Assembly: GCA_023390985.1 (NCBI GenBank)
Contig: JAEWBU010000171.1
Span: 9,708 to 73,707, forward strand
DNA: 64,000 nucleotides
Reading direction: 5' to 3'
Origin: Pseudomonadota bacterium
GTDB lineage: Bacteria; Pseudomonadota; Gammaproteobacteria; Burkholderiales; Burkholderiaceae_C
The notes beneath the pieces were generated by a model. The model was given only the letters and a program-made list of their open reading frames with translations. It was not told the DNA's origin and made no database searches. The translations under genes and the position numbers were made by a program. Below are positions 1 to 64,000 of the stretch, in pieces (the stretch's first letter is position 1; every line of letters starts with the position of its first letter).

Positions 1-1370
1 AGTTCACCACGCGCGGCGAGCGCTGGAAGCTGAGCCCCGTGGCGGGCAACGCGAACCTGACCCGGGTGGAGAAGTTCGTCAACAATACCTGGGTCACCGT
101 CAGCGAAATGCCCATCGGCTTCAGCTTCGACGCCGTCCTAGGCAAGGTCGTGGTCAGCGACATGAGCGGCCACGTCGCCAATGCCGGCTGGGGGGTGGAG
201 GGCTTCACGGGTTCGCCCGGCCCGCTGGAGTCGGGCGAGATCCAGCACAGCCCCGCCATGGGCAGCAGCGAGCAGTTGATCATCGGCTTCGGCGAACACA
301 TCACGGAGGTCCAGGCCACGCTCGGCTGGTTGATGCGCGACTCCGCCTGGGTGACCGACACCGCCGGCAACCAGGCGCCCAACGGCTTGCTGGAGCGGTC
401 CAGGGTGACCTTCCTGCAGACCCGGGACGCCGGTCCGGGCGCGGTGGCGCTGGGCGCGCAGCAAGCGAGCGTGACCGCCACCGTTCAGGACGCGACGCGA
501 ATATATATGGGGATCCCAATCCCCCCTTCCAGACGTCGACGACCACCAACAGCGCAGCACAAGCCGCGCGCGGCGTGGACCAGTTCGTGGACCGACAGCT
601 CGGCCGCAGCGGTATCACCGAGACCCCCGCCACCACCGTGGCCACTGCGCGGTCGAACGTGGGGCAGCACGCCATCAGCGGCAACGTGAGCGGCGATACC
701 GTTTCGCAGTCGCGTTACGACATCAAGGTCAACGACGGCACGCTGACCATCACGCCGGCCCCGCTGGACGTGACCATCCACAACAAGGAAAAGGCCGCAG
801 GCGAGCCCGACCCGCAACTGACCTATGACACGCAGGGCTGGAGGTTCGACGAAGACCGGCAGGCGTTCGTCCTCACGCGCGAGCCGGGCGAAGGGGTCGG
901 GCCGTCCCGGATCTTCGAACAGGACGGCACGCGCATGGTCAGCGCCAATTACGTGGTTACCGTGCACGAAGGAACACTGACCATCGCCGGGCCGGTGACG
1001 CCACCAGAACCTCCGTTTACCGCCGCCATCGCCCGCACCGCCGACCGCCCAATCGGACATTGCGCGGGGGCGCGGTGCCACGGCCGTGCCACAGGCCACC
1101 GGCGTGACGTCCGAGCGCTGCAACGCATTCGAGTCGCCGTCCTCTGTGGTCGCCGACTACACGGTCAGCCCGGCCATCGTCCGGACCTACGTGGTGCAAC
1201 TGATCTGCAAGCCGCGTGCCTACGGATCGGCCGCGGAGCAGCTGCCCGACAACAGGGATTTCCTGGCCTATGCCAACGGCTTGCTGAAGGAAGGCACGTT
1301 CGAGATCCCCGACTGGAACCGCGTCGTCATCCCTCGCTCACTCCAGAACCAGAACACGCCAGCCAAGTGA
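1..1370 (+). pseudogene. Filamentous-haemagglutinin/TpsA-like adhesin C-terminal part with MBG-type repeats, broken by two frameshifts (5' end outside window)
   Basis: Three frames join into one protein. Removing AT from ATATATAT (501-508) restores IYGDPNPPF, an MBG-like motif. MBG-type text follows (VNDGTLTITPAPLDVTIHNKEKAAGEPDPQLTY). Removing one T at 1016-1018 joins the 1086..1370 frame. Adjacent to a TpsB-like gene. Confidence 0.7.
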
Positions 1371-1379
1371 GGTTTCGCC

Positions 1380-1942
1380 ATGCGCATCGGCAGCACGAAG
1401 AACACCGCCCTTGTTTCCGTACTGCTGATGCTCGCCGGCGATGCCCTCGCCCAGAGGGCGCCGCCGCTGCCCGCGGTCAACCCGGGCCGCATCGAGATCC
1501 CTGACGAGCGGGGCATACGCACCGCGCCCAACGAGATGCCCGGCACGCTGGGGCAGCAGTTCGTGGCCCCCCCCGCGGAAACGCCAATCGAGGATCCTCC
1601 CGAGCCAGGACAGCTTGCCATCGCCACGCCCTTCATGGTGCGCAGCGTGCGGCTGGAAGGCTCCACCGTCTACCCGCCGGAGACCTTCCGCGAGCTGCTG
1701 CAGACGCTGGAGGGGCGTCAGGTCACGCTGGGCGAGGTGCAGCAGGTGGCGCGGCAGATCACCCGCTTCCATCGCTTCAACGGTTATCTGCTGACGCGCA
1801 CTTTCGTGCCGGCGCAGGACGTGACCGAAGGCAACCTGGTGCTCCGGGTGGAGTCGAGGGCCGGATCAACCAGGTCTCGATCGACGGTTGGTTCATGGCA
1901 GCCGATAGTTGCATGAGGCCTGTCGCGTTCATGCGGCAGTAA
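1380..1942 (+). pseudogene. ShlB/FhaC/HecB (TpsB) transporter remnant: signal peptide plus first POTRA domain, frameshifted and truncated
   Basis: VRSVRLEGSTVY...VTLGEVQQVARQITRFHRFNGYLLTRTFVPAQDVTEGNLVLRV is POTRA-like. The expected VEGRINQVSIDG continues in another frame after 2 extra bases near 1851. No beta-barrel follows. Confidence 0.75.
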
Positions 1943-2059
1943 CAGGGACTTTTCGACCGTTGGCGCGCGATTCTCCGTGGCGGGCGCTCTGCGTTGCAGG
2001 GCCGACGTCGAGGGCACCGACCTGCGGCTCGTGAACGAGCTCCGGCGTTGGGAAGGCTT

Positions 2060-2135
2060 CTTCGGCAATGCAGCGCCAGCCGTCGTACTTGAGTTCGTAG
2101 AGCCATTCGGGATCGGAACCTGGAGGCGCACGCCG
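2060..2135 (-). pseudogene. Fragment of an ATP-dependent DNA ligase (motif I)
   Basis: Minus strand encodes DPEWLYELKYDGWRCIA, the ExKYDGxR adenylation motif. The rest of the ligase is absent. Confidence 0.6.
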
Positions 2136-2756
2136 GCCCAAGGCGAGCTCAAGCCGGAGGCCTACCCCGGCTACAAGGCGCCGTTCATCCGCCGGCCGCC
2201 GGAGCTGTCCAGCGGCGACGAGGCTGTGCCACAGCGGGAGGCAGTCGTTGGCTTGTTCGGCCTGCTACCGCTCTGGGCCAAAGACACCAAGCTGAGCCGG
2301 TCCACGTACAACGCCCGCTCAGAAACGGTGGCCACGAAGCCCTCGTTCCGTGAGGCATGGAAGCGTGGGCAGCACTGCATTGTGCCGGCGGCCGCGATTT
2401 ACGAGCCAGATTGGCGCAGCGGCAAGCACATCCCGACGCGGATCTCGCGAGCTGACGGCAACCCGATGGGAATCGCTGGCCTGTGGGAGCGCTGGAAGTC
2501 GCCGGCCGGCGAGGAGGTGTTCAGCCTCACCATGCTGACCGTCAACGCCGACCCCCACTCGTTCATGCGCAATTTCCACAGACCTGAGGATGAAAAGCGC
2601 ATGGTGGTCATCCTGGACGAGGCGCACTTCGATGCGTGGCTCGATGCACCTGCGAGCGAGAGCATGGAGTTCATGCGCCAGTTTCCCGCCGAGCACCTTG
2701 TCGGCATCCCCACAGCGAGCGGCAAGGCGTTGCAGCAGAGCGAACTGATGGGCTAG
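2136..2756 (+). pseudogene. SOS response-associated peptidase (SRAP/YedK/HMCES family), apparently 5'-truncated
   Basis: TYNARSETVATKPSFREAW, CIVPAAAIYEPDW, GIAGLWERW and FHRPEDEKRMVVIL are SRAP motifs. No N-terminal Met-Cys was found in any frame upstream. Confidence 0.7.
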
Positions 2757-2809
2757 ACTGGCTCCCGCCCGATTCCTCCCTGCGGGCGGGAGTGCAAGCC
2801 TCCCAACTC

Positions 2810-2833
2810 AGCCCGGCTCTGTCCGGGCTTTTT
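2810..2833 (+). terminator. Intrinsic terminator
   Basis: AGCCCGG-ctctgt-CCGGGCT followed by a T run, downstream of the SRAP gene. Confidence 0.6.
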
Positions 2834-2872
2834 CTTGGACGGGAGCAGACGATGCGCGCGCGCCGCGTGCGC

Positions 2873-3670
2873 TCAGCCGGACGACGTGCCCTCAGCCGGC
2901 GTCCAACGGTCGATGTGGAAGATCGCGCGCCGCTGCGCGCCCTGCAGGCCCAGGGCCTTCGCTCGGCCAGCATCGACCTGGTAGGCGTCATCTGGGCCAT
3001 AGCCCAGCGCCGTGCTGCGCAGCATGTTGCGGACCTCCAAGTGCCGGCCGCTGTAGCGGTCGCGGTCCGCGAGCTCCTCACGGAAGAAGTGCCAACGTGC
3101 AGTCAGGTAGTTGGTCGGCGTGCACCAGCAGCTGTCGCCGACCCATGCGCCGTGGAAGCCCGATGCACCTCCCTCGAAGATCTCCCGCCGGCGACCGGCC
3201 ATCCAGGCCCAGGCGCACGCGGAGGCGCACACCCCGTCTGCGGTCTTTCCGTTCGGGAACATCACGGGGACCACGCACGTGGAGACGTTCTCGGGGAACG
3301 GAGCCATCGTCGTATTGTTCTTGGCCTCGCCGCCGGCGCTGAGAAAGCACACCCACAGAGGCTTGCCTGCCGCCTTCGCGATCCGCGCGTCCAACTGCTC
3401 CCGAAGGTCACCAGGCAGCGCGGCCAGCACCAGCACCGCGGGCAAGCACTGTTCTTCGATGCACAGGCGGCCATCGTTGATCAACGGTCGGCTGGCCGCG
3501 CCGCTGGCGCTCGGCGGCGCACCAACATCCAAGGCAACTGCAATGCGGCAGGGAAAGACGGCTGCGGCCAAGGCAATGCCGGCAGCAGCGAGCAGCAACG
3601 TGGGGACGGAGAAAGACTTGCGCAGGCGCGCCCACAGGCCGGTCAGCATGATGGAATTGTGCGGCAGCAT
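2873..3670 (-). CDS. Exported protein with ClpP/crotonase-like motif
   Basis: Hydrophobic N-terminus; LSAGG and CASACAWAWMAGRRR...GFHG motifs. Confidence 0.55.
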   Translation of the reverse strand: MLPHNSIMLTGLWARLRKSFSVPTLLLAAAGIALAAAVFPCRIAVALDVGAPPSASGAASRPLINDGRLCIEEQCLPAVLVLAALPGDLREQLDARIAKAAGKPLWVCFLSAGGEAKNNTTMAPFPENVSTCVVPVMFPNGKTADGVCASACAWAWMAGRRREIFEGGASGFHGAWVGDSCWCTPTNYLTARWHFFREELADRDRYSGRHLEVRNMLRSTALGYGPDDAYQVDAGRAKALGLQGAQRRAIFHIDRWTPAEGTSSG

Positions 3671-3700
3671 TCGTCGCCTTCAACCCCGCGACGCGGAGCT

Positions 3701-4597
3701 TCAGGAAATCGGAAGAAGCGCGCTGTTCGCCGCCTGGAAGCGACTGCCGGCATACACCTGCGCCCAGCGCTCCCAGACGAAGGCCAGGAAGGCCAGCGGC
3801 TTCGGGCGATCATCGCCATACGGAAGGTATTCCAGTGTCCAGGGATCGCGCACGCGCAGCAGCGTCGTGGTGCCGTCCTCCAGCACGCCCATGTCGATCG
3901 CGACCGGGATGTCGGTCGGCAACCTGGTCACGATCCCGCTGACTTCTTCCAGATCGGGCTCGAGCGTGCCGGGCGTGACCGGCGCGATCGGCGAGTACCC
4001 GATCACCTCCCCGGACAGGACGAAATACCTCCACTCGCTCGCAAGCGGCAGCTCCGAGGCGACCCAGACATGCTCGTCGTGCGGCAAGTCGAGCAACTCC
4101 CCCAGCGCTGCAAGGTCCTGCGCTGTCATGTCGGACTCGTCCTGGCGCAGCACGAATGCGGGGAACAGGCCCGACGCCACGGGCTTGACGAACACCGGCC
4201 GCGGCGCGACCAGGGCGACGCTGGCGGTGACCTTGCGCGGCATATGCAGCATGTAGGCCAGAAGTGGCTTCGGGTAGCAATTCATCTGCGGCACGGGCAC
4301 GCCCAGCAGGGACATGCACCGGCGGGCGTATTCGGAGCCGCCCAGCGGCATGCAGCAGCCCTCGCGCAGCGCCTCAGCGTAGCGGTCGAGCTTGTTGCCC
4401 GGCGCGGTGTGTACCGTCACCGGAAGGTGGTTGTTCCAGATTGCTTTGGTGATCGGTAGCGCGGACGCACTGGCAGCGTCTGGCAGCAGCAGCTTGCGCA
4501 GCTGCAGCGGCTCCAGTGGTGTCGGAAGTGAGGATGGCGGCCCGAACACTGCCTGGGCATCCTGCTGGAGACGGGCTCGGAGCGTGGACGCGGACAT
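3701..4597 (-). CDS. ATP-grasp domain protein, R2K/DUF4343-like (start uncertain)
   Basis: RPVFVKP...F, SEWRYFVLSGEVIGYS and AIDMGVL match the R2K ATP-grasp pattern. Confidence 0.65.
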   Translation of the reverse strand: MSASTLRARLQQDAQAVFGPPSSLPTPLEPLQLRKLLLPDAASASALPITKAIWNNHLPVTVHTAPGNKLDRYAEALREGCCMPLGGSEYARRCMSLLGVPVPQMNCYPKPLLAYMLHMPRKVTASVALVAPRPVFVKPVASGLFPAFVLRQDESDMTAQDLAALGELLDLPHDEHVWVASELPLASEWRYFVLSGEVIGYSPIAPVTPGTLEPDLEEVSGIVTRLPTDIPVAIDMGVLEDGTTTLLRVRDPWTLEYLPYGDDRPKPLAFLAFVWERWAQVYAGSRFQAANSALLPIS

Positions 4598-4920
4598 GTT
4601 GTTCTTGCGTGCCGATGATGTGAACGCCATGCTAGACACGGGAGCCGCAATACCTGCGAGCGGCAAACGACGGTGAATCGGAGTTAGCACGTTCGTCGGC
4701 ATCCGGCGCTCCGGATTTGTCCACGCAACCCGTCAACAACTCTGTGCCACGTCCGATGCCGGAATATCCTGGTCACGCGCGGCAATGCGCGAGGGCGGCG
4801 CGCTTCGGCGTATCGCGGTGCGCTTCAGGCCAGCTCCGCCGGAGCGCAGCGCCGTCGTGCGCCGCAGCCCGGTGGTCGTGCGCAAGGCTGTGTGCCGCTG
4901 AAGCGTGACGCTGCGGCCGA

Positions 4921-5214
4921 TCACGCGGACTCCCGTGCGATCGCGCGCAGCACCTTCGCCAAGTGAAGTGCCCAAACGGCCTGTACGCTCCAGTAGACGT
5001 AAAGAGGGGGCTTCGCCTTGCGGAGGCTCTCCTTGGCCTTCTGCCGGGCGTGCACGCGCAGATCCTGCAGGAACAGGATCAGCCAGTCGCGAGCCTCGGG
5101 AGGCATTTCGCCGGCGCGAGCAGCGCACGGCAAACCCAGCACAGGATTGCGCACTTCGGGGCGCTTGGACCGGGAGAGAGCGCCGGACAGGTTCGTGTCG
5201 AGATCGCTGAACAT
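4921..5214 (-). CDS. Hypothetical protein
   Basis: 97-aa ORF with normal composition, co-oriented with its neighbours. Confidence 0.55.
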   Translation of the reverse strand: MFSDLDTNLSGALSRSKRPEVRNPVLGLPCAARAGEMPPEARDWLILFLQDLRVHARQKAKESLRKAKPPLYVYWSVQAVWALHLAKVLRAIARESA

Positions 5215-5229
5215 CGTCGCGGCCTTCGA

Positions 5230-5613
5230 TTACGGTTGCGCCGGCGCGCGGCTCGCGCGCGGAGGCAACTGCGCATAGAGCTTCAGGATGATCACCGCCG
5301 CATCACCAGTGAGTCGGTGTTCGCCGGCGCTGCCCGGCCCGTAGGGGCGCTCGAAAGAGAACGGGGGCGCGTCCCATGGTTCGATGAACCGCACCACCTC
5401 GAAGAAGACGTCCAGGAAATCGACGTCGAGTGACAGCAGCACCTCGTAGCCGTTGGGAAGCGTGACGGTGGACGCCAGTTGATCGCCCGCGTTGGCGACG
5501 TCGGTTGCCTGCGCACCGGGCACTTCGGCGCGCACGCGCTCCACCAGGGCCTGCAGGCGCTGTGTTCGGTGCCGCGCGATGATCTCGGCGGACTTGTTCG
5601 GGTCAGTGGCCAT
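5230..5613 (-). CDS. Hypothetical protein
   Basis: 127-aa ORF, ATG start, typical codon usage. Confidence 0.6.
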   Translation of the reverse strand: MATDPNKSAEIIARHRTQRLQALVERVRAEVPGAQATDVANAGDQLASTVTLPNGYEVLLSLDVDFLDVFFEVVRFIEPWDAPPFSFERPYGPGSAGEHRLTGDAAVIILKLYAQLPPRASRAPAQP

Positions 5614-5862
5614 GAACCCACGCTCGCACGGAAGTGCTGGAGTTCAAGGGTCCTTCGTCACTGCTGCCGCAGCTTCGTGCGGCGCGCGCCGTCAGCGCGA
5701 GCAACGGCTTCCCTGCGCGTTGTGGGGCGGCGTGTCTCCTTCCAACTCCCCTCGCGCGGGGTCATCGGGCTCCCGCTCGCGAGCTCGATGCCGCGACGAG
5801 CGGACGGCTGCCTTGAACTGCAGGGCTTCCATGCGAATGTGGGCATGAACCCATAGAGCCCC

Positions 5863-6648
5863 GTGTATCGAATGAACGCGCCCCTGCCCTCTTCCCACTT
5901 CACCCAGCAGTGCCTTCGCTGGAAAGCTCGCCGGCACTCCCACCGGCCCGCTGGCGAGCCGTTCGATCCGGGCCGCTACAGCGTCGAGGTGATCGAGGAG
6001 TCGCAGGCGAAGGCCTTCGTCCTGGAGCATCACTACTCCGGCTCGTACCCCGCGGCGCGCCTGCGGGTTGGCATGTTCGAGCACCAGCGCTTTCGGCCTA
6101 GCCAACTGGTGGGAGTGGCGGTGTTCTCGGTGCCGATGACGCAATCGGTGATCCCGAAGTACCTTGGACTGAAGCCCGCGTTCGGAGTCGAACTCGGGCG
6201 CTTCGTGTTGGCGGAGCACCTACCCGGCAACAGCGAGAGCTGGGCACTGGGCCGGGCATTCCGCATCCTGCGCCGCGAGCTCACGGTGAGCGGCGTCGTC
6301 TCGTTCTGCGACCCACTGGCGCGCTTCGACGCCGGCGGCCGCGAGGTCAAGCGATCGCACACCGGCGTGATCTACAAGGCCCACAACGCGCGGTACATGG
6401 GGACCACACTGCCGCGGACCCTCCAGCTGTTGCCCAACGGCCTGTGCGCATCCGACCGCATGCTCTCGAAGATCCGCAATGGCGAGCAGGGGATCGACTA
6501 CGCCATGCGCCAGCTGCGCACGGCTGGCGCGCCGGGACGCTACCTGGGAGAGTCGCCGACCGAGTGGCTGGTCCGGCTGAAGCAGGAACGCTTCTTCCGG
6601 CCGGTGCGGCATCCGGGGAATCACGCCTTCACCTGGTCCTGGGCCTGA
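5863..6648 (+). CDS. Mom-family (GNAT-fold) adenine-modification protein
   Basis: AKAFVLEHHYSGS, LVGVAVFSVP, VELGRFVL...PGNSESWALGRA, VVSFCDP and HTGVIYKAHN match Mom-like proteins. Confidence 0.75.
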   Translation: MYRMNAPLPSSHFTQQCLRWKARRHSHRPAGEPFDPGRYSVEVIEESQAKAFVLEHHYSGSYPAARLRVGMFEHQRFRPSQLVGVAVFSVPMTQSVIPKYLGLKPAFGVELGRFVLAEHLPGNSESWALGRAFRILRRELTVSGVVSFCDPLARFDAGGREVKRSHTGVIYKAHNARYMGTTLPRTLQLLPNGLCASDRMLSKIRNGEQGIDYAMRQLRTAGAPGRYLGESPTEWLVRLKQERFFRPVRHPGNHAFTWSWA

Positions 6649-6659
6649 GCGCGGGCCGA

Positions 6660-6701
6660 GACCCGCAGAGAGTGACAGGCCGGCAGCACGCTCCATAGAA
6701 T
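6660..6701 (+). promoter_or_regulatory. GACCCGCAG-box promoter, copy 1
   Basis: GACCCGCAG-AGA-GTGACA-N18-TAGAAT. Confidence 0.65.
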
Positions 6702-6744
6702 CGCCCCCGTCTGGCCAAAGGCCGGCAGCTGCCTTTACGACAGC

Positions 6745-6795
6745 CATCAACACCCACCCGGGGACCACATCCCCGGTTGCCGGGACGTGGTTCCC
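6745..6795 (+). promoter_or_regulatory. Conserved structured 5' leader, copy 1
   Basis: CATCAAC, then stem CCGGGGA/TCCCCGG with alternative pairing GGGACCAC/GTGGTTCCC, then GGAG RBS. Confidence 0.6.
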
Positions 6796-6817
6796 TCCCT
6801 CCCTGGAGATTCCACGC

Positions 6818-7657
6818 ATGACACCCGAACACCTTCGCTCCCTGATGCGCGAGGTGGCCAGAGATCACCTGGCCAAGAACATCCGCAACTACAGCTACTC
6901 CCGCTACGACGGCCTCGCGCACACGAACGCCCTGGGCGGCACGAGCTACCTTCGCCCGACCGAGGGCAAGGTGGTCACCGTGATCGAGGGGCACACGGTC
7001 GTCAAGACCGCTGCGAGCCAGTTCACGCTCGTGAGCAGCGAGCTGCTGAGTCAGCCGGTGCGGATCGGCGACAAGATCGGCTTGACCTTCTACAACCTGC
7101 GCCGCTTCGATGGCACGAACGCGGACGGCACGGACGATCCAGCCGCCGGTGGTGTGAAGTCCTATTCGCTCACCGGCACGCAGACCTACTTCCCCGTGAA
7201 GTGGGAAGGCCGCGAACTCGGCATCAACAACCGATTCCGCGAGGCCTACACCGAGATCAAGAACCCGTACCTGCAGGACCTGATCCGCCAACTGGAGCAG
7301 ATCCCGGTCAACGGCGGTCTGCGCAAGATCGTGAACGTCCTGGTGGACGCGAACGGACGCAACCTGCGCTTCGTGGACCCGGGTGGCTCCTCGGCCGAGA
7401 AGCCCGCCATTCTCGTGGACGTCGAAACGGCCAAGCACAAGGGCCTGGTCGACATCAGCTACGACCGGGGCGCCGACTGGTATTGCGTGCGCCTGGTGCC
7501 CGCCGACGGCACGCCGCCGCAGGACGTCGAACCGGTGTACGTCGACCAACTGGCCGACGTGCTGATCGACGGCATCGACGACGGCGAATGGCGCAAGGCC
7601 ACGGTCACCATGATCAAGGCGGCGCCGAAGGCGCGAGCGCAGCCCGCACTGATCTAA
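6818..7657 (+). CDS. Conserved plasmid hypothetical protein
   Basis: 279 aa, GGAG RBS, strong GC3 codon bias. Confidence 0.8.
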   Translation: MTPEHLRSLMREVARDHLAKNIRNYSYSRYDGLAHTNALGGTSYLRPTEGKVVTVIEGHTVVKTAASQFTLVSSELLSQPVRIGDKIGLTFYNLRRFDGTNADGTDDPAAGGVKSYSLTGTQTYFPVKWEGRELGINNRFREAYTEIKNPYLQDLIRQLEQIPVNGGLRKIVNVLVDANGRNLRFVDPGGSSAEKPAILVDVETAKHKGLVDISYDRGADWYCVRLVPADGTPPQDVEPVYVDQLADVLIDGIDDGEWRKATVTMIKAAPKARAQPALI

Positions 7658-8173
7658 ACGTCAACGCCCGCCGCATCACCTCCAGCTTGTCGCTGGCTGG
7701 CGGGTGCGGCGGCGCGGTGATCCACCTTCCTGTGGGCCTGCCAGCTCAGGCTCTCTGCTTTCCTTCTCCCCCAACCTGCCCCCTCCCGCACGTCTCGACT
7801 CTCGTTCAGAGGGGGTGCGCCATCGCGGCCCGCGCGAACAAAGAGAGCGACTCGCCCTTAAAAAATTGGCGTGCAAAGGCGATTCCTACACATGTCGTCC
7901 GGCTACTGAAGGGAGCCCCCCGAGGAGCGCGGATGTGGAGTCCCAAATGCAATCCCCGAAGCCCCTGTCGTTCTGTCTGCGCGCTGCTCAAGTGCCGGTG
8001 CTGCTCGTTCTTCTGCTCTGGCCTACCTTGGCCTGGTAGCGCGCGTGCGCTGGTATCGCCGACGGAGCTCAGCGCCGCGCGCACGTGTGGCGAACGGGCC
8101 GACCTTGGATACCATGTCCATGAAGCAACCGCCGGCGGTGCGGGCGGTTGCGTCGCCCCCTAAGAGGACTTCA

Positions 8174-8383
8174 ATGTCAATCGACAAGCTGACCGAAACC
8201 GACCACAAGAACATGGACGCCTTTCTCGAACACGTTCTCGAAGACTACAAGGCTGGCGCAATTACCAAAGAGCAGGCCATTGGTGGACTGGCTCATGTGA
8301 TGGCGGCGCTGAACCTCGGCAACGTGGGCGAGGCTCGTAGCTGGTTCCGCGAGGGACGCAAGTACATCCGCGACGCATCCTAG
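8174..8383 (+). CDS. Small hypothetical protein (69 aa)
   Basis: AAGAGGA RBS before ATG 8174; helical, globular-looking sequence. Confidence 0.65.
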   Translation: MSIDKLTETDHKNMDAFLEHVLEDYKAGAITKEQAIGGLAHVMAALNLGNVGEARSWFREGRKYIRDAS

Positions 8384-8386
8384 GCT

Positions 8387-9343
8387 TCACGGACTCGCCT
8401 GTAGCGGGAGCCGTTCAGCTTCGTTCCCCTCAATCCAGCGTTTGCGCCGTACCGTGACGGTAGGCCCCGCCGCCTTCTGCGGTTGAGCGTTGCTGGACGG
8501 CGGCTTTCTAGGGGGATCGGGTGCGGCGCTCTGCTGATTGCGTTTCAGCAGAGGTTCCCGCTCTCTGCGGGCCAGCTGCCGCTGAGTGACAACTGCCTGA
8601 ACGGCGACGCCGTACCGCGCCGCGAAGTCTATAGGGGATGAGTCAGTTCGTTCCAAGGCCTCCAGCAGCTGGCTGCGCTGCACCGGATTCAAGGGCTTCC
8701 CCTTTCGAAGGAGCTTGAGCCAAGGCGCTATCGAAACCGGATCCTCGAGCAGTTCGCGCGCACTCGCGGCTTCGGCCTCGGTGACATGGCCTTCGACCTG
8801 ACCAACCAGGTTGTACCGCGGTGCCCCGGCGACCTGAGCCTCCAGGTATGCGCGACGTCGCCGGAGAGCGCTGCCGGCTGCTTTGATTGAATTCTTCGAG
8901 AACTCTGGGTACAGCTCCGCAAGTACGGCTTTAGCGGTGTCGGCCGTCATTGGGCGAGGTGGCCTTGCGCCGAACGACTCCGGAAATCGGCGGGTGAGTT
9001 CTTCCACTGTCAGATGCAGCGCTCGCGCGCTCTCGACGGCTATCCGACCTTGTGCCCGCGCCTCCATCTCCGGCGAAACCTGGCCCACAACGTTGCCGTC
9101 GAGGTCGTGCAACGGCGCCCCCTGCCGCACTAGTGCTAGACGGTGAGCACTGCGCGCGAAGTGCTTTACGGCACGGTTTACGGAGGCGGCGGTGTACTCG
9201 GGGCAAAGCCTCACTTGCAAGGCGCGACCCACTTCGGCCTGCAGCAGCTTGGGGGGCTTTGCCTGGAACACGGGGAACATGCTCGCGAGCTCCTGAGGCT
9301 TCAGGATCTTCGGACCTGAGTTGCGGTCGTTCGTCATCGTCAT
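8387..9343 (-). CDS. Protein with two tandem ProQ/FinO-like RNA-binding domains
   Basis: Two repeats: FPVFQAKPPKLL..SVNRAVKHFARS..GAPLHDLDGNVVGQVS and FPESFGARPPRPM..SIKAAGSALRRRRAYLEAQVAGAPRYNLVGQVEGHVT. Confidence 0.7.
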   Translation of the reverse strand: MTMTNDRNSGPKILKPQELASMFPVFQAKPPKLLQAEVGRALQVRLCPEYTAASVNRAVKHFARSAHRLALVRQGAPLHDLDGNVVGQVSPEMEARAQGRIAVESARALHLTVEELTRRFPESFGARPPRPMTADTAKAVLAELYPEFSKNSIKAAGSALRRRRAYLEAQVAGAPRYNLVGQVEGHVTEAEAASARELLEDPVSIAPWLKLLRKGKPLNPVQRSQLLEALERTDSSPIDFAARYGVAVQAVVTQRQLARREREPLLKRNQQSAAPDPPRKPPSSNAQPQKAAGPTVTVRRKRWIEGNEAERLPLQASP

Positions 9344-9389
9344 TACATTGATCGCGTCGGGAGCAGCTCGATGGGCTCGCTGATCGGCA

Positions 9390-9731
9390 TTAGGAACTCC
9401 GGCCGGTGCGCGCAGCCCCCGCGGTGCCCGGCGCCGCTCGGTAGGCGTCGTGCTGCGCCTGCAGTTCCGGCCGCGTGCTGCAGGGGAATGGCCAAGTCGG
9501 GTGGGGGACCTTCGCAGGTTGCGCTGCGCCGACTTGTTGCGGCTTCGGCGGACGAGGGGGCAGCGTGGATGCGCTGGGTGCCGGAAAGCAGGAGAGATAA
9601 GCGTCGTGCCAAGCCGCGGCCGCCGAGCTCCCCTGCCCCAGTACATCGTGCCCAGCGCGCACGTCCCAGCCATGAGCGGTCTTCGTGGCCGTCGCGGCGG
9701 GGTGCAGCAGCTGAATCTTCGCCTTGAACAT
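9390..9731 (-). CDS. Hypothetical protein
   Basis: Start overlaps the stop of the upstream gene (TGATG coupling). Confidence 0.5.
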   Translation of the reverse strand: MFKAKIQLLHPAATATKTAHGWDVRAGHDVLGQGSSAAAAWHDAYLSCFPAPSASTLPPRPPKPQQVGAAQPAKVPHPTWPFPCSTRPELQAQHDAYRAAPGTAGAARTGRSS

Positions 9732-10618
9732 CAGAGCAGCGTCCCCTGCGCTGAACCGAGCCCGTCATAGCTCGCTCGCACCGTGCCTTCGCTGAGCGTG
9801 AGGCGGCGGTACTTGTCCAGCTCGCACAGGCAATTCTGGATGTCCATGGCGACCAGCTGACGTTCGTCCCAGATCTCGGTCACGCGCGGCCGCAGCAAGT
9901 CAATGAGCGCGCGCAGCTCGAGCTCGAACTGGACCTGGCTGACGGCCTTGTCCTTGGGCCGCCCGCACAGGCGGTTGATCCCGCGCGCGCTGCCCGGCCC
10001 CACGGGCGCCCAAGTCTCGCGATCAGGCCAGTCTTCCCCTGCTCGCAGGTGCGAGATGTCGGCGACCATCTGGCCAGCCAGGAAGCTGCCGATCCCGTCC
10101 AGAGCGGTGAGGCGGGCCCAGGTAGCGCGCATCGTGGGCTGGTAGATGTCGCCGGCGGCGGCAAGTGCGAGAACCTGCTGCGCGCGGCGCAGCACTGTGG
10201 CGATCTTGGCTTCGCCCGGCGCGCCGGGCACGACGTAGGCCCCCGTAAACACCTTGTGCCCGCCACCAGCGCGCACCTGCAGGCGCCGCTCGGCGTGGAC
10301 CAGGTGCTCCAGTGCAAAGGGCTCGCCCAACGTCACGGCCATGAGCGAGTCGGGCCAGTTGACCATGCGCGCAAGGCAAGCCGCCACCAGCGCGGTGATC
10401 GGGTCAGCGTCAGGCGTGTACCAGCGCTGCAGCAGCGCAACACTCACTCGGTCGTCCATCCTGCGCACGTTGCACCAGCGGTAGTCCCGCAGCAGCGGGT
10501 CGTCGGTCCACGGCTTCGGCTGACCGGCCTCCTTCGCGCGGCGCACGGACTCGCGCTCCCGCATCCAGTGCTCCAGGATGTCCAGCTGCTCGGGATCGAA
10601 GTATGGCGAGGTGCTCAT
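9731..10618 (-). CDS. 5-hmdU DNA kinase helical-domain / aGPT-Pplase1-like protein
   Basis: ERESVRRAKEAGQPKPWTDDPLLRDYRWCNVRRMDDRVS, GIGSFLAGQMVAD, GPGSARGINRL and DIQNCLCELDKY are the family signature. Confidence 0.8.
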   Translation of the reverse strand: MSTSPYFDPEQLDILEHWMRERESVRRAKEAGQPKPWTDDPLLRDYRWCNVRRMDDRVSVALLQRWYTPDADPITALVAACLARMVNWPDSLMAVTLGEPFALEHLVHAERRLQVRAGGGHKVFTGAYVVPGAPGEAKIATVLRRAQQVLALAAAGDIYQPTMRATWARLTALDGIGSFLAGQMVADISHLRAGEDWPDRETWAPVGPGSARGINRLCGRPKDKAVSQVQFELELRALIDLLRPRVTEIWDERQLVAMDIQNCLCELDKYRRLTLSEGTVRASYDGLGSAQGTLL

Positions 10619-10634
10619 GGGCCGCGACGCCCCT

Positions 10635-11900
10635 TCATTCCAGGAATCGCCTGAACCCTGGCATGCGCGAGAACCGCTCTGCCGAGCCGACGCAGTATTC
10701 CCCCATGTGCTCCGTTGCGATCCAAGGGCGGCCGTTGATCTCCGCCGCGTAGGCCGTCGTGCCGTAGCCAGAGAAGAGGTCCGCGACCAACCCATCCTCC
10801 GGGCACAGGTAGCGCACCAGGAAGTCAGCCAACCCGAGAGGCATTGCAGCGCCGTGCACAGGGAGGCATCGCTCACGCGCCTTCTCGCGGGCGCGGCGCA
10901 GATCGCCATCGGCCGCCGACTGGACGAACTGCAGCACATTGCGGGGGATGCGCCCGGGCGTCGGATTCCCGAACGAGCCCTGGCGCAGGCTGTAGGCACC
11001 GTCGTTGCGGCGCGCGTACTTGTCCACTCCGCCCTTCTGGATCAGGCGCAACTGCCGCTCTGTGTGCTCCTGCAGCACGCGGCGGTTGTCCGCGAGGCAC
11101 GCGTGTGGGTCGTTGCAGAAGATGTAGACCGGCTCCCACGCGGCATTCAGCTGCATGCGTTCGACGGAAGCCCAGCGAACCGGCCCAGGCGGCTTCGTGG
11201 GGTTGTGCCAAATGAGCTGGTCCATCACGTGCAGCCCAAGTCGGTCGCACATGGCGATCACCAGGCGCTCACGGTAGGTCGATCTGGCAGGCGAGCCGGG
11301 CTCGAAGATGTCGGCGCCGACGTTCAATGCCAAGGTGCCGCCACGCACGAGATTGCGCGCGATCGGCTCCAACTGTCTGCACAACCAGTCAACGTAGAGC
11401 GAAAGCGGAACATTGCCGTAAGCGCGCGGCTTGGCCAACGGATACGGCGGACTTGTCAGGCAGAGCGTGATGGGCTCGTTGATCTTGCTGAACACGTCCT
11501 CGGCTGCGCCCCAGAGGCACACCCCGAGGTCGGTGGAGTAGGCGACCAGGACCACCTTGGGTTTCTGCGGCGTCAGGGCACGGCGCGCCTTGTCCGTCAG
11601 CTGCCACGCGCCGCGGCGGCCAGGCACCGGCGCAAGCCATCCATGCACCTTCGCCGTCTGCTGGTGCCATCGCACGCGGCGCGCCTCCACGCTGTGCACC
11701 TGTCCGGATCGCCCGATGGGCTGCTTCTGCATGAACTCGTTCAGCGGCTTGCCCGCTTTGCGCGCCACCTCGCGATACAGGCTGTCGTTGGTCAGCGTTC
11801 CATCCGGCGAGCGGTCATAGGCCTTGATGACCTCGCGCAGGCTTTCGGGCAGCGCATCGAGGTCCGGCTCTTCGGCAGTATCGCGGGCAATGGTCGGCAC
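10635..11900 (-). CDS. N4-cytosine/N6-adenine DNA methyltransferase (beta class, SPPY) with N-terminal winged-helix-like segment
   Basis: LCLTSPPYP precedes LVADLFSGYGTT. N-terminal RRVRWHQQT...RRGAWQLT resembles Mrr-N. GTG at 11900 lies just after the upstream stop. Confidence 0.85.
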   Translation of the reverse strand: MPTIARDTAEEPDLDALPESLREVIKAYDRSPDGTLTNDSLYREVARKAGKPLNEFMQKQPIGRSGQVHSVEARRVRWHQQTAKVHGWLAPVPGRRGAWQLTDKARRALTPQKPKVVLVAYSTDLGVCLWGAAEDVFSKINEPITLCLTSPPYPLAKPRAYGNVPLSLYVDWLCRQLEPIARNLVRGGTLALNVGADIFEPGSPARSTYRERLVIAMCDRLGLHVMDQLIWHNPTKPPGPVRWASVERMQLNAAWEPVYIFCNDPHACLADNRRVLQEHTERQLRLIQKGGVDKYARRNDGAYSLRQGSFGNPTPGRIPRNVLQFVQSAADGDLRRAREKARERCLPVHGAAMPLGLADFLVRYLCPEDGLVADLFSGYGTTAYAAEINGRPWIATEHMGEYCVGSAERFSRMPGFRRFLE

Positions 11901-11902
11901 GT

Positions 11903-12529
11903 TCAGTACCCCGTGCGCCAGTCGCGCCCGATCTGCCACCGGCTCTCCCAGTGGCGCAGATAGCCGGTGGCCACTGCCTGGTTGCCCCAGAGGACGATCA
12001 CGTTCTCGCTGTTGGACTTGGCCGCGGCCGCGCTGTAGTTGAAGCTACCGGTTTGGACGGTTAGCTGGTCGCTCACGATCACCTTGTCATGGTGGGCCGC
12101 GAACGCGTCAACCGTGCGGACCGGAACACCGGCGTTGACGAGGGCATTGAGGGCAGCGCGCGCCCTGCCCCCGCCGCTGTCGCCGGTGTTCTGTCGGTTG
12201 TCTGCGACCACCGCCACATCCACGCCGCGCTTCTTGGCCGCGATCAGCGCGGAAACCACCGGGGCGCTCGTCAGGGCGTAAGCCATCATGCGGATCTGCT
12301 TCTTGCTGGTGCCGATCACCTTCAGCACCAACTTCTCGGCGCCGGCGTCGGGAGAAAACGCATATTCCACGGTGCCGGCGCTGGGGGCACTGCCGGTCGG
12401 CGTCAGGGCGGACACGACGGCGTCGGCGATCTGGTTTCCCACGTTCGGGAACGCGTGCGCGCCGCCCCAGAGCAGCCCCGCCACCACTACCAACAACGGG
12501 CGAAAGCCCTTGCGCAAGAACATCTTCAT
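11903..12529 (-). CDS. Exported phospholipase-D-family nuclease (Nuc-like)
   Basis: Signal peptide ending AHA; single HxK(x4)D motif HDKVIVSD..GSFNYS..NSEN; AFSP motif. Confidence 0.85.
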   Translation of the reverse strand: MKMFLRKGFRPLLVVVAGLLWGGAHAFPNVGNQIADAVVSALTPTGSAPSAGTVEYAFSPDAGAEKLVLKVIGTSKKQIRMMAYALTSAPVVSALIAAKKRGVDVAVVADNRQNTGDSGGGRARAALNALVNAGVPVRTVDAFAAHHDKVIVSDQLTVQTGSFNYSAAAAKSNSENVIVLWGNQAVATGYLRHWESRWQIGRDWRTGY

Positions 12530-12721
12530 CCTCCTGTATGCCTAGAGCTTGCCTGAGGTCGGGTGGGATTCAAGGCGGCGAGCCTCCCCCAAGTTTCATC
12601 GCGCGCGTTTCCTTCCAGCCTGCGCCAAACCTCCGAAATCGGCATTTGCCGCCCCGCTGGGAAGCGGACACGCCTTCCAAAATAGGGCAACGGGGATTCA
12701 AGTCCCGCATGGAGTACCTGA

Positions 12722-13339
12722 ATGTCAGCCAGGCCGCCGAGCCGCCCGCCGCCTGTTGTCGAGTGGACCCCCGAGCAGATCGACAAGATCGCATCGGAGA
12801 CGTCCTGCTTCCCACTGGGGCCTGCCTTGGACGATCTGATCGCCCTCCTGCCGGATACGGCCAGCCGGTGCGACCGCACGACGGTGCTGACCTGGGCCTA
12901 CAAGATGAACGGCCTCATCGGGTTCAACCAGGTGTGGCAGCGCATGACCGGCTATCGCGACGAACGTGCCGCGCGCAAGGCCGTCACCGGCGTCCTGCGC
13001 ACGATGGAAGCCCACGCGCTGGTGACGTTGGTTCACTTCGGAGCGGACGCGCCCAAGAAGAGCGCTGACGGGGTGAACGAGGGCACAGCGGTCGAGCTCA
13101 CCACGCGCGGAATGATCTGGCTGGCCCACGCCTGGACCGCACGCAAGCAGGTCGCCAAGAACGTCGGCCTGATCAACGCGCACCAGCAGCTGTGCGAGGA
13201 AGAGGAAGAGGGGAAAGCCCCGCTCCACTACGTCACGCCCGTGGTGGTCAAGGCCGCCCCCGACAAGCAGAAGGCGCCGCCGGTCGCCAACTTCGTCTTC
13301 AACCTGGGCGCGCCTGCGACCAACCGGCGCGAGCACTGA
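12722..13339 (+). CDS. Hypothetical protein
   Basis: 205 aa, GGAG RBS, good codon usage. Confidence 0.7.
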   Translation: MSARPPSRPPPVVEWTPEQIDKIASETSCFPLGPALDDLIALLPDTASRCDRTTVLTWAYKMNGLIGFNQVWQRMTGYRDERAARKAVTGVLRTMEAHALVTLVHFGADAPKKSADGVNEGTAVELTTRGMIWLAHAWTARKQVAKNVGLINAHQQLCEEEEEGKAPLHYVTPVVVKAAPDKQKAPPVANFVFNLGAPATNRREH

Positions 13340-13456
13340 CCAAGCGCTGAATCGCGCGCCAAACGCCGAAAAACCGGGTTTGTCGCGCGATGGTCCGGGC
13401 AGGACCGGCTCCACACTGAGGTTTCTCGATGAGACCGCCGTGGCCGGAGCCACACA

Positions 13457-14866
13457 ATGCCAAACAATCCGCCGACCTCACCCCAGCCGAACGGCGCCAG
13501 CGTGCTGATCGCCGGCGCGCGCGTGTCGCAGGCCCAGCTTCGCGACCGATGGGAGACGCCCGACCTGCAGCAGCTGCTGGTGCAGGCCCGGCAGCAATTC
13601 GGCAACGCCCTATGCTGCTGCCGCCCCGCGCAGCTGAAGCTGCAGATCCGCACGCGCGCGGGGAAGTCGCACCTGGCTGTGTGGCCCGAGCAGGGAGCGC
13701 TGCATGACAGCGAGTGCGCCTTCTTTCGAGACGAGTTGCTCGAGCAGGCTGCCGTCGCTCCGCGCCCTCCCGCCTCGCCGCCGCCCGGCCCTGACACCAC
13801 GGCGCAGCAGCAGCGCATCCGCCTCTTCATGCCGCGCCCAGGCGAGCAAGCACCCGAAGGTGCACAGCTCGTGAGCGTTCGCACCCTCGCCTATCTGCTG
13901 TGGGAAGCCGCCTCCCTATGCCGCTGGCACCCCACCTGGACCAGAGATTGGGGCCGCACCCGCTACCAGCTGCTCAAGGCCGCCGAGGGCTACGAGATCA
14001 ACGGCCGGCCCGGGGAGCGCGTGCTGTTCGTTCCACGCGTGTTCCGCGCCGAAGCGGCGGCAGGCCTGAATCGGGAACACGAAGACTTCGTGCGCGAGAT
14101 GATGACGGCCAACGACGGCCAGCCGCGCATCATGATCGGTCAGGTCCGCAGCTTCGTCCCGGAGCGAGACGGCCAGCCTGGTCGCGTGATGCTGCGCCAC
14201 CTGCGGCACCCCATCGGCCTGCACCGCGCCTGCCACGACTTCATCTCACGCGAGTGCCGCAGTGTCCTCAGCAACACGTCGCTTTCCACTCGACTAGATG
14301 AACGTCGCCCGCAGCCGGGACCTCGCCGGCCGGATGTGGTCGGGATCTTCTCCGTCGAAGCGAATTCGCGCGGCGGCCTGTGGGCTCGCGCCGGCTGGCT
14401 GCTGCCAGTGCATCGCAGCACCTACCTGCCAGCGGCGAACCATGACGCAGTTCTCCTGATCGAAGCCCTGGTCAATGCGCGGCACGCGTTTCAGTACCTC
14501 CTGAGCGAGCGTCAGCCGAGCCAGCGACACGCCAGTGATTGGCTGGTGCGGCACGTGCTCGATCCGCAGGGCAACCCTGTGGCGCGCGCCGCGCTGGAGA
14601 TCCTGGACCCGGGCAGCAGCCCGCAGTTCCTGCAGGCGCGCGCCGCCATCGCGCAGCGCATGGCGCAGCAGGGCATCCCGACCTGGACCTGGGTGCCCAG
14701 CGGACCCTGCGGCGAACGCCAGCTGCCCCCGCTGCCCCCGTCCGACCAGTTGCCGCAGCAGATCGCCCACCAGGCGCTGCAGGCCCTTGAGCAATCGCCC
14801 CATGCCGAGTATCGGTATGGCCCCCTGAGACAGCTTTTCAACGTGGAGAGGAAGACCGCAGCATGA
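13457..14866 (+). CDS. DUF1173-like protein
   Basis: N-terminal CxC...LAVWPEQGALHDSEC pattern; 469 aa. Confidence 0.65.
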   Translation: MPNNPPTSPQPNGASVLIAGARVSQAQLRDRWETPDLQQLLVQARQQFGNALCCCRPAQLKLQIRTRAGKSHLAVWPEQGALHDSECAFFRDELLEQAAVAPRPPASPPPGPDTTAQQQRIRLFMPRPGEQAPEGAQLVSVRTLAYLLWEAASLCRWHPTWTRDWGRTRYQLLKAAEGYEINGRPGERVLFVPRVFRAEAAAGLNREHEDFVREMMTANDGQPRIMIGQVRSFVPERDGQPGRVMLRHLRHPIGLHRACHDFISRECRSVLSNTSLSTRLDERRPQPGPRRPDVVGIFSVEANSRGGLWARAGWLLPVHRSTYLPAANHDAVLLIEALVNARHAFQYLLSERQPSQRHASDWLVRHVLDPQGNPVARAALEILDPGSSPQFLQARAAIAQRMAQQGIPTWTWVPSGPCGERQLPPLPPSDQLPQQIAHQALQALEQSPHAEYRYGPLRQLFNVERKTAA

Positions 14867-15432
14867 ACCAAACCGACAACCGCAAGGCACCCGTTTTTAT
14901 CGGGCCGGACGTGATCGTGGAGGGCACGATTCGCCGCAAGGACGGTGGCGACCCGAACGAGGCCGCGATCATCACCGGCGTCTTCAAGGGCAACATCGAC
15001 TGGCCCGGCATCGTGCACGTGGCCGCAGGCGCCGAGCTCGTCATCGAATCCAAGGTGAGCTGCCGCGAGATCGAGGTGGCCGGCAAGATTTCGGGCAGCG
15101 ACCAGAACGTCATCCTGGAGACCGGCATGCTGCGCATGTGCGACTCCGCCAATGTGGAAGTCGGTCTGCTCAGCCTGGCGCCCGGCGGCCTGGAGCAGGC
15201 GCGCGGCGCCGTGGTCAACGCGAACCTGCGCATGACGCAGGAGCATCCCTACGCCAGCCAGCAGCCGCAGTCGCAGACCAAGCCCGTCCTGGCGGTGGTG
15301 AGCAACGAAGCGCCGGCGGCGAGCAAGGACCAGATCCCCGCATTCCTCACCGCCGGGGCCCAGGCCGCAGGCACGACGCAACAAGGCTCCGGCCAGGCGC
15401 TCTCGCTGGCCACCGGTACCGGCCAGCGCTGA
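14863..15432 (+). CDS. Bactofilin (polymer-forming cytoskeletal) family protein
   Basis: FIGPDVIVEGTI, IITGVFKGNI and EIEVAGKISG beta-helix repeats; ATGA coupling. Confidence 0.7.
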   Translation: MNQTDNRKAPVFIGPDVIVEGTIRRKDGGDPNEAAIITGVFKGNIDWPGIVHVAAGAELVIESKVSCREIEVAGKISGSDQNVILETGMLRMCDSANVEVGLLSLAPGGLEQARGAVVNANLRMTQEHPYASQQPQSQTKPVLAVVSNEAPAASKDQIPAFLTAGAQAAGTTQQGSGQALSLATGTGQR

Positions 15433-15528
15433 TCTCGTCGCGCATCGCGGCCTAAGCGGCCAGGTTGCAGCTCGTTGGGGGCGCGACCTGGCCGCTTCGC
15501 TTTAGTAGCAACAGAAGTGGGGATGCAG

Positions 15529-15569
15529 GACCCGCAAGAGTTGACGCCGAAGCCGCGGTCCGCTGAAAT
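15529..15569 (+). promoter_or_regulatory. GACCCGCAG-box promoter, copy 2
   Basis: GACCCGCAA-GAG-TTGACG-N17-TGAAAT. Confidence 0.65.
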
Positions 15570-15614
15570 GCAGTCTCTTTCGGAGTAATCCGATCGGTCG
15601 CGCCTCAGTGCCGA

Positions 15615-15668
15615 CATTCAACCAACCCGCGCGGGAACCTCTGTTCCCGCCGGGGACAGGGGCCGCGC
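15615..15668 (+). promoter_or_regulatory. Conserved structured 5' leader, copy 2
   Basis: CATTCAAC, stem GCGGGAAC/GTTCCCGC, and loop-side CCTCTGT pairing with downstream ACAGGGG. Confidence 0.55.
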
Positions 15669-15693
15669 TCTTTTCTCTTTAAGGAGAGCTGAG

Positions 15694-16008
15694 ATGTCCC
15701 TGAACCACAATGCCTTCCGTCCCACCTACTCGGAGTTCTACTCCGCGTTTCAGGCCAGCCTGCAGTTCTACTGCAAGGCCCTGACCGAGCGCCCCAACCG
15801 GGCGGTCATCATCGCCGCCGAAACCGGCGGTGACAACGCGGTGCAAGCCCTCTTCGACGCCGTGCTGGATAGCGGCTACCGCAACGTGCTGGTCCAGGCT
15901 CTCAACTCGCCGAACCTGCCGCAGTGGGTGCGCGACAAGCTGAGCACGCTCCTGTACGGGGGCGCGCGCCAGAATGTCTGCGCGCTGCTGCAGAAGCCGC
16001 TGCACTGA
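15694..16008 (+). CDS. Hypothetical protein
   Basis: AAGGAG RBS, 104 aa. Confidence 0.75.
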   Translation: MSLNHNAFRPTYSEFYSAFQASLQFYCKALTERPNRAVIIAAETGGDNAVQALFDAVLDSGYRNVLVQALNSPNLPQWVRDKLSTLLYGGARQNVCALLQKPLH

Positions 16009-16029
16009 TTCATCAGCCATCGGCACAGC

Positions 16030-16061
16030 AAGCCCACCTCCGAAAGGAGGTGGGCTTTTCT
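16030..16061 (+). terminator. Intrinsic terminator
   Basis: AAGCCCACCTCC-GAAA-GGAGGTGGGCTT followed by TTCT. Confidence 0.8.
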
Positions 16062-16127
16062 GTTTCTACGTGGCTTCGCGCCACACAGCCGCTGCCACAC
16101 CGCAGCTGCTCAACCTGGAATTCATCC

Positions 16128-16478
16128 ATGAACAAACCCAACATCCCAAGCAGCGAAGCGCCCGGCGCCTTCCTGTACAAGGTCGACGCCTCCGAACGAG
16201 CGATCTTCGGCGACGCCTGGTGCGGCCCGGCTCAGTTCGAGTACGGCACGCAAACTCTGGTGGCGCGGTACCAGCGGGACCAGGAAGAAGGCTACGACGT
16301 CGAGGTGCTGTGCACCGCGATGCCGGCGCGCACCTTCACGATCGTCGCGCAGGCCACCGACGTCTCCGGCGGCTTCATCATGTCCACCGGCAGCGGCATG
16401 GCCGAACTGGTTGCCAGCATGGCCCAGGCCATCTCGAGCGGCATGCTGACCATCACCTGGTCGGGAGTCCCGAAATGA
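16128..16478 (+). CDS. Hypothetical protein
   Basis: ATG 16128; stop overlaps the next start. Confidence 0.65.
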   Translation: MNKPNIPSSEAPGAFLYKVDASERAIFGDAWCGPAQFEYGTQTLVARYQRDQEEGYDVEVLCTAMPARTFTIVAQATDVSGGFIMSTGSGMAELVASMAQAISSGMLTITWSGVPK

Positions 16479-17008
16479 GCGGCGCCCCCGACCTCGCCTT
16501 CGTCCGCCTGGAAGTCCGGCCGGTGCCCGGCCTCAAGTGCATCGTCATCGCCCCTGTCGGCATGATGCACGCGCTCGCTCACGTGACGACGGCCACGGAT
16601 ACCCCGCAGCCGCTCACCGAGCGCGAACTGGCGATCGCCAATCGGCTGGTGCTGGCCTGGAACATCCACGGCAAGCTCCGCACGACGCTGCGCGAGCTGG
16701 TCGACTGGTGCCGTGAGCACACCTCGCCGCGCGATGCGAGCTCGCCGCACCAACTGCTGGTGAACGCCACTGCCGTCCTCGATGCGGCCGCCGGCGACAG
16801 CCAGCAGCCGGACGAGCCCGACCAAGCCGCGGTGCTGCGGACCCGCTACTCGCAGATCCTGGCCAGAGCGCAGGCCCTTCGCGACTGCAGCTGGCTCGAC
16901 TTCGACCCGGCGGCATCCGCCGAGTTGGCGCAGGCGAAGCAGAACATGCTGGACTTCCTCACCGAGGTCGATCGCGAATCCGCCGCCAGTGCGGCCGTCC
17001 GCGCGTGA
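16475..17008 (+). CDS. Hypothetical protein
   Basis: ATGA and GTGA coupling on both sides. Confidence 0.65.
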   Translation: MSGAPDLAFVRLEVRPVPGLKCIVIAPVGMMHALAHVTTATDTPQPLTERELAIANRLVLAWNIHGKLRTTLRELVDWCREHTSPRDASSPHQLLVNATAVLDAAAGDSQQPDEPDQAAVLRTRYSQILARAQALRDCSWLDFDPAASAELAQAKQNMLDFLTEVDRESAASAAVRA

Positions 17009-18117
17009 GCGTCGGCCACGCAGGGGCAGCGGCGCTGCCGACCATCCGAGTGGGGATGCCACTTCCCGCGGGGCGCCTGCTCGAGTACGGAATCATGAGT
17101 GGGCTCCCGCTGATGTTCTCGGCGAACGCATTCGCCAAATACCGGGAGGGCTGCTTTCGTGGCTTCCGCCTCAACGCCGCCAGTGCCATCCCACCACAAG
17201 TGGACGCGGCACTGGACAGCGCCGGCTTCACCGCCGCCGCACACTACGGGGACTATCGCTTCTCGGTATCTGCATACCTGGACCTGGTCGCCTCTCGTGA
17301 CTGGGCGTTCTGGTCCGCAATGGACTACTGCGTGGAGCCAGCGATCGCCCAGGACGCAGCGATGCGTCGCCTTCGCATCGATGCGACCATCGCACGCTAC
17401 TGGGAGTGCGCCGACAAGGCGGCCGCGCGGAAGCTGAAGCCGCCGCTGCCGGTGATCCAGGGGCTGATGTTCGACGAGTACGCCCGGTGCGCCGAGCAGA
17501 TGGGCATCAGCGAAGCAACAGCGATGGTGGGGATTGGCTCGGTCTGTCGGCGCCACCTCTACGGCCCGGACGGCGTCCTCGCCATCGTGTCCGCGCTGGA
17601 CGAGATCCTTCCGAAGTCATCCAAGCTGCACCTGTTTGGCCTCAAGGGCGCCGGAACCCTAGGCGTGCTAGTGAGCCTGTTCCCGCATCGGATCGGGTCG
17701 ACCGATTCCATGGCGTGGGACCTTGGAGTCCGCCGCAGCATGCCTGTTGGCCGAGACCAGGAGCTGCGTGCCCAGGCGATGATCAACTGGCACCGGCGCG
17801 AGTCCGACCAGCTGCAGGCCTACCGGCCCCGAGAGGGGGCGGTGGCCTTGCCCCCGCACCGGGAGCGGACGGGTGAGGATCTCGCAATGGAAGCAGTTGG
17901 CGCCGCGCTCGGAGAGCTGCTGATGTCCAACGATGCGTCCTACCGTATGTGTCGCAGCTTGCTGCAGCAGGACACGGTGATCGTGCAGTACCTCCTGGCC
18001 ACAGAAGGTGTTCACGCCTTTGCCGAGGAGGACCCCGACGACGATCGAGGCCTCGGCATCGTTTACAGGGTGGTTCGTGACGCCTTGATCGACCACGACT
18101 TGCTGGCAGTTGCTTGA
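17005..18117 (+). CDS. TGT-like / DpdA-family 7-deazaguanine DNA transglycosylase candidate
   Basis: LDSAGF, AMDYCVE, PVIQG, VGIGSVCRR, KLHLFGLKG and STDSMAW follow the TGT/DpdA motif order. Confidence 0.75.
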   Translation: MSVGHAGAAALPTIRVGMPLPAGRLLEYGIMSGLPLMFSANAFAKYREGCFRGFRLNAASAIPPQVDAALDSAGFTAAAHYGDYRFSVSAYLDLVASRDWAFWSAMDYCVEPAIAQDAAMRRLRIDATIARYWECADKAAARKLKPPLPVIQGLMFDEYARCAEQMGISEATAMVGIGSVCRRHLYGPDGVLAIVSALDEILPKSSKLHLFGLKGAGTLGVLVSLFPHRIGSTDSMAWDLGVRRSMPVGRDQELRAQAMINWHRRESDQLQAYRPREGAVALPPHRERTGEDLAMEAVGAALGELLMSNDASYRMCRSLLQQDTVIVQYLLATEGVHAFAEEDPDDDRGLGIVYRVVRDALIDHDLLAVA

Positions 18118-18152
18118 TGCCTGCAGCGACACCGAGTTAGACCGCCTTACCC

Positions 18153-18188
18153 AGCCCCTCCTGCTTCTGCAGCGAGGGGCTTTTCTTT
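18153..18188 (+). terminator. Intrinsic terminator
   Basis: AGCCCCTC...GAGGGGCT followed by TTTCTTT. Confidence 0.6.
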
Positions 18189-18226
18189 GGCCTTCCCCGT
18201 CCGACAGCGCGGTGCGGTGCCAGCTG

Positions 18227-18616
18227 TCAGGTCTTCGTAGACTGCTGCCGGCAATGGAAGAAGTAGTTGACGTTCGAGGTGGTCTCGTTGATCACCGTGC
18301 CACCGCCGGCGCCCGATATGTGCCTGGGCAGCGTCTGGGTCACGATCCGAGCCTCGCGCTCGACCGCTTCCTTACCGTCCCTGGCGCACCAGGCGGTCGC
18401 CAAGGCCTTGCCCTTCACGCGCGCCTTCTCCACGACGCATTCGTTGTGGTCGGCGCCGTCCCTGAGGAAGCACCCCATCTGGTTGTAGGGCAGCCTGTAG
18501 ACCGAGTAGTCCGCGGACGCCGCGTACGGCTTTTCCACCGCGGTCGTGGCGCAGCCGGCGAGTACAGCCAGGGCGGGGACGAGGAAGACGCGGGCGGTCT
18601 GACCGATGGTTTCCAT
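18227..18616 (-). CDS. Small lipoprotein
   Basis: Lipobox LAGC after a hydrophobic stretch. Confidence 0.65.
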   Translation of the reverse strand: METIGQTARVFLVPALAVLAGCATTAVEKPYAASADYSVYRLPYNQMGCFLRDGADHNECVVEKARVKGKALATAWCARDGKEAVEREARIVTQTLPRHISGAGGGTVINETTSNVNYFFHCRQQSTKT

Positions 18617-18687
18617 CGTGAGTTGTCTTTGTTCTTGGTTGATCCAGCCGCGAGAGCCAACGCGGCCACTGCGCGCCGCGTCGATTG

Positions 18688-19446
18688 TCAGCTGATCGCT
18701 TCGTTCGGTTTGCGTGCCATCACGATGATGGTTCGTCCGAGCAGCATCTTTCTGCTGTTCATCGCGTCCACGATCTCCCGGTTATCCGGCGTGATGGTCT
18801 TGTAACGACGATGCTCGCGATTCGAAGCGAGCCAGCTGAAAAAGCCAATGAAAGGAGCCAGGATCGCCAGCTTGACCACTGCAGAACGCTGGACCTTGTC
18901 GATCTGAAAATCAGTCAATTCGAGGCCCGCTTCCGCGATCGCATGCGCGAGATAGAAATAGGACACCGGCGTGATGTGGCCGCCCGTGGAGAACGTCTCA
19001 GTTCGGCCAATCGGCAAAGGCCCGAACAGATTCCAGAAACCGAACCACAGGAAGCGGAGCCGAGACTGCAGATTCAGAACATTGGGCGTGGAGAAAACAA
19101 CCGCTCCTCCAGGGCGAAGTACGCGGGCAGTTTCTCTGACCAAACGCCGGTAGTTTTCCAGATGCTCGATCACTTCCGTGCAGGTCACAAGATCGAAACT
19201 GTTGTCGACATAAGGCAGGCGGTCTTCGTTCAGGTTGGCTACGTCGACCTTCTGCCCTTGCAGGGCCATGAGCGAATCCGTGTAGTCACACGCCGAGGTC
19301 TTGACGCCTGGCAGCATCCGACGCAGCCTCGCCAGCAGCGCCCCGGTTCCTGAGCCGACATCGAGTACATGGCCTTGCGCCGGCAAGCTGGCCTTATGCA
19401 CCAGCGAAACAACCGCATCGAGAATCTTGTCCGTACTTAGTTCCAT
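18688..19446 (-). CDS. Class I SAM-dependent methyltransferase
   Basis: VLDVGSGTG, LPYVDNSFDLVTCTEVIEHL, RVLRPGG..STPN. Confidence 0.85.
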   Translation of the reverse strand: MELSTDKILDAVVSLVHKASLPAQGHVLDVGSGTGALLARLRRMLPGVKTSACDYTDSLMALQGQKVDVANLNEDRLPYVDNSFDLVTCTEVIEHLENYRRLVRETARVLRPGGAVVFSTPNVLNLQSRLRFLWFGFWNLFGPLPIGRTETFSTGGHITPVSYFYLAHAIAEAGLELTDFQIDKVQRSAVVKLAILAPFIGFFSWLASNREHRRYKTITPDNREIVDAMNSRKMLLGRTIIVMARKPNEAIS

Positions 19447-19642
19447 GCGCGCATTCTCGGGCAGAGCGACAGAGGTCCGATCTCGGGAGTGCAAGCGGGC
19501 ACCCCGAATCGGGAGAAGTTGACCAAATCGTGACGTCGGCCAGGACCATGCCGGCGCACGTGCTCGCAATCTGCGGCAGCGCACAGGAGCGAAAACGGCC
19601 CCGATCGGGAGCCGTTCTCGCTAGGCCTTGGGAAAACAGAGC

Positions 19643-20071
19643 CTACGCGCCGCCGCCGCGCACGGCCCTGAGCGGGGTGACCACGGCACCGGGCGCGCCG
19701 CTCTCGCGCAGGAACTCCTGCAACTGCTCGGCCGAGGGAAACGTGCCGTGCTTCTTCATGTACTCGTCCTGGGCGCTGGTCAGCGGGAAGTTGATCTCCC
19801 CGTTGGGGCCGAACTTCATCGCCTCGACGGCGACAGCGTGCATTCCGCCCATGCCTTCGACGTTCTCGTGCAGGTAGCGAGCGGCCGCCAGGTCGCACAT
19901 CGCGTTGAACTCCAGGATGGAGCGCGGCTTGTAGGGGGCGCCGGTGGCGGCAACGAACTGCTGCCACTCGCTCTGGGACATGGTGATCATGCCGTCCACC
20001 GTGCCGGTGAACACGCTGTGGCGGGTATCGGAGACAAGCATCGTACTTCTCGTGTTGGCTGCATGGCTCAT
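19643..20071 (-). CDS. Hypothetical protein
   Basis: About 140 aa, strong codon bias, followed by a hairpin at about 19592-19617. Confidence 0.7.
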   Translation of the reverse strand: MSHAANTRSTMLVSDTRHSVFTGTVDGMITMSQSEWQQFVAATGAPYKPRSILEFNAMCDLAAARYLHENVEGMGGMHAVAVEAMKFGPNGEINFPLTSAQDEYMKKHGTFPSAEQLQEFLRESGAPGAVVTPLRAVRGGGA

Positions 20072-20143
20072 TGAGCCGATGCCATCAGCTTAGCAGCGGC
20101 CCTCGATCGCGCAAGCCGTGCGGGCCGGCCGCGGCCGCAGGTG

Positions 20144-20184
20144 GACCCGCAGCGCTGGTGCACCGGGAACTGCGAGCGCAAAAT
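20144..20184 (+). promoter_or_regulatory. GACCCGCAG-box promoter, copy 3
   Basis: GACCCGCAG-CGC-TGGTGC-N17-CAAAAT. Confidence 0.55.
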
Positions 20185-20231
20185 CGACCAGGTAACGCCC
20201 CTTGGCGTCTACGGGTGCGCACGTCGCACCC

Positions 20232-20288
20232 CATCAACATCCCCTTGCCGGGCGCCTATGTCGCCCGCTGGGCGCTCTGGTGCTTCCG
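20232..20288 (+). promoter_or_regulatory. Conserved structured 5' leader, copy 3
   Basis: CATCAAC, stem CGGGCG/CGCCCG, alternative downstream GGTGCTTCCG. Confidence 0.5.
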
Positions 20289-20310
20289 CGAGGATCTACC
20301 GGAGAATTCC

Positions 20311-20787
20311 ATGAATCATCCCCAGATCGCCAGAGCGGCGAGGCTGGACACCTCCGCGCTCGGCTCCATGCCGGCGCGCCTGGAGGCAAACACCGATCAG
20401 GAACGCGCACCCATCACCTTCGGCTGGTGGGCCCAGACCACGTGCGAGCGTGTGTCCAAGCACTTCCACCTGGAGACGCTGTACCGGCTCGATCGTGTGC
20501 AGCACGGCTCCCAGGCGATGCTCGTGCCCAGCCAGTTCTATGGCATGGGCGAAGCCGAGGCGCGCCAGTACCTGGCGCCCAGGCAGGCTGCCCTGCTTCC
20601 CAAGCTGCCCACCGGCTATCGCTGGATCGGGCCGCAACTGATCGAGAACGTCCCGGGCCTGCCGCGCACGGTGGCCGGCGCGTTCCCCGAAAACCTGCTG
20701 TCGCCGGCGGCTCGCCAGCGCCTGACTACCGCCAGGAACATCGCGGCCGCGGTGCTGCGCCGTCGTGGCGCACCGGCCTTGGCCTGA
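20311..20787 (+). CDS. Hypothetical protein
   Basis: GGAG RBS before ATG 20311. Confidence 0.7.
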   Translation: MNHPQIARAARLDTSALGSMPARLEANTDQERAPITFGWWAQTTCERVSKHFHLETLYRLDRVQHGSQAMLVPSQFYGMGEAEARQYLAPRQAALLPKLPTGYRWIGPQLIENVPGLPRTVAGAFPENLLSPAARQRLTTARNIAAAVLRRRGAPALA

Positions 20788-20848
20788 CGCTGTGGCCTGC
20801 TTAAGCAACGCAGCCAGCGACGAGCTGCTGGAGCGCGAAGGGTTCGAC

Positions 20849-21859
20849 ATGAACCTGCTGCGCGCCACGGCGACGCCGCCGGCCGACGCGCGGCCGAACT
20901 TGGCAAGCTACTCGCGAATCATCGTCGCCTTCAGCGGCGGCAAGGACGCGACCGCGCTCGTCCTGCGCCTGTTGGATGAAGGCGTGCCGCGCGAGAAGAT
21001 CGAGCTGCACCACCACCTGGTGGACGGCAACGAAGGCTCCACGCTCCTAGACTGGCCGATCACGGAGGGCTACTGCAAAGCCTTCGCGCAGGCTCTCGAT
21101 CTGGACATCACATTCAGTTGGAGGGTCGGAGGCCTGGAGCGGGAAATGTTGCGAGAGAACGCGCCCAGCGCACCAGCGATGGTGCCCGCCGAAGGAGGCG
21201 GCTACATCGCGGTCGGCGGCCGCGGCCCACTCGGCACGCGGCGCAAGTTCCCACAGGTCAGCGCCGACCTGAACGTTAGGTGGTGTAGCGGACGCGGGAA
21301 AATCGACGTCCTCGACGCGTACCTGCGTAACCATCCGAAGTTCATCGGCCAGCGCACGTTGGTGCTCACCGGCGAGCGTGCGGAAGAGAGCGCCGCGCGC
21401 TCGCGCTACGCGACCTTCGAGCCGCACCGGGCCGACACCCGCAACAGCAAGAAGGTGCCGCGCCACATCGATGTATGGCGCGCGGTGCACAGCTGGAGCG
21501 AGTCGCGCGTCTGGGAGATCATGCGCCAATGGCGCATCTGCGCGCACCCAGCCTACTGGCTCGGGTATGGCCGCTGCTCGTGTCGCGGCTGTGTGTTCTC
21601 CACGAAGAACCAGTGGGCGACGATGCGCGTAATTGCGCCCGCGCAGTTCGAGACCATCGCCACCTACGAGCGCGAGTTCAAGGTGACGATCCATCGCAGT
21701 AAATCGGTGACGCAGCTGGCCGACGCCGGCTCGCCGTACACGGCGCTGGACCCGAAGTGGATTGCGGTGGCGAACAGCCGCGAGTACACCCAGCCCATCT
21801 TCATCGACCCGTGGGTCCTGCCTGCTGGCGCATTTGGCGAAGCGGCCGGCCCCACCTGA
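20849..21859 (+). CDS. PAPS-reductase-family (PP-loop) protein
   Basis: IVAFSGGKDA PP-loop, RWCS, GERAEESAARS, HPAY..GYGRCSCRGC. Confidence 0.85.
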   Translation: MNLLRATATPPADARPNLASYSRIIVAFSGGKDATALVLRLLDEGVPREKIELHHHLVDGNEGSTLLDWPITEGYCKAFAQALDLDITFSWRVGGLEREMLRENAPSAPAMVPAEGGGYIAVGGRGPLGTRRKFPQVSADLNVRWCSGRGKIDVLDAYLRNHPKFIGQRTLVLTGERAEESAARSRYATFEPHRADTRNSKKVPRHIDVWRAVHSWSESRVWEIMRQWRICAHPAYWLGYGRCSCRGCVFSTKNQWATMRVIAPAQFETIATYEREFKVTIHRSKSVTQLADAGSPYTALDPKWIAVANSREYTQPIFIDPWVLPAGAFGEAAGPT

Positions 21860-21892
21860 ATCAACAACGCTCAACTACCGGAGAGAGCCCGC

Positions 21893-22141
21893 GTGAGCAT
21901 CATCATCGAAACGAACATCCCCGCGAGCACGCAGCGCACCGACTGGCCGAACGGCACCCGGTACATGGCTGGCGCTGGGCTGCACACCTTCACGATCCAG
22001 ACGCACGTGACGGTGCCGCACCACGTCGACGAGAAAGGACCCCTCGCCGTGGCCGAGTTCATCCGCGACGAGATCACCGCCGGCCGCGCCGACTTCACCA
22101 TCCTGGTGGGCGAGGCCGACGAGGACGAACACGGCGAGTAA
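21893..22141 (+). CDS. Small hypothetical protein
   Basis: GGAGAG RBS, GTG start, followed by a terminator. Confidence 0.65.
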   Translation: MSIIIETNIPASTQRTDWPNGTRYMAGAGLHTFTIQTHVTVPHHVDEKGPLAVAEFIRDEITAGRADFTILVGEADEDEHGE

Positions 22142-22159
22142 GCCGACCCCAACGAGTTC

Positions 22160-22190
22160 AAAGCCGCCCTTCGGGGCGGCTTTTCTTTTT
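22160..22190 (+). terminator. Intrinsic terminator
   Basis: AAAGCCGCCC-TTCG-GGGCGGCTTT followed by TCTTTTT. Confidence 0.85.
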
Positions 22191-22426
22191 GAGGCCCTTC
22201 TCGCTCGTCGGGTACTGCTACTGGATCTTCGTGCACGAATCGCAGGCCCGTGATACCTTGGCTCTCGCGTTCTGGAAGGAGCCACGTAATGCCGGAAGAC
22301 GATGTGGCGGCCGCAGCGACGACTGAGGCGCACCAAAGGAAAAAGGCCGCGGTCCCGGAGGACAGCGGCCTTTTGCTCATTGATGAAGGTGAAGCGTGCG
22401 AGATCGCCGCGGCGGGCCTGAGCGAA

Positions 22427-22633
22427 TCAGGCAGCGCGGCGCGCACGTGCGGGTGCAGGAACGGTGGCCAGAAACGTCTCCACCTTGCGGCGGATGTTGT
22501 TCAGGCGGACCTGGTCCTGCGGGCCGTCGCCGGCGCGCTTGGCTGCGAACAGCCACTGCGCATCAGCGATCGACACACCCGCTTTGGCCAGAAGGGCAGC
22601 GCCCTTGAGGCAAGGATCGTTGGCGGCAACCAT
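22427..22633 (-). CDS. Small hypothetical protein
   Basis: GGAGAG RBS before ATG 22633; minus-strand terminator-like hairpin at about 22340-22374. Confidence 0.4.
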   Translation of the reverse strand: MVAANDPCLKGAALLAKAGVSIADAQWLFAAKRAGDGPQDQVRLNNIRRKVETFLATVPAPARARRAA

Positions 22634-22976
22634 TCGGACTCTCCAATCAAGCAGGGCACGGCGCCCTGTCTGAACTCTGGAAACCCAAAGCACACACAGG
22701 ACGCCGCGACCCTTCCGCATGGAGAGTGCTGCCAATCGAAGCTGAAACGGCACGGCTGTGGAGAGTCCAAGCGCGGTTCCCGAGGGAACGGTAGCGGACG
22801 AAAGTGCCGATTCAGCAGGGAAGCTGCGCGAAGCAGCTAGAGGGTGACCGCCGGGGCGGTGAGTGGAGTCCTGAACGGAAACCACCAGTTGAATGCAGTC
22901 ACAGGGACTGCGATTGACGCAGGGTCAAACGAGCCTCAAGCATAGCAGGAATTCCCAAAGCGACGAGGTAGTTCGA

Positions 22977-23639
22977 TCAGCGCGCCGCATCCGTCAGCGT
23001 GAGCTTGTGGCGCAGCCACCGCGCGTCGCCCAGGCGGATCAGCTGCAGCGCCGCACCGCGCACTCTCCTGGGGGTCGCATCGACACCCTCGGCGAGCGAC
23101 AGGTGGCAGGCGAGGTCGATTTCCGTCATGGGCCCGTGGTGGCGCAGGACGCGCTCGACGTGCCAGGTCAAGCCTCGCACAGGGACGCTGCCGATCGAGC
23201 GAACATAGTAGGCAACGCCCTCCTCGTCCGCCAAGGCCATGAGCTGATTGACGTCGAATTCCAGCCAGCGGCAAGCCAGCCCCAGCAGCACCCCGACGAA
23301 GCGCGGCCCATGCGCCTCGTCTCCAGGCGTCAGCCGGTGAGCGAGTTCATGCAGGATCATCCAGCGGCTTCGCGTCCAGCGCGGAAGGGTGATGCGGTGA
23401 TCGGCATGGGCCAGCGCGCGGCGCTGGCCACGGTGCGGCCGCTCGATGGTGGGCGCTGCGCGTCTCGCGAGGCCCACCCGCCCGCGTTCCTTGCGCCAGA
23501 TCGGCTCTGCGTAGGAGGCGCATTCGGCGAGCGAGTCGAACTCGGCGATAGAAATGTCGCTGTGCCCGAGCTCTCTCACGCAGCGCCTCTCCCAGGCGTA
23601 GACCCTGGAGCGCTGGTTGTCTCTGCCGCGCATCTTCAT
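22977..23639 (-). CDS. SprT-like zinc metallopeptidase-domain protein
   Basis: ILHELAH...HGPRF (HExxH plus a downstream H). Confidence 0.7.
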   Translation of the reverse strand: MKMRGRDNQRSRVYAWERRCVRELGHSDISIAEFDSLAECASYAEPIWRKERGRVGLARRAAPTIERPHRGQRRALAHADHRITLPRWTRSRWMILHELAHRLTPGDEAHGPRFVGVLLGLACRWLEFDVNQLMALADEEGVAYYVRSIGSVPVRGLTWHVERVLRHHGPMTEIDLACHLSLAEGVDATPRRVRGAALQLIRLGDARWLRHKLTLTDAAR

Positions 23640-23929
23640 GCGACGGTCTCCCGCGAGGCGCGGCACTCCCGAACGTCCGGGAACACCTGCATGTCCGCGA
23701 ACGCCTCGACCTTGTTCGTGTCGCTCATGCGCATCAGCACCGCCGCCGCGCCCGGGGTGGCGCGCAGATGCACAACGCCCACGAGCACACCGCGGCGGCC
23801 GTGTTGCACGCTGCCTGCCCCAACGAAGTAAGGCACGGGTTCGGGCATGGGCTCGACATGGACCATGCGCAGGATGTCTTCGGCGGTGATTCCGCAGGCG
23901 TCCATGCGCCTTTGCAAGGCCGACGCCAC
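23636..23929 (-). CDS. Hypothetical protein
   Basis: Fills the gap between coupled genes. Confidence 0.5.
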   Translation of the reverse strand: MASALQRRMDACGITAEDILRMVHVEPMPEPVPYFVGAGSVQHGRRGVLVGVVHLRATPGAAAVLMRMSDTNKVEAFADMQVFPDVRECRASRETVA

Positions 23930-23930
23930 A

Positions 23931-24272
23931 TCAGCCCCGCGCAGCCAGCACGCGCTCGATCTCCGCGCGCACGGCGGACTCACTGAGCTCCCAGCAGTTG
24001 GCCGTCTGCGGGATGGTCGCGATCAAGCGCACCTTGACCTCCTGATACACCTGCAGGGCGGTCGCGTCGTCGGCGACCGTGGCGCAGATGCCCAGGGCGG
24101 CCTGCGCCGGGCCGGAACCGGCGTAGCCCCAGTCGAAGCCGTCGGGCGAGTGGTTGCGCAAGTCTAGCCGCGGGGCCAGTTCGCGCTCCTGGCCGGCCGC
24201 GTCCCGGACGTAGATCGTCGCACCGTCGCATTCGCGCCGGCCGATGAAGGTTTTCTGTTGTGGCATCCGCAT
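23931..24272 (-). CDS. DUF6166-like protein
   Basis: NHSPDGFDWGYAGSGPAQAAL signature. Confidence 0.7.
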   Translation of the reverse strand: MRMPQQKTFIGRRECDGATIYVRDAAGQERELAPRLDLRNHSPDGFDWGYAGSGPAQAALGICATVADDATALQVYQEVKVRLIATIPQTANCWELSESAVRAEIERVLAARG

Positions 24273-24341
24273 GTTTCTGGGAAGTTGCGATCAGGTTCCC
24301 ATGGAAGACGCGGCTGTCAACCCGACCGCGAACGTGCGAGC

Positions 24342-26480
24342 TCACACCACCAGGGCCTGCTCCGCGCCCTGTTCCCGCTCGATCAGCCGATACGGCGGGA
24401 GGCCGCGCAGGAGCCTGCGCCCGTAGCCCTTCTCGGTCAGGCGACTGTCGTAGCAGGTGATCGTTGCTGTGTCCGTCTCGTTGCGAATGCCGCGGCCGGT
24501 CCACTGCAGCAGGCGCACGCCGGCTGAAGGAACGACCACCTGGTCGAAGTAGTCGCCACCGGTTTCCTCGACGTACTCGGCCCGTGCCTCGCTCACCGGG
24601 TTGGCCGGGCTGCCGAAGGGCAGCTTCGTGATCCACAGATGCCGGCATAGATCGCCCGGCAGATCCAGACCCTCCCCGAAGGACTGCAGGCCCATGATGA
24701 CGCTTGCCTGGCCCGCCTGCACTCGGCGCCGATGCTCGGCCAGCAGCATGCTCCTAGGCATGGTGCCCTGCACCAGCACCCGCTCGCGCAGATGCTCCGG
24801 CAGCGCCTCGAACGCCTGCGTCATGTGCCGGCGGGATGTGAAAAGCGCCAGACCGCCAGCCTGAGCACCAGCGATGTCATCGGCAAGCAGCTGCGCGACT
24901 TCGGTGTTGTACGCATCCAGGTGCCGCGGAGCGCTCGCCGTCTTGCGCACCACCAACTGCCCCTGCTTGACGTAGTCGAACGGAGATTGCACCGTCGATG
25001 TACGCACCGCCGGATCGCCATCCAAGCCGGCCTCGGCCTTGAAGAACCCGAACGAGCCGCACGTGGCCAGGGTCGCCGAAGTCAGGACCGCGCCGCGCAC
25101 CCTGCCCCACAGGTTCAAGCGCAGCAGATCGCCAGGGAGGATTGGGGAGGCGTGCAGGCGGACCGCGACCATGCGGCCCGCCCGAGCATCGACCGAGACC
25201 CACTTCGCCGTCGTGCGCGCGTCCTCGCCATCGGCCAACAACATGTCCGCGGCCCGCTTCACGCGGGATAGCCGACCGGCTAAGGCGCCGAGGTCAGCGT
25301 ACATCGAGGCCAGCGCAGGCGGTGCCGTGCCCCCTGCTTCCTGGATCGCCCCACGCGCTGCCTGCCCGAGAGTCGTGCAGACCTCCAGCAGTTCGGTTGC
25401 TCGCGCCTGGGCCATCCTCAGCGGCTCGCGCAGCAGCGCGTCGATCTCCTGCTCCTTGAGCCGGCGCACGCCGTCTTTCTCGCGCATGCCAGAGGCAAGG
25501 TTGTCGAAGGTGATCTGGCCAGAGTCTTGCAGCGCCGCACGAAGCTCGCGGACGATCTTGTCCACTGGCCTGTCGACTTTCTGGGCCAACTGCCGCATAC
25601 CGGTCACGACGGCCAGCGTGGCGCGGTCCAACCACCGAAGGCGCGACAAGTCCAGCTCGCATGCGAACTGCTCGGCCGCGGTCTGGGGAAGAGCGTGAGC
25701 CTCATCCAGCACCAGCAGGCAGTTGTCCAACTCCGGCAGCAATCGCGTTCCTATGCTGGAAAGGAGCAGGTCGTGGTTCACCACGAGCACGTCGGCCTCT
25801 GCGAGTCGTCGGCGCGCGGCGAAGTACGGGCAGGCCTGGTACTGCGGGCAGGACTTGCCGGTGCACGTGTGGCGGTCAGCTGCAACGTTGTCCCACAGGT
25901 TGGGCGGCGCCGGCTCCACCAGGCTGTCCCGGTCACCATCCCATGACCGCTGCTCCAAGGCCTGGGCCGCGGAACGGTAGAACACCACGGCGGCCTCGGG
26001 CTGGGCTGCAGACACTGGCGCCGCGTCTTCTCCGGTATCGACGGACTCGTCCCCACCGCCCACTCTGGACGCAAGCCGGGTCAGGCAGATGTATCGCCCC
26101 CGCCCCTTTGCCAACGCGAACTTGGGCGCGGGATCCATCGTGGCGGCAAGCATTGGGAGGTCCTTGCCAATGAGCTGCTCTTGAAGGGCGACGGAACTGG
26201 TCGAGACCATCAGCCGCGTCTTCCTGGCCATGGCGATTGCCGCGCCGACCAGGAGGTAGGCCGCCGACTTGCCGACGCCGGTGCCGGCTTGCACCACGGC
26301 GATGCTGCGTAAAGGGGCTTCGCCGGTCTCGCCCAGCTGCGCTGTGGCCAGCGCACGCGCGACCTCCTGGGCCATCGCGCGCTGGCCTGAGCGCTCACGA
26401 AAAGACGGCAGGTTGCCCACGGCACGCTCGTATGCGGCCATGCCAACGTCGATCAGTGGTTGCGGGGCAGTGCTGGTCAC
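24342..26480 (-). CDS. dinG: DinG-family Fe-S DNA helicase
   Basis: Q motif ERSGQ, AGTGVGKS, KGRGRYIC, CTGKSCPQYQACP, DEAH, SFGEGLDLPG, QWTGRGIR. Confidence 0.9.
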   Translation of the reverse strand: MTSTAPQPLIDVGMAAYERAVGNLPSFRERSGQRAMAQEVARALATAQLGETGEAPLRSIAVVQAGTGVGKSAAYLLVGAAIAMARKTRLMVSTSSVALQEQLIGKDLPMLAATMDPAPKFALAKGRGRYICLTRLASRVGGGDESVDTGEDAAPVSAAQPEAAVVFYRSAAQALEQRSWDGDRDSLVEPAPPNLWDNVAADRHTCTGKSCPQYQACPYFAARRRLAEADVLVVNHDLLLSSIGTRLLPELDNCLLVLDEAHALPQTAAEQFACELDLSRLRWLDRATLAVVTGMRQLAQKVDRPVDKIVRELRAALQDSGQITFDNLASGMREKDGVRRLKEQEIDALLREPLRMAQARATELLEVCTTLGQAARGAIQEAGGTAPPALASMYADLGALAGRLSRVKRAADMLLADGEDARTTAKWVSVDARAGRMVAVRLHASPILPGDLLRLNLWGRVRGAVLTSATLATCGSFGFFKAEAGLDGDPAVRTSTVQSPFDYVKQGQLVVRKTASAPRHLDAYNTEVAQLLADDIAGAQAGGLALFTSRRHMTQAFEALPEHLRERVLVQGTMPRSMLLAEHRRRVQAGQASVIMGLQSFGEGLDLPGDLCRHLWITKLPFGSPANPVSEARAEYVEETGGDYFDQVVVPSAGVRLLQWTGRGIRNETDTATITCYDSRLTEKGYGRRLLRGLPPYRLIEREQGAEQALVV

Positions 26481-26529
26481 GCAACCAGAGTCGCATGCGT
26501 CCGAAGAAGTTCAAGCGCTGGAGGTTCGA

Positions 26530-26570
26530 GACCCGCAGGAGTGGCGGCGCGCGGCTGTCACCGTGAAAAT
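26530..26570 (+). promoter_or_regulatory. GACCCGCAG-box promoter, copy 4
   Basis: GACCCGCAG-GAG-TGGCGG-N17-GAAAAT. Confidence 0.55.
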
Positions 26571-26765
26571 CGAACCGCATTCCTTCTTGGAGCGTGCTGG
26601 GACCCCCCAGCCATCACCAGGCCCGTCATCAAGGGCCAGAGGACGCGCCGTCCAACGGACAGCACGCGCCTCTCCTTCCAAACTTGCGCACCGCCCGCCT
26701 CCTCGCGTGAGGCGCGGCGCAGCGCCCTCTTCCGCCCGATCTCGGGCAACAAACCGGAGAAACTC

Positions 26766-27386
26766 ATGGAAGCGTCCAAAGACGCCCCTGCCAGCGCCCC
26801 GCTGGCCAACACGCCGAGCCGCAACCTGATCGCCCTGCTGAGGGATCGGGGATTGGCTCCCTTGCTGCGCGCGCTGCTGCTGAACGAGATCAACCAGCTG
26901 CGCGGCATCTCCCCTGCCTACTTCACCTACGAGCTGGAAGGGGAAGAGATCATCGTCAGCGACGGCGACCTGGCAAGCATCCTCCAGATCCTGCGCGAGG
27001 CCACGTGCCGTCCGAAGCTGGACACCGTCGACGTGGTGTTGCCCGGCCTCAAGGGCCAGATCTGCAAGCAACTCACGGGCGACCATCGCGACGCGGTGGT
27101 CAGCACCATCCTGGACCTGTTCTTGAACGAGGACCTGACCGACCAGGTGTCGCCTGCACAGACGGAAGCGAAGACGCCGCTCAAGCCCGGCGAATACCGC
27201 CTCCTGCGCCAAGCCGCGCCGGGACGGCTCACCACCGGCGACCTGCTGGAGCACTACCGCCTGGGCGAGGTCAAGATCATCGACATCCACGCGGCGCACA
27301 CCATCGACGTGATGAGCATCGACGGCGCGGAACGCTGCTGGCGCCTGAGTGGGCTGTCCTGGGCACCCAATTCCCCGGCGGCCTGA
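26766..27386 (+). CDS. Hypothetical protein
   Basis: GGAG RBS before ATG 26766. Confidence 0.7.
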   Translation: MEASKDAPASAPLANTPSRNLIALLRDRGLAPLLRALLLNEINQLRGISPAYFTYELEGEEIIVSDGDLASILQILREATCRPKLDTVDVVLPGLKGQICKQLTGDHRDAVVSTILDLFLNEDLTDQVSPAQTEAKTPLKPGEYRLLRQAAPGRLTTGDLLEHYRLGEVKIIDIHAAHTIDVMSIDGAERCWRLSGLSWAPNSPAA

Positions 27387-27413
27387 CAACTCAACGCCTC
27401 TGCAAACTGCCAC

Positions 27414-27448
27414 AAGGCCTCAACCGGTTCCGGTTGGGGCCTTTTTTT
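27414..27448 (+). terminator. Intrinsic terminator
   Basis: AAGGCCTCAACCGG-tt-CCGGTTGGGGCCTT followed by a T run. Confidence 0.8.
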
Positions 27449-27463
27449 GTGTCGAGGAAGCCA

Positions 27464-27504
27464 GACCCGCAGGAGGTGCGCCGCCCGCGCAGAGCGGCTA
27501 GATT
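27464..27504 (+). promoter_or_regulatory. GACCCGCAG-box promoter, copy 5
   Basis: GACCCGCAG-GAG-GTGCGC-N17-TAGATT. Confidence 0.6.
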
Positions 27505-27548
27505 CCTCGCCGTACGCCTTCGCGCGACAACGCCGGCCACGCGCCGGA

Positions 27549-27603
27549 CATCACCAACCCTTCCGGGTAGCCACGCTGCCCCGGAAGGGGTGCTGGCTTC
27601 CCG
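27549..27603 (+). promoter_or_regulatory. Conserved structured 5' leader, copy 4
   Basis: CCCTTCCGGG/CCCGGAAGGG stem; CGGGTAGCCA alternatively pairs with TGGCTTCCCG. Confidence 0.6.
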
Positions 27604-27620
27604 TCTTTCGACGAGGAACC

Positions 27621-28085
27621 ATGAACCACAACCCCGCAAGCGCCGACTCGGCCGATGACGATGCGGTAATCGCACGCGCCCTATCCATCTTGGAGGCGCG
27701 GATGCGCAGGGCCAACTTGAGCGCGCCCAATGCGGCAAAGGACTACTGCCGCCTCCAGCTGGGCGGACTGGACCACGAAGTGTTCGGCGTCATCTTTCTC
27801 GACGCGCAGAACCGGCTGATCGAGTTCCGGCGCATGTTCGCCGGCACGCTCACGCAAACGAGCGTGTACCCGCGCGAGATCGTGAAGGCCGCGCTGAAAG
27901 TCAATGCCGCCACGGTCGTCCTGACGCACAACCACCCGAGCGGCACCGTGATGCCCTCGCGCGCCGACCAGGCGCTCACGCAGACGTTGCGATCGGCGCT
28001 TGCGCTGGTGGACGTGAGGGTGATGGACCACATCGTGGTCTCCGCATCCGATACCTACTCGTTCGCCGAACGGGGGCTGCTCTGA
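27621..28085 (+). CDS. radC: RadC-family JAB domain protein
   Basis: HEVFGVIFLD, GTLTQTSVYPRE, HNHPSG..PSRAD, DHIVV. Confidence 0.92.
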   Translation: MNHNPASADSADDDAVIARALSILEARMRRANLSAPNAAKDYCRLQLGGLDHEVFGVIFLDAQNRLIEFRRMFAGTLTQTSVYPREIVKAALKVNAATVVLTHNHPSGTVMPSRADQALTQTLRSALALVDVRVMDHIVVSASDTYSFAERGLL

Positions 28086-28135
28086 TGGCCCCCCTGACCG
28101 CGACTACGACACCGCCGGCCGCGCGCCTGCAGTTA

Positions 28136-28187
28136 CCCAACCCGTTCGGGGAGCCTCACGCTCCCCGTTGGGATACGTGCGATTCCC
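28136..28187 (+). promoter_or_regulatory. Conserved structured 5' leader, copy 5
   Basis: CGGGGAGC/GCTCCCCG stem; loop CACG pairs with downstream CGTG..TTCCC. Confidence 0.55.
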
Positions 28188-28210
28188 TGTCCAACCAACA
28201 AGGAACGCAA

Positions 28211-29965
28211 ATGCACCAGATCTCCATGGTCTCGGCACCCGTACCCGCCGCGCCCATGCTGAGCGATCTGTTCTCCAACGAAGATGCGAAGAGCATCGAG
28301 CAGCAGCTGGTGGAACTCTCACCGGTCGATCGCGCGATGCGATCCATCGAGCGAGTACTGAAAGATGGATTGACTGCGGTCGTTGCCTTCTCTTCGGGCA
28401 AGGACTCCAGCGTGACGGCAAACCTCACGCTGAATGCAGCCATCAACGTCATCCGCGAAGGCTTCACCTGTCCCCCGGTGGTCATAAGCCACTCGGACAC
28501 GATGGTCGAGAGCCCCGTGGTCAGAGCACTCGCAGACGGCGAGCTCGCGAAGATGAAGGCCTTTGCCGACAGGCACGGCATTCCAATCGAAGTGCGCGTC
28601 GGGCGTCCGTCGCTCAGCGCGTGCTTCGCCACTCGCATCATCGGCGCACGCGCGCTGCCGCCCTTCCCTCAACTTGGGGTCAGGGACTGCTCCACTTCGT
28701 GGAAGGCCCTGGTCAACCAACGAACCATCCGCAAGGTGACCGCGCGCGATGCCAAGGTGGTCACCCTGATCGGCACGCGCCGCGATGAATCACAGGCACG
28801 GGCGGTCAACACCGCAGCGCGCGGTGAAACAGCAGACGAGCCGTGGGCCAACTCGGACGGAGACCTGATGCTCAGCCCGATCCTTCATTGGTCGAGCGAC
28901 GAAATCTGGACGTACATCGGCGAAGCCTCGGCCGGCCTGCACCTGTCCTACTCGGACTTCGCGGAGGTCATGGACTTCTACCGCGACGCTGGCGCGAGTT
29001 CTTGTGTGGTGGTTGCGGACATGAAGTCCGCGGCGACGAACAAGGCATGCGGAGCCCGCGGAGGTTGCTGGACGTGCACTGCCGTCCAAAACGACCGTTC
29101 GGTGGAGAACATGCTGGAGCAGAACCCTGGCAAGTACCCCTATCTGGTTCCACTGCTGAGGCTCAGAGACTACCTGGCGGGAAGCCAGTGGGACTGGTCT
29201 CTGCGAAACTTCATCGGCAGGACCATCTCACCCGAGGGGCGCATCAAGGTGCAGGCGGATCAATACTCGCCCAAGATGGTTGAGGACCTGCTGTACTACA
29301 TCCTGGCTGCCCAGGACGAAGCCAATCGCCTCGGAGCGCCGGCGCCAGTGCGCGCGGTGGGACTGCGCGAGCTCATAGCCATCGACTTCTGGTGGTCTGC
29401 GCGCGCCATTCACCCGCCCTTCCACGCGTTGGCGATCTACTTCGACCACTGCGCCGGCAACGTGCGCTTCGCGCCGAAGATCGAGCGGCCATGCCGGCCG
29501 AGTCCAACGCCCGTGATCGGAGAGATCTACGTAGGCAAGGACTGGGACGACGACACCAGTGCTCTCTACCCAAACGGTCTGCGTTACGTGGAGTGGGAGT
29601 TGCACAGCGACAGCTGCGGGCCCGGCCTACGCTCGAACAAGGCTGGCAAGGTATTCCTCGACCTGGAGGAAGCGCCGGAGCTGGATGTGGACGAACAATC
29701 TGCAGCGGACTTCCTGGAGTTCATCGCTCCGGAGAAGATCGAGCAGTACCACCGCAAGGACTGCCGCGATTGGACGCTAGGCGCCCTGATCTACCTGCAG
29801 TACGGCACGGTGAGCATCGGCACCGGCCAGAGCAGCATGGTGGATTCCATCATGCGGCGTAGCCAGTGGCTGCAGCATCATGGCTTGCACGGCCATCAAA
29901 CTGCCGAGGCTCTGCGGCCCAGGTGCTGTGACCTGGCCGAGCAGCAAGCAGAGTTGTTCACCTGA
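28211..29965 (+). CDS. Large PAPS-reductase/DndC-like protein
   Basis: VAFSSGKDSS, SDTMVESP, RDCS, IGTRRDESQAR, ARGGCWTCT; AAGGA RBS before ATG 28211. Confidence 0.8.
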   Translation: MHQISMVSAPVPAAPMLSDLFSNEDAKSIEQQLVELSPVDRAMRSIERVLKDGLTAVVAFSSGKDSSVTANLTLNAAINVIREGFTCPPVVISHSDTMVESPVVRALADGELAKMKAFADRHGIPIEVRVGRPSLSACFATRIIGARALPPFPQLGVRDCSTSWKALVNQRTIRKVTARDAKVVTLIGTRRDESQARAVNTAARGETADEPWANSDGDLMLSPILHWSSDEIWTYIGEASAGLHLSYSDFAEVMDFYRDAGASSCVVVADMKSAATNKACGARGGCWTCTAVQNDRSVENMLEQNPGKYPYLVPLLRLRDYLAGSQWDWSLRNFIGRTISPEGRIKVQADQYSPKMVEDLLYYILAAQDEANRLGAPAPVRAVGLRELIAIDFWWSARAIHPPFHALAIYFDHCAGNVRFAPKIERPCRPSPTPVIGEIYVGKDWDDDTSALYPNGLRYVEWELHSDSCGPGLRSNKAGKVFLDLEEAPELDVDEQSAADFLEFIAPEKIEQYHRKDCRDWTLGALIYLQYGTVSIGTGQSSMVDSIMRRSQWLQHHGLHGHQTAEALRPRCCDLAEQQAELFT

Positions 29966-29972
29966 GAATGGA

Positions 29973-30013
29973 AAAGGCCCGGCGCACGCACTAGCGTGCC
30001 CGGGCTTTTTTTT
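29973..30013 (+). terminator. Intrinsic terminator
   Basis: GCCCGG-GCACGC stem-loop followed by T8. Confidence 0.75.
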
Positions 30014-30119
30014 GGTCGGACGGTCGCTACGCCGACGGTCGCTTTGAATGGCGAAATGCTCCGAAGGAGCCACCAATCAAAAAGCCGCCCATAGGCGGCT
30101 CCCTTTGGAACGTGGCGAG

Positions 30120-30251
30120 TTACAGAACTCTGTTCAGCACGAAGGCAAGTAGGACCAGCCCGAAGCCCACGGCGCCCATGAGCTCAGCGCTCAGCACCAT
30201 CTTGCCGAGCGTGTCTTCCTTGCGGAAACGCGTTTTGACCCAAGTAGTCAT
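30120..30251 (-). CDS. 43-aa single-pass membrane peptide (not in ORF track)
   Basis: MTTWVKTRFRKEDTLGKMVLSAELMGAVGFGLVLLAFVLNRVL; AAGGAG RBS; terminator-like hairpin at about 30079-30100. Confidence 0.55.
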   Translation of the reverse strand: MTTWVKTRFRKEDTLGKMVLSAELMGAVGFGLVLLAFVLNRVL

Positions 30252-30266
30252 GGCTTCGTCGCTCCT

Positions 30267-30728
30267 TCAGTTGAAGTGTACCAGCGCGTAGGAAATCGCG
30301 GAGAGCACCGTCAAGATGAGGGAACCCTTGAGGGCCTTGTAGTGCTGGTGCCAAGGCACATCGTGCGGCCGTTCAGGGGCTGGAAATGCCGCGCCTCCAC
30401 CAGCAACGACGCTGGAGGCGCCGAGCACAACAACCAGCCCTGCCAAGAGAATACTCTTCAATCCCGGCTCAAGCGATCGCGTCGGCTCGAACAGTTCGTA
30501 GAGCGCAGACGCACAAAACGCGATGGCAATCCAGCAGAGCTGCCCGTCTTTGATCGGAGTGATTTGCCTCAGGCGTGCGGCATCCTCCCTCGAGATATGC
30601 GTCCAAGAGGCCCACATCCAGAGCACCAGATTGGGCGCAAGGATAGGCACCAGGATCGTTGTCATGAACCAGCCCACAAAGAATGTCTCCTTTCCTGATG
30701 AGCCTACCCGAGTTCGCTGCTGGGGCAA
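30267..30728 (-). CDS. Integral membrane protein (about 4 TM; start uncertain)
   Basis: Four hydrophobic segments. Confidence 0.6.
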   Translation of the reverse strand: MPQQRTRVGSSGKETFFVGWFMTTILVPILAPNLVLWMWASWTHISREDAARLRQITPIKDGQLCWIAIAFCASALYELFEPTRSLEPGLKSILLAGLVVVLGASSVVAGGGAAFPAPERPHDVPWHQHYKALKGSLILTVLSAISYALVHFN

Positions 30729-30856
30729 GGGCTAAGTTGGTAGTGCCTGAAGGCGATCCAAGGGCTTCGGACCGCCTCCGCGCGCGATGCGGTCGCACCC
30801 GCACACCAGCCCCGCAGAACTTGCAGACGCAACGGCTCACCATACGATGGTGTGCA

Positions 30857-31140
30857 TGTACGTTGCTCAACCATCTGTCGCCCGCGCAGCTGAAAGCTGG
30901 GGGGCTTACTTCGGGATTGCCGGTGCGCTTCTTTTAGCTACGGCACTACCGCAGGCCCGGTGGGGCTGGGTCCTGTTCCTCGGATCGAATTTCGCTTGGC
31001 TGCTGTTCGCGTTCTTGTTCGGCTACCGCAAGCTCCTGGTGCAGACCGCGGTATTCACGCTCACCAGCCTTCTCGGCATCGCCAACAGCTTCTTCCCCGG
31101 CAATCCGCTCCAAGCGGGCATTCAGGGATTGCTTCAGTAG
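30857..31140 (+). CDS. Small membrane protein (3 TM)
   Basis: Hydrophobic helices WGAYFGIAGALLLA, WGWVLFLGSN and LLVQTAVF. Preceded by a variant box GCCCCGCAG-AAC-TTGCAG-N16-TACGAT at 30809-30848. Confidence 0.6.
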
Positions 31141-31182
31141 CTCAGCAACCTTCCGGGAACTCGCTCGCCATAATGCCGAGCC

Positions 31183-31653
31183 ATGCCCAACCTCTCCATC
31201 GTCCTGAAGCAGGAGATCGCCCGCATTGCCCGAAAGGAGCTGCGAACAGATGTCGCAGCTCTGCAAAAGGCGAACGCTTCACACCGGCGCGCACTTGCCA
31301 CTCTGCGTCGTCAAGTCGACGCGCTCGAGCGGCAGCTGCGCCACAAAGAGCGTGGCGGCGCGGGCCGCAGCCAGGAGAGCGAGGACGATCACGCGAGCCC
31401 TTCCCTGCGCTTCTCGGCGAAGGGCCTGGCGTCCCAGCGTAAACGCCTGGGGCTATCCGCCGCCGCGGTGGCCAAGATCCTGGGTGTCTCGGCCTTGTCG
31501 ATCTACAAATGGGAGAGCGGTACAACTCGCCCGCGCGCCCGGCAGCTGGAGGCCATCGCGAGCCTACGCAAGTTGGGCAAGAAAGAGGCACAGGCCAGGT
31601 TGGAAGCGGCAACTCAACGCCCCGGCAAGGCACGCCGGGAAAAGGCTGCCTGA
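31183..31653 (+). CDS. XRE-family HTH transcriptional regulator with N-terminal coiled coil
   Basis: RKRLGLSAAAVAKILGVSALSIYKWESGTTRPR. Confidence 0.85.
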   Translation: MPNLSIVLKQEIARIARKELRTDVAALQKANASHRRALATLRRQVDALERQLRHKERGGAGRSQESEDDHASPSLRFSAKGLASQRKRLGLSAAAVAKILGVSALSIYKWESGTTRPRARQLEAIASLRKLGKKEAQARLEAATQRPGKARREKAA

Positions 31654-31738
31654 CCGGCCACCCCTCACCCGGAGCGCTCCAGCGAGACCCTGCGCGCACG
31701 GATGCCCACACAGTTCTTGCATCGATGCAAGACCTACA

Positions 31739-32209
31739 TCAATACTGCATTCGCTGAGTCCGGTCCTGGCCGGTATCCGAGAGGCTGTCTGTGTCCTGGC
31801 CGTGCTCGATCTCGATGACGTCTCCAGCGGCATCGCCCCCGAGGACCTCGAACTGCACGACGAAACTGCCGCCCTGGCTGCGCACGGCGATCACTGCAAG
31901 ATCAGTTCCCTCTTCTGGCCCGAGGCGGTTGGTCTGCGTGACGAACACCCTCCCCGCCGGATACATCTCAGGGACAGCCCACTTCTTCGCGCGCGGCTTC
32001 TTCTTGTGGCGAGCCTCGAGAACGACCTCCACCTGGGAGCGTTGCAGCAACCCGCGGAATGCGTCGTCATAGACGCGTGGCCGCTCGCGCGGGTTGTTGA
32101 TCAACCAGGACACGTAACTGGTGCCGTGCCCCCAATGCGCAGCCAGATCGGTATTCGACCATCCTCTAGCACGCATCAGCGCACGCACTTCTCTAGCGGA
32201 GGCAGGCAT
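31739..32209 (-). CDS. Hypothetical protein with N-terminal HTH-like segment
   Basis: LMRARGWSNTDLAAHWGHGTSYVSWLI; AGGAG RBS. Confidence 0.65.
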   Translation of the reverse strand: MPASAREVRALMRARGWSNTDLAAHWGHGTSYVSWLINNPRERPRVYDDAFRGLLQRSQVEVVLEARHKKKPRAKKWAVPEMYPAGRVFVTQTNRLGPEEGTDLAVIAVRSQGGSFVVQFEVLGGDAAGDVIEIEHGQDTDSLSDTGQDRTQRMQY

Positions 32210-32225
32210 TGGGACTCCTAGGGGC

Positions 32226-32293
32226 TCGACTATAGTCGATGCGCAAGCAGACGCGAAGCGGTCTCAGCGGCGGCCAGCATCGACTATAGTCGA
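32226..32293. repeat. Two perfect 14-bp palindromes TCGACTATAGTCGA
   Basis: Copies at 32226-32239 and 32280-32293, directly upstream of the minus-strand HTH gene. Confidence 0.85.
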
Positions 32294-32975
32294 CGTTTCC
32301 GCCGTGGCCCAGTCACCTGGCAGGTCCTCGAACATCCCCCATGGCGCAGACGGCGCGCAGGCCTAGCCTCTCGCGCAGCGGCTTCCGCCGCCAGGGCCGA
32401 AAGGCCGGCCGCGTACTTCGCGGCCTCGAGCGGCAAATGTGCGGTCCCGGCGCGGCGGGGTTGCGACTTCACCGCAGCGGCGTGTCCCGCGGGGACTTTC
32501 CTCCATTCGCGGCACGCGTCGCGTCCCCGGCTTGCATCGATGCAAGCAGCCACGAGGTGCTGGGGGCGCCTAGTGCGGCATCCTCTCTTCAGGGTTCGAT
32601 GCGCAGTCCCACAGCTTGCATCGATGCAAGCATCCACTAGGCGCTGGCGAATTGCCTGGTGGCTCACGGCAACAGTCCTCCGTCTGGCGCCCCAAGGCTT
32701 GCATCGATGCAACCGTTTCTCGCGTCGTTCCAATCCGGAGCGAAACATCCCGGCAAGTGAATTGCGCTTGATATTCGAAGACGTTCGCATCGAGGTCACT
32801 TGCATCGATGCAAGCGCGATAGCGTGGTGCCAGACGAGTTGCATCGATCCAAGCCGGTGCGTGTTTCCTTTACGCCACCAAGTGCTTGCCAAGAGAAGCG
32901 TTGACACGTCAAAAGGTTGAGGCAAGCTTAGTTGGCCCGTAGACTTCGGACGGGCCAACTTTGGAGGAGAGATTC

Positions 32976-33647
32976 ATGGTGATCGTGATCGGAGCGGAAA
33001 AGGGTGGCGTGGCAAAGACTCGTCTTGCCACGCACATCGCTGCCATCGCTGCCGGCGACGGCGTAGACGTCGTTCTTCTGGACACGGACAAGCAAGGCTC
33101 CGCAACCAGTTGGTCTCGGATTCGAAACGAAGAGAACGTGCAGCCCCCGATCAAGGTCTTCGCACTTCCGCCGAATCCTGCGCGTGAAGTGGCAGATTTG
33201 GCCGCTAAATACGAATTGGTTGTCGTCGACATCGGCGCGCAGAACTACCGGACCATGCTGGAGTGCGCATTGGTCAGCGACCAGGTGCTCGTGCCCTGCG
33301 GCGCCGACCAGCAGGAGATCGAGTCGACGCTGAACGTCTTTGATGCCCTAAAGGAGATCGGTCCGAGACATCCGCGGAAGTCTGTTCCTGCAGCTGTCGT
33401 TCTCACTCGAGTGTCGCCGCTGGAGAACGCGAAGGCCACGGCCGATTTGCGCGCGTACTTCGCCAGCGAGGGCGTCGACGTGTTCAAGGCTCACATCGCG
33501 AACCGGTCTTCCTGGCTCGCCACGGGTCGCTCAGGACGGGCGGTGCACGAGCTCCGTGGAAAGGAGCGATCGCAGAAGGCTGTCGATGAAATGCGCGCCG
33601 TCTATGACGAGATCATCCGCCGCGCCGGCCAAGTGGAGGCTGCGTAA
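32976..33647 (+). CDS. parA: ParA-family partition ATPase
   Basis: KGGVAKT deviant Walker A, LDTDKQGS, VVVDIG. Confidence 0.92.
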   Translation: MVIVIGAEKGGVAKTRLATHIAAIAAGDGVDVVLLDTDKQGSATSWSRIRNEENVQPPIKVFALPPNPAREVADLAAKYELVVVDIGAQNYRTMLECALVSDQVLVPCGADQQEIESTLNVFDALKEIGPRHPRKSVPAAVVLTRVSPLENAKATADLRAYFASEGVDVFKAHIANRSSWLATGRSGRAVHELRGKERSQKAVDEMRAVYDEIIRRAGQVEAA

Positions 33648-34597
33648 TGGCAACTGCAGGATCTTCTGTCTTCAAGCGGCGCGCCGTCAGCCCTGAACTA
33701 GTCGCCGCTGCCGAAAGTGCCGCTGCCGGCGCTCCGATCGTTGGTGACCCGCGCATTCCGGCCGCTCCCGCCGATGGCAGCGGGGCAGCGGCCTATGAGG
33801 TCGGGCAGGTGTATGAGGTCCCACTGGAGCGAATTCGATCCAACCCGGTCAACCCGCGCGCGGTGTACACGCCCCAGGCTGTCGACGATATGGCGGTGTC
33901 GCTGCGCGAGAGCGGCCAACACGTTGCTGCCACCGGGTTCCTGGAAGACGCGGACGTTGTCCTCATTGAAGGTGAGACGCGCCTCCGTGGCGCGCGCCTC
34001 GCCGGCCTCAAGACGCTGCGCGTCGAGATCAAGAGCAAACCGAATAGCGAGCGCGAGCTGTACAAACGCGCTCGCGCCGCGAACGTGGAACGCCGCGACC
34101 AGACGCCGCTGGACGACGCCATCAAGTGGAAGGAACTGCTGGCGAGGAACGTATTCGACAGCCAGGCCGCGCTCGCTCAGGAGCTTGGCATCAAAGGAGG
34201 GGAGTCCACCGTCAGCCGCACGCTGGGCCTCGCCAGCCTGCCGCAGCCGGTGGTGCTGGCACTCTCCGAGCACCCGACGTTGCTCACGTTCCAAATGCTC
34301 AATGCGGTGCGCGCGTACTGGGATGCCCTCGGCGACGAGAAGACCCTCGACTACATCCCGCTGATCGAGAAGAACGGCTGGGGCTATCGCAAGGTAGCGG
34401 AGGACGCTGCCAACTCGAAAAAGGGGCCGGTCAAACGACCACGCGGTTCCAAGGAACCACTCACGTACGCGGGGGGCAAGGGCGAGATCAAGGTCTTCGA
34501 CGGGGGCCGGCGCCTGGAGGTGAGCCTCAAGGGAATCACCGACCTGGAAAAAGCAACCAGCTTCATCGAAAGCCTGAAGGCGCTCACGCGCGCGTGA
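33647..34597 (+). CDS. parB: ParB/RepB/Spo0J partition protein
   Basis: NPR, LIEGETRLRG, ANVERRD, HTH SQAALAQELG..STVSRTL. Confidence 0.9.
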   Translation: MATAGSSVFKRRAVSPELVAAAESAAAGAPIVGDPRIPAAPADGSGAAAYEVGQVYEVPLERIRSNPVNPRAVYTPQAVDDMAVSLRESGQHVAATGFLEDADVVLIEGETRLRGARLAGLKTLRVEIKSKPNSERELYKRARAANVERRDQTPLDDAIKWKELLARNVFDSQAALAQELGIKGGESTVSRTLGLASLPQPVVLALSEHPTLLTFQMLNAVRAYWDALGDEKTLDYIPLIEKNGWGYRKVAEDAANSKKGPVKRPRGSKEPLTYAGGKGEIKVFDGGRRLEVSLKGITDLEKATSFIESLKALTRA

Positions 34598-34757
34598 TGA
34601 AGCCCCCCGCGAGGCGCGCGGGGCCGAGTCAACTCGATGCCGCTTGGACGGGGCAGGGGAGAGTAGGGCGGACCTCGGCGCTGCGCAACGCGAAGGCCGG
34701 ACGAGCATCAAGAGGGTTCATCACGGGGAGCTGACGAATGGTCGCAGCTCCCCTAAC

Positions 34758-35466
34758 TATTAGCGGAACGCGCACGTGCCTCGCGAGCAGTAACGCCTAA
34801 GTTGTTGTCGCAAAAGACTATTTGCCGCAGTTAGCGCCTACTCTCACGCCTGGAAAAGCACGCCAACTAGCACGCTTGACCTGTCGCGGAACCAGCGCCA
34901 AACCGAACTGAATCCCCGTAAGTGCCCGGCTCGGCGCGCCGCGTGCCCGTTCCGCTAGTATCGAACGCGTACTTTTGGACTCATGAGGATCCATCCCTAT
35001 TAGCGGAGCGGGCACGCACGTGCTGATTGCCCCTCCCGCGACATAGCGGATCAGGCACGAGGGCCACGACCCAGGCGCATGAAGTAGCCACGTATTAGCG
35101 GAGCGGGCACGGTCCAGCCGCGGCGGCCGCCACTAGCTGCTCCAGGTACTAGCGGAGCGGGCACGGAAGGCGCGACTGAGGTTGTCCACAACACACATAG
35201 CGGAACCAGCACGCGTGCCTGCACCGCTAATAGCGGTGTGCCTCTTGCGCTATTAGCGTGTGCGCTCACCGCTAATAGCGGGTGCCGCACTATCCACAGG
35301 CTGAAACCCGCGCCACAGCTTGCTCTCCGGACTTTCCTAGTCTTGGTTTTAGTCTTCTTCTTTAAGTCATTGAGCCGCCACAGCCCCACCCACGCCCGCG
35401 GTCGATCACGAGCTGCCATTTTTTTGAAGAAATGAAAGCCCGAAAACCGTGCCTGCTCCGCTAATA
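34758..35466. repeat. Replication origin: about 19-bp iterons TATTAGCGGAGCGGGCACG, DnaA-box-like sites, AT-rich tract
   Basis: Forward copies at 34758, 34998, 35041, 35093, 35147 and 35195; reverse copies at 34942, 35214 and 35448; TTGTCCACA at 35182 and CTATCCACA at 35290; T-rich tract about 35331-35372. Confidence 0.85.
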
Positions 35467-35526
35467 GTTGCCCTTGTAGCCAACTTGCTCAGCAGGGCAT
35501 ACTCCCGCCCAGCAGAAGGAGCCTTC

Positions 35527-36519
35527 ATGGCGAACAAGCGCGCAGTGCCGGCAGAAGTAGACCAAGACATTCCTGAAGAAGCGTCGAAGCTGTCCGAGCC
35601 CGCAATGCCGATCGCCACAGGCAAGCGAGTGCGTGGCGGGCCCAACGGGTCGGTAGCCTGGGTGCGAGCACGGGCTGCAGAAGCTCTCGCCAAGCGCCGC
35701 AGCGAGCAGGAGATGATCGTCCTGCAGCAGGTGCTCCCGCTCTGGTCCGAAGAGCATCGCGGCGTGCCGAACCCGATGATTCGATCGGGGCTGTTCGGCA
35801 CCAAGACCGTAGCGAGCCGCAAACTGGTGAAGGACAAAGAGATCGCCTCTCTGTCCAACTTCAGCATCGTCTACAAAGGCGAAGAACTTCTTCAGGACGA
35901 CCTTAGCGTCTGGCTGGCACTGCTGCACAGGGCTTCCCGCCAAGCGATCGGCGACACGCTGTTCTTCACAGCCTACGAGCTGCTGAAGGATCTGGGTTGG
36001 CGCATGCACTCCGAATCCTACGAGCGGCTGAAGCAAAGCATCTCGCGCCTCAAGGCCAACGAGCTGAAGATCCAGGTGAAGTCCGGCAAGTCCGGCTACG
36101 CCGGCTCCCTCATTCGTGAATACGCCTGGGACGCAATCTCGCCAGACGGCGACAAGAAGTACATGGTCCGCTTCGAGCCCATGATCGCGGAGCTGTTCCG
36201 CGACGACTCGGTGACCTTCTTGGCATGGGAGCAGCGGAAGATGATCGGCTCCCGCGCGACGCTCGCGCTCTGGCTCCACGCCTTCTTCACGAGTCACCGC
36301 GATCCGCTGCCCATCACGGTTCAGAAAATTCACGAGCTCACGGGAAGCGAAGCGAAAGAGATCCGATTCTTCCGCCGCAAGGTGCGGGAGTCTCTGGACC
36401 GCTTGAAGGAGATTGGATTCCTGGTGGGATACGAACTCGTGGGCGACACTGTCCACGTGAAGAAGGCTCAGCAGAACCTTCTGAATCTCAAGCGCGCGGC
36501 CACCCGGGTGCTCATCTAG
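35527..36519 (+). CDS. trfA: TrfA-family plasmid replication initiator
   Basis: LPLWSEEHRGVPNPMIRSGLF, YKGEELLQDDLSVW, GYAGSLI, LALWLHAFFTSH; AGAAGGA RBS. Confidence 0.88.
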   Translation: MANKRAVPAEVDQDIPEEASKLSEPAMPIATGKRVRGGPNGSVAWVRARAAEALAKRRSEQEMIVLQQVLPLWSEEHRGVPNPMIRSGLFGTKTVASRKLVKDKEIASLSNFSIVYKGEELLQDDLSVWLALLHRASRQAIGDTLFFTAYELLKDLGWRMHSESYERLKQSISRLKANELKIQVKSGKSGYAGSLIREYAWDAISPDGDKKYMVRFEPMIAELFRDDSVTFLAWEQRKMIGSRATLALWLHAFFTSHRDPLPITVQKIHELTGSEAKEIRFFRRKVRESLDRLKEIGFLVGYELVGDTVHVKKAQQNLLNLKRAATRVLI

Positions 36520-36529
36520 CCCCGAGCAC

Positions 36530-36548
36530 TATTAGCGGAGCAGGCACG
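36530..36548 (+). repeat. Isolated iteron downstream of trfA
   Basis: TATTAGCGGAGCAGGCACG. Confidence 0.8.
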
Positions 36549-36679
36549 CTCCGCTACCCTCCTGTGAGTTCACCGGCGGCCCGCAAGCCGGTCGGCGGCT
36601 GCTCGCCCTCCGTTCAGTGCAGCCGCCGCGCGTCGCGCTTTCAACGCAACAATCGCTACGACTCCTAAATGCGGCGACT

Positions 36680-37603
36680 CTACTGGCGCGAGCTCAGACG
36701 GCCCTGCCAGTTGTCCTGAGGCCGGTACTGCGCCCACGGCTCGATGGTCAGTTCGCCCTCGGTGCCCAGGTCGGGCCAGTGATCGGCCTGGGTGCAGGCG
36801 ACATAGGCTGCCACGCAGCTCTTGAACTTCGCCGCGCCGTTGTCAAGGAATTCCTGACTGGCTGTGAGCACGCTCACCGAGTGCGGCTCGTCGCTCTCGG
36901 CCGCGATGAAGGGGAACGGCTTCGGGGTGTCGGCCCCCTCGTACAAGCACCGCGCCAGGCTGTACATGAATGCCTGCAGGTCGTAGCCCTTGTCGTTGGC
37001 GTCGCGCGCGAAGGCCCGCGGGCAGCCGAACCGCGTGGACTTCAGGTCGAAGCTGAAATCAGGATGAAACATGTCCAGGCGCACGCGCATGCGCAGGCCG
37101 GTCGTCGGCTCGGTGAAGTAGATCGTGGCCTCCAGGATCGACTCTTCCACGAACAACTGAATCGCGCGTCCCTTGAACCTCGTTTCCATGATCTTGCTGG
37201 ACAGGCGCCGCGCTGTGGCGAAGGTCGGCTCGTCCACCACCAGCCGGTCGGGGAAGCTCGCTTCGAACTGCTTGAATTCGTCCTTGCGGCGATTGGCCAC
37301 GCCCGGAAAAACCGAGACCTCGTTGGCGATCTCGCCGGGTTGCAGGACCAGCAGGTGCACCAGCGTGCCGAAGTCCATCGGCCGCGAGGACGTGCCGGGC
37401 GCAAGCAGCGCCGCTTGGAAGTGGGCAGGGGAGACGAGTAGCGGCTTGAGCATGGAGCAGCTGAGCGCATCGCGGTCGCCGTGGTACTCGTGCGCAGGCA
37501 TGTCGCGAATCAGGCAACTATTCCCAGCCAGGCCGGGCAGCGTAATGGCAGCGTCACCGGCGAGGGCGCCGACCTGTTGCAGCGCGTCGAATGAAGGGGT
37601 CAT
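36680..37603 (-). CDS. PD-(D/E)XK exonuclease VIII / RecE-like (DUF3799-type) protein
   Basis: EYHG..LSCSMLK, MDFGTLVH, RVRLD..FDLKST, YDLQAFMY. Confidence 0.8.
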   Translation of the reverse strand: MTPSFDALQQVGALAGDAAITLPGLAGNSCLIRDMPAHEYHGDRDALSCSMLKPLLVSPAHFQAALLAPGTSSRPMDFGTLVHLLVLQPGEIANEVSVFPGVANRRKDEFKQFEASFPDRLVVDEPTFATARRLSSKIMETRFKGRAIQLFVEESILEATIYFTEPTTGLRMRVRLDMFHPDFSFDLKSTRFGCPRAFARDANDKGYDLQAFMYSLARCLYEGADTPKPFPFIAAESDEPHSVSVLTASQEFLDNGAAKFKSCVAAYVACTQADHWPDLGTEGELTIEPWAQYRPQDNWQGRLSSRQ

Positions 37604-37749
37604 CTTCGATCCATAGGGTCCGTGGAACTCATGTCCATGGAAACATGAACGCCCCCTGTGTCAAGGGGCCGAGCCTGCGGCAAACAGCCGAATTCCGCAG
37701 TTATCGCGGGTTGACGCGAAGAGGCCCCGTGCTACCTTCAACAGCAAAC

Positions 37750-38682
37750 ATGACTTCCAACGACATTGCCTCCCGACCGGGACCCGTGAACTGGCTTCTC
37801 GAACTGGACTCCGCCATCGCGAAGGGCGACGAGGCGCGCATGTGGGAGGCGGTCTACCGTCATCCCGACCAGGTGGAGGTGCAGCAGAAGCTGGCCGACA
37901 CGGTGCCGCGCCTCTGCTACAGCGTGGCTCGCCGGAAGAATCGTTTCTCCGAGATGTTCCTGTCGCCGGTCGTCGTCACTGGTGATCAGGAGCTGTTCAC
38001 CGACCAGCAGGTATGGAAGGCGGCGAACCTGTGCATCGAGGATGCGCTGCGCAGCTGGTTCCAGTCCTCCGACCGCCTCAGCATGTTTAGCGGCATGCGG
38101 CCTTACGACTGGATCGGCACATGGCGGCCGTCCACCATCAGGGGGCACTTGCTCAGCGTCGTGCCCGGAAGCAGCAGTCGCAAGACGGAGTTTCTGGCCG
38201 AGTGGATCGACCTGCCGCCCGAGGCGCCGCGCCTGGGTTTCATCAGCATGGTGGCCACCGCCGAGACCGGGTGGCCGAAACTGCCTGGCGGAAACGGCTT
38301 GCGCGACAGCCGCTACGCGGCCGTTGTGTCGGGCATCCTGTGCCGCGAGAACGTACCGCCTCCCGTGGTTCGTCCGCCCGAGCATGTGCAGTTCGCGATC
38401 GTGGATGGCCTGGCCATTTGGCTGCAACAGCTGCATGAGCGCGTGCCGATCGTCGGCTGGATGGCTGCTCCAGATCCGCAGAGCATGGATGTGGTGCGCG
38501 TGTCGCTGAAGCTGGACCACAAAGAGGTCCCCTACACCCAGTTCACGCTGCGCCGGCATCAGCTGGGACCGAACGGCGTGCACGAGGTCCTCGTGGTGCT
38601 GGAGAGCATCGCCCCGATGATGGACACGCCCATGGACGTGCCGCAGCGCATGCCGCAAAGGGTGGTGCTGGACTTGACGTAG
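37750..38682 (+). CDS. Hypothetical protein
   Basis: 310 aa from ATG 37750; TTGACG-N17-TACCTT upstream. Confidence 0.7.
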   Translation: MTSNDIASRPGPVNWLLELDSAIAKGDEARMWEAVYRHPDQVEVQQKLADTVPRLCYSVARRKNRFSEMFLSPVVVTGDQELFTDQQVWKAANLCIEDALRSWFQSSDRLSMFSGMRPYDWIGTWRPSTIRGHLLSVVPGSSSRKTEFLAEWIDLPPEAPRLGFISMVATAETGWPKLPGGNGLRDSRYAAVVSGILCRENVPPPVVRPPEHVQFAIVDGLAIWLQQLHERVPIVGWMAAPDPQSMDVVRVSLKLDHKEVPYTQFTLRRHQLGPNGVHEVLVVLESIAPMMDTPMDVPQRMPQRVVLDLT

Positions 38683-38726
38683 TGCGGTTTCGTGGTTGCA
38701 TGTAAGCAGCAACCCCGGAGAGACCC

Positions 38727-39749
38727 ATGAATCTGCAAAACATCGTCATCGCCCCGCACGCCGAAGGCTTCATCAAGGTGGCCTGCGAGACCGACCCGCT
38801 GTTTTCGGAGCAGCCGCGCACCCGCAACGAGTTCCTGATCACGGCTCGCCACCACACCGGCGAGCAGCCGGCATCGGTCGAAACCGCGCCTCCGCTCGCG
38901 GAGCACCCGATCCGGGCCAAGCTCACCCAGCAGCCCGAGGGTGGCGAGCCCACGCCGCTGCGAGAAATCCCGATCACGCTGTTCTTCAACAAGGCCGACA
39001 AGGCCATCAAGATCAACTACCAGGCCTTCGACACGACCAGCAACCTGCACGCGCCGGTGTGCAGCGGCGATGGCCGCAACGCGAAGCGCGTCATCGTCGG
39101 GGCGGACAGTGCACCGACGCTGCAGGAAGTCGCATGCCCCGGCCCGGAACGCTGCGAGTTCGTCAGCAGCGGCCAGGCGGTGTGCCGCCGCCAAGTGCGC
39201 ATGAGCGTGCAGATCAAAGACCAGGAGAACCCGTTCTCCGTCTTCGAGGTCCGCACGTCTTCGATCAACTCCTATCGCGCCTTGCGCGCCCAGCTGGCCG
39301 TGATCGAGAAGCGCTTCGGCGGCCTGCGGCACGTCCCGCTGAAACTGACCCTCTGGCAGGCCAGCAATGAAGCCAGCGGCTACCAGCCGTTCACGCTGAT
39401 GCAACTGGCGCTCAACGCGGCGAGCGAAGTCGAGGCTATGCAGACCGCAAAGACTGCGCGCGATCAGCTCAAGGCCGCCGGCCTGGACGACGACGTGGAC
39501 GCCGCCCTGGACCCGATGGATTCGGCCGAAGAGTTCGGCCTACCCACGCTCGAATACCAGGGCGTGAGCGAGTTCTACTCCGAGCCGGTCAGCCGCCGGC
39601 CCGGCACCCAAGGGGCCGCGCCCGCGCAGCGCTCTATCCGCTCGGGGGCTGCCGCCAACATGATCGGCCAAGCACTGAACCTCTCCGGCAAGGCAGCCGG
39701 CGCCACCGCGGGCGGCGATTCGCCCCCGTTCCCCGACGCACCGCAATGA
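38727..39749 (+). CDS. Gp3-like / recombination-associated Cys-containing protein
   Basis: CSGDGRNAKR..CPGPERC..C..FEVRTSSINSYRAL resembles the ICE/phage Gp3-like family. Confidence 0.6.
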   Translation: MNLQNIVIAPHAEGFIKVACETDPLFSEQPRTRNEFLITARHHTGEQPASVETAPPLAEHPIRAKLTQQPEGGEPTPLREIPITLFFNKADKAIKINYQAFDTTSNLHAPVCSGDGRNAKRVIVGADSAPTLQEVACPGPERCEFVSSGQAVCRRQVRMSVQIKDQENPFSVFEVRTSSINSYRALRAQLAVIEKRFGGLRHVPLKLTLWQASNEASGYQPFTLMQLALNAASEVEAMQTAKTARDQLKAAGLDDDVDAALDPMDSAEEFGLPTLEYQGVSEFYSEPVSRRPGTQGAAPAQRSIRSGAAANMIGQALNLSGKAAGATAGGDSPPFPDAPQ

Positions 39750-40765
39750 ATCAGGATTACGTCACCCGCCTCGTTGTAGGTCCCTCGATCTCCGTGGCCT
39801 TGGGCCAGCCCGTGGTGACCACCGCCCGTAGCAGGGAAGGGCTGCGCCTGGATGGCGCAGATTGGGTTCCTGCGGGCAGCAAGCAGCTGGCCGCCGACGG
39901 CACGCAGCCGACTGGTCCCGCACGGCGCTGGCGGAGCGTCTTGTCCGGGCGCGCAGCGCAATACGGGGCTGCTGGCGTGGTTCTCGTGCTGATCTCAGCC
40001 ACGTGTGCGGCCCTGTTCTGGCCGGCGATGCCCGCGACCAAGCCGGCGGCCGACACGCTGCCCATTGCGCCGGCGCCGCAACTGGCTGGACCGACGGCTG
40101 CAGTGACGATGGTTCCAGCTCCCTACGAGCCGGCGCTGCCGCTGCCCACGGCCGGTAGCCCGTCAGGGCAGGGTGGTCCTTCGGGTCCTATGCCGTCAGA
40201 GGCCGGCGCGGTCGCAGGCGAGGAGGCGCAGGCGGCCAAGCCGGCACCCGTTCTCCTCGATGCGCGCTCTCCGACTTCCACCGCGGCCGCGCCCGTCGTG
40301 CCGACACCTGTGCGGGCCCAGGCATCGCAACCGGTGGAGGCTGCGCGCGCCAAGCCGTTGCCGCCAGCGGCACCGGTGCGCTCGGACAAGGAGAAGGCGG
40401 AGAAGGCCAACGAGGACAAGGCCGTCAAGGCAGTCATCATGGACGATGCGCCGGCGCCAAAGGCCAACCCGACTCCTGCGCCTAAGGCGCCCGCCGCCGC
40501 GCAGACGTCAGCGAAAGCGGCTGCTCCTGCTCCTGCCGTGGTGCCGGTGGTGGCGCCGACCGCCCCCAAGCCCACTCAGCCGCGCGGCATCGGCCTGCTC
40601 GCGATCGCGCCGGACGGCAAGTCCGCCGCCTTCACCAACCCGAAGACACGCCTGCCCGAGCAGTTCAAGATCGGCGACCAGCTCCCCAATGGTGAGACGG
40701 TGCGCAGCATCGACCTGAAGGAGGGGCGCGTGGTCACGAATACGAAGGAATATGGCCTTGAGTGA
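39746..40765 (+). CDS. Membrane-anchored Pro/Ala-rich protein with small C-terminal beta domain (PilP/GspC-like)
   Basis: One TM segment, long P/A linker, FKIGDQLPNGETVRSID. Confidence 0.6.
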   Translation: MNQDYVTRLVVGPSISVALGQPVVTTARSREGLRLDGADWVPAGSKQLAADGTQPTGPARRWRSVLSGRAAQYGAAGVVLVLISATCAALFWPAMPATKPAADTLPIAPAPQLAGPTAAVTMVPAPYEPALPLPTAGSPSGQGGPSGPMPSEAGAVAGEEAQAAKPAPVLLDARSPTSTAAAPVVPTPVRAQASQPVEAARAKPLPPAAPVRSDKEKAEKANEDKAVKAVIMDDAPAPKANPTPAPKAPAAAQTSAKAAAPAPAVVPVVAPTAPKPTQPRGIGLLAIAPDGKSAAFTNPKTRLPEQFKIGDQLPNGETVRSIDLKEGRVVTNTKEYGLE

Positions 40766-41183
40766 TGCCAACGAAACGCTGACCATCGACCCGGTCAAAG
40801 AAGGGGTCGTCAATCGCATTGCGGCCGGTACGGTCCACAAGGGTGATCTCGCCTGCAGCGGGGGCCTGTGGGTGGAAGGGACCGTGATGGGCAACCTGGA
40901 CGTGGATGGCGTGCTCGTCCTCTCCCCCGGCAGCACCGTGAGCGGCCGCATCGTCGTGCGCGGCTCGCGTGCGGTTCTCGCCGGCGCGGTGCTGCCGGCA
41001 AATGAGAACGAGCTGTCGGAGATCTACGTGCTCGGCACGGCCCACCTGGCCAGGACGCTTGATGCCAAAGCGAACATCACCGCAGGCGAGCTGATGTTCT
41101 ACACGGGCGCCCAGATCGAGGGCCGCATTCGCACCGGCCCCATGCCGGCCGCGGACCACCAGGACGGCCACGCGACGGCGTAG
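40752..41183 (+). CDS. Bactofilin family protein (second copy)
   Basis: IAAGTVHKGDLACSGGLWVEGTVMGNLDVDGVLVLSPGSTVSGRI..GAQIEGRI. Confidence 0.8.
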   Translation: MALSDANETLTIDPVKEGVVNRIAAGTVHKGDLACSGGLWVEGTVMGNLDVDGVLVLSPGSTVSGRIVVRGSRAVLAGAVLPANENELSEIYVLGTAHLARTLDAKANITAGELMFYTGAQIEGRIRTGPMPAADHQDGHATA

Positions 41184-41188
41184 CAGTG

Positions 41189-41992
41189 ATGGTCAGCGGG
41201 CGGCAGGTCATCGACACGCTGCGCGCGCGCGGCGCGCACGTTCCCGAGCAGGCGGTGGTGGACCACTACTTGCAGTTGCTGGACGAGGAGGCCCTGCGCG
41301 ACCTGAGCGTGATCGTGCGCAAGATCCGCAGCGGGGTCGAATCTCCCGGCGAGTTTCAGCAGCTGGTGAACACACTTCGCGCGCTGCCGTCCGCCGCGGC
41401 GGAGCGCCCGCCTGCACCCGAACCCAGTCACGTTCCATCTGTTCCGGCGGGCGGCACTGCCACCCGCGAGCAAGGCCTGAAGCTGCTGCGCGCGCATGGC
41501 ACGCACGTCTACGCGTCGTCGGCGGCGATCAAGCTGGAGTTGGCGCAGCCGCGCGCAAGCGAGGCGGGTGGGGAGGCCCAGTACACCGTCCAAGTCGAGG
41601 GCACCCGCAAGCAGGGTGCCAGCTTCGATTGGAGCCGCAAGATCGCCTTCCAGTTGACGCGCAGAGAGCTTCCACTCCTGACGGCGTTCCTGCTCGGGCT
41701 CGCCGGCAAGAAGGTCGAATTCCGCAACCACGGCGACGCTCGAGACAAGGCGCTGACGCTGGAGGACCAGGATCAGAAGGTGTTCCTGCGGCTGGTGCAG
41801 AGGGATCAGCCGCCGATCGCGCTTCCGGTCGAGCCGGAGGACCTGTACTACTGCGGCGAGATCTGCATGGTGGCGCTGCAGCTGAACCGGCCACTGCTAG
41901 GGCCTGAGGACAGGCTGGCGCTGCTTCGGCGCGTAGGTGCGATGCACGCCGCGGGCGCGGGACAGGACAGGGCCGAGAGGGAGCGCGCGTGA
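41189..41992 (+). CDS. Conserved plasmid hypothetical protein
   Basis: Coupled ORF; HVY..FDWSRKIAFQLTRRELP..EFRNHG looks like a conserved globular domain. Confidence 0.7.
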   Translation: MVSGRQVIDTLRARGAHVPEQAVVDHYLQLLDEEALRDLSVIVRKIRSGVESPGEFQQLVNTLRALPSAAAERPPAPEPSHVPSVPAGGTATREQGLKLLRAHGTHVYASSAAIKLELAQPRASEAGGEAQYTVQVEGTRKQGASFDWSRKIAFQLTRRELPLLTAFLLGLAGKKVEFRNHGDARDKALTLEDQDQKVFLRLVQRDQPPIALPVEPEDLYYCGEICMVALQLNRPLLGPEDRLALLRRVGAMHAAGAGQDRAERERA

Positions 41993-43209
41993 GCATGCGC
42001 CAGTTGCTCCCGGCGGCGCTTGTCGCCGCCAGCGCTGTCGCCGGCACCGCGCTGGGGTGGGCGGCATGGGGGGAGGGCAGAGCGCCGGTGCTGGCCATCC
42101 TGTTGCCGCTGGCCATCGCGATGTGCCGAAACCGCCTGCAAGCCTTCGCACTCGCCGGGGGCTACGCGATCGGGGTGCTGCGCACCGCAGGGGTCTTCAT
42201 CGCGGGGTGGTTCGACAACAATCCGGCCGTCGCGATCGGCTCGCTGCTGGTCTATGCGGCCGTGGCCGGTGCAACGTGGTGCATCGGCTGGAGCGCCAAC
42301 CGTTCGCCGGCGGCGCGCGCCGCCTGGATGGCGCTCGCATGGCTGCTCGCGCTCGCACCGCCCTTCGCCTTGGGAATGCCGGGGCATCCGCTGGTGGCCG
42401 CCGGCTACTTGGCGCCTGGCCTGGGCTGGGTCGGTGTCGTGCTGGCGCTGGCGGTCGCCGCTTTCTCTGGAGCCGTGCCGGCGCTGATCGAACGGCTCCG
42501 CCCGGCCTACCGCGCGGCTGGGGTGGCGGTGATGGTGGCGGCGCTGGCGGTCACGGGGCAACTGGCCGCTGGCCCGCCGGCCGCGTCCAAGGGCGTCCAT
42601 GCCCACCAGACCAGGTGGGGGAAGCTGGAGTCCGCTGAGCAGGCCATCGATCGCATGCAGCTGATGGGCAGGCAGTCCGCTCCTGAGGGCACCGTCCTTT
42701 CCCTCTGGCCGGAATCCATTCTTGGGCCGTGGGACCCCGCGATGCACCAGGTGCTGGACCTGGAGCTGCTGGCACGCGCCAAGCGAGCAGGGCGGATCGA
42801 GGTCGTTGGGATGGACATCGTGCTGCCCGGCCGGCGGCTGCTCAATGGCGCTGTCGCCTTTCACCCTGACGGCTCGACCCAGACGGTGGTCGCGCGCCAG
42901 CCCGCGCCCATTTCACTGTGGCGTCCCTGGCGGTCCAGTGACACCTTCCTGGCCGACTGGCGGGCTTCCAACGTCCTTGTGCTGGGACCGGACGAGCGCG
43001 CCGCGGTGATCTTCTGCTACGAGGAGTACCTGCCGGCCCTGTACCTGCTTAACGAGCTGGGCGACCGGCCGACGATGTATGTGGCGCTGACGAACACCTG
43101 GGCGGCGCGCCACCGGACCGCAGCTGCCATCCAGACATGGCATTCCCTCGGCATGGCTCGGTTGTTCGGCCGACCCTACGTCAAGGCCGAGAACGGGCCG
43201 CTCGACTGA
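41989..43209 (+). CDS. Conjugal-transfer TraB-like membrane protein (Lnt/CN-hydrolase-like)
   Basis: Multi-TM N-terminus, WPES, RAAVIFCYEE, ARLFGRPYVKAEN. Confidence 0.7.
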   Translation: MSMRQLLPAALVAASAVAGTALGWAAWGEGRAPVLAILLPLAIAMCRNRLQAFALAGGYAIGVLRTAGVFIAGWFDNNPAVAIGSLLVYAAVAGATWCIGWSANRSPAARAAWMALAWLLALAPPFALGMPGHPLVAAGYLAPGLGWVGVVLALAVAAFSGAVPALIERLRPAYRAAGVAVMVAALAVTGQLAAGPPAASKGVHAHQTRWGKLESAEQAIDRMQLMGRQSAPEGTVLSLWPESILGPWDPAMHQVLDLELLARAKRAGRIEVVGMDIVLPGRRLLNGAVAFHPDGSTQTVVARQPAPISLWRPWRSSDTFLADWRASNVLVLGPDERAAVIFCYEEYLPALYLLNELGDRPTMYVALTNTWAARHRTAAAIQTWHSLGMARLFGRPYVKAENGPLD

Positions 43210-43256
43210 ACAGAGCACCTGGGCGGCCGGAGACGGCGGTTCACCGCGGGCAGTTG

Positions 43257-43297
43257 GACCCGCAGGAATTGCGGCAGCGCGGGGGCCGATCCAGAAT
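43257..43297 (+). promoter_or_regulatory. GACCCGCAG-box promoter, copy 6
   Basis: GACCCGCAG-GAA-TTGCGG-N17-CAGAAT. Confidence 0.65.
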
Positions 43298-43347
43298 CCT
43301 CCCCGCCTACCTCTTCGTGAGGAAGCGTCGCGCGCCTGCCGCGCGAC

Positions 43348-43404
43348 CATCAACCACCCCAACGGGATTCCACGAGTCCCGGTAGGGGTTAGCCGTGGAA
43401 TCCC
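43348..43404 (+). promoter_or_regulatory. Conserved structured 5' leader, copy 6
   Basis: CGGGA/TCCCG stem versus perfect 11-bp GGGATTCCACG/CGTGGAATCCC, followed by T6. Confidence 0.65.
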
Positions 43405-43420
43405 TTTTTTCGGAGATTCC

Positions 43421-45217
43421 ATGGAACAGATCGAAAGCGCGTCCGGGGACGGCACGCCCGTTCGGATCGCCTGCAGCCGAGTGAGCCGGAAGGCGAACTA
43501 CCGCCGCAAGTTCTCTCAGCAAAGCCTCAAGGACCTCGCGGAGGACTTCAAGCGCAACGGCCAGCTGCAGGAGATCCTGATCCGGCCTCTGCACGGCACC
43601 TTCGAACCGCCTGTGGACGGCATCCTTCAGGCCAACGGCCAGCAGGATTTCGAGTTGGTCGTCGGAGGTCGCCGCATCCTCGCGTGCGAGATCAACGGCG
43701 GGCCCGACGCCTTCATCAACGCGAAGGTTCGGATCATGACCGAGGCCGAGGCCATCGCGGCCATGCTCTCGGAGAACATGAACCGCGAGAACCCTTCCGT
43801 GATCGAGGAAGCCGAGGCCGCCGCCCGCATGCTGGGCGTCTGCAATGGCGACCGCGACGAAGCCGCTGGCCGCCTCGGCTGGGAACGCAAGCTGTTCGAC
43901 AAGCGCCTTGCGCTGATGAACGCCACGCAGTCCGTGCGCGACGCCTACATCGAGGGACACCTGGATGTGGGCCACGTCGAGATCCTGGCCGCCTTCCGCA
44001 AGGAGGTGCAGGACAACATCATCGGCAAGCTGCGCCAGACCAACAACTGGCCGACCATCGTGCAGCTCAAGGCGATGGCCGAGCAGGCGCTGTGCAACCT
44101 GGAAGCCGCGATCTTCGATCGCACCGAATGCCAGGGCTGCCAGCACAACTCGGGCTACCAGCAGCAGATGTTCGAGCAGTCGTTCGAAGGCAGCAAGTGC
44201 GCCAACAAGGCCTGCTACGAGTCCAAGACCGAAGGTGAACTGGAAAAGCGCCGTGCTGCGCTGACCAGCGACTACCAGGTGGTGCGCATCGTTCGCCCGG
44301 GCGAGAACCACACCCTGATCCAGCTGCGCGCCGAAGACGACAAGTACGTCCAAGGCGTCGGCCCCGAGCAGGCGCAGGCCTGTCGCACCTGCGGCGACTT
44401 CGGCGCCTGCGTGTCCGCCGTGCCCGACAAGTTGGGCAAGACGTTCAAGGACATCTGCTTCAACAAGACGTGCCATGACGAGAAGGTCAAGGCCTTCAAG
44501 AAGCAGCAGCAGCAGGCCGCGGCCCCCGAGCAGCAGGACACCGGCGGCGACACCAACGCCCGGTCCACGAACGCGAAGTCGAGCAATCGCACTTCCGCGC
44601 CGGCGGCCAAGCAAAGCTCCTCGCAGGCGTCCGCGCCCAAGGCGAGCCCGGCCACGTTGCGCAACGCGATCAAGGAGTACCGCGAGCACATCTGGCGCAA
44701 GGTGTTCCAGCGCGCCGCGCTGAAGCTGACCGTCATGCCCTCGCGGGCGCTCCTGGCCGCGGTGCTGCTGTATCGCTCGTCGTACATCGACGGTTCGGCC
44801 GCAGCGGACGCGATCAACAAGGCTCTGGGAACCGACCTGTCGCGGATCAGCGGCAACCCCACGGAGCGGCTCCTGAGCGAACTGTTGGGATTCGACCAGC
44901 AGAGGCTGGCCACGGTGTTCAACCACCTGGCTGCCAGCATCACGAAGGAGATGCCCATCAACGACGTCGTAGGCCTGCTCAAGGCCCTGGGCGTCCGGAT
45001 CGAGGACTACTGGAAGGTGAACGAGACCTTCTTCGACATCCTGACCAAGACCGAGATCGATGCCGTGTGCAAGGAGATCGGTCTGGACAAGGCTGCCGGC
45101 AAGACCTACACGAGCCTGTTCAACGGGCCCAAGAAGGACTTCATGGCGGCCATGCTCAAGGTCGACGGCTTCGCCTACGAAGGCGCGGTCCCGAAGATGA
45201 TGCGCTGGGACAGCTGA
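43421..45217 (+). CDS. PRTRC system ParB-family protein
   Basis: LVVGGRRILA, SENMNRE, Cys clusters (CQGC, CANKAC, CRTC, CFNKTC); heads the PRTRC cluster. Confidence 0.88.
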   Translation: MEQIESASGDGTPVRIACSRVSRKANYRRKFSQQSLKDLAEDFKRNGQLQEILIRPLHGTFEPPVDGILQANGQQDFELVVGGRRILACEINGGPDAFINAKVRIMTEAEAIAAMLSENMNRENPSVIEEAEAAARMLGVCNGDRDEAAGRLGWERKLFDKRLALMNATQSVRDAYIEGHLDVGHVEILAAFRKEVQDNIIGKLRQTNNWPTIVQLKAMAEQALCNLEAAIFDRTECQGCQHNSGYQQQMFEQSFEGSKCANKACYESKTEGELEKRRAALTSDYQVVRIVRPGENHTLIQLRAEDDKYVQGVGPEQAQACRTCGDFGACVSAVPDKLGKTFKDICFNKTCHDEKVKAFKKQQQQAAAPEQQDTGGDTNARSTNAKSSNRTSAPAAKQSSSQASAPKASPATLRNAIKEYREHIWRKVFQRAALKLTVMPSRALLAAVLLYRSSYIDGSAAADAINKALGTDLSRISGNPTERLLSELLGFDQQRLATVFNHLAASITKEMPINDVVGLLKALGVRIEDYWKVNETFFDILTKTEIDAVCKEIGLDKAAGKTYTSLFNGPKKDFMAAMLKVDGFAYEGAVPKMMRWDS

Positions 45218-45292
45218 GCCCGACGCGAACCCCCTGAACCCGCTCGGCACCCCTTCGTGGGTGCCGGGCGTTCACAGAGAGAGAAAACGAGA

Positions 45293-45871
45293 ATGAAACT
45301 GATTCAGTCGCTCAGCGCGCTGCTGGCCCAAGGCGTTCAGATCAAGATGATGCTGCAGGCCAATGGCGATCAGATCCAGCTGGACATCCTGCCCGCGGGC
45401 AAGGAAAACAAGGCGGGCATCAGCCTGCCGCCCAAGTCGGTGACCGGAACGGCCGCCGAACTGGACGCGAACCTTGAGGCGTTCATGGAGAAGTACGGCC
45501 AAGGCGTGGCCAGGATCTCCAGCATCATCGCCGCTTCCGACGCCGACCTGGACCAGGCGGAGAAGGACGCCCAGGAGAAGGCGAAAGTCGCTCTGGACGA
45601 GAAGCGTGCGAAGAACGCAACGAAGCCGACCCCCAAGCCGGGCGCCGGGACCAAGGCGGGCGCCAAGCCTGCTCGCGATCTGGACGCCGGCCTCTCCGGC
45701 TCGGACGAAGACAACGAGGACGGCGAGAACGGCGGCCAAGGTGAGGAACCCCCTGGTGGGGAGACCGGCTCGGCCGGCGGCGCGCCGGTGGTGACTGGCG
45801 ACTCGCAGTCGTCCGGCGCCGCCGAAGGCGGCCAGCCGAACGCGCTGACGTCCGACATGTTCACCGTCTGA
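45293..45871 (+). CDS. PRTRC system protein E
   Basis: PKSVTGTAAELDA motif and low-complexity tail. Confidence 0.75.
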   Translation: MKLIQSLSALLAQGVQIKMMLQANGDQIQLDILPAGKENKAGISLPPKSVTGTAAELDANLEAFMEKYGQGVARISSIIAASDADLDQAEKDAQEKAKVALDEKRAKNATKPTPKPGAGTKAGAKPARDLDAGLSGSDEDNEDGENGGQGEEPPGGETGSAGGAPVVTGDSQSSGAAEGGQPNALTSDMFTV

Positions 45872-45886
45872 CGGGAGGTCACCGAC

Positions 45887-46279
45887 ATGCAAGTCGTCGA
45901 CCTGAGCAGGGAGTTCAAGTACAACTCCATCAAGCTGTCCGATCCGAACCCGGCGCTCACGCCGGAAGCGGTGAAGGATTTCTACCAGGCCCTGCAGTTC
46001 CCCGAGTTGAACAACTCGGTGGTCGAGGGTCCGGTCACGAAGGACGGCGTGGCGACGTACACCTTCACCCGCGCGGTGGGGTCCAAAGGCGCCACGGCAC
46101 GCGAGCTGATCGAGCGTACCCTCAACGCCGACCCTGCCACGACGCAGGAAAAGGCGCTGACGTTGATGGCCGCCTGCCAGCCGTTCACCGAACAGGCCAG
46201 GACGCTCGCGTCTGTGGTCGAAAACCGTTCCGGCAATCCGCTGCCGCTGCCAGCCTCTTCCTTCGGGATGTGGGGCTAG
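45887..46279 (+). CDS. PRTRC system protein C (ubiquitin-like) with C-terminal extension
   Basis: REFKYNSIKLSDPNPALTPEAVKDFY..PELNNSVVEGP..YTFTRAVGSKG followed by 62 more residues. Confidence 0.85.
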   Translation: MQVVDLSREFKYNSIKLSDPNPALTPEAVKDFYQALQFPELNNSVVEGPVTKDGVATYTFTRAVGSKGATARELIERTLNADPATTQEKALTLMAACQPFTEQARTLASVVENRSGNPLPLPASSFGMWG

Positions 46280-46306
46280 CAGGGACCGGACACACAAGCC
46301 ACTTCC

Positions 46307-46342
46307 AGCCCCGTCACCGCCTTGGTGACGGGGCTTTTTTTT
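46307..46342 (+). terminator. Intrinsic terminator
   Basis: AGCCCCGTCACC-gcctt-GGTGACGGGGCT followed by a T run. Confidence 0.85.
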
Positions 46343-46343
46343 G

Positions 46344-46384
46344 GACCCGCGAGAGTTGACCCCCATCACCTGCGCGCAAACAAT
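46344..46384 (+). promoter_or_regulatory. GACCCGCAG-box promoter, copy 7
   Basis: GACCCGCGA-GAG-TTGACC-N17-AACAAT, immediately after the terminator. Confidence 0.65.
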
Positions 46385-46442
46385 CAGGCTGTTTTCGCAT
46401 CTTGCGGACTCGCGCGGGGCTCTTCGCCACCGCGCCTTTCTA

Positions 46443-46488
46443 AAACCCGCGCGGGGCCTAGGTCCCGCGAGGGAGTCCGGGTCCTCGC
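46443..46488 (+). promoter_or_regulatory. Conserved structured 5' leader, copy 7
   Basis: GCGGGGCC/GGTCCCGC stem versus downstream GGGTCCTCGC. Confidence 0.5.
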
Positions 46489-46503
46489 TCTTAGGAGAAC
46501 CCG

Positions 46504-47601
46504 ATGACACACATCCAGGCAGCGGTGACGCAACCGGCTTGGCCGGGCTGTTTCCTGCTTCCCGCATTCGACGAGCAAGTGCCTGTCGCGATTGGCTCGG
46601 AACACGTCCGCGCGCGCATCCTGGCACGGCTCGCCAAGATCTCCGCTGAAGAGGGCGTGCCGCTGCCGGCGGGCGCGGACTTCAGCTCCGTCGAGAAGGT
46701 CGTAGCCGCGCAGTGGCAGCAGCATGTAGATGCCGCCTTCGGCGACCGGCCGATGGTTTCGGGCAAGCCAACTGTCGTTGTTCGCGACGACTGCATCGGC
46801 TTCCGCATCGACGCTCTGTCGAATCTCAACGTTTTCCAGCTCAAGCCCGTCATCACGGCGCTGGAGAAGAGCTGCAGCGGCCTCGGCTGGTTCGTGCTGT
46901 CGGTGCTGGACACCTGCCGGAGCCACGGGCACGAGTTCTACGACATGTGCCTTGCTGCCTGGGTGCTGGATCCGCACCACGGCGAGCTAGACAGCTTCAC
47001 CGATGAAGCCTACGTCCGCTTCCTGATCAACCACGAGGGGCTAGACCTCTCGGAGGATGACATCACGCCCGAGGTGATCGAGCAGATCAAGCCGGACCAC
47101 ATGTTCTGGCCGAGCGATGTGCTGGAAACCGTTGACGGTCATGCGCACTTGCTCGGCCGGGGCCGCGCCCCGAAGCCGCTGAGTGCTCGTGGTGCAACGA
47201 AGTGGCTCGCCGATCATGCGCGAGATCCCTTCGCACCCGTCGTGCAGCTGGCAACGAAGCTCAAGGCGGAGTTCACGGCCGACAAGGACCGGGCGTTCGT
47301 CTGGAGTCGATCACTTACCGACCAAGACGAGGACGTTCAGCCGATCGGGGCCGCGGCATTCCTCGCATGGGATGACCCGGGCCTGCTACTCGAGCTGGTC
47401 CAGCACCACGAAGAGTACGCCTACAACGGCGGCGGCGGCGCGGAGGAATACGCCCGAAGCCTGGTGGTTGGCATTGACCTGGAAGACGACGCGGACCTGC
47501 GCAAGTTGGTGCGGGACGCGAAGCGCTATTTCAAACGATGGGGGCTGATCAATCAGCTCCTGACTCACTTTCCGACGTGGGAAGGGAACGACGAGACATG
47601 A
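46504..47601 (+). CDS. PRTRC system protein F
   Basis: LEKSCSGLGWFVL motif; position between proteins C and B. Confidence 0.7.
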   Translation: MTHIQAAVTQPAWPGCFLLPAFDEQVPVAIGSEHVRARILARLAKISAEEGVPLPAGADFSSVEKVVAAQWQQHVDAAFGDRPMVSGKPTVVVRDDCIGFRIDALSNLNVFQLKPVITALEKSCSGLGWFVLSVLDTCRSHGHEFYDMCLAAWVLDPHHGELDSFTDEAYVRFLINHEGLDLSEDDITPEVIEQIKPDHMFWPSDVLETVDGHAHLLGRGRAPKPLSARGATKWLADHARDPFAPVVQLATKLKAEFTADKDRAFVWSRSLTDQDEDVQPIGAAAFLAWDDPGLLLELVQHHEEYAYNGGGGAEEYARSLVVGIDLEDDADLRKLVRDAKRYFKRWGLINQLLTHFPTWEGNDET

Positions 47602-48368
47602 ATGTCGACATCGACAACCATGGCGACAGCTACAAGCTGTCCGCCGCGGTGCTGGTCTACACGAATCAGCATCGACATCACGCAATCGCCACCAAGCACA
47701 TGGTGGAAGTGGACAACGACAGTCCCCGCATCCGGCCCGGCTCGCCCTTCAGCGTGGCCGACTACAAGGTGCTGACGAGGGCACTCGCGCCGCACGAGCA
47801 GAGGATGGTCTGGCAGGACCCGAGGCTGCTCGCCTCGGGCCAAGGACGCATGCTGTGGTGGACGCCGCCGCAGAAGCGCCCCTTGTTCTTCCAGAAGAGC
47901 AAGTACAACGCCGACACGTTCGACGGCAAGGGCGTCTGCCCGTGCCCCGGGCTTGTCTGGATGGCAGAGACGGGTCAGCAAGCTGCCCTGTACGTGTACG
48001 CCGTCTCCGGCAAAGAGAAGCCGTCCAAGGCGACGAGCCTGTTCCAGGCACCGTTCTTCAACGTGTGGTCGCAAGGCAAGGTCTGTGTCGGCAATGCGGC
48101 TCTCCCTCAGGAGGACGCCCGATCAGACCCCGACGCGTGGGAGCGCATGTTCTTCGGCTCCCGGTTCACCCACCCGAACTTCACCGAAGCCGACCGCCTG
48201 ACCAAGGGCGTGAAGCCGACGGAGTTCTGGAGGGGGCAACTGGCAAGGCCCAGCAAAGCGTTCCCCGAACGCGTGCTGGTCTCGCTTGACCTAACAGTGG
48301 GCGATCTCTGCGAGATCGACTTCGATAACAAGCTGGGGGAGATCCCCCGAGCACAAGGAGAGTTCTGA
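47598..48368 (+). CDS. PRTRC system protein B (prokaryotic E2-like)
   Basis: LWWTPPQKR, LFQAPFFNVWSQGKVCVGN, FFGSRFTHPN. Confidence 0.85.
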   Translation: MNVDIDNHGDSYKLSAAVLVYTNQHRHHAIATKHMVEVDNDSPRIRPGSPFSVADYKVLTRALAPHEQRMVWQDPRLLASGQGRMLWWTPPQKRPLFFQKSKYNADTFDGKGVCPCPGLVWMAETGQQAALYVYAVSGKEKPSKATSLFQAPFFNVWSQGKVCVGNAALPQEDARSDPDAWERMFFGSRFTHPNFTEADRLTKGVKPTEFWRGQLARPSKAFPERVLVSLDLTVGDLCEIDFDNKLGEIPRAQGEF

Positions 48369-48988
48369 TGTCCACGATGGACGAAGCAATCCTGACGACG
48401 TTCCCCTCGGTGGCGGTGCCGCCCAGCGGGAATCTTCCGCCGGCGTTGGCCGGCGGCATTCGCTACCTGGTCGCCAGAAGCGGCCTCTGGCAGGAGATCA
48501 GCCTTCCCTGGATTCGGGTAGTGCGGCCGTTCACCGGCCCGGGCGAAAGCCCGCTGCCCTATGGCGAGCTGCAGCCGGTCATCGACCTGCGCTGCGGCCC
48601 GCTGCCCATGGGGCTTGTGCGCGAGTTCATCGCTGGCGCGCGCGAAGCGGCTCCCCTGGAGTGCGCCGCGGCGCTGGTGTGGTCGGACGAAAGCAGCTGG
48701 CGGCTGGCGTGGCGAGAAGCCAAGTCGGCAGGAAGCGGTCACATCGACTACAACGAGGTGACGCTGGCGGACGGGGAGCACCTGGTCGTGGACATGCACA
48801 GCCATGGCCACTACGAAGCGTACTTCTCGCTCGAGGACAACGAGGACGATCGCGGAAGCATGAAGTTCAGCCTGGTGGTTGGCAGCTTCAACGGAGACGC
48901 GCCCACATCTGCGATGCGCCTGTGCATGCTCGGCCTCGTCCGAAATGCAGTGGCGGACCGCGACGGAAAGGTGGAGGTGAGCGCATGA
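48368..48988 (+). CDS. PRTRC system protein A (JAB peptidase)
   Basis: PLECAA, DMHSHGHYEAYFSLEDNEDD. Confidence 0.85.
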   Translation: MSTMDEAILTTFPSVAVPPSGNLPPALAGGIRYLVARSGLWQEISLPWIRVVRPFTGPGESPLPYGELQPVIDLRCGPLPMGLVREFIAGAREAAPLECAAALVWSDESSWRLAWREAKSAGSGHIDYNEVTLADGEHLVVDMHSHGHYEAYFSLEDNEDDRGSMKFSLVVGSFNGDAPTSAMRLCMLGLVRNAVADRDGKVEVSA

Positions 48989-49869
48989 GCGCGCAGCTGC
49001 ATCGGATACCGGCGGAGCTCGTCGTCAAGCAGGTCAACGTACTGCTCGTCGGAGCAGGCGGCACCGGCAGTCGCATCCTGGAGCGCCTTGTGTGTCTGCA
49101 CAAGGCGCTGCTGGCCCTCGGCCACCCGGCGGGACTCGCGGTGACGGTGATCGACCCGGACAAGGTGTCCCCCTCCAACATCGGGCGGCAGCTGTTCTAT
49201 CCGGGCGACGTGGGCCACTACAAGGCCGACGTCCTGGTGAACAGGGCGAACATGCAACTGGGCAACACCCGCTGGGAAAGTCAGCCGCACAAGCTGGGCA
49301 CAGCATCGTCGGGACTGGACGGCTTCAGTCTCGTGATCGGTGCGGTGGACAACCGCTCGGCACGACTGGCAATCCTGCGGTGCCTGGAGAACTGCGCCGG
49401 CGGCGTCCGCTACTGGCTGGACTGCGGCAACCGCGCTGAGGACGGCCAGGTCGTGCTCGGTCAGGTGGTTTCGCGCAAGCGAGCGACCGAGGACAAGCTG
49501 CGCCTGCCCCACGTTGGCGAGTTGTACCCGGAGCTGGTCGACCCGGCGGCCGAGGACCCCGACGATGGGCCGTCGTGCTCGCTGGCCGAAGCGCTGGAGA
49601 AGCAGTCGCTGTTCATCAACCCGGCCGTGGCGGACTTCGCCATGGTGCTGCTCTGGAACCTCTTCACCAAGGGCCAGATCGACACCCACGGCGCCTTCAT
49701 CAACTTGCAGCGGATGGTTGTATCGCCGCTGAAGGTGGATCCGGAGGTCTGGGCGCGCTTCGGCGTGATCCGTGACGGCCGCCGGCGCAAGCTCGTGCGA
49801 CCTTCGGTGATCGCGAAGCATGCGCTCAAGAACGCTGCCAACGACAGCAAGAAGACGATCGCCGCGTAA
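48985..49869 (+). CDS. PRTRC system ThiF/E1-family protein
   Basis: VGAGGTGS, DPDKVSPSNIGRQLF, AVDN, WLDCGN, PSCSLAEALEKQSLFIN. Confidence 0.9.
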   Translation: MSAQLHRIPAELVVKQVNVLLVGAGGTGSRILERLVCLHKALLALGHPAGLAVTVIDPDKVSPSNIGRQLFYPGDVGHYKADVLVNRANMQLGNTRWESQPHKLGTASSGLDGFSLVIGAVDNRSARLAILRCLENCAGGVRYWLDCGNRAEDGQVVLGQVVSRKRATEDKLRLPHVGELYPELVDPAAEDPDDGPSCSLAEALEKQSLFINPAVADFAMVLLWNLFTKGQIDTHGAFINLQRMVVSPLKVDPEVWARFGVIRDGRRRKLVRPSVIAKHALKNAANDSKKTIAA

Positions 49870-49882
49870 GCGGCACCCTGAG

Positions 49883-49919
49883 AGGGCCTGGTGCGAAAGC
49901 GCCGGGCCCTTTTCTTTTT
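49883..49919 (+). terminator. Intrinsic terminator
   Basis: AGGGCCTGGTGC-GAAA-GCGCCGGGCCCT followed by a T run. Confidence 0.75.
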
Positions 49920-49921
49920 GG

Positions 49922-51700
49922 TCAACCGGAAGCGCTAACGGACGCCAACAGTTCTTTCCAGTTGGCCCTGACCTGCAGGTCGGCTTCCGCGATGTTCGTG
50001 TGCGCCGTGGAGCTGACCCAGAGGACGGCGCAGTTCTTCGCACGCGTCATGGCAACGTACATCAGGCGTCGCTCGGCCTCCGGGTGCAGGAGCGTCGAAC
50101 CGTCCTCGACCTTGTTGGCGTCGATGATGTGCACGGTTTCAAACTCCAGGCCCTTGGCTCCGTGCATGGTCATGAGGGTGATCTTCGCCGCCTCGTCGCG
50201 CTGCTTGCGCTGGACGGTCTGGAGCCTGGCGGACAGCGTGCCTTTGAGGCGGTTGGCCAGGATCTCGGAACACAGGGACAGCAGGTACTTGTGGTGATCG
50301 TTGCGCGTCCAGCTGCCGTAGACCTGGGCGACTTCCAGGACCACCTCTCGAACCGACCCGCCGGCGTGAGAGCCACCGGCGCGCAGCTGGCGGCGCCAGT
50401 AGCTCAAGTCCTTCGCGATTGCCTGAAGCGTTGACTTGTCCGCGGCGGTGGCCGAGCCGAGGTCGGGGACCGTGCCGTCCAGGAAGGACGCCACGTTGCC
50501 GCGGTGAACATCCAGCAGCTCATGCCGAGTGCTGGGGTCGATGTTTCGCAGCTGCAGCACCGACAGCATGCCCGCGGGGGAGCCATCGAGCAGAGTTTGC
50601 AGGAGACCCAAATAGCCCGCGATCGCGGATTGCTCCCAGATCGACTTCCCCAGGCGGGTGTAGCTGATGCCGCGGCCGCGCAGGACGATTTCCAATGCGT
50701 CGAGCGAGCGATTCGTGCGCGCGAGGACTGCCGCGTTGGTGTGCTTCTCCGGCAGGGCCTCCATCAGGTCCCCCACCATTTCGTTCTGCTTGGCGCCGGC
50801 CATGAAGGCTGCCATGCAGCCGCCGCTTGCCCGCTTGGCCACCAGGTGCTTGACCAGCCGTTTTTGGTTCCTAGAAATCAGGGTCACCGCCGGCGTCAGC
50901 ACCTCAGAGCGGCAGCGGAAGTTGTCGCCCAGTTCGATGCGGCGCGCCTGGAATGTGTCGAGGAACGACTTCATGCCCTCGTAGCCCAAGGCGTTGCGCC
51001 ACTCGTAAATGCTCTGGTCGTCGTCCCCTACGATCGTCACGCGGCAGCCCGCGCGCGCGTGGGCGAAGATCCACATGCGCTGCAGGCCGTCCGTGTCCTG
51101 GCCCTCGTCCACCAGCATGTCGGTGTAGGGCAGAGGGGCCAAGCTGCCGTCCGTGGCGCGCAGGGCCACATCCCGCATGACGGTGTACAGGTCGATGTTC
51201 CCGGTAGCTGCAACGAGCTTGCGGTAGTGGGCGACGACGCGGTGGGTCAGTGAGCTCACGTCCACGCTGTCCGGGTCGGCGGCGTACATCACCTGCTCGA
51301 ACCCCTTCTGGACGTCCGCCCAATCGTCCTTGTCCACGTTGCAGGCGAACGCGGCATCTCGATACAGGAAGTCCTGGGCCTGGGGTCCGAGCAGCTTCTT
51401 GGTGAGGCCGTCTCGCTTGAGGTGTCGCAGCGCGATGCTGTGGAACGTGCCGATCAGCACCCGGCTCTCGTCGGGGGCGCGGAGATTCGCTGCGGACAGT
51501 GCCGTCAGGAGGCGCTTGCGCATCTCCTCGGCGGCCTCCTTCGTAAAGGTGACCATCACCAGGGACCGGTCGGGATCGCGAAGGATGCGCCGTGCTTTGG
51601 CGATGGAGGTGGAAGTCTTGCCAGACCCAGGTCCGGCCACGATCAACAGGTGTCCGTCGTGGTTGACGGCCTCGAGCTGGGGCGTGGTGAGTTTGGACAT
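49922..51700 (-). CDS. UvrD/Rep-family SF1 helicase
   Basis: AGPGSGKT, VDEGQD, VGDDDQSIYEWR, NFRC, TMHGAKGLEF, ERRLMYVAMTRAK. Confidence 0.92.
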   Translation of the reverse strand: MSKLTTPQLEAVNHDGHLLIVAGPGSGKTSTSIAKARRILRDPDRSLVMVTFTKEAAEEMRKRLLTALSAANLRAPDESRVLIGTFHSIALRHLKRDGLTKKLLGPQAQDFLYRDAAFACNVDKDDWADVQKGFEQVMYAADPDSVDVSSLTHRVVAHYRKLVAATGNIDLYTVMRDVALRATDGSLAPLPYTDMLVDEGQDTDGLQRMWIFAHARAGCRVTIVGDDDQSIYEWRNALGYEGMKSFLDTFQARRIELGDNFRCRSEVLTPAVTLISRNQKRLVKHLVAKRASGGCMAAFMAGAKQNEMVGDLMEALPEKHTNAAVLARTNRSLDALEIVLRGRGISYTRLGKSIWEQSAIAGYLGLLQTLLDGSPAGMLSVLQLRNIDPSTRHELLDVHRGNVASFLDGTVPDLGSATAADKSTLQAIAKDLSYWRRQLRAGGSHAGGSVREVVLEVAQVYGSWTRNDHHKYLLSLCSEILANRLKGTLSARLQTVQRKQRDEAAKITLMTMHGAKGLEFETVHIIDANKVEDGSTLLHPEAERRLMYVAMTRAKNCAVLWVSSTAHTNIAEADLQVRANWKELLASVSASG

Positions 51701-51755
51701 AGGCTAGGAAAAAAATGAAGCCGCCCGGGGGCGGCTTTCAAGCTGCTACTGCAGA

Positions 51756-52685
51756 TCAGGCGCTGGTCGCACCGGCCGGCGCGACCTCGCCAGCAGGCGC
51801 CGCCGCGGCAACGGAGTGGGCGGGGTCGTCCGCGGCGGGCTTCTTGCGCGCGCTGCCCGTCTTGCGGGCCGGCGCGCCGGCGGCGGCTGCAGAGGCGGCT
51901 GCAGCGTCGGAAAGCATCTGGGACGCGGCATCACCGGTCATCGGGGTGTCGCCGTCCTGCGTAGCCTCGTGCTGGGATTCCTGGGAGAACTTCTCGATCT
52001 CCTTGCCCTGCTCGGCCAGCAGCTGGTCGCGTTGCGGATCGGCCTGGCCCTTGCTGTGCTGCTCGCGCTGGAGGCGCTGTGCTTCGCGGTACAGCTTGAA
52101 GACCTCCTGCTCCATGGTCGCCCGGAAGGCGCGCAGAGCCTTCTTGCAGGTCCATTCCACCTGCGCGCGTTGCTGCGAATCCAGCAGACCCCACAGGTTG
52201 GCGCTGCCGGAGAGGATGTAGACGCGATCCATCAGCATCAGCATTTCCAGGTACACCCGCGCCTGGGCCGCGATGATCGGCACGTCCACCTTGAGGGTCT
52301 GCGGATACAGGCTCAGGGCCTCGTCGCGGTGCTTGCCGGCCTGCTCCAGGATCTTCTTCAGACGCTGGTCCCAGTTGCCGATCAGCGTCTGGATGTTCTG
52401 CAGCTTCGCGGTGCCGAGGGTGGCGAAGCGATCCAGAAGTTCGGTGTTGAAGCCGTGCCAGGAGCGGTACTGGTACTCCATGTACAGCTGCTTGGACAGG
52501 TAGGCGAAGTCCTTGCGGAAGAAGCGGATCGCCACGGGCGAGGCGAGCGTCTGGTCTTCCAGGACGAGGACGGGGCTTTGAAACGTGTGGACGAACTTCT
52601 CGTCGAACAGGTTCTGGATCGCGCTGACGTGCCGCGCACGGCGCTCCGCCAGGGCCGTGTCGACGGCGGGGGGATTGGTGGTCAT
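51756..52685 (-). CDS. AcaB/DUF1845-like transcriptional regulator candidate
   Basis: YPQTLKVDVPIIAAQARVYLEMLMLMDRVY..LWGLLDSQQR resembles, from memory, the IncC AcaB helical domain; same divergent position relative to an AAA/ssb/DUF3150 operon. Confidence 0.55.
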   Translation of the reverse strand: MTTNPPAVDTALAERRARHVSAIQNLFDEKFVHTFQSPVLVLEDQTLASPVAIRFFRKDFAYLSKQLYMEYQYRSWHGFNTELLDRFATLGTAKLQNIQTLIGNWDQRLKKILEQAGKHRDEALSLYPQTLKVDVPIIAAQARVYLEMLMLMDRVYILSGSANLWGLLDSQQRAQVEWTCKKALRAFRATMEQEVFKLYREAQRLQREQHSKGQADPQRDQLLAEQGKEIEKFSQESQHEATQDGDTPMTGDAASQMLSDAAAASAAAAGAPARKTGSARKKPAADDPAHSVAAAAPAGEVAPAGATSA

Positions 52686-52853
52686 GTCGGGACTCCTGAA
52701 CAGAAAAGACTGCCCAGTGAATCTAGGCTCGGGGCTGGCCTACCCTGCGCGCGCCAAACTGCTATTTCGGGCGATTGGCGCGCGATGTGAGCCTCCGGCA
52801 CGCAAGGGACGGCGGCCGGCGAATGGGACGCGATGCCTCGCTGGGGCAAGTTG

Positions 52854-52895
52854 GACCCGCATCCGTTGACCGCCGCGCCAAGGCGATTTCATAAT
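52854..52895 (+). promoter_or_regulatory. GACCCGCAG-box promoter, copy 8
   Basis: GACCCGCAT-CCG-TTGACC-N18-CATAAT. Confidence 0.7.
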
Positions 52896-53009
52896 GAGCG
52901 CGTCACTCGGTAGCCGAGGGGCAGTGCACCTGGGACACTCAAACCTTCCGAGGCACGACAGGCCCTTCGCGACGGCGGATGGCAGCCGCAAGGCAGAACT
53001 AACAAGAAG

Positions 53010-53208
53010 ACGGCCGCTGCAACCATGGCGGCCCATGGGGGGCGCCAAGTGCGTCCCGTCCATGAAAGCGCAGGGCAAGACCTGACGGCTAGCGAACTAG
53101 CTGTGAGGTCTTTCTCGACGCAAGTCGGTAAAGGCTGCGAGCAATCGCAGTTGCAGACCAGGTGTCTGCCATCAACTAGGTGAGACGCACCCTTCGGGTG
53201 TCCTCATC
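53010..53208 (+). ncRNA. Candidate structured non-coding RNA (tandem hairpins with stable tetraloops)
   Basis: Hairpins at 53077-53112 (CGAA loop), 53116-53127 (GCAA), 53133-53152 (GCAA), 53153-53169 and 53179-53208 (cTTCGg); no credible ORF. Confidence 0.55.
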
Positions 53209-53210
53209 AA

Positions 53211-53266
53211 CATCGTCAACTCCCTCCAAGGGCACTCCCATGCCCTGAGGGCGGAGCGCTTTTGGG
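53211..53266 (+). promoter_or_regulatory. Conserved structured 5' leader, copy 8
   Basis: AGGGCA/TGCCCT stem versus CCAAGGGCACTCC/GGAGCGCTTTTGG. Confidence 0.55.
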
Positions 53267-53288
53267 ATCACTTCGTTAAGAGGTCATC

Positions 53289-53411
53289 ATGAAAGCTGCT
53301 GTCGTCAGCATCGCCGTCGCCATCGTGGGTTACTTCGCTGTCGGCACCCTGGATACCGGCAAGGCGATCCAGGCCAAGCGCGCTGCAGCCATCGAGGCCG
53401 CTGCGCAGTGA
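53289..53411 (+). CDS. 40-aa membrane/secreted peptide (not in ORF track)
   Basis: MKAAVVSIAVAIVGYFAVGTLDTGKAIQAKRAAAIEAAAQ; AAGAGG RBS; typical codons. Confidence 0.6.
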   Translation: MKAAVVSIAVAIVGYFAVGTLDTGKAIQAKRAAAIEAAAQ

Positions 53412-53606
53412 ACGAGACTCGGGAAGGCCTGTGGCCTTCCCGCGGTCCCATCTCTCTTCCCACTTCCACCCTTCGCGCTCCACCGCCTTCAACGGCCATT
53501 GCCAAGTCGCCCACCACAGGGCATTTCGCAATGTCCGGTGTTCAACACCGCGACCGTCTGCCTCAGTGCAGACATTCACCGCCGGGCGCTTCCTGCGCCC
53601 GCGCAT

Positions 53607-53652
53607 CATCAACCCGACCGGGGCTCCACGCCCCGGAAGGGTTGTGGGCTCC
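53607..53652 (+). promoter_or_regulatory. Conserved structured 5' leader, copy 9
   Basis: CATCAAC, CCGGGGC/GCCCCGG stem versus GGGGCTCCAC/GTGGGCTCC. Confidence 0.6.
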
Positions 53653-53712
53653 AGTCGAAAGCTGGAGGCCTAACGATGCAAGTCATCACCGCCTGCTGGC
53701 CGGAGAAATCCG

Positions 53713-54339
53713 ATGCAGGCCACAGCCGCTAGCGGCGGCTACCAGCTGCACCTTGCCCTCTTCCCGCACCACGTCATCCAGGCTGTGGAGCAGGAGGCAG
53801 AGCGCAAGGCCCAGCGCCGCGAGCACCGCGCCGCGGCAGCCCCCGCGCGACGCCGACCACGCATGTGGTCGGACACGCGGGAGCTGTTCGACGCGCTCGA
53901 TCCCCAGCAGCTGCAAGAGCCGCTGCTGGAGACCGGCGGCACCAACGAACTGGACTGTGACCCTTCCCTGGACCTGTACGAACCGGTAGAGGTCGAAGCC
54001 GCGCAAGCGGTCGAGGACTCCGCCGGATGGTCGGACCAGGCGATGCTGGAGCTGCACGAAGCGGTGCTCATGCACTCGCTGGAGGCGCTCAAGTCTCGGG
54101 GTAACGGTGCAGAGAAGCGCGACGTCCTCAAGTGGATCTTCGCGCCCCAACGCTACGTGGCCACGCTGACGGTTGGCGGCCACGCCGAGGAGGTTCTTCT
54201 GCCTCCTGAACTCACCCCCTTCTCCTTCGAGATGTGCTGTCGCATCTGCAACTACCACTCGGATGCCTTCATGGACGGTCTGAAGTACGTGTTGCGCAAG
54301 AAGGGGCTCGGACACCTCTTTAACGAGATTGCCCAATGA
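53713..54339 (+). CDS. Hypothetical protein
   Basis: GGAG RBS; coupled to the AAA ATPase gene. Confidence 0.7.
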   Translation: MQATAASGGYQLHLALFPHHVIQAVEQEAERKAQRREHRAAAAPARRRPRMWSDTRELFDALDPQQLQEPLLETGGTNELDCDPSLDLYEPVEVEAAQAVEDSAGWSDQAMLELHEAVLMHSLEALKSRGNGAEKRDVLKWIFAPQRYVATLTVGGHAEEVLLPPELTPFSFEMCCRICNYHSDAFMDGLKYVLRKKGLGHLFNEIAQ

Positions 54340-55337
54340 ACGAGAACCAAACGACGGCGGCGCCTGCGGCGCTGTCCGCACCCAAGGCGCGCGCGTACAC
54401 CGTGCGCGACACCTTCGGCCTGACGAGCGCACCGCCCACGGCGGTCATCGCGGGCCTGGAACCCGGCCTGGCCAACGTGCCGCCGGCGAACCAGCACTAC
54501 GTCTTCGAAGAAGACACGCTGCGCCAGCTGCACATGTTCTGGGCCAGCGGCAACCGCGCGCTGCTGATCGAGGGGGACCCCTCGGCCGGCAAGACCTCGC
54601 TCTTCGAGCAGTTCCACGCGCGCCTGAACGTGCCCCTGTACAAGGTGGCCTGCTCCCCGAGCACGGAGACCTACCACCTCATCGGCCAGTACGTGCCGCG
54701 CGAGGACGGACACGGCCTGCGCTGGGTGGATGGTCCGGTCGTGCGGGCGTGCCGTGAGGGCACCTCGGTGCTGCTGGACGAAGGCAACACCCTGGACCCT
54801 GGCGTGGCCACTGGGATGAACATGCTCCTGGAGGGCTACTCCTGGACCATCCCGGAGACTGGCGAGACCATCATGCCTGCCAGGACCACGCGGTTCTTCA
54901 TGACGCAGAACGCGGTGGACAGCAAGGTCATGGTGGCCGGACGCCAAGTCCAGGACGCCGCCTTCGATGACCGCTGGTCGTACATGCGTGTCACCTATCT
55001 CCGCCCCGAGCTGGAGGAAGAGCTGATCGTGAAGTACCTGAGCAACGGCAAGGTGCCGCCGGAGGTGGTGCAGAACACCGCCAAGATCGTGGTGGCTGTG
55101 GCCAACAAGGTGCGCGAGGCGTTCCGCAACGACGCCCCGGGCATCGACAAGCCGCTGTCCACGCGCGTGCTGATGCGCTGGGCCATGTACACGCTGATGT
55201 ACACCGGCCCGATGCGCGCCAAGCGAAAGAGCGCGCTGCACTACGCCGTCAACCAAGCGGTCCCAATGTCGCGCGACATGGCCGCGGCGCTGCAGGAGCA
55301 GATCACGCTGGTGGCGGGCTACGGCCCGGACCTGTGA
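54336..55337 (+). CDS. MoxR-like AAA+ ATPase (CbbQ/NorQ/CobS type)
   Basis: GDPSAGKTS, WVDGPV, LLDEGN, MTQN, QDAAFDDRW, LSTRVLMRW. Confidence 0.88.
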   Translation: MNENQTTAAPAALSAPKARAYTVRDTFGLTSAPPTAVIAGLEPGLANVPPANQHYVFEEDTLRQLHMFWASGNRALLIEGDPSAGKTSLFEQFHARLNVPLYKVACSPSTETYHLIGQYVPREDGHGLRWVDGPVVRACREGTSVLLDEGNTLDPGVATGMNMLLEGYSWTIPETGETIMPARTTRFFMTQNAVDSKVMVAGRQVQDAAFDDRWSYMRVTYLRPELEEELIVKYLSNGKVPPEVVQNTAKIVVAVANKVREAFRNDAPGIDKPLSTRVLMRWAMYTLMYTGPMRAKRKSALHYAVNQAVPMSRDMAAALQEQITLVAGYGPDL

Positions 55338-56065
55338 TGAGCGAGCTCTACACGATCTACCAGCACCCCGAGAGGGGTGACTGGGGATTCGCCAGGGCCG
55401 CGGGTGGCCAGAAGGTGCGCACGGCAGCAGTCGAGCGCGCCGGACGGCTGCGGATCGTCGACGTCCATCCGGTCAGGCTGGGCGCCATGTTGCAGGACAA
55501 GGTGCGCAGTGGCTTCAAGCAACTGCCGCAACCGAAGTACCTGCACGTGGCCGGCGAAGGCGACGCTCTCCAGGGCGAATTCGTCACCGAGCACCCGGAC
55601 CTGCGCGTCGTGCACCTGCACGGCGAGCGGATCTTCTTCGTCGCGATCCCCAGCAACGGGGACGTGGGCGAGTTGGTCGCGTCGTGGCGCCAGGCTCTGG
55701 ACGACGCACCCGGGCCGGCCGAGCACGAGCGCGAGGCGTGGTTGCAGCACTGCAGCCGCGCAACGCAGTACGTGCCTGCGCTGAGCAACGACCCCAGCGC
55801 AGCCCTCGTGGTCGCGCAGTGGGCGAAAAGCGGTGGCCATCCGATGGTCGCCGGCGAGATCTGTCTGCCCACCGGGGCGCCGGAGAAGCAACGCTACGAA
55901 TGGCGTGCCTACCTGGCTAACTGGATGAAGGCCGACCTGGTCGCGGAAGCGCTGGCCCACCTGGGCTGGCCGCTCCATGAGGTGCTGGCGGTCACGCCTG
56001 CACCAGTCACAACAACCGAATCTGCCGAGGACTGGTTCCAGACCTCACAGCAGTGTTCCTTCTAG
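55337..56065 (+). CDS. Hypothetical protein
   Basis: Coupled ORF of about 242 aa. Confidence 0.7.
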   Translation: MSELYTIYQHPERGDWGFARAAGGQKVRTAAVERAGRLRIVDVHPVRLGAMLQDKVRSGFKQLPQPKYLHVAGEGDALQGEFVTEHPDLRVVHLHGERIFFVAIPSNGDVGELVASWRQALDDAPGPAEHEREAWLQHCSRATQYVPALSNDPSAALVVAQWAKSGGHPMVAGEICLPTGAPEKQRYEWRAYLANWMKADLVAEALAHLGWPLHEVLAVTPAPVTTTESAEDWFQTSQQCSF

Positions 56066-56075
56066 GAAAAACCAG

Positions 56076-57089
56076 ATGGACAAACTGTTCTACTACCTGG
56101 GCCTGAGCATCTTCGGCATGCTGGCCATGGGTGTGCGGATCTTCTTCATCGTGACGCGCCCCGCCGTTCGCGGCGTGGCCACCAGACTCGGCGGCAAGCC
56201 GCCGCAGCTGCGCACGGTGAAGGTGGAAACCGGACCTGCCTCAGTGCAGGTCCAGGTGCCCGAGGCGATCGAAGCCGAGGACACGGGGCCGGAGACGGTC
56301 TTCATCAACGAAAGCAACTTCGCTGGTGCTGACCGCATCGTCTCGATCAAGTTGGATCCGCCGGTCGGCACGCTGTACCTGCGCCTCTTCCACAAGGAGC
56401 GCACGGTGAAGCGGGAGCTGATCATCTGGGAGCCGAAGCTCAAGCGCCTCATGGGCGGCCGCAAGCACGAGCTCCCGGACGTGAGGTACGACGCGCTGGA
56501 CGGCCTCGACCCGATCAAGGACGAGTCGATCAGCATGGTCGAAGCGCTCATCAACGAGCGCGGCAACGAGAAGGTGAAGGGCGTCAAGCCGCCGAAGAAG
56601 GCGGACCCGCTCACTCGCCCCAAGGACTCGGAGGCGCCTGCCAGGGCGCAGCCTGCTCCGCAACCTGCGGCTCCTGCGGCTCCTGCGGCTCCTGCGGCTC
56701 CTGCGCCGGTGGCGCAACTTGCCATGCGGCAGGCGGCTCCCGAGCAACGCCAGCAGGTCACGGCGCCCGATGACCGGGTGTTCGTGCCCAAGGCGCGCGA
56801 TGGCTTCACCTACATCGGTCAGCTGCTCCAAGGTGGGCCGCGGACCGTGAATCCCCGCGGGCGCAGTCCGTACGAGGTGTTCGAGGCCACGATCAGGCTC
56901 GACAACGGAGCGGAACTGCCGCTGCGCGGCGCAGAGCTCGAGCGCGCGCTGGTGCAGGCCGGATGCGAGAAGGGCGACAGAATCTCGGTCACGCCCATGG
57001 GCAAGGTGCCCGTGGAACTTGGCAACGGCGGCAGGGGCGAGAAGAACCTGTACAAGGTCCAGAAGATGGCCCAAGCCGCGAGGAACTGA
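56076..57089 (+). CDS. Membrane-anchored hypothetical protein with PAA-repeat linker
   Basis: N-terminal TM; (CCTGCGGCT)4 at about 56664-56699. Confidence 0.7.
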   Translation: MDKLFYYLGLSIFGMLAMGVRIFFIVTRPAVRGVATRLGGKPPQLRTVKVETGPASVQVQVPEAIEAEDTGPETVFINESNFAGADRIVSIKLDPPVGTLYLRLFHKERTVKRELIIWEPKLKRLMGGRKHELPDVRYDALDGLDPIKDESISMVEALINERGNEKVKGVKPPKKADPLTRPKDSEAPARAQPAPQPAAPAAPAAPAAPAPVAQLAMRQAAPEQRQQVTAPDDRVFVPKARDGFTYIGQLLQGGPRTVNPRGRSPYEVFEATIRLDNGAELPLRGAELERALVQAGCEKGDRISVTPMGKVPVELGNGGRGEKNLYKVQKMAQAARN

Positions 57090-57093
57090 TCGC

Positions 57094-57510
57094 ATGCCTT
57101 TCGTGATGAACGCAACCGGCCGCCTGGCTCATGAACCGCAGCTGAACGTCGGAAGGGGTATGCCCTGGACGGAGTTCCGGCTGTTGGACAACCGGTTCAA
57201 GGCCGGCGAGCCGATCGTGGAAGCGGTGACGTTCGTGGCCTTCGGCGAGTTGGCGGAGCAGTTCTGCCAGCGAGTCGAGAAAGGCCAGGAGATCACCGCG
57301 TGGGGTCACCAGCAGACCGAGAAGTTCACGGGCAACGACAAGGTCGAGCGGACCCGTACGCGCTTCGTGCTCTTCGAGTTCGTGCCCGGTCGGCGCCCTG
57401 CGCGATCCCGAGCCGCGGAGAACGAGGCGCGCACCGCGGCGCCGCCGCGCACACCTTCGGGTGACGATGGCGGCAACGACGACGGCGCCGGTCGCGATTC
57501 GATGATCTAA
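57094..57510 (+). CDS. ssb: Single-stranded DNA-binding protein (SSB-like)
   Basis: GRLAHEPQL, FVAFGELAE..VEKGQEI..G..TEKF, acidic tail. Confidence 0.75.
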   Translation: MPFVMNATGRLAHEPQLNVGRGMPWTEFRLLDNRFKAGEPIVEAVTFVAFGELAEQFCQRVEKGQEITAWGHQQTEKFTGNDKVERTRTRFVLFEFVPGRRPARSRAAENEARTAAPPRTPSGDDGGNDDGAGRDSMI

Positions 57511-57558
57511 ATCAACAACAACCCTGCCGGGGGCGATCCCCGGTGGGGGACAGCCCTC
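57511..57558 (+). promoter_or_regulatory. Conserved structured 5' leader, copy 10
   Basis: ATCAAC, CCGGGGG/TCCCCGG stem versus downstream GGACAGCCCTC. Confidence 0.5.
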
Positions 57559-57581
57559 GCGCAGCTCAAAGGGAGACGCGA

Positions 57582-57812
57582 GTGTGCGTTGAACGACTGA
57601 CGCAAGCCGTCAAGAAATTCCAGGACAGCACGGGAGAGGAAGCCCTGCTGGTGGTACTGCACGACGACGAGGACCAGATCATTGGTCTTCACCGGATCGG
57701 ATTCGAGGTGGGCGCAGGCCTGCTCGTTGACGGCCGGCCCGCCGGCTATGAGTTCTACCGCCAGGTGCATGACTTCCACGCCCTGCAAGAGCCGCCCGCG
57801 CTGCTGCACTGA
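57582..57812 (+). CDS. Small hypothetical protein
   Basis: GGGAG RBS, GTG start. Confidence 0.55.
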   Translation: MCVERLTQAVKKFQDSTGEEALLVVLHDDEDQIIGLHRIGFEVGAGLLVDGRPAGYEFYRQVHDFHALQEPPALLH

Positions 57813-57829
57813 GCCCCGAAGGGGGTTCA

Positions 57830-57870
57830 GACCCGCAGCAGTTGCGGACTGGCCGGACCAATCTGAGAAT
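57830..57870 (+). promoter_or_regulatory. GACCCGCAG-box promoter, copy 9
   Basis: GACCCGCAG-CAG-TTGCGG-N17-GAGAAT. Confidence 0.65.
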
Positions 57871-58201
57871 TTCCCACGAGACACCTGAAAGGGTGCTTTG
57901 TGGAAAGCGCCTTCCCAGTGGGCAGAGGCGCTTTCTGCAGTGCATTTCCCCCGCTCTTCGGAGCGAATGCGGAGCTGGAACACCGCATGCCGCCTCACCG
58001 GCGGTCACTCCAGCCTTCAACCACGGCACCACCCGCACGCCATCTGCGTGAGCGCGGCTGCCAGCCAACTTCCTATTCGGCGCGACAGCCAGTCGTCGCC
58101 GGCTTCCTCTCGGGATCGGCCAATGCGTCTCCTCCCGTCGGGTGGGTGCATTGGCGGGTCTCGCGTGTCTTGACCCATTTCCAATCACTTAGGAGAGTCC
58201 C

Positions 58202-61126
58202 ATGAATATCGAAAGTGCGGCGACGCTCGAAGCCCTGGAGCCCCAGGCGCTGTCGACGTACGTCTTCCGCGAAAAGTACGCTGCGCCGGGGGAGCAGACG
58301 CACCTCGACCTGCATCGACGCGTCGCCAAGGCCCTGGGCCGCGACAGCGCGCAGGAACAGCGCTTCCTGTCCACGCTGGTCAACGGTTTCATCCCTGGTG
58401 GTCGCATCAACGCGTCAGCCGGCTTGGACCGTAAGACCACGCTCGTCAACTGCTTCGTCCAGCCTCTGGCCGATTGCATGACGGGCAACCTCCACGGTAT
58501 CCCCGGCATCATGGATGCTCTGGGCGAGGCCGCTGAAACCATGCGCCAAGGCGGCGGTGTGGGTTACGACTTCAGCCCGCTGCGCCCCTCGCGTGCCCGC
58601 GTCAAGGGCACGGAATCGGAAGCCTCCGGGCCTGTGAGCTACATGCGTGTCTTCGACCGCATGTGCGACACGGTGGAGTCGGCCGGCTCGCGCCGCGGCG
58701 CCCAGATGGGCGTGCTGCGCGTCGACCACCCTGACATCGAGTCCTTCGTGGACGCCAAGAAGGGACCGGACTTCACTGCCATGGGCCTGCCGCAGGCGAT
58801 GGCGGACCAGATGATGCGGATGATCCGCACCAACGACAAGTTCGGCGCGGCCGTTCGCAAGGCGTTCGCGACGCTGAGCAACTTCAACATCTCGGTCGGC
58901 GTGACGGACAAGTTCATGCAGGCCGTGGTCGACGATGCCCAGTTCGACCTGGTGCACGTCGCCGAACCCAGCTTCCCGGCCCTCGGCCAGGTTGCCGATG
59001 CCGACGGCGTGACCCGTTTCATCTACCGCACGGTGCGCGCGCGCGACCTGTGGACCAGGATCCTGCGCAACGCGTACGAGACCGGCGACCCGGGCATCGT
59101 GTTCCTGGACACGATCAATCGTCTGAACAATCTGAGGTACTGCGAAGTCATTGCAGCTACCAACCCGTGCGGGGAGCAGCCGCTTTCGCCGTATGGCTGC
59201 TGCGATGTGGGCCACGCCAGTTTGGTGCGGTTCGTGCGCAATCCTTTCACGCCGGCAGCGCGCTTCGACTGGAGCGCGTTCAAGCAGGTGGTGGCTGGGG
59301 GCGTGGAGCTGCTGGACCGCGTTCTGGACGTGACCAAGTGGCCCTTGCCGCAACAGCAAGCCGAGGCCGAAGCCAAGCGCCGCATCGGGGCGGGGTTCAC
59401 CGGCCTGGGCAGCGCGATGGCGATGCTGGGCCTGCGCTACGGCGCGGTGGAGTCGGCGGCGTTCGCCGCCGAGGTCACTCGCACGATGCGCGACACCGCG
59501 TACCGCAAGTCGGTGGAGCTCGCGCGCGAGTTGGGCGCCTTCCCGCTGTTCGACGCGGACAAGTATCTGGAGGAAGGAACCTTCGCCTCCACGCTTCCCG
59601 AGGACATCAAGGAGGACATCCGGCGGTACGGAATGCGAAACAGCCACACGCTGTCGCTCGCTCCGGTTGGCACCGGGTCATTGGCCTTCGGAGACAACTG
59701 CAGCTCCGGCGTCGAGCCGATCTTCGACCTGAATGCGTTCCGCAACGTGCGGACTGGCAACGGTGACGAGAAGAAGCTGTGGAGCGCTGAGGAGTACGCG
59801 CTGCGCGTGCTCAAGCTGGTCCGCGGCGAAGGAGCCACGGACGATGCGCTGGTGACGGCGCAGGAGCTTTCGGTTGACGATCATCTGCGCGTGCTCAACG
59901 CGGTCGCGCCGTACATCGACGCCGCCGTGAGCAAAACGGTGAACGCGCCGCGCGATTACCCGTTCGAGGCCTTCCAGGAGACCTACATGAACGCCTGGCG
60001 CAGCGGCCTGAAAGGGATCACCATCTACAGGCCCAACGACATGCTGGGCTCGATTTTGGTTTCGGCCGAGGAGCAACGCCAGAAAGAACTGCTCGCCGCC
60101 GGCGAGACCGCCTCCAACGATGACCTGGACCGCCGGGTGACGCTGAAGGACGCGCCGAACCTGCTCACGCAGATGAAGTGGCCGAGCCGGCCCGACGTGG
60201 CCGCCGAGGGCAAGACCTACCCGGTCAAGCACCGCAACGGGAACTTCGCCGTGGTGGTCAACCACTGGGTCAACGGAAGCCAGCATCCGCTGGAGGTGTA
60301 CATCGCAGGAAACGAAGCTCCGCGCGGACTCGGGGCCATCGCCAAGAGCCTGAGCGTGGACATGCGCACCGACGACGCAGCGTTCCTGGAGATGAAGCTG
60401 GATTCGCTGCTCAATACCAAGGGCGAGGACGCGTTCGAGATGCGTGACCCGGCCACGGGCCAAACGGTGCTGATGCCGTCCCTGACGGCGGGCTTCGCGA
60501 AGGTGGTGAAGCACCGTCTTGCCGAGTTGGGGGTGCTGGGCGATCAGGCCAGCTCCCCGATGATCGATGCGCTGTTCTCGCGACGCGAGCCGAAGACCGG
60601 CGCCGACGGCGCGATCGGCTGGCACGTGGACATCAACAACCCGGTGACGGGCGACGACTTCCTGCTGCACACCAAGGAGATAAAGCTGCCCGATGGGTCG
60701 ATCCGCCCCTACTCGGTGTGGCTCTCGGGCCACTACCCGAAGGTGCTTGACGGCCTGATGAAGGTGCTGTCTATCGACCTGCGCATCAGCGACCCGATGT
60801 GGGCCGTGATGAAGCTGCGCAAGCTACTGAGCTTCGGCGAGGTGCGCGGCGACTTCATGGCACCGGTCCCCGGCGAGCAGCGCCAGGCCAACTACCCGAG
60901 CACGGTGGCCTACATGGCTGCGGTGCTCCTGGCCCGGATGGAAAAGCTCGGGCTGGTGCGTGGTGAGGCCGAAGCGGCGGCATCCGACGAGGGCGCTCCG
61001 CTGCGCGGGGGCAACCTGCTGGCCGGCTCCGGAAAGCAGTGCCCCAGCTGCCACGCCATGACCTTGCACAAGGTCAGCGGCTGCGAAGAGTGCAGTAGCT
61101 GCGGGTACACCGGCAGCTGCGGCTGA
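58202..61126 (+). CDS. nrdJ: Class II (adenosylcobalamin-dependent) ribonucleotide reductase with C-terminal Zn-ribbon
   Basis: GFIPGGRI, NCFV, GGGVGYDFS, RRGAQM, TNPCGEQPL, APVGT, KGITIYRP, terminal CPSC..CSSCGYTGSCG. Confidence 0.92.
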   Translation: MNIESAATLEALEPQALSTYVFREKYAAPGEQTHLDLHRRVAKALGRDSAQEQRFLSTLVNGFIPGGRINASAGLDRKTTLVNCFVQPLADCMTGNLHGIPGIMDALGEAAETMRQGGGVGYDFSPLRPSRARVKGTESEASGPVSYMRVFDRMCDTVESAGSRRGAQMGVLRVDHPDIESFVDAKKGPDFTAMGLPQAMADQMMRMIRTNDKFGAAVRKAFATLSNFNISVGVTDKFMQAVVDDAQFDLVHVAEPSFPALGQVADADGVTRFIYRTVRARDLWTRILRNAYETGDPGIVFLDTINRLNNLRYCEVIAATNPCGEQPLSPYGCCDVGHASLVRFVRNPFTPAARFDWSAFKQVVAGGVELLDRVLDVTKWPLPQQQAEAEAKRRIGAGFTGLGSAMAMLGLRYGAVESAAFAAEVTRTMRDTAYRKSVELARELGAFPLFDADKYLEEGTFASTLPEDIKEDIRRYGMRNSHTLSLAPVGTGSLAFGDNCSSGVEPIFDLNAFRNVRTGNGDEKKLWSAEEYALRVLKLVRGEGATDDALVTAQELSVDDHLRVLNAVAPYIDAAVSKTVNAPRDYPFEAFQETYMNAWRSGLKGITIYRPNDMLGSILVSAEEQRQKELLAAGETASNDDLDRRVTLKDAPNLLTQMKWPSRPDVAAEGKTYPVKHRNGNFAVVVNHWVNGSQHPLEVYIAGNEAPRGLGAIAKSLSVDMRTDDAAFLEMKLDSLLNTKGEDAFEMRDPATGQTVLMPSLTAGFAKVVKHRLAELGVLGDQASSPMIDALFSRREPKTGADGAIGWHVDINNPVTGDDFLLHTKEIKLPDGSIRPYSVWLSGHYPKVLDGLMKVLSIDLRISDPMWAVMKLRKLLSFGEVRGDFMAPVPGEQRQANYPSTVAYMAAVLLARMEKLGLVRGEAEAAASDEGAPLRGGNLLAGSGKQCPSCHAMTLHKVSGCEECSSCGYTGSCG

Positions 61127-61346
61127 TGTGAACCAGGTGCGTTGCTTCGGCGCGCACCAACAGGCTCCCTCCGAGAGGAGGGGCCTGCCTGGAGGGTTGT
61201 GCATCAGCTCTCCAGACAGGTCGCCAGCGCCCCCACGGGGCGCCTGCATCGAATCGGCGCGCCCCTCGCACATGTCGGCCTCGGCTGCCCTTTCAGGCCC
61301 ATCCGATCGCGGGCAAGGCTGCGGGCGTGTGTTGGCAAGAAGGCCA

Positions 61347-61387
61347 GACCCTCAGCAGTTGCCAGCTGCAGCAGCCCGGAATAGAGT
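61347..61387 (+). promoter_or_regulatory. GACCCGCAG-box promoter, copy 10
   Basis: GACCCTCAG-CAG-TTGCCA-N17-TAGAGT. Confidence 0.6.
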
Positions 61388-61432
61388 CGAATCGCTCGGA
61401 CTACCTCCGATCGGCAGGCCTTCATGTGCCTG

Positions 61433-61489
61433 CATTCAACCCAACCCACACGGGAACCTTCGTTCCCGTAGGGGGCGTGGGTTCCCGTG
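61433..61489 (+). promoter_or_regulatory. Conserved structured 5' leader, copy 11
   Basis: CATTCAAC, ACGGGAAC/GTTCCCGT stem versus CACGGGAACC/GGTTCCCGTG. Confidence 0.65.
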
Positions 61490-61508
61490 ATCCTTTTACG
61501 GAGAACCC

Positions 61509-62585
61509 ATGGAGAAGATCCACACCAAGGAGGCCAAGGGCCTCGTGTGCGTGACGCTCGACGTCCACCTCTGGTCCGGCCGCAAGCGGCTGCGCCGCGA
61601 GGTGCTGGTGGAGCAGAACCCGCAGTTCAGGGACTTGCCGCCCGAGTCGCTTGCGACCCTGGGCGCGATCAAGATCTGCGACCCGGACGACCTGGCGCCG
61701 TTCAACCGCATCAAGCGCGAGGCGGAAAAGCTGATGCTCACCGCGGGCCTCCCGCTGCTGGGCACCATCGGCATCCCGGAGCCGAAGCTGCCCCGGGTGT
61801 TCAAGAAGTTGCAGGAGCTGCAGGCGGACTTCAACGCGCAGCGCGACACCCTGCACAAGAACTTCGAAGAGCGCATCGACGAGTGGCGCGCCAAGCCCGA
61901 GAACGAGGACTGGGAGCACCTGATCAAGGACATCCCGACCCCCGAGTACGTGGCCGGCAGGCTGTCCTTCGGCTTCCACATGTGCCGCGTGTCGGCACCC
62001 TCGGACGGCGACGGCGCCATCAACGAGATGTACGGCAAGCAAGTCGGCGGCCTCAAGGGCGAACTGTTCGCAGATGCTGCTCGCGAGGCGCAACTGCTGA
62101 TGGATCGCTACCTGATGCGCCGCGGCGAGAGCGGCAAGCAGGAGCGCGAGAAGATCACCAACAAGACGCTGCGTCCGCTGCGTCGGGTGGCCGAGAAGCT
62201 GCGAAGCTTTGCTTTTCTCGACCCCACGGTGGAGCCGATGGCACAGGTCATCGAGCACTGCCTGAGCCTGCTGCCGGCCGAGGGGCCCATCGAAGGTGTG
62301 CACCTGGTGCACATCTGGACCCTCGCCCGAACGCTCGCCAACGAGAAGGCGTCCGAGGAAGCCGCGCTGCTGGCCATGCAGATGGGCTCGGCTGCACAGG
62401 CCTTCGAGGACCTGCTGGCCAAGTCGCCGAACGTGGTGGCCTCGCCGGCGGTGCCGGTTGCGGCGCCCGCACCGAACGCGCAGCAGGCGCCTGCGCCGAT
62501 GGCTTCTGCCCCGGCGCCCGCGCCCGCGTTCGCGCTCAGCCCGATCGACTTCGAGCCGGACCTGAGCGGCGCGACGGCGTTCTAA
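61509..62585 (+). CDS. DUF3150-like protein
   Basis: LDVHLWSGRKRL..LPPESLATLGAIKICDP..KLRSFAFLDP. Confidence 0.75.
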   Translation: MEKIHTKEAKGLVCVTLDVHLWSGRKRLRREVLVEQNPQFRDLPPESLATLGAIKICDPDDLAPFNRIKREAEKLMLTAGLPLLGTIGIPEPKLPRVFKKLQELQADFNAQRDTLHKNFEERIDEWRAKPENEDWEHLIKDIPTPEYVAGRLSFGFHMCRVSAPSDGDGAINEMYGKQVGGLKGELFADAAREAQLLMDRYLMRRGESGKQEREKITNKTLRPLRRVAEKLRSFAFLDPTVEPMAQVIEHCLSLLPAEGPIEGVHLVHIWTLARTLANEKASEEAALLAMQMGSAAQAFEDLLAKSPNVVASPAVPVAAPAPNAQQAPAPMASAPAPAPAFALSPIDFEPDLSGATAF

Positions 62586-62590
62586 ACCAC

Positions 62591-62620
62591 GGGTCGGCCT
62601 TCGGGCCGGCCCTCTTTTTT
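62591..62620 (+). terminator. Terminator-like hairpin between co-oriented genes
   Basis: GGGTCGGCC-TTCG-GGCCGGCCC followed by TCTTTTTT, 11 nt before the next ATG. Confidence 0.7.
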
Positions 62621-62631
62621 CAAAGGGATCC

Positions 62632-64000
62632 ATGACACACAAGGTCATGCAGGCCATGCGCCTGATCGAGGCGTTCGCTGCCCTCATGCGGGGGCAGCGC
62701 GTGCCGATCACGTGGGCCGATCGTGCCAGCACCAACATTGCGTCAGGAGGCATCGTCCTGCCTCGCCCGAAAACGGGTGAGGCGGCGGAAGTGGCGCTTC
62801 TGACCAGGCTGGCGGTGCACGAGACGGGACACCTGGACCACACAGAGCCGCTCCCCGCGGGGAAGCTCACAGAGACTGCGTACGAATACTGGAATGCGAT
62901 GGAAGACCCTCGCATGGAGCGCGCGCAGTGCGATACCTACCCGGGCGCGAAGATCATTCTGGCGCGCGGGCTGGACGAAATGCTGGCGCAGCTGGACGTG
63001 CCGACGCTCGTGGAACACCTTCCGCACGCGGCGGTCAGCCTGCAGCTGCTGATGCGGGGCTTTCTGGCCCTCGCACCCCATGCTCCGGTGCAGCGGCATG
63101 CGCCCGCAGTGCTGGAGCAGACCGGCCGCGTCCTCACGCAGGGAAAGATCGAGGCCATCGAGGCTGCTGTCTCCAGACTGCAGCGTGCGACCTCAAGCCT
63201 GGACGTGGAGCAGATCGCGAGCGAGCTGGATGTCGAGCTGAAGAAGCCCGAGCAACCCGAGCAGCAGCAGCCGCAGCAGCAACAGCAGGAGCAGCCGCAG
63301 CAGCAACAGCAGGAGCAACCTGCAGAGCAGGACCAGCAGGACCAGCAGGACCAGCAGCAGGATCAGGAGGAAGATTCTTCCGCCGACAGCGCTGGCGGCG
63401 GTGATGGCCAGGACCAGCAACCGGGCGGCGAGTCCGACGAGGACCGCGGCGAGCAGTCGCAAGATTCCAGTGGTGCTTCCACCGGCGTCGACGACGACGG
63501 CGAGTCGGAGCAAGGCGGCGAACGCGAAGAGGCGCGGGCCAGCGAGGGCGCCGGAGGACCCGGCGATCACGAGGCCGAGAGCGACCACGCCGACACCGGC
63601 GACGACAACGGTTCGCACCAGCAGGGCGCCGACGGCCAACCGCAAGGTGACGGCCTCGAGGCGACCGGCCAGGAGGAGCAGTCGACGGCAGGCCAGCTGC
63701 CCACAGGCGGGAACGGGCAAGCCGCGCAGGCGGACCGGCCCGCCGCGAACGAGTCGGGCGACCAGGTAGGCGACCAAGGCGCGCAACCGCAGCAAGCGGG
63801 GGCCGACGAGGAAGCCGAGGGCGACCATTCCGGCAACCAGCAGACCGACCAGCCGCACGGCGAGTCCCGAGAGCAGGAAGCGCAGCAAAGCTCCGATGCC
63901 GGCCAGAACCCGGCACCAGGTCAGGGGGAAAATTCCCTGGATCTCGGCGCTCTCCTTCGGGAGGTGTTGGCCGCGGCCTACGGCACCGGCGACGGCGAGC
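62632..64000 (+). CDS. CobT-like / vWA-partner protein, N-terminal part (runs off window)
   Basis: Open frame from ATG 62632: IVLPRP..AVHETGH..WNAMEDPRME..YPGA, then a long Q/E/D/G-rich linker. A vWA domain is expected beyond the window. Confidence 0.7.
   Translation, partial: MTHKVMQAMRLIEAFAALMRGQRVPITWADRASTNIASGGIVLPRPKTGEAAEVALLTRLAVHETGHLDHTEPLPAGKLTETAYEYWNAMEDPRMERAQCDTYPGAKIILARGLDEMLAQLDVPTLVEHLPHAAVSLQLLMRGFLALAPHAPVQRHAPAVLEQTGRVLTQGKIEAIEAAVSRLQRATSSLDVEQIASELDVELKKPEQPEQQQPQQQQQEQPQQQQQEQPAEQDQQDQQDQQQDQEEDSSADSAGGGDGQDQQPGGESDEDRGEQSQDSSGASTGVDDDGESEQGGEREEARASEGAGGPGDHEAESDHADTGDDNGSHQQGADGQPQGDGLEATGQEEQSTAGQLPTGGNGQAAQADRPAANESGDQVGDQGAQPQQAGADEEAEGDHSGNQQTDQPHGESREQEAQQSSDAGQNPAPGQGENSLDLGALLREVLAAAYGTGDGE

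Follow-up and report, generated by a model that had tools for sequence, protein, structure and literature searches.

A conserved, modular structured RNA leader at the head of an AAA/ssb/DUF3150 operon on conjugative elements of Comamonadaceae

Here we describe a structured RNA that precedes a long operon on the + strand of a 64,000-nt stretch of DNA (the window). Comparison with homologs identifies the region of about 390 nt behind the operon's promoter as a real, conserved, modular RNA leader on the + strand, built from a 5′ domain (D1, 52902–53064), a middle module (M, 53071–53210) and a predicted two-state translational switch at the ribosome-binding site (L, 53216–53291), with a small gene for a 40-aa peptide (53289–53411) behind it. 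D1 and M are the new, uncatalogued part of the leader; L is already known. The window comes from a large conjugative element of the MOBH type. On the − strand side lie uvrD and a divergent regulator-like gene (51756–52685), and on the + strand the leader is followed by p208 (53713–54339), an AAA_5/CbbQ ATPase, two genes without assignment, SSB, a class II ribonucleotide reductase and DUF3150; the operon behind p208 runs from 54336 to 64000, where the window cuts into a large gene that carries a VWA annotation in a relative. Named plasmids of 300 kb from Hydrogenophaga and Polaromonas have the same gene order, and more distant gene-order kin occur on plasmids of Azonexus, Paraburkholderia, Ralstonia, Comamonas and Rhodoferax. 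The IncC locus is similarly ordered (divergent gene, small genes, AAA, ssb, DUF3150), and the window's AAA gene is ~31% identical to the IncC CobS-like AAA gene at the vcrx089 position. From gene order and identity, the window operon is related to the hde anti-defence operon of IncC. Bet and exo are absent from the window. As presented in the sections of Roy 2020 (PMC7498323) that deal with it, the genes of the IncC hde operon are transcribed as one unit from the first promoter and confer restriction and CRISPR evasion. The name AcaB-like, which an earlier note based on the window sequence alone had given to the divergent gene (− strand), holds only at a distance: its protein is unmatched by the AcaB Pfam family PF08900 (gathering score 27) and BLAST finds no match to the IncC gene in the same position, but it is 48% identical to a relative that scores 21 bits on PF08900 (below the cut-off, E 3e-4), so that AcaB/DUF1845 likeness is distant. 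The window also carries a complete PRTRC cluster (43421–49869, +; ParB, protein E, ubiquitin-like, alpha-helical F, E2-D, JAB and ThiF), four 25-nt direct repeats of iteron- or parS-like appearance between parA/parB and a replication-like gene (34753–35166), and, upstream of parA (32525–32647), a pair of 39-nt repeats that both contain a palindrome, GCTTGCATCGATGCAAGC.

Several lines of evidence indicate that selection in this region acts on the RNA of the + strand, as the earlier note had suggested. A 405-nt stretch reaches a minimum free energy of −186.6, against −151.7 ± 6.3 for shuffled sequences (z −5.55), and none of 100 shuffles was as good. Every hairpin of the chain that had been proposed is present in the sequence, at 53012–53033, 53034–53064, 53072–53117, 53116–53127, 53135–53150 and 53153–53169, with CTAG-CGAA-CTAG at 53089–53100 and cUUCGg at 53188–53200. 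Overlooked, however, were the modular build and the most conserved part of the leader, 52902–52994, with its GUGCA motif, G·G-mismatch hairpin and cGACGg hairpin. The description of ~390 nt free of ORFs also needs amending: a 63-codon frame exists (52894–53085), but its start lies inside the −10 box and homologs have 1-nt indels there. Homologs were collected in several ways. BLAST of 201 related genomes gave 12 matches at E ≤ 0.001, a figure that includes the window itself and several chance-level matches; a 28-nt D1 pattern gave 10 genome loci and 16 metagenome loci, with 0 matches in IMG/VR viral contigs; and a back-translation scan of genomes for the AAA gene yielded no confirmed locus. 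Among all loci gathered there were 35 pattern matches, all adjoining an acaB-like gene or p208, which reduce to 25 distinct homologs, and all 25 sit in the acaB-like/p208-AAA-ssb-DUF3150 locus of Comamonadaceae MOBH conjugative elements. The + strand is the better folded by RNA energy in 22 of the 25, and by DNA parameters in 23. GNRA loops number 29 on the + and 1 on the − strand (1.15 in shuffles) and cUNCGg loops 11 and 1 (0.4 in shuffles), in line with the claim that such loops are enriched on the transcribed strand, although the CGAA loop of the hairpin chain in the earlier note is not a GNRA loop. Since DNA-type cGNAg triloops are enriched too (10 on the +, 2 on the other strand, 0.65 in shuffles), loops alone cannot separate RNA from DNA. 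Comparison of homologs further gave 87 G-U against 9 A-C on the + strand, and an in-house, tree-aware covariation test in the manner of R-scape, in which D1 and M were examined separately, found significant covariation for 6 of the 33 D1 pairs and for 5 of the 27 M/L pairs. Compensatory changes, loop bias, strand-biased folding and G-U excess thus agree with one another, and the hairpins are conserved in relatives. At the gathering threshold, Rfam 15 had 0 matches in the window and 0 over 149.5 kb of a relative plasmid, and a search of 52700–53750 at the E-value level gave only chance-level ones; over 10 loci it gave one match, the DUF3085 motif (RF02959, 41 bits), elsewhere in locus L049 (8616–8676). 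In the literature we found no account of D1 or M; the supplement of PMC5737381 may hold DUF3085 or related motifs. Apart from the leader, a site at 2763–2836 (+), a hairpin with a CU-rich loop followed by a terminator, matches the Burkholderia anti-hemB sRNA below threshold (37 bits vs. 49.5, E 5e-5).

The promoter is of the sigma70 type, with −35 TTGACC (52866–52871), an 18-nt spacer and −10 CATAAT (52890–52895) on the + strand, and a predicted start at ~52902. Its boxes and spacing are as previously read, and it is the sole promoter-like site in a scan of 51500–55000 (0.3 in shuffles). All 25 homologs match the consensus at 8–10 of 12 positions, with the end of the −10 box 27–29 nt 5′ of GUGCA. 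In the 23 regions compared before p208, no promoter exceeds 8/12 or keeps a fixed place. A −10-like hexamer stands just before M in 7 of 25 homologs, including L015, the sequence used for the RNA check below, so M and the peptide gene may have their own promoter there; the window has no such site before M. Farther downstream, a second promoter-like site, TTGCCA-17-TAGAGT (61359–61387, +), precedes the L switch of the DUF3150 gene.

D1 begins at the predicted transcription start and, on the + strand, consists of a triloop hairpin (H1, 52902–52922), the GUGCA motif (52924–52928), invariant in homologs, a hairpin with a G·G mismatch and an 11-nt CAC..AAC loop (H2, 52929–52953), a cGACGg hairpin (H3, 52962–52983), a GNRA hairpin followed by an A-rich linker (H4, 52985–52994), and two further hairpins (H5, 53012–53033; H6, 53034–53064). 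Across homologs, 94.6% of 792 cells are paired, compared with 36–54% in slid controls, and double changes occur in 25 of 33 pairs, a level that 0 of 500 shuffles reach. Every row has H2 fully paired on both sides of its G·G mismatch. Part of the invariance seen in the letters of the D1 loops is built in, since homologs were collected with the D1 pattern; that pattern left the covarying columns 34/59 and 35/58 free. The D1 covariance model also finds the operon heads of plasmids of Azonexus (L049, E 4e-8) and Rhodoferax (L055, E 2e-5), and has no match at the IncC operon head. D1-like cores seen by eye in L050 and L052 scored E 1.1 and E 0.2 and one in L053 gave no match, and these were not counted as members; L061 was likewise set aside, being one weak match over 150 family genomes with the operon proteins absent nearby. 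A pseudoknot between NNUGG of D1 and the 5-nt loop of M, which fits the window, was rejected, as it does not fit most homologs by eye; the covariation test, run on D1 and M separately, gave no signal for it. Hairpin-rich leaders of 460–680 nt occupy the same place in distant loci (L049 3500–4180, L055 3575–4170, L050 4012–4476, L053 3405–3865); their 3′ parts differ, and a CAGGC-N3-GCCUG hairpin is common among them.

On the + strand, the M module comprises a long irregular helix of ~20 bp with a UGA/UGA (G·G) centre (53072–53117), an overlapping CGAC-GCAA-GUCG hairpin (53116–53127), a GNRA hairpin (53135–53150), a hairpin with a 5-nt loop (53153–53169) and a variable cUUCGg hairpin that extends to ~53207. 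The helix is 92% paired and the 5-nt-loop hairpin 100% paired among homologs, and the G·G is found in 23 of 26 rows. At the base of the helix, CUCG can pair with the helix itself or else join the next hairpin, which gives M two possible folds. Behind the peptide gene lies M′ (53491–53607, +), with a helix, a CGAU/AUCG hairpin and a small hairpin in an M-like layout. M′ is conserved in 23 of 25 homologs, the remaining two stopping at contig ends, and its layout and motifs, shared with M, make it likely a paralog of M. The M′ model scores the window's M at 12 bits, and in about 7 of 17 loci it scores M at 8–13.5 bits, no better than its reverse-strand self-hits. A weak match to this model is also found at 22862–22959 on the − strand (13.9 bits, E 0.019). 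The modules can be combined in various ways: 4 of 25 homologs are without M and peptide yet keep D1 upstream of M′, L026 has M without the peptide, L004 and L011 have M and the peptide without D1, and tandem units of M, peptide and hairpin are present in L043 (two, different), L034 and L023, where the third peptide unit repeats the first without a difference, perhaps through an error of assembly. In L002 (1892–2098), an extra 68-aa hydrophobic ORF stands behind M-L, and the peptide gene has moved behind a partial module.

The element that the earlier note took for a leader copy is indeed present, and belongs to a plasmid-wide family of L switches. Each is formed by a YCAACYCCC hairpin and a hairpin that masks the ribosome-binding site (RBS), and is predicted by folding to act as a two-state switch that represses translation. 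A second L switch follows M′ (53608–53678, +), others precede genes at 6752, 15617, 27549, 43347, 46435, 57514 and 61441 (+), and one more lies just beyond the window at the contig position equal to 65117. At least nine genes in the window have an L family site in front; a relative has ~25 such sites within 150 kb and the IncC hde region has seven, many of the matches being weak when taken singly. In 43 elements, which were hand-picked and are not independent, the anti-SD pairs with its own 5′ arm at −13.3 kcal/mol (−9.5 when permuted) and with its own RBS at −12.0 kcal/mol (−8.1 when permuted), energies that 0 of 10,000 permutations match in either case. When the 5′ AACCC was blocked in silico, only 8 of 39 switches gained more than 0.1 in RBS accessibility. 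Garriss reportedly described, in 2013, a translational attenuator of SXT bet. L has the features of the SXT/IncC attenuators, that is, an AACCC-led hairpin and then a hairpin hiding the SD and start codon, and in the portion of Roy 2020 (PMC7498323) concerned with vcrx089 an RBS-sequestering structure precedes that IncC gene. The attenuators of SXT bet and IncC vcrx089 share their build with the L elements, and the seven elements of the IncC hde region sit in a homologous operon, but the resemblance covers only the last ~75 nt of the leader; D1 and M are unmatched at the IncC operon head, where the promoter is activator-dependent (AcaCD). The 76-nt DUF3085 motif (RF02959) is another relative in part, since it ends in the same UCAACCC..GGG with which the L switch starts, and its GUAGCUGG..CCAGC helix resembles H2 of distant D1 homologs; it has no match in the window at gathering or at E ≤ 2. 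The DUF3085 match in the Azonexus operon (L049) stands directly before an L switch, and in the IncC operon (L054, ~3830–3870, 4870–4910 and 9715–9750) a pseudoknot-like UAGCUGG..CAGC element was seen by eye before L switches. Two genes of the PRTRC cluster have L switches in front, and a small ORF after ssb (57570–57812, +) has an L-like hairpin ahead, with small genes of similar size after ssb in relatives.

The 40-aa peptide gene (+) represents a conserved family and has a basic start, a hydrophobic stretch and a C-terminal helix in which R-x-A-x-I-E is conserved. Its frame is open as the earlier note stated, but it is not unannotated throughout, being listed as hypothetical in relatives. 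The peptide is found in 18 of 25 homologs and absent in 5, and two more run off contig ends. As the five without it keep D1, the peptide appears dispensable. A profile made from it finds 30 protein clusters, none with a function; it matched no Pfam, NCBIfam or PHROG family, its peptide atlas matches (0.78) were at chance level, and the genome has one copy. Behind it, a strong hairpin (53421–53441) and a C-rich, G-poor tract make 53421–53480 (+) a predicted transcription stop or 3′ end. In the window, the tract has 19 C, 2 G and no U-tract, and the hairpin was not called by our terminator scan. The hairpin is strong in 24 of 24 units scored, mostly followed by a C-rich tract and with a U-tract in only some of them, and homologs without the peptide have, by eye, no clear terminator before p208.

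The sequence of this part of the leader also occurs in RNA libraries. This check used, in place of the window itself, homolog L015, whose leader sequence is shared by L013 and L057. Twenty RNA-labelled runs hold 7–16% of the words of the 2.25-kb L015 query, and each of the eight runs compared (of 24 listed) has a contig within L015 2917–3261, a stretch that takes in the 3′ portion of M, then L, then the peptide ORF as far as the hairpin. D1 (2696–2895) is also covered in one run, and one has a p208 contig. Contigs start at L015 2930–2942, just 3′ of the M helix (2881–2926), in six of the eight runs and at 2917 in one. Such contigs carry no strand, level or true ends, and no DNA run was compared; two of the eight runs are only guessed to be RNA, and three may be one campaign. 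Given these contig limits, we draw no conclusion from the runs that leave the acaB-like gene, uvrD and M′ (eight of eight) or D1 (seven of eight) uncovered. All that is observed is that RNA libraries from several studies contain the M-L-peptide sequence, which speaks against the region being untranscribed, a possibility that the earlier note had raised.

The first large gene, p208 (+), encodes a protein of an unnamed family with a basic N-terminal helix. An ORF of 18 codons (53676–53732, +) overlaps its start, and ORF comparison finds such an ORF, of 18–21 codons, in 22 of 23 M′ regions, so placed that it is likely translationally coupled to p208. Homologs of p208 head the operon in six of six distant betaproteobacterial loci, while none is found in the IncC locus or in two acaB-only loci. 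The family comprises 140 clusters at 50% identity, and at least seven R/K among the 20 N-terminal residues are found in 89 of 137 members, compared with 7 of 137 in a control region. No family was assigned to p208, and its structural model (pLDDT 62) had no Foldseek match in viral or PDB libraries. Since the fold matches nothing, RNA binding by p208 is a guess, and we name it only as a candidate partner of the leader. Terminator-like sites are not enriched in the downstream operon of the window (8 vs. 7.0 in shuffles) or of a relative (23 vs. 20.8) in a crude scan that misses Rho sites.

How might the leader work? Because the promoter looks constitutive, control must come later, and the absence of a consensus promoter before p208, the masked RBSs and the stop-like hairpin likewise point to control after initiation. 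Among the functions offered in the earlier note, a cis-acting leader of the AAA/ssb operon fits best, and a free-standing sRNA or control of the peptide fits less; as regards the latter, L is predicted to hide the RBS of the peptide, but D1 is kept where the peptide is missing. Our tentative reading, plausible though short of probable, is that the leader is a cis-acting read-through gate for the AAA/ssb/DUF3150 operon, in which D1 and M load a factor. In a settled host the promoter would fire constitutively, L would keep translation off, and most transcripts would end at the hairpin behind the peptide. The helices of D1 and M, both with a conserved G·G mismatch, may form a loading platform for a plasmid-encoded factor, for which the basic N-terminal helix of p208 is a candidate. 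Once loaded, the factor would modify the elongating polymerase or the transcript, leading to read-through and opening of the L switches, by analogy with N/nut, conAn or put antitermination. A gate of this kind is suggested by the fixed place of the promoter, the covariation of D1 and M and the co-occurrence of p208 at operon heads; it is weakened by the unenriched terminators, the lack of a U-tract, and the presence of M and peptide without D1 in L004 and L011, and it stays tentative on this balance.

Other explanations have to be weighed against this gate. An activator-dependent promoter may lie before p208, and a relative encodes a FlhC-family activator. It is rather unlikely, though conceivable, that M and M′ act instead on translation or processing, with an RNase III-type cut or ribosome standby flipping L, and D1 serving only as a 5′ stabiliser. 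M or M′ always stands directly 5′ of an L switch and start codon; 9 of the 43 L switches are ≤ 11 nt from an upstream stop codon, as for coupling, and these two have M or M′ there instead. The RNA contigs that start just 3′ of the M helix in six of eight runs would fit as well, but the ends of contigs do not reveal those of RNAs, and the picture would be the same if reverse transcription stopped at the helix. The conservation of the D1 loops and the fixed place of D1 at the promoter exceed the needs of a stabiliser, and the AACCC block opened few RBSs. An abundant short transcript acting in trans, as a protein sponge or as a setter of L-switch states, strikes us as unlikely. The constitutive-type promoter, compact stable fold and presence in RNA libraries speak for it, as does the common trigger needed by the many L switches of the window and its relative; yet the leader is single-copy and always in cis at the operon head, a long complement was not found elsewhere in the contig, and IncC has L switches without a D1 match.

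Less likely still is a unit resembling type I toxin-antitoxin systems, in which, as in tisB, hok and ldr, a stored, silent mRNA is activated by 5′ processing, here for a membrane peptide. A hydrophobic peptide of 40–48 aa with a predicted masked RBS and a 3′ hairpin, the tandem M-peptide-hairpin units and the RNA contigs centred on the M-peptide unit are all in keeping with such a unit. However, no antisense partner was found elsewhere in the contig (an overlapping cis-antisense RNA being invisible to that search), none of 17 members of the peptide family has a Pfam toxin match, the peptide is absent in 5 of 25 D1-bearing homologs, and M′ and L also precede a non-toxin gene. We regard it as highly improbable that the element works as single-stranded DNA in transfer, as a Frpo-like promoter or priming signal. 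It does head an ssb-containing operon, and the cGNAg triloops and DNA-parameter folding both favour the + strand. In a Frpo-type promoter, though, the template strand folds to form the promoter, whereas here it is the sense strand that folds; further points against are the ordinary double-strand promoter conserved upstream, the enriched cUNCGg loops and the occurrence of the sequence in RNA libraries.

By analogy only, the closest counterparts in mode of action would be structured leaders known from phages and plasmids, such as put, conAn and N/nut. ConAn is a bipartite antitermination system of pLS20-type plasmids, with several terminators in the operon and a dedicated, co-encoded protein. 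The present leader is similar in that an RNA and a possible protein partner (p208, basic and co-occurring) head the operon of a conjugative element; unlike conAn, it occurs in a Gram-negative host, precedes an operon of anti-defence rather than transfer type, has the RNA upstream of the candidate protein gene, and lacks an excess of terminators within the operon. HK022 put, in the account of the element in PMC9378689, is ~70 nt long with two stems and needs no protein. As in put so described, a structured RNA lies directly behind the promoter, has conserved non-canonical positions and is followed by a long operon. At ~310 nt and with at least 10 hairpins, D1-M is set apart from put by the size and layout that this account gives. 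The 5′ UTR hairpins bound by Aca proteins, as depicted in the relevant part of PMC13551039, are much smaller than this leader.

The IncC hde operon lets conjugative elements evade restriction and CRISPR, as set out in the parts of PMC7498323 on its role. It is a speculative and improbable idea that D1-M and p208 together form a new licensing system, in which the polymerase is carried through the operon and L switches are opened plasmid-wide; if it were true, the D1-M/p208 complex would supply the trigger that is missing for the attenuators of translation in SXT/IncC kin. A covarying RNA of 310 nt with invariant loops and G·G helices offers exact targets for mutation, along with a candidate partner protein, and it adds an uncatalogued RNA family to the large conjugative plasmids of soil and water Comamonadaceae.
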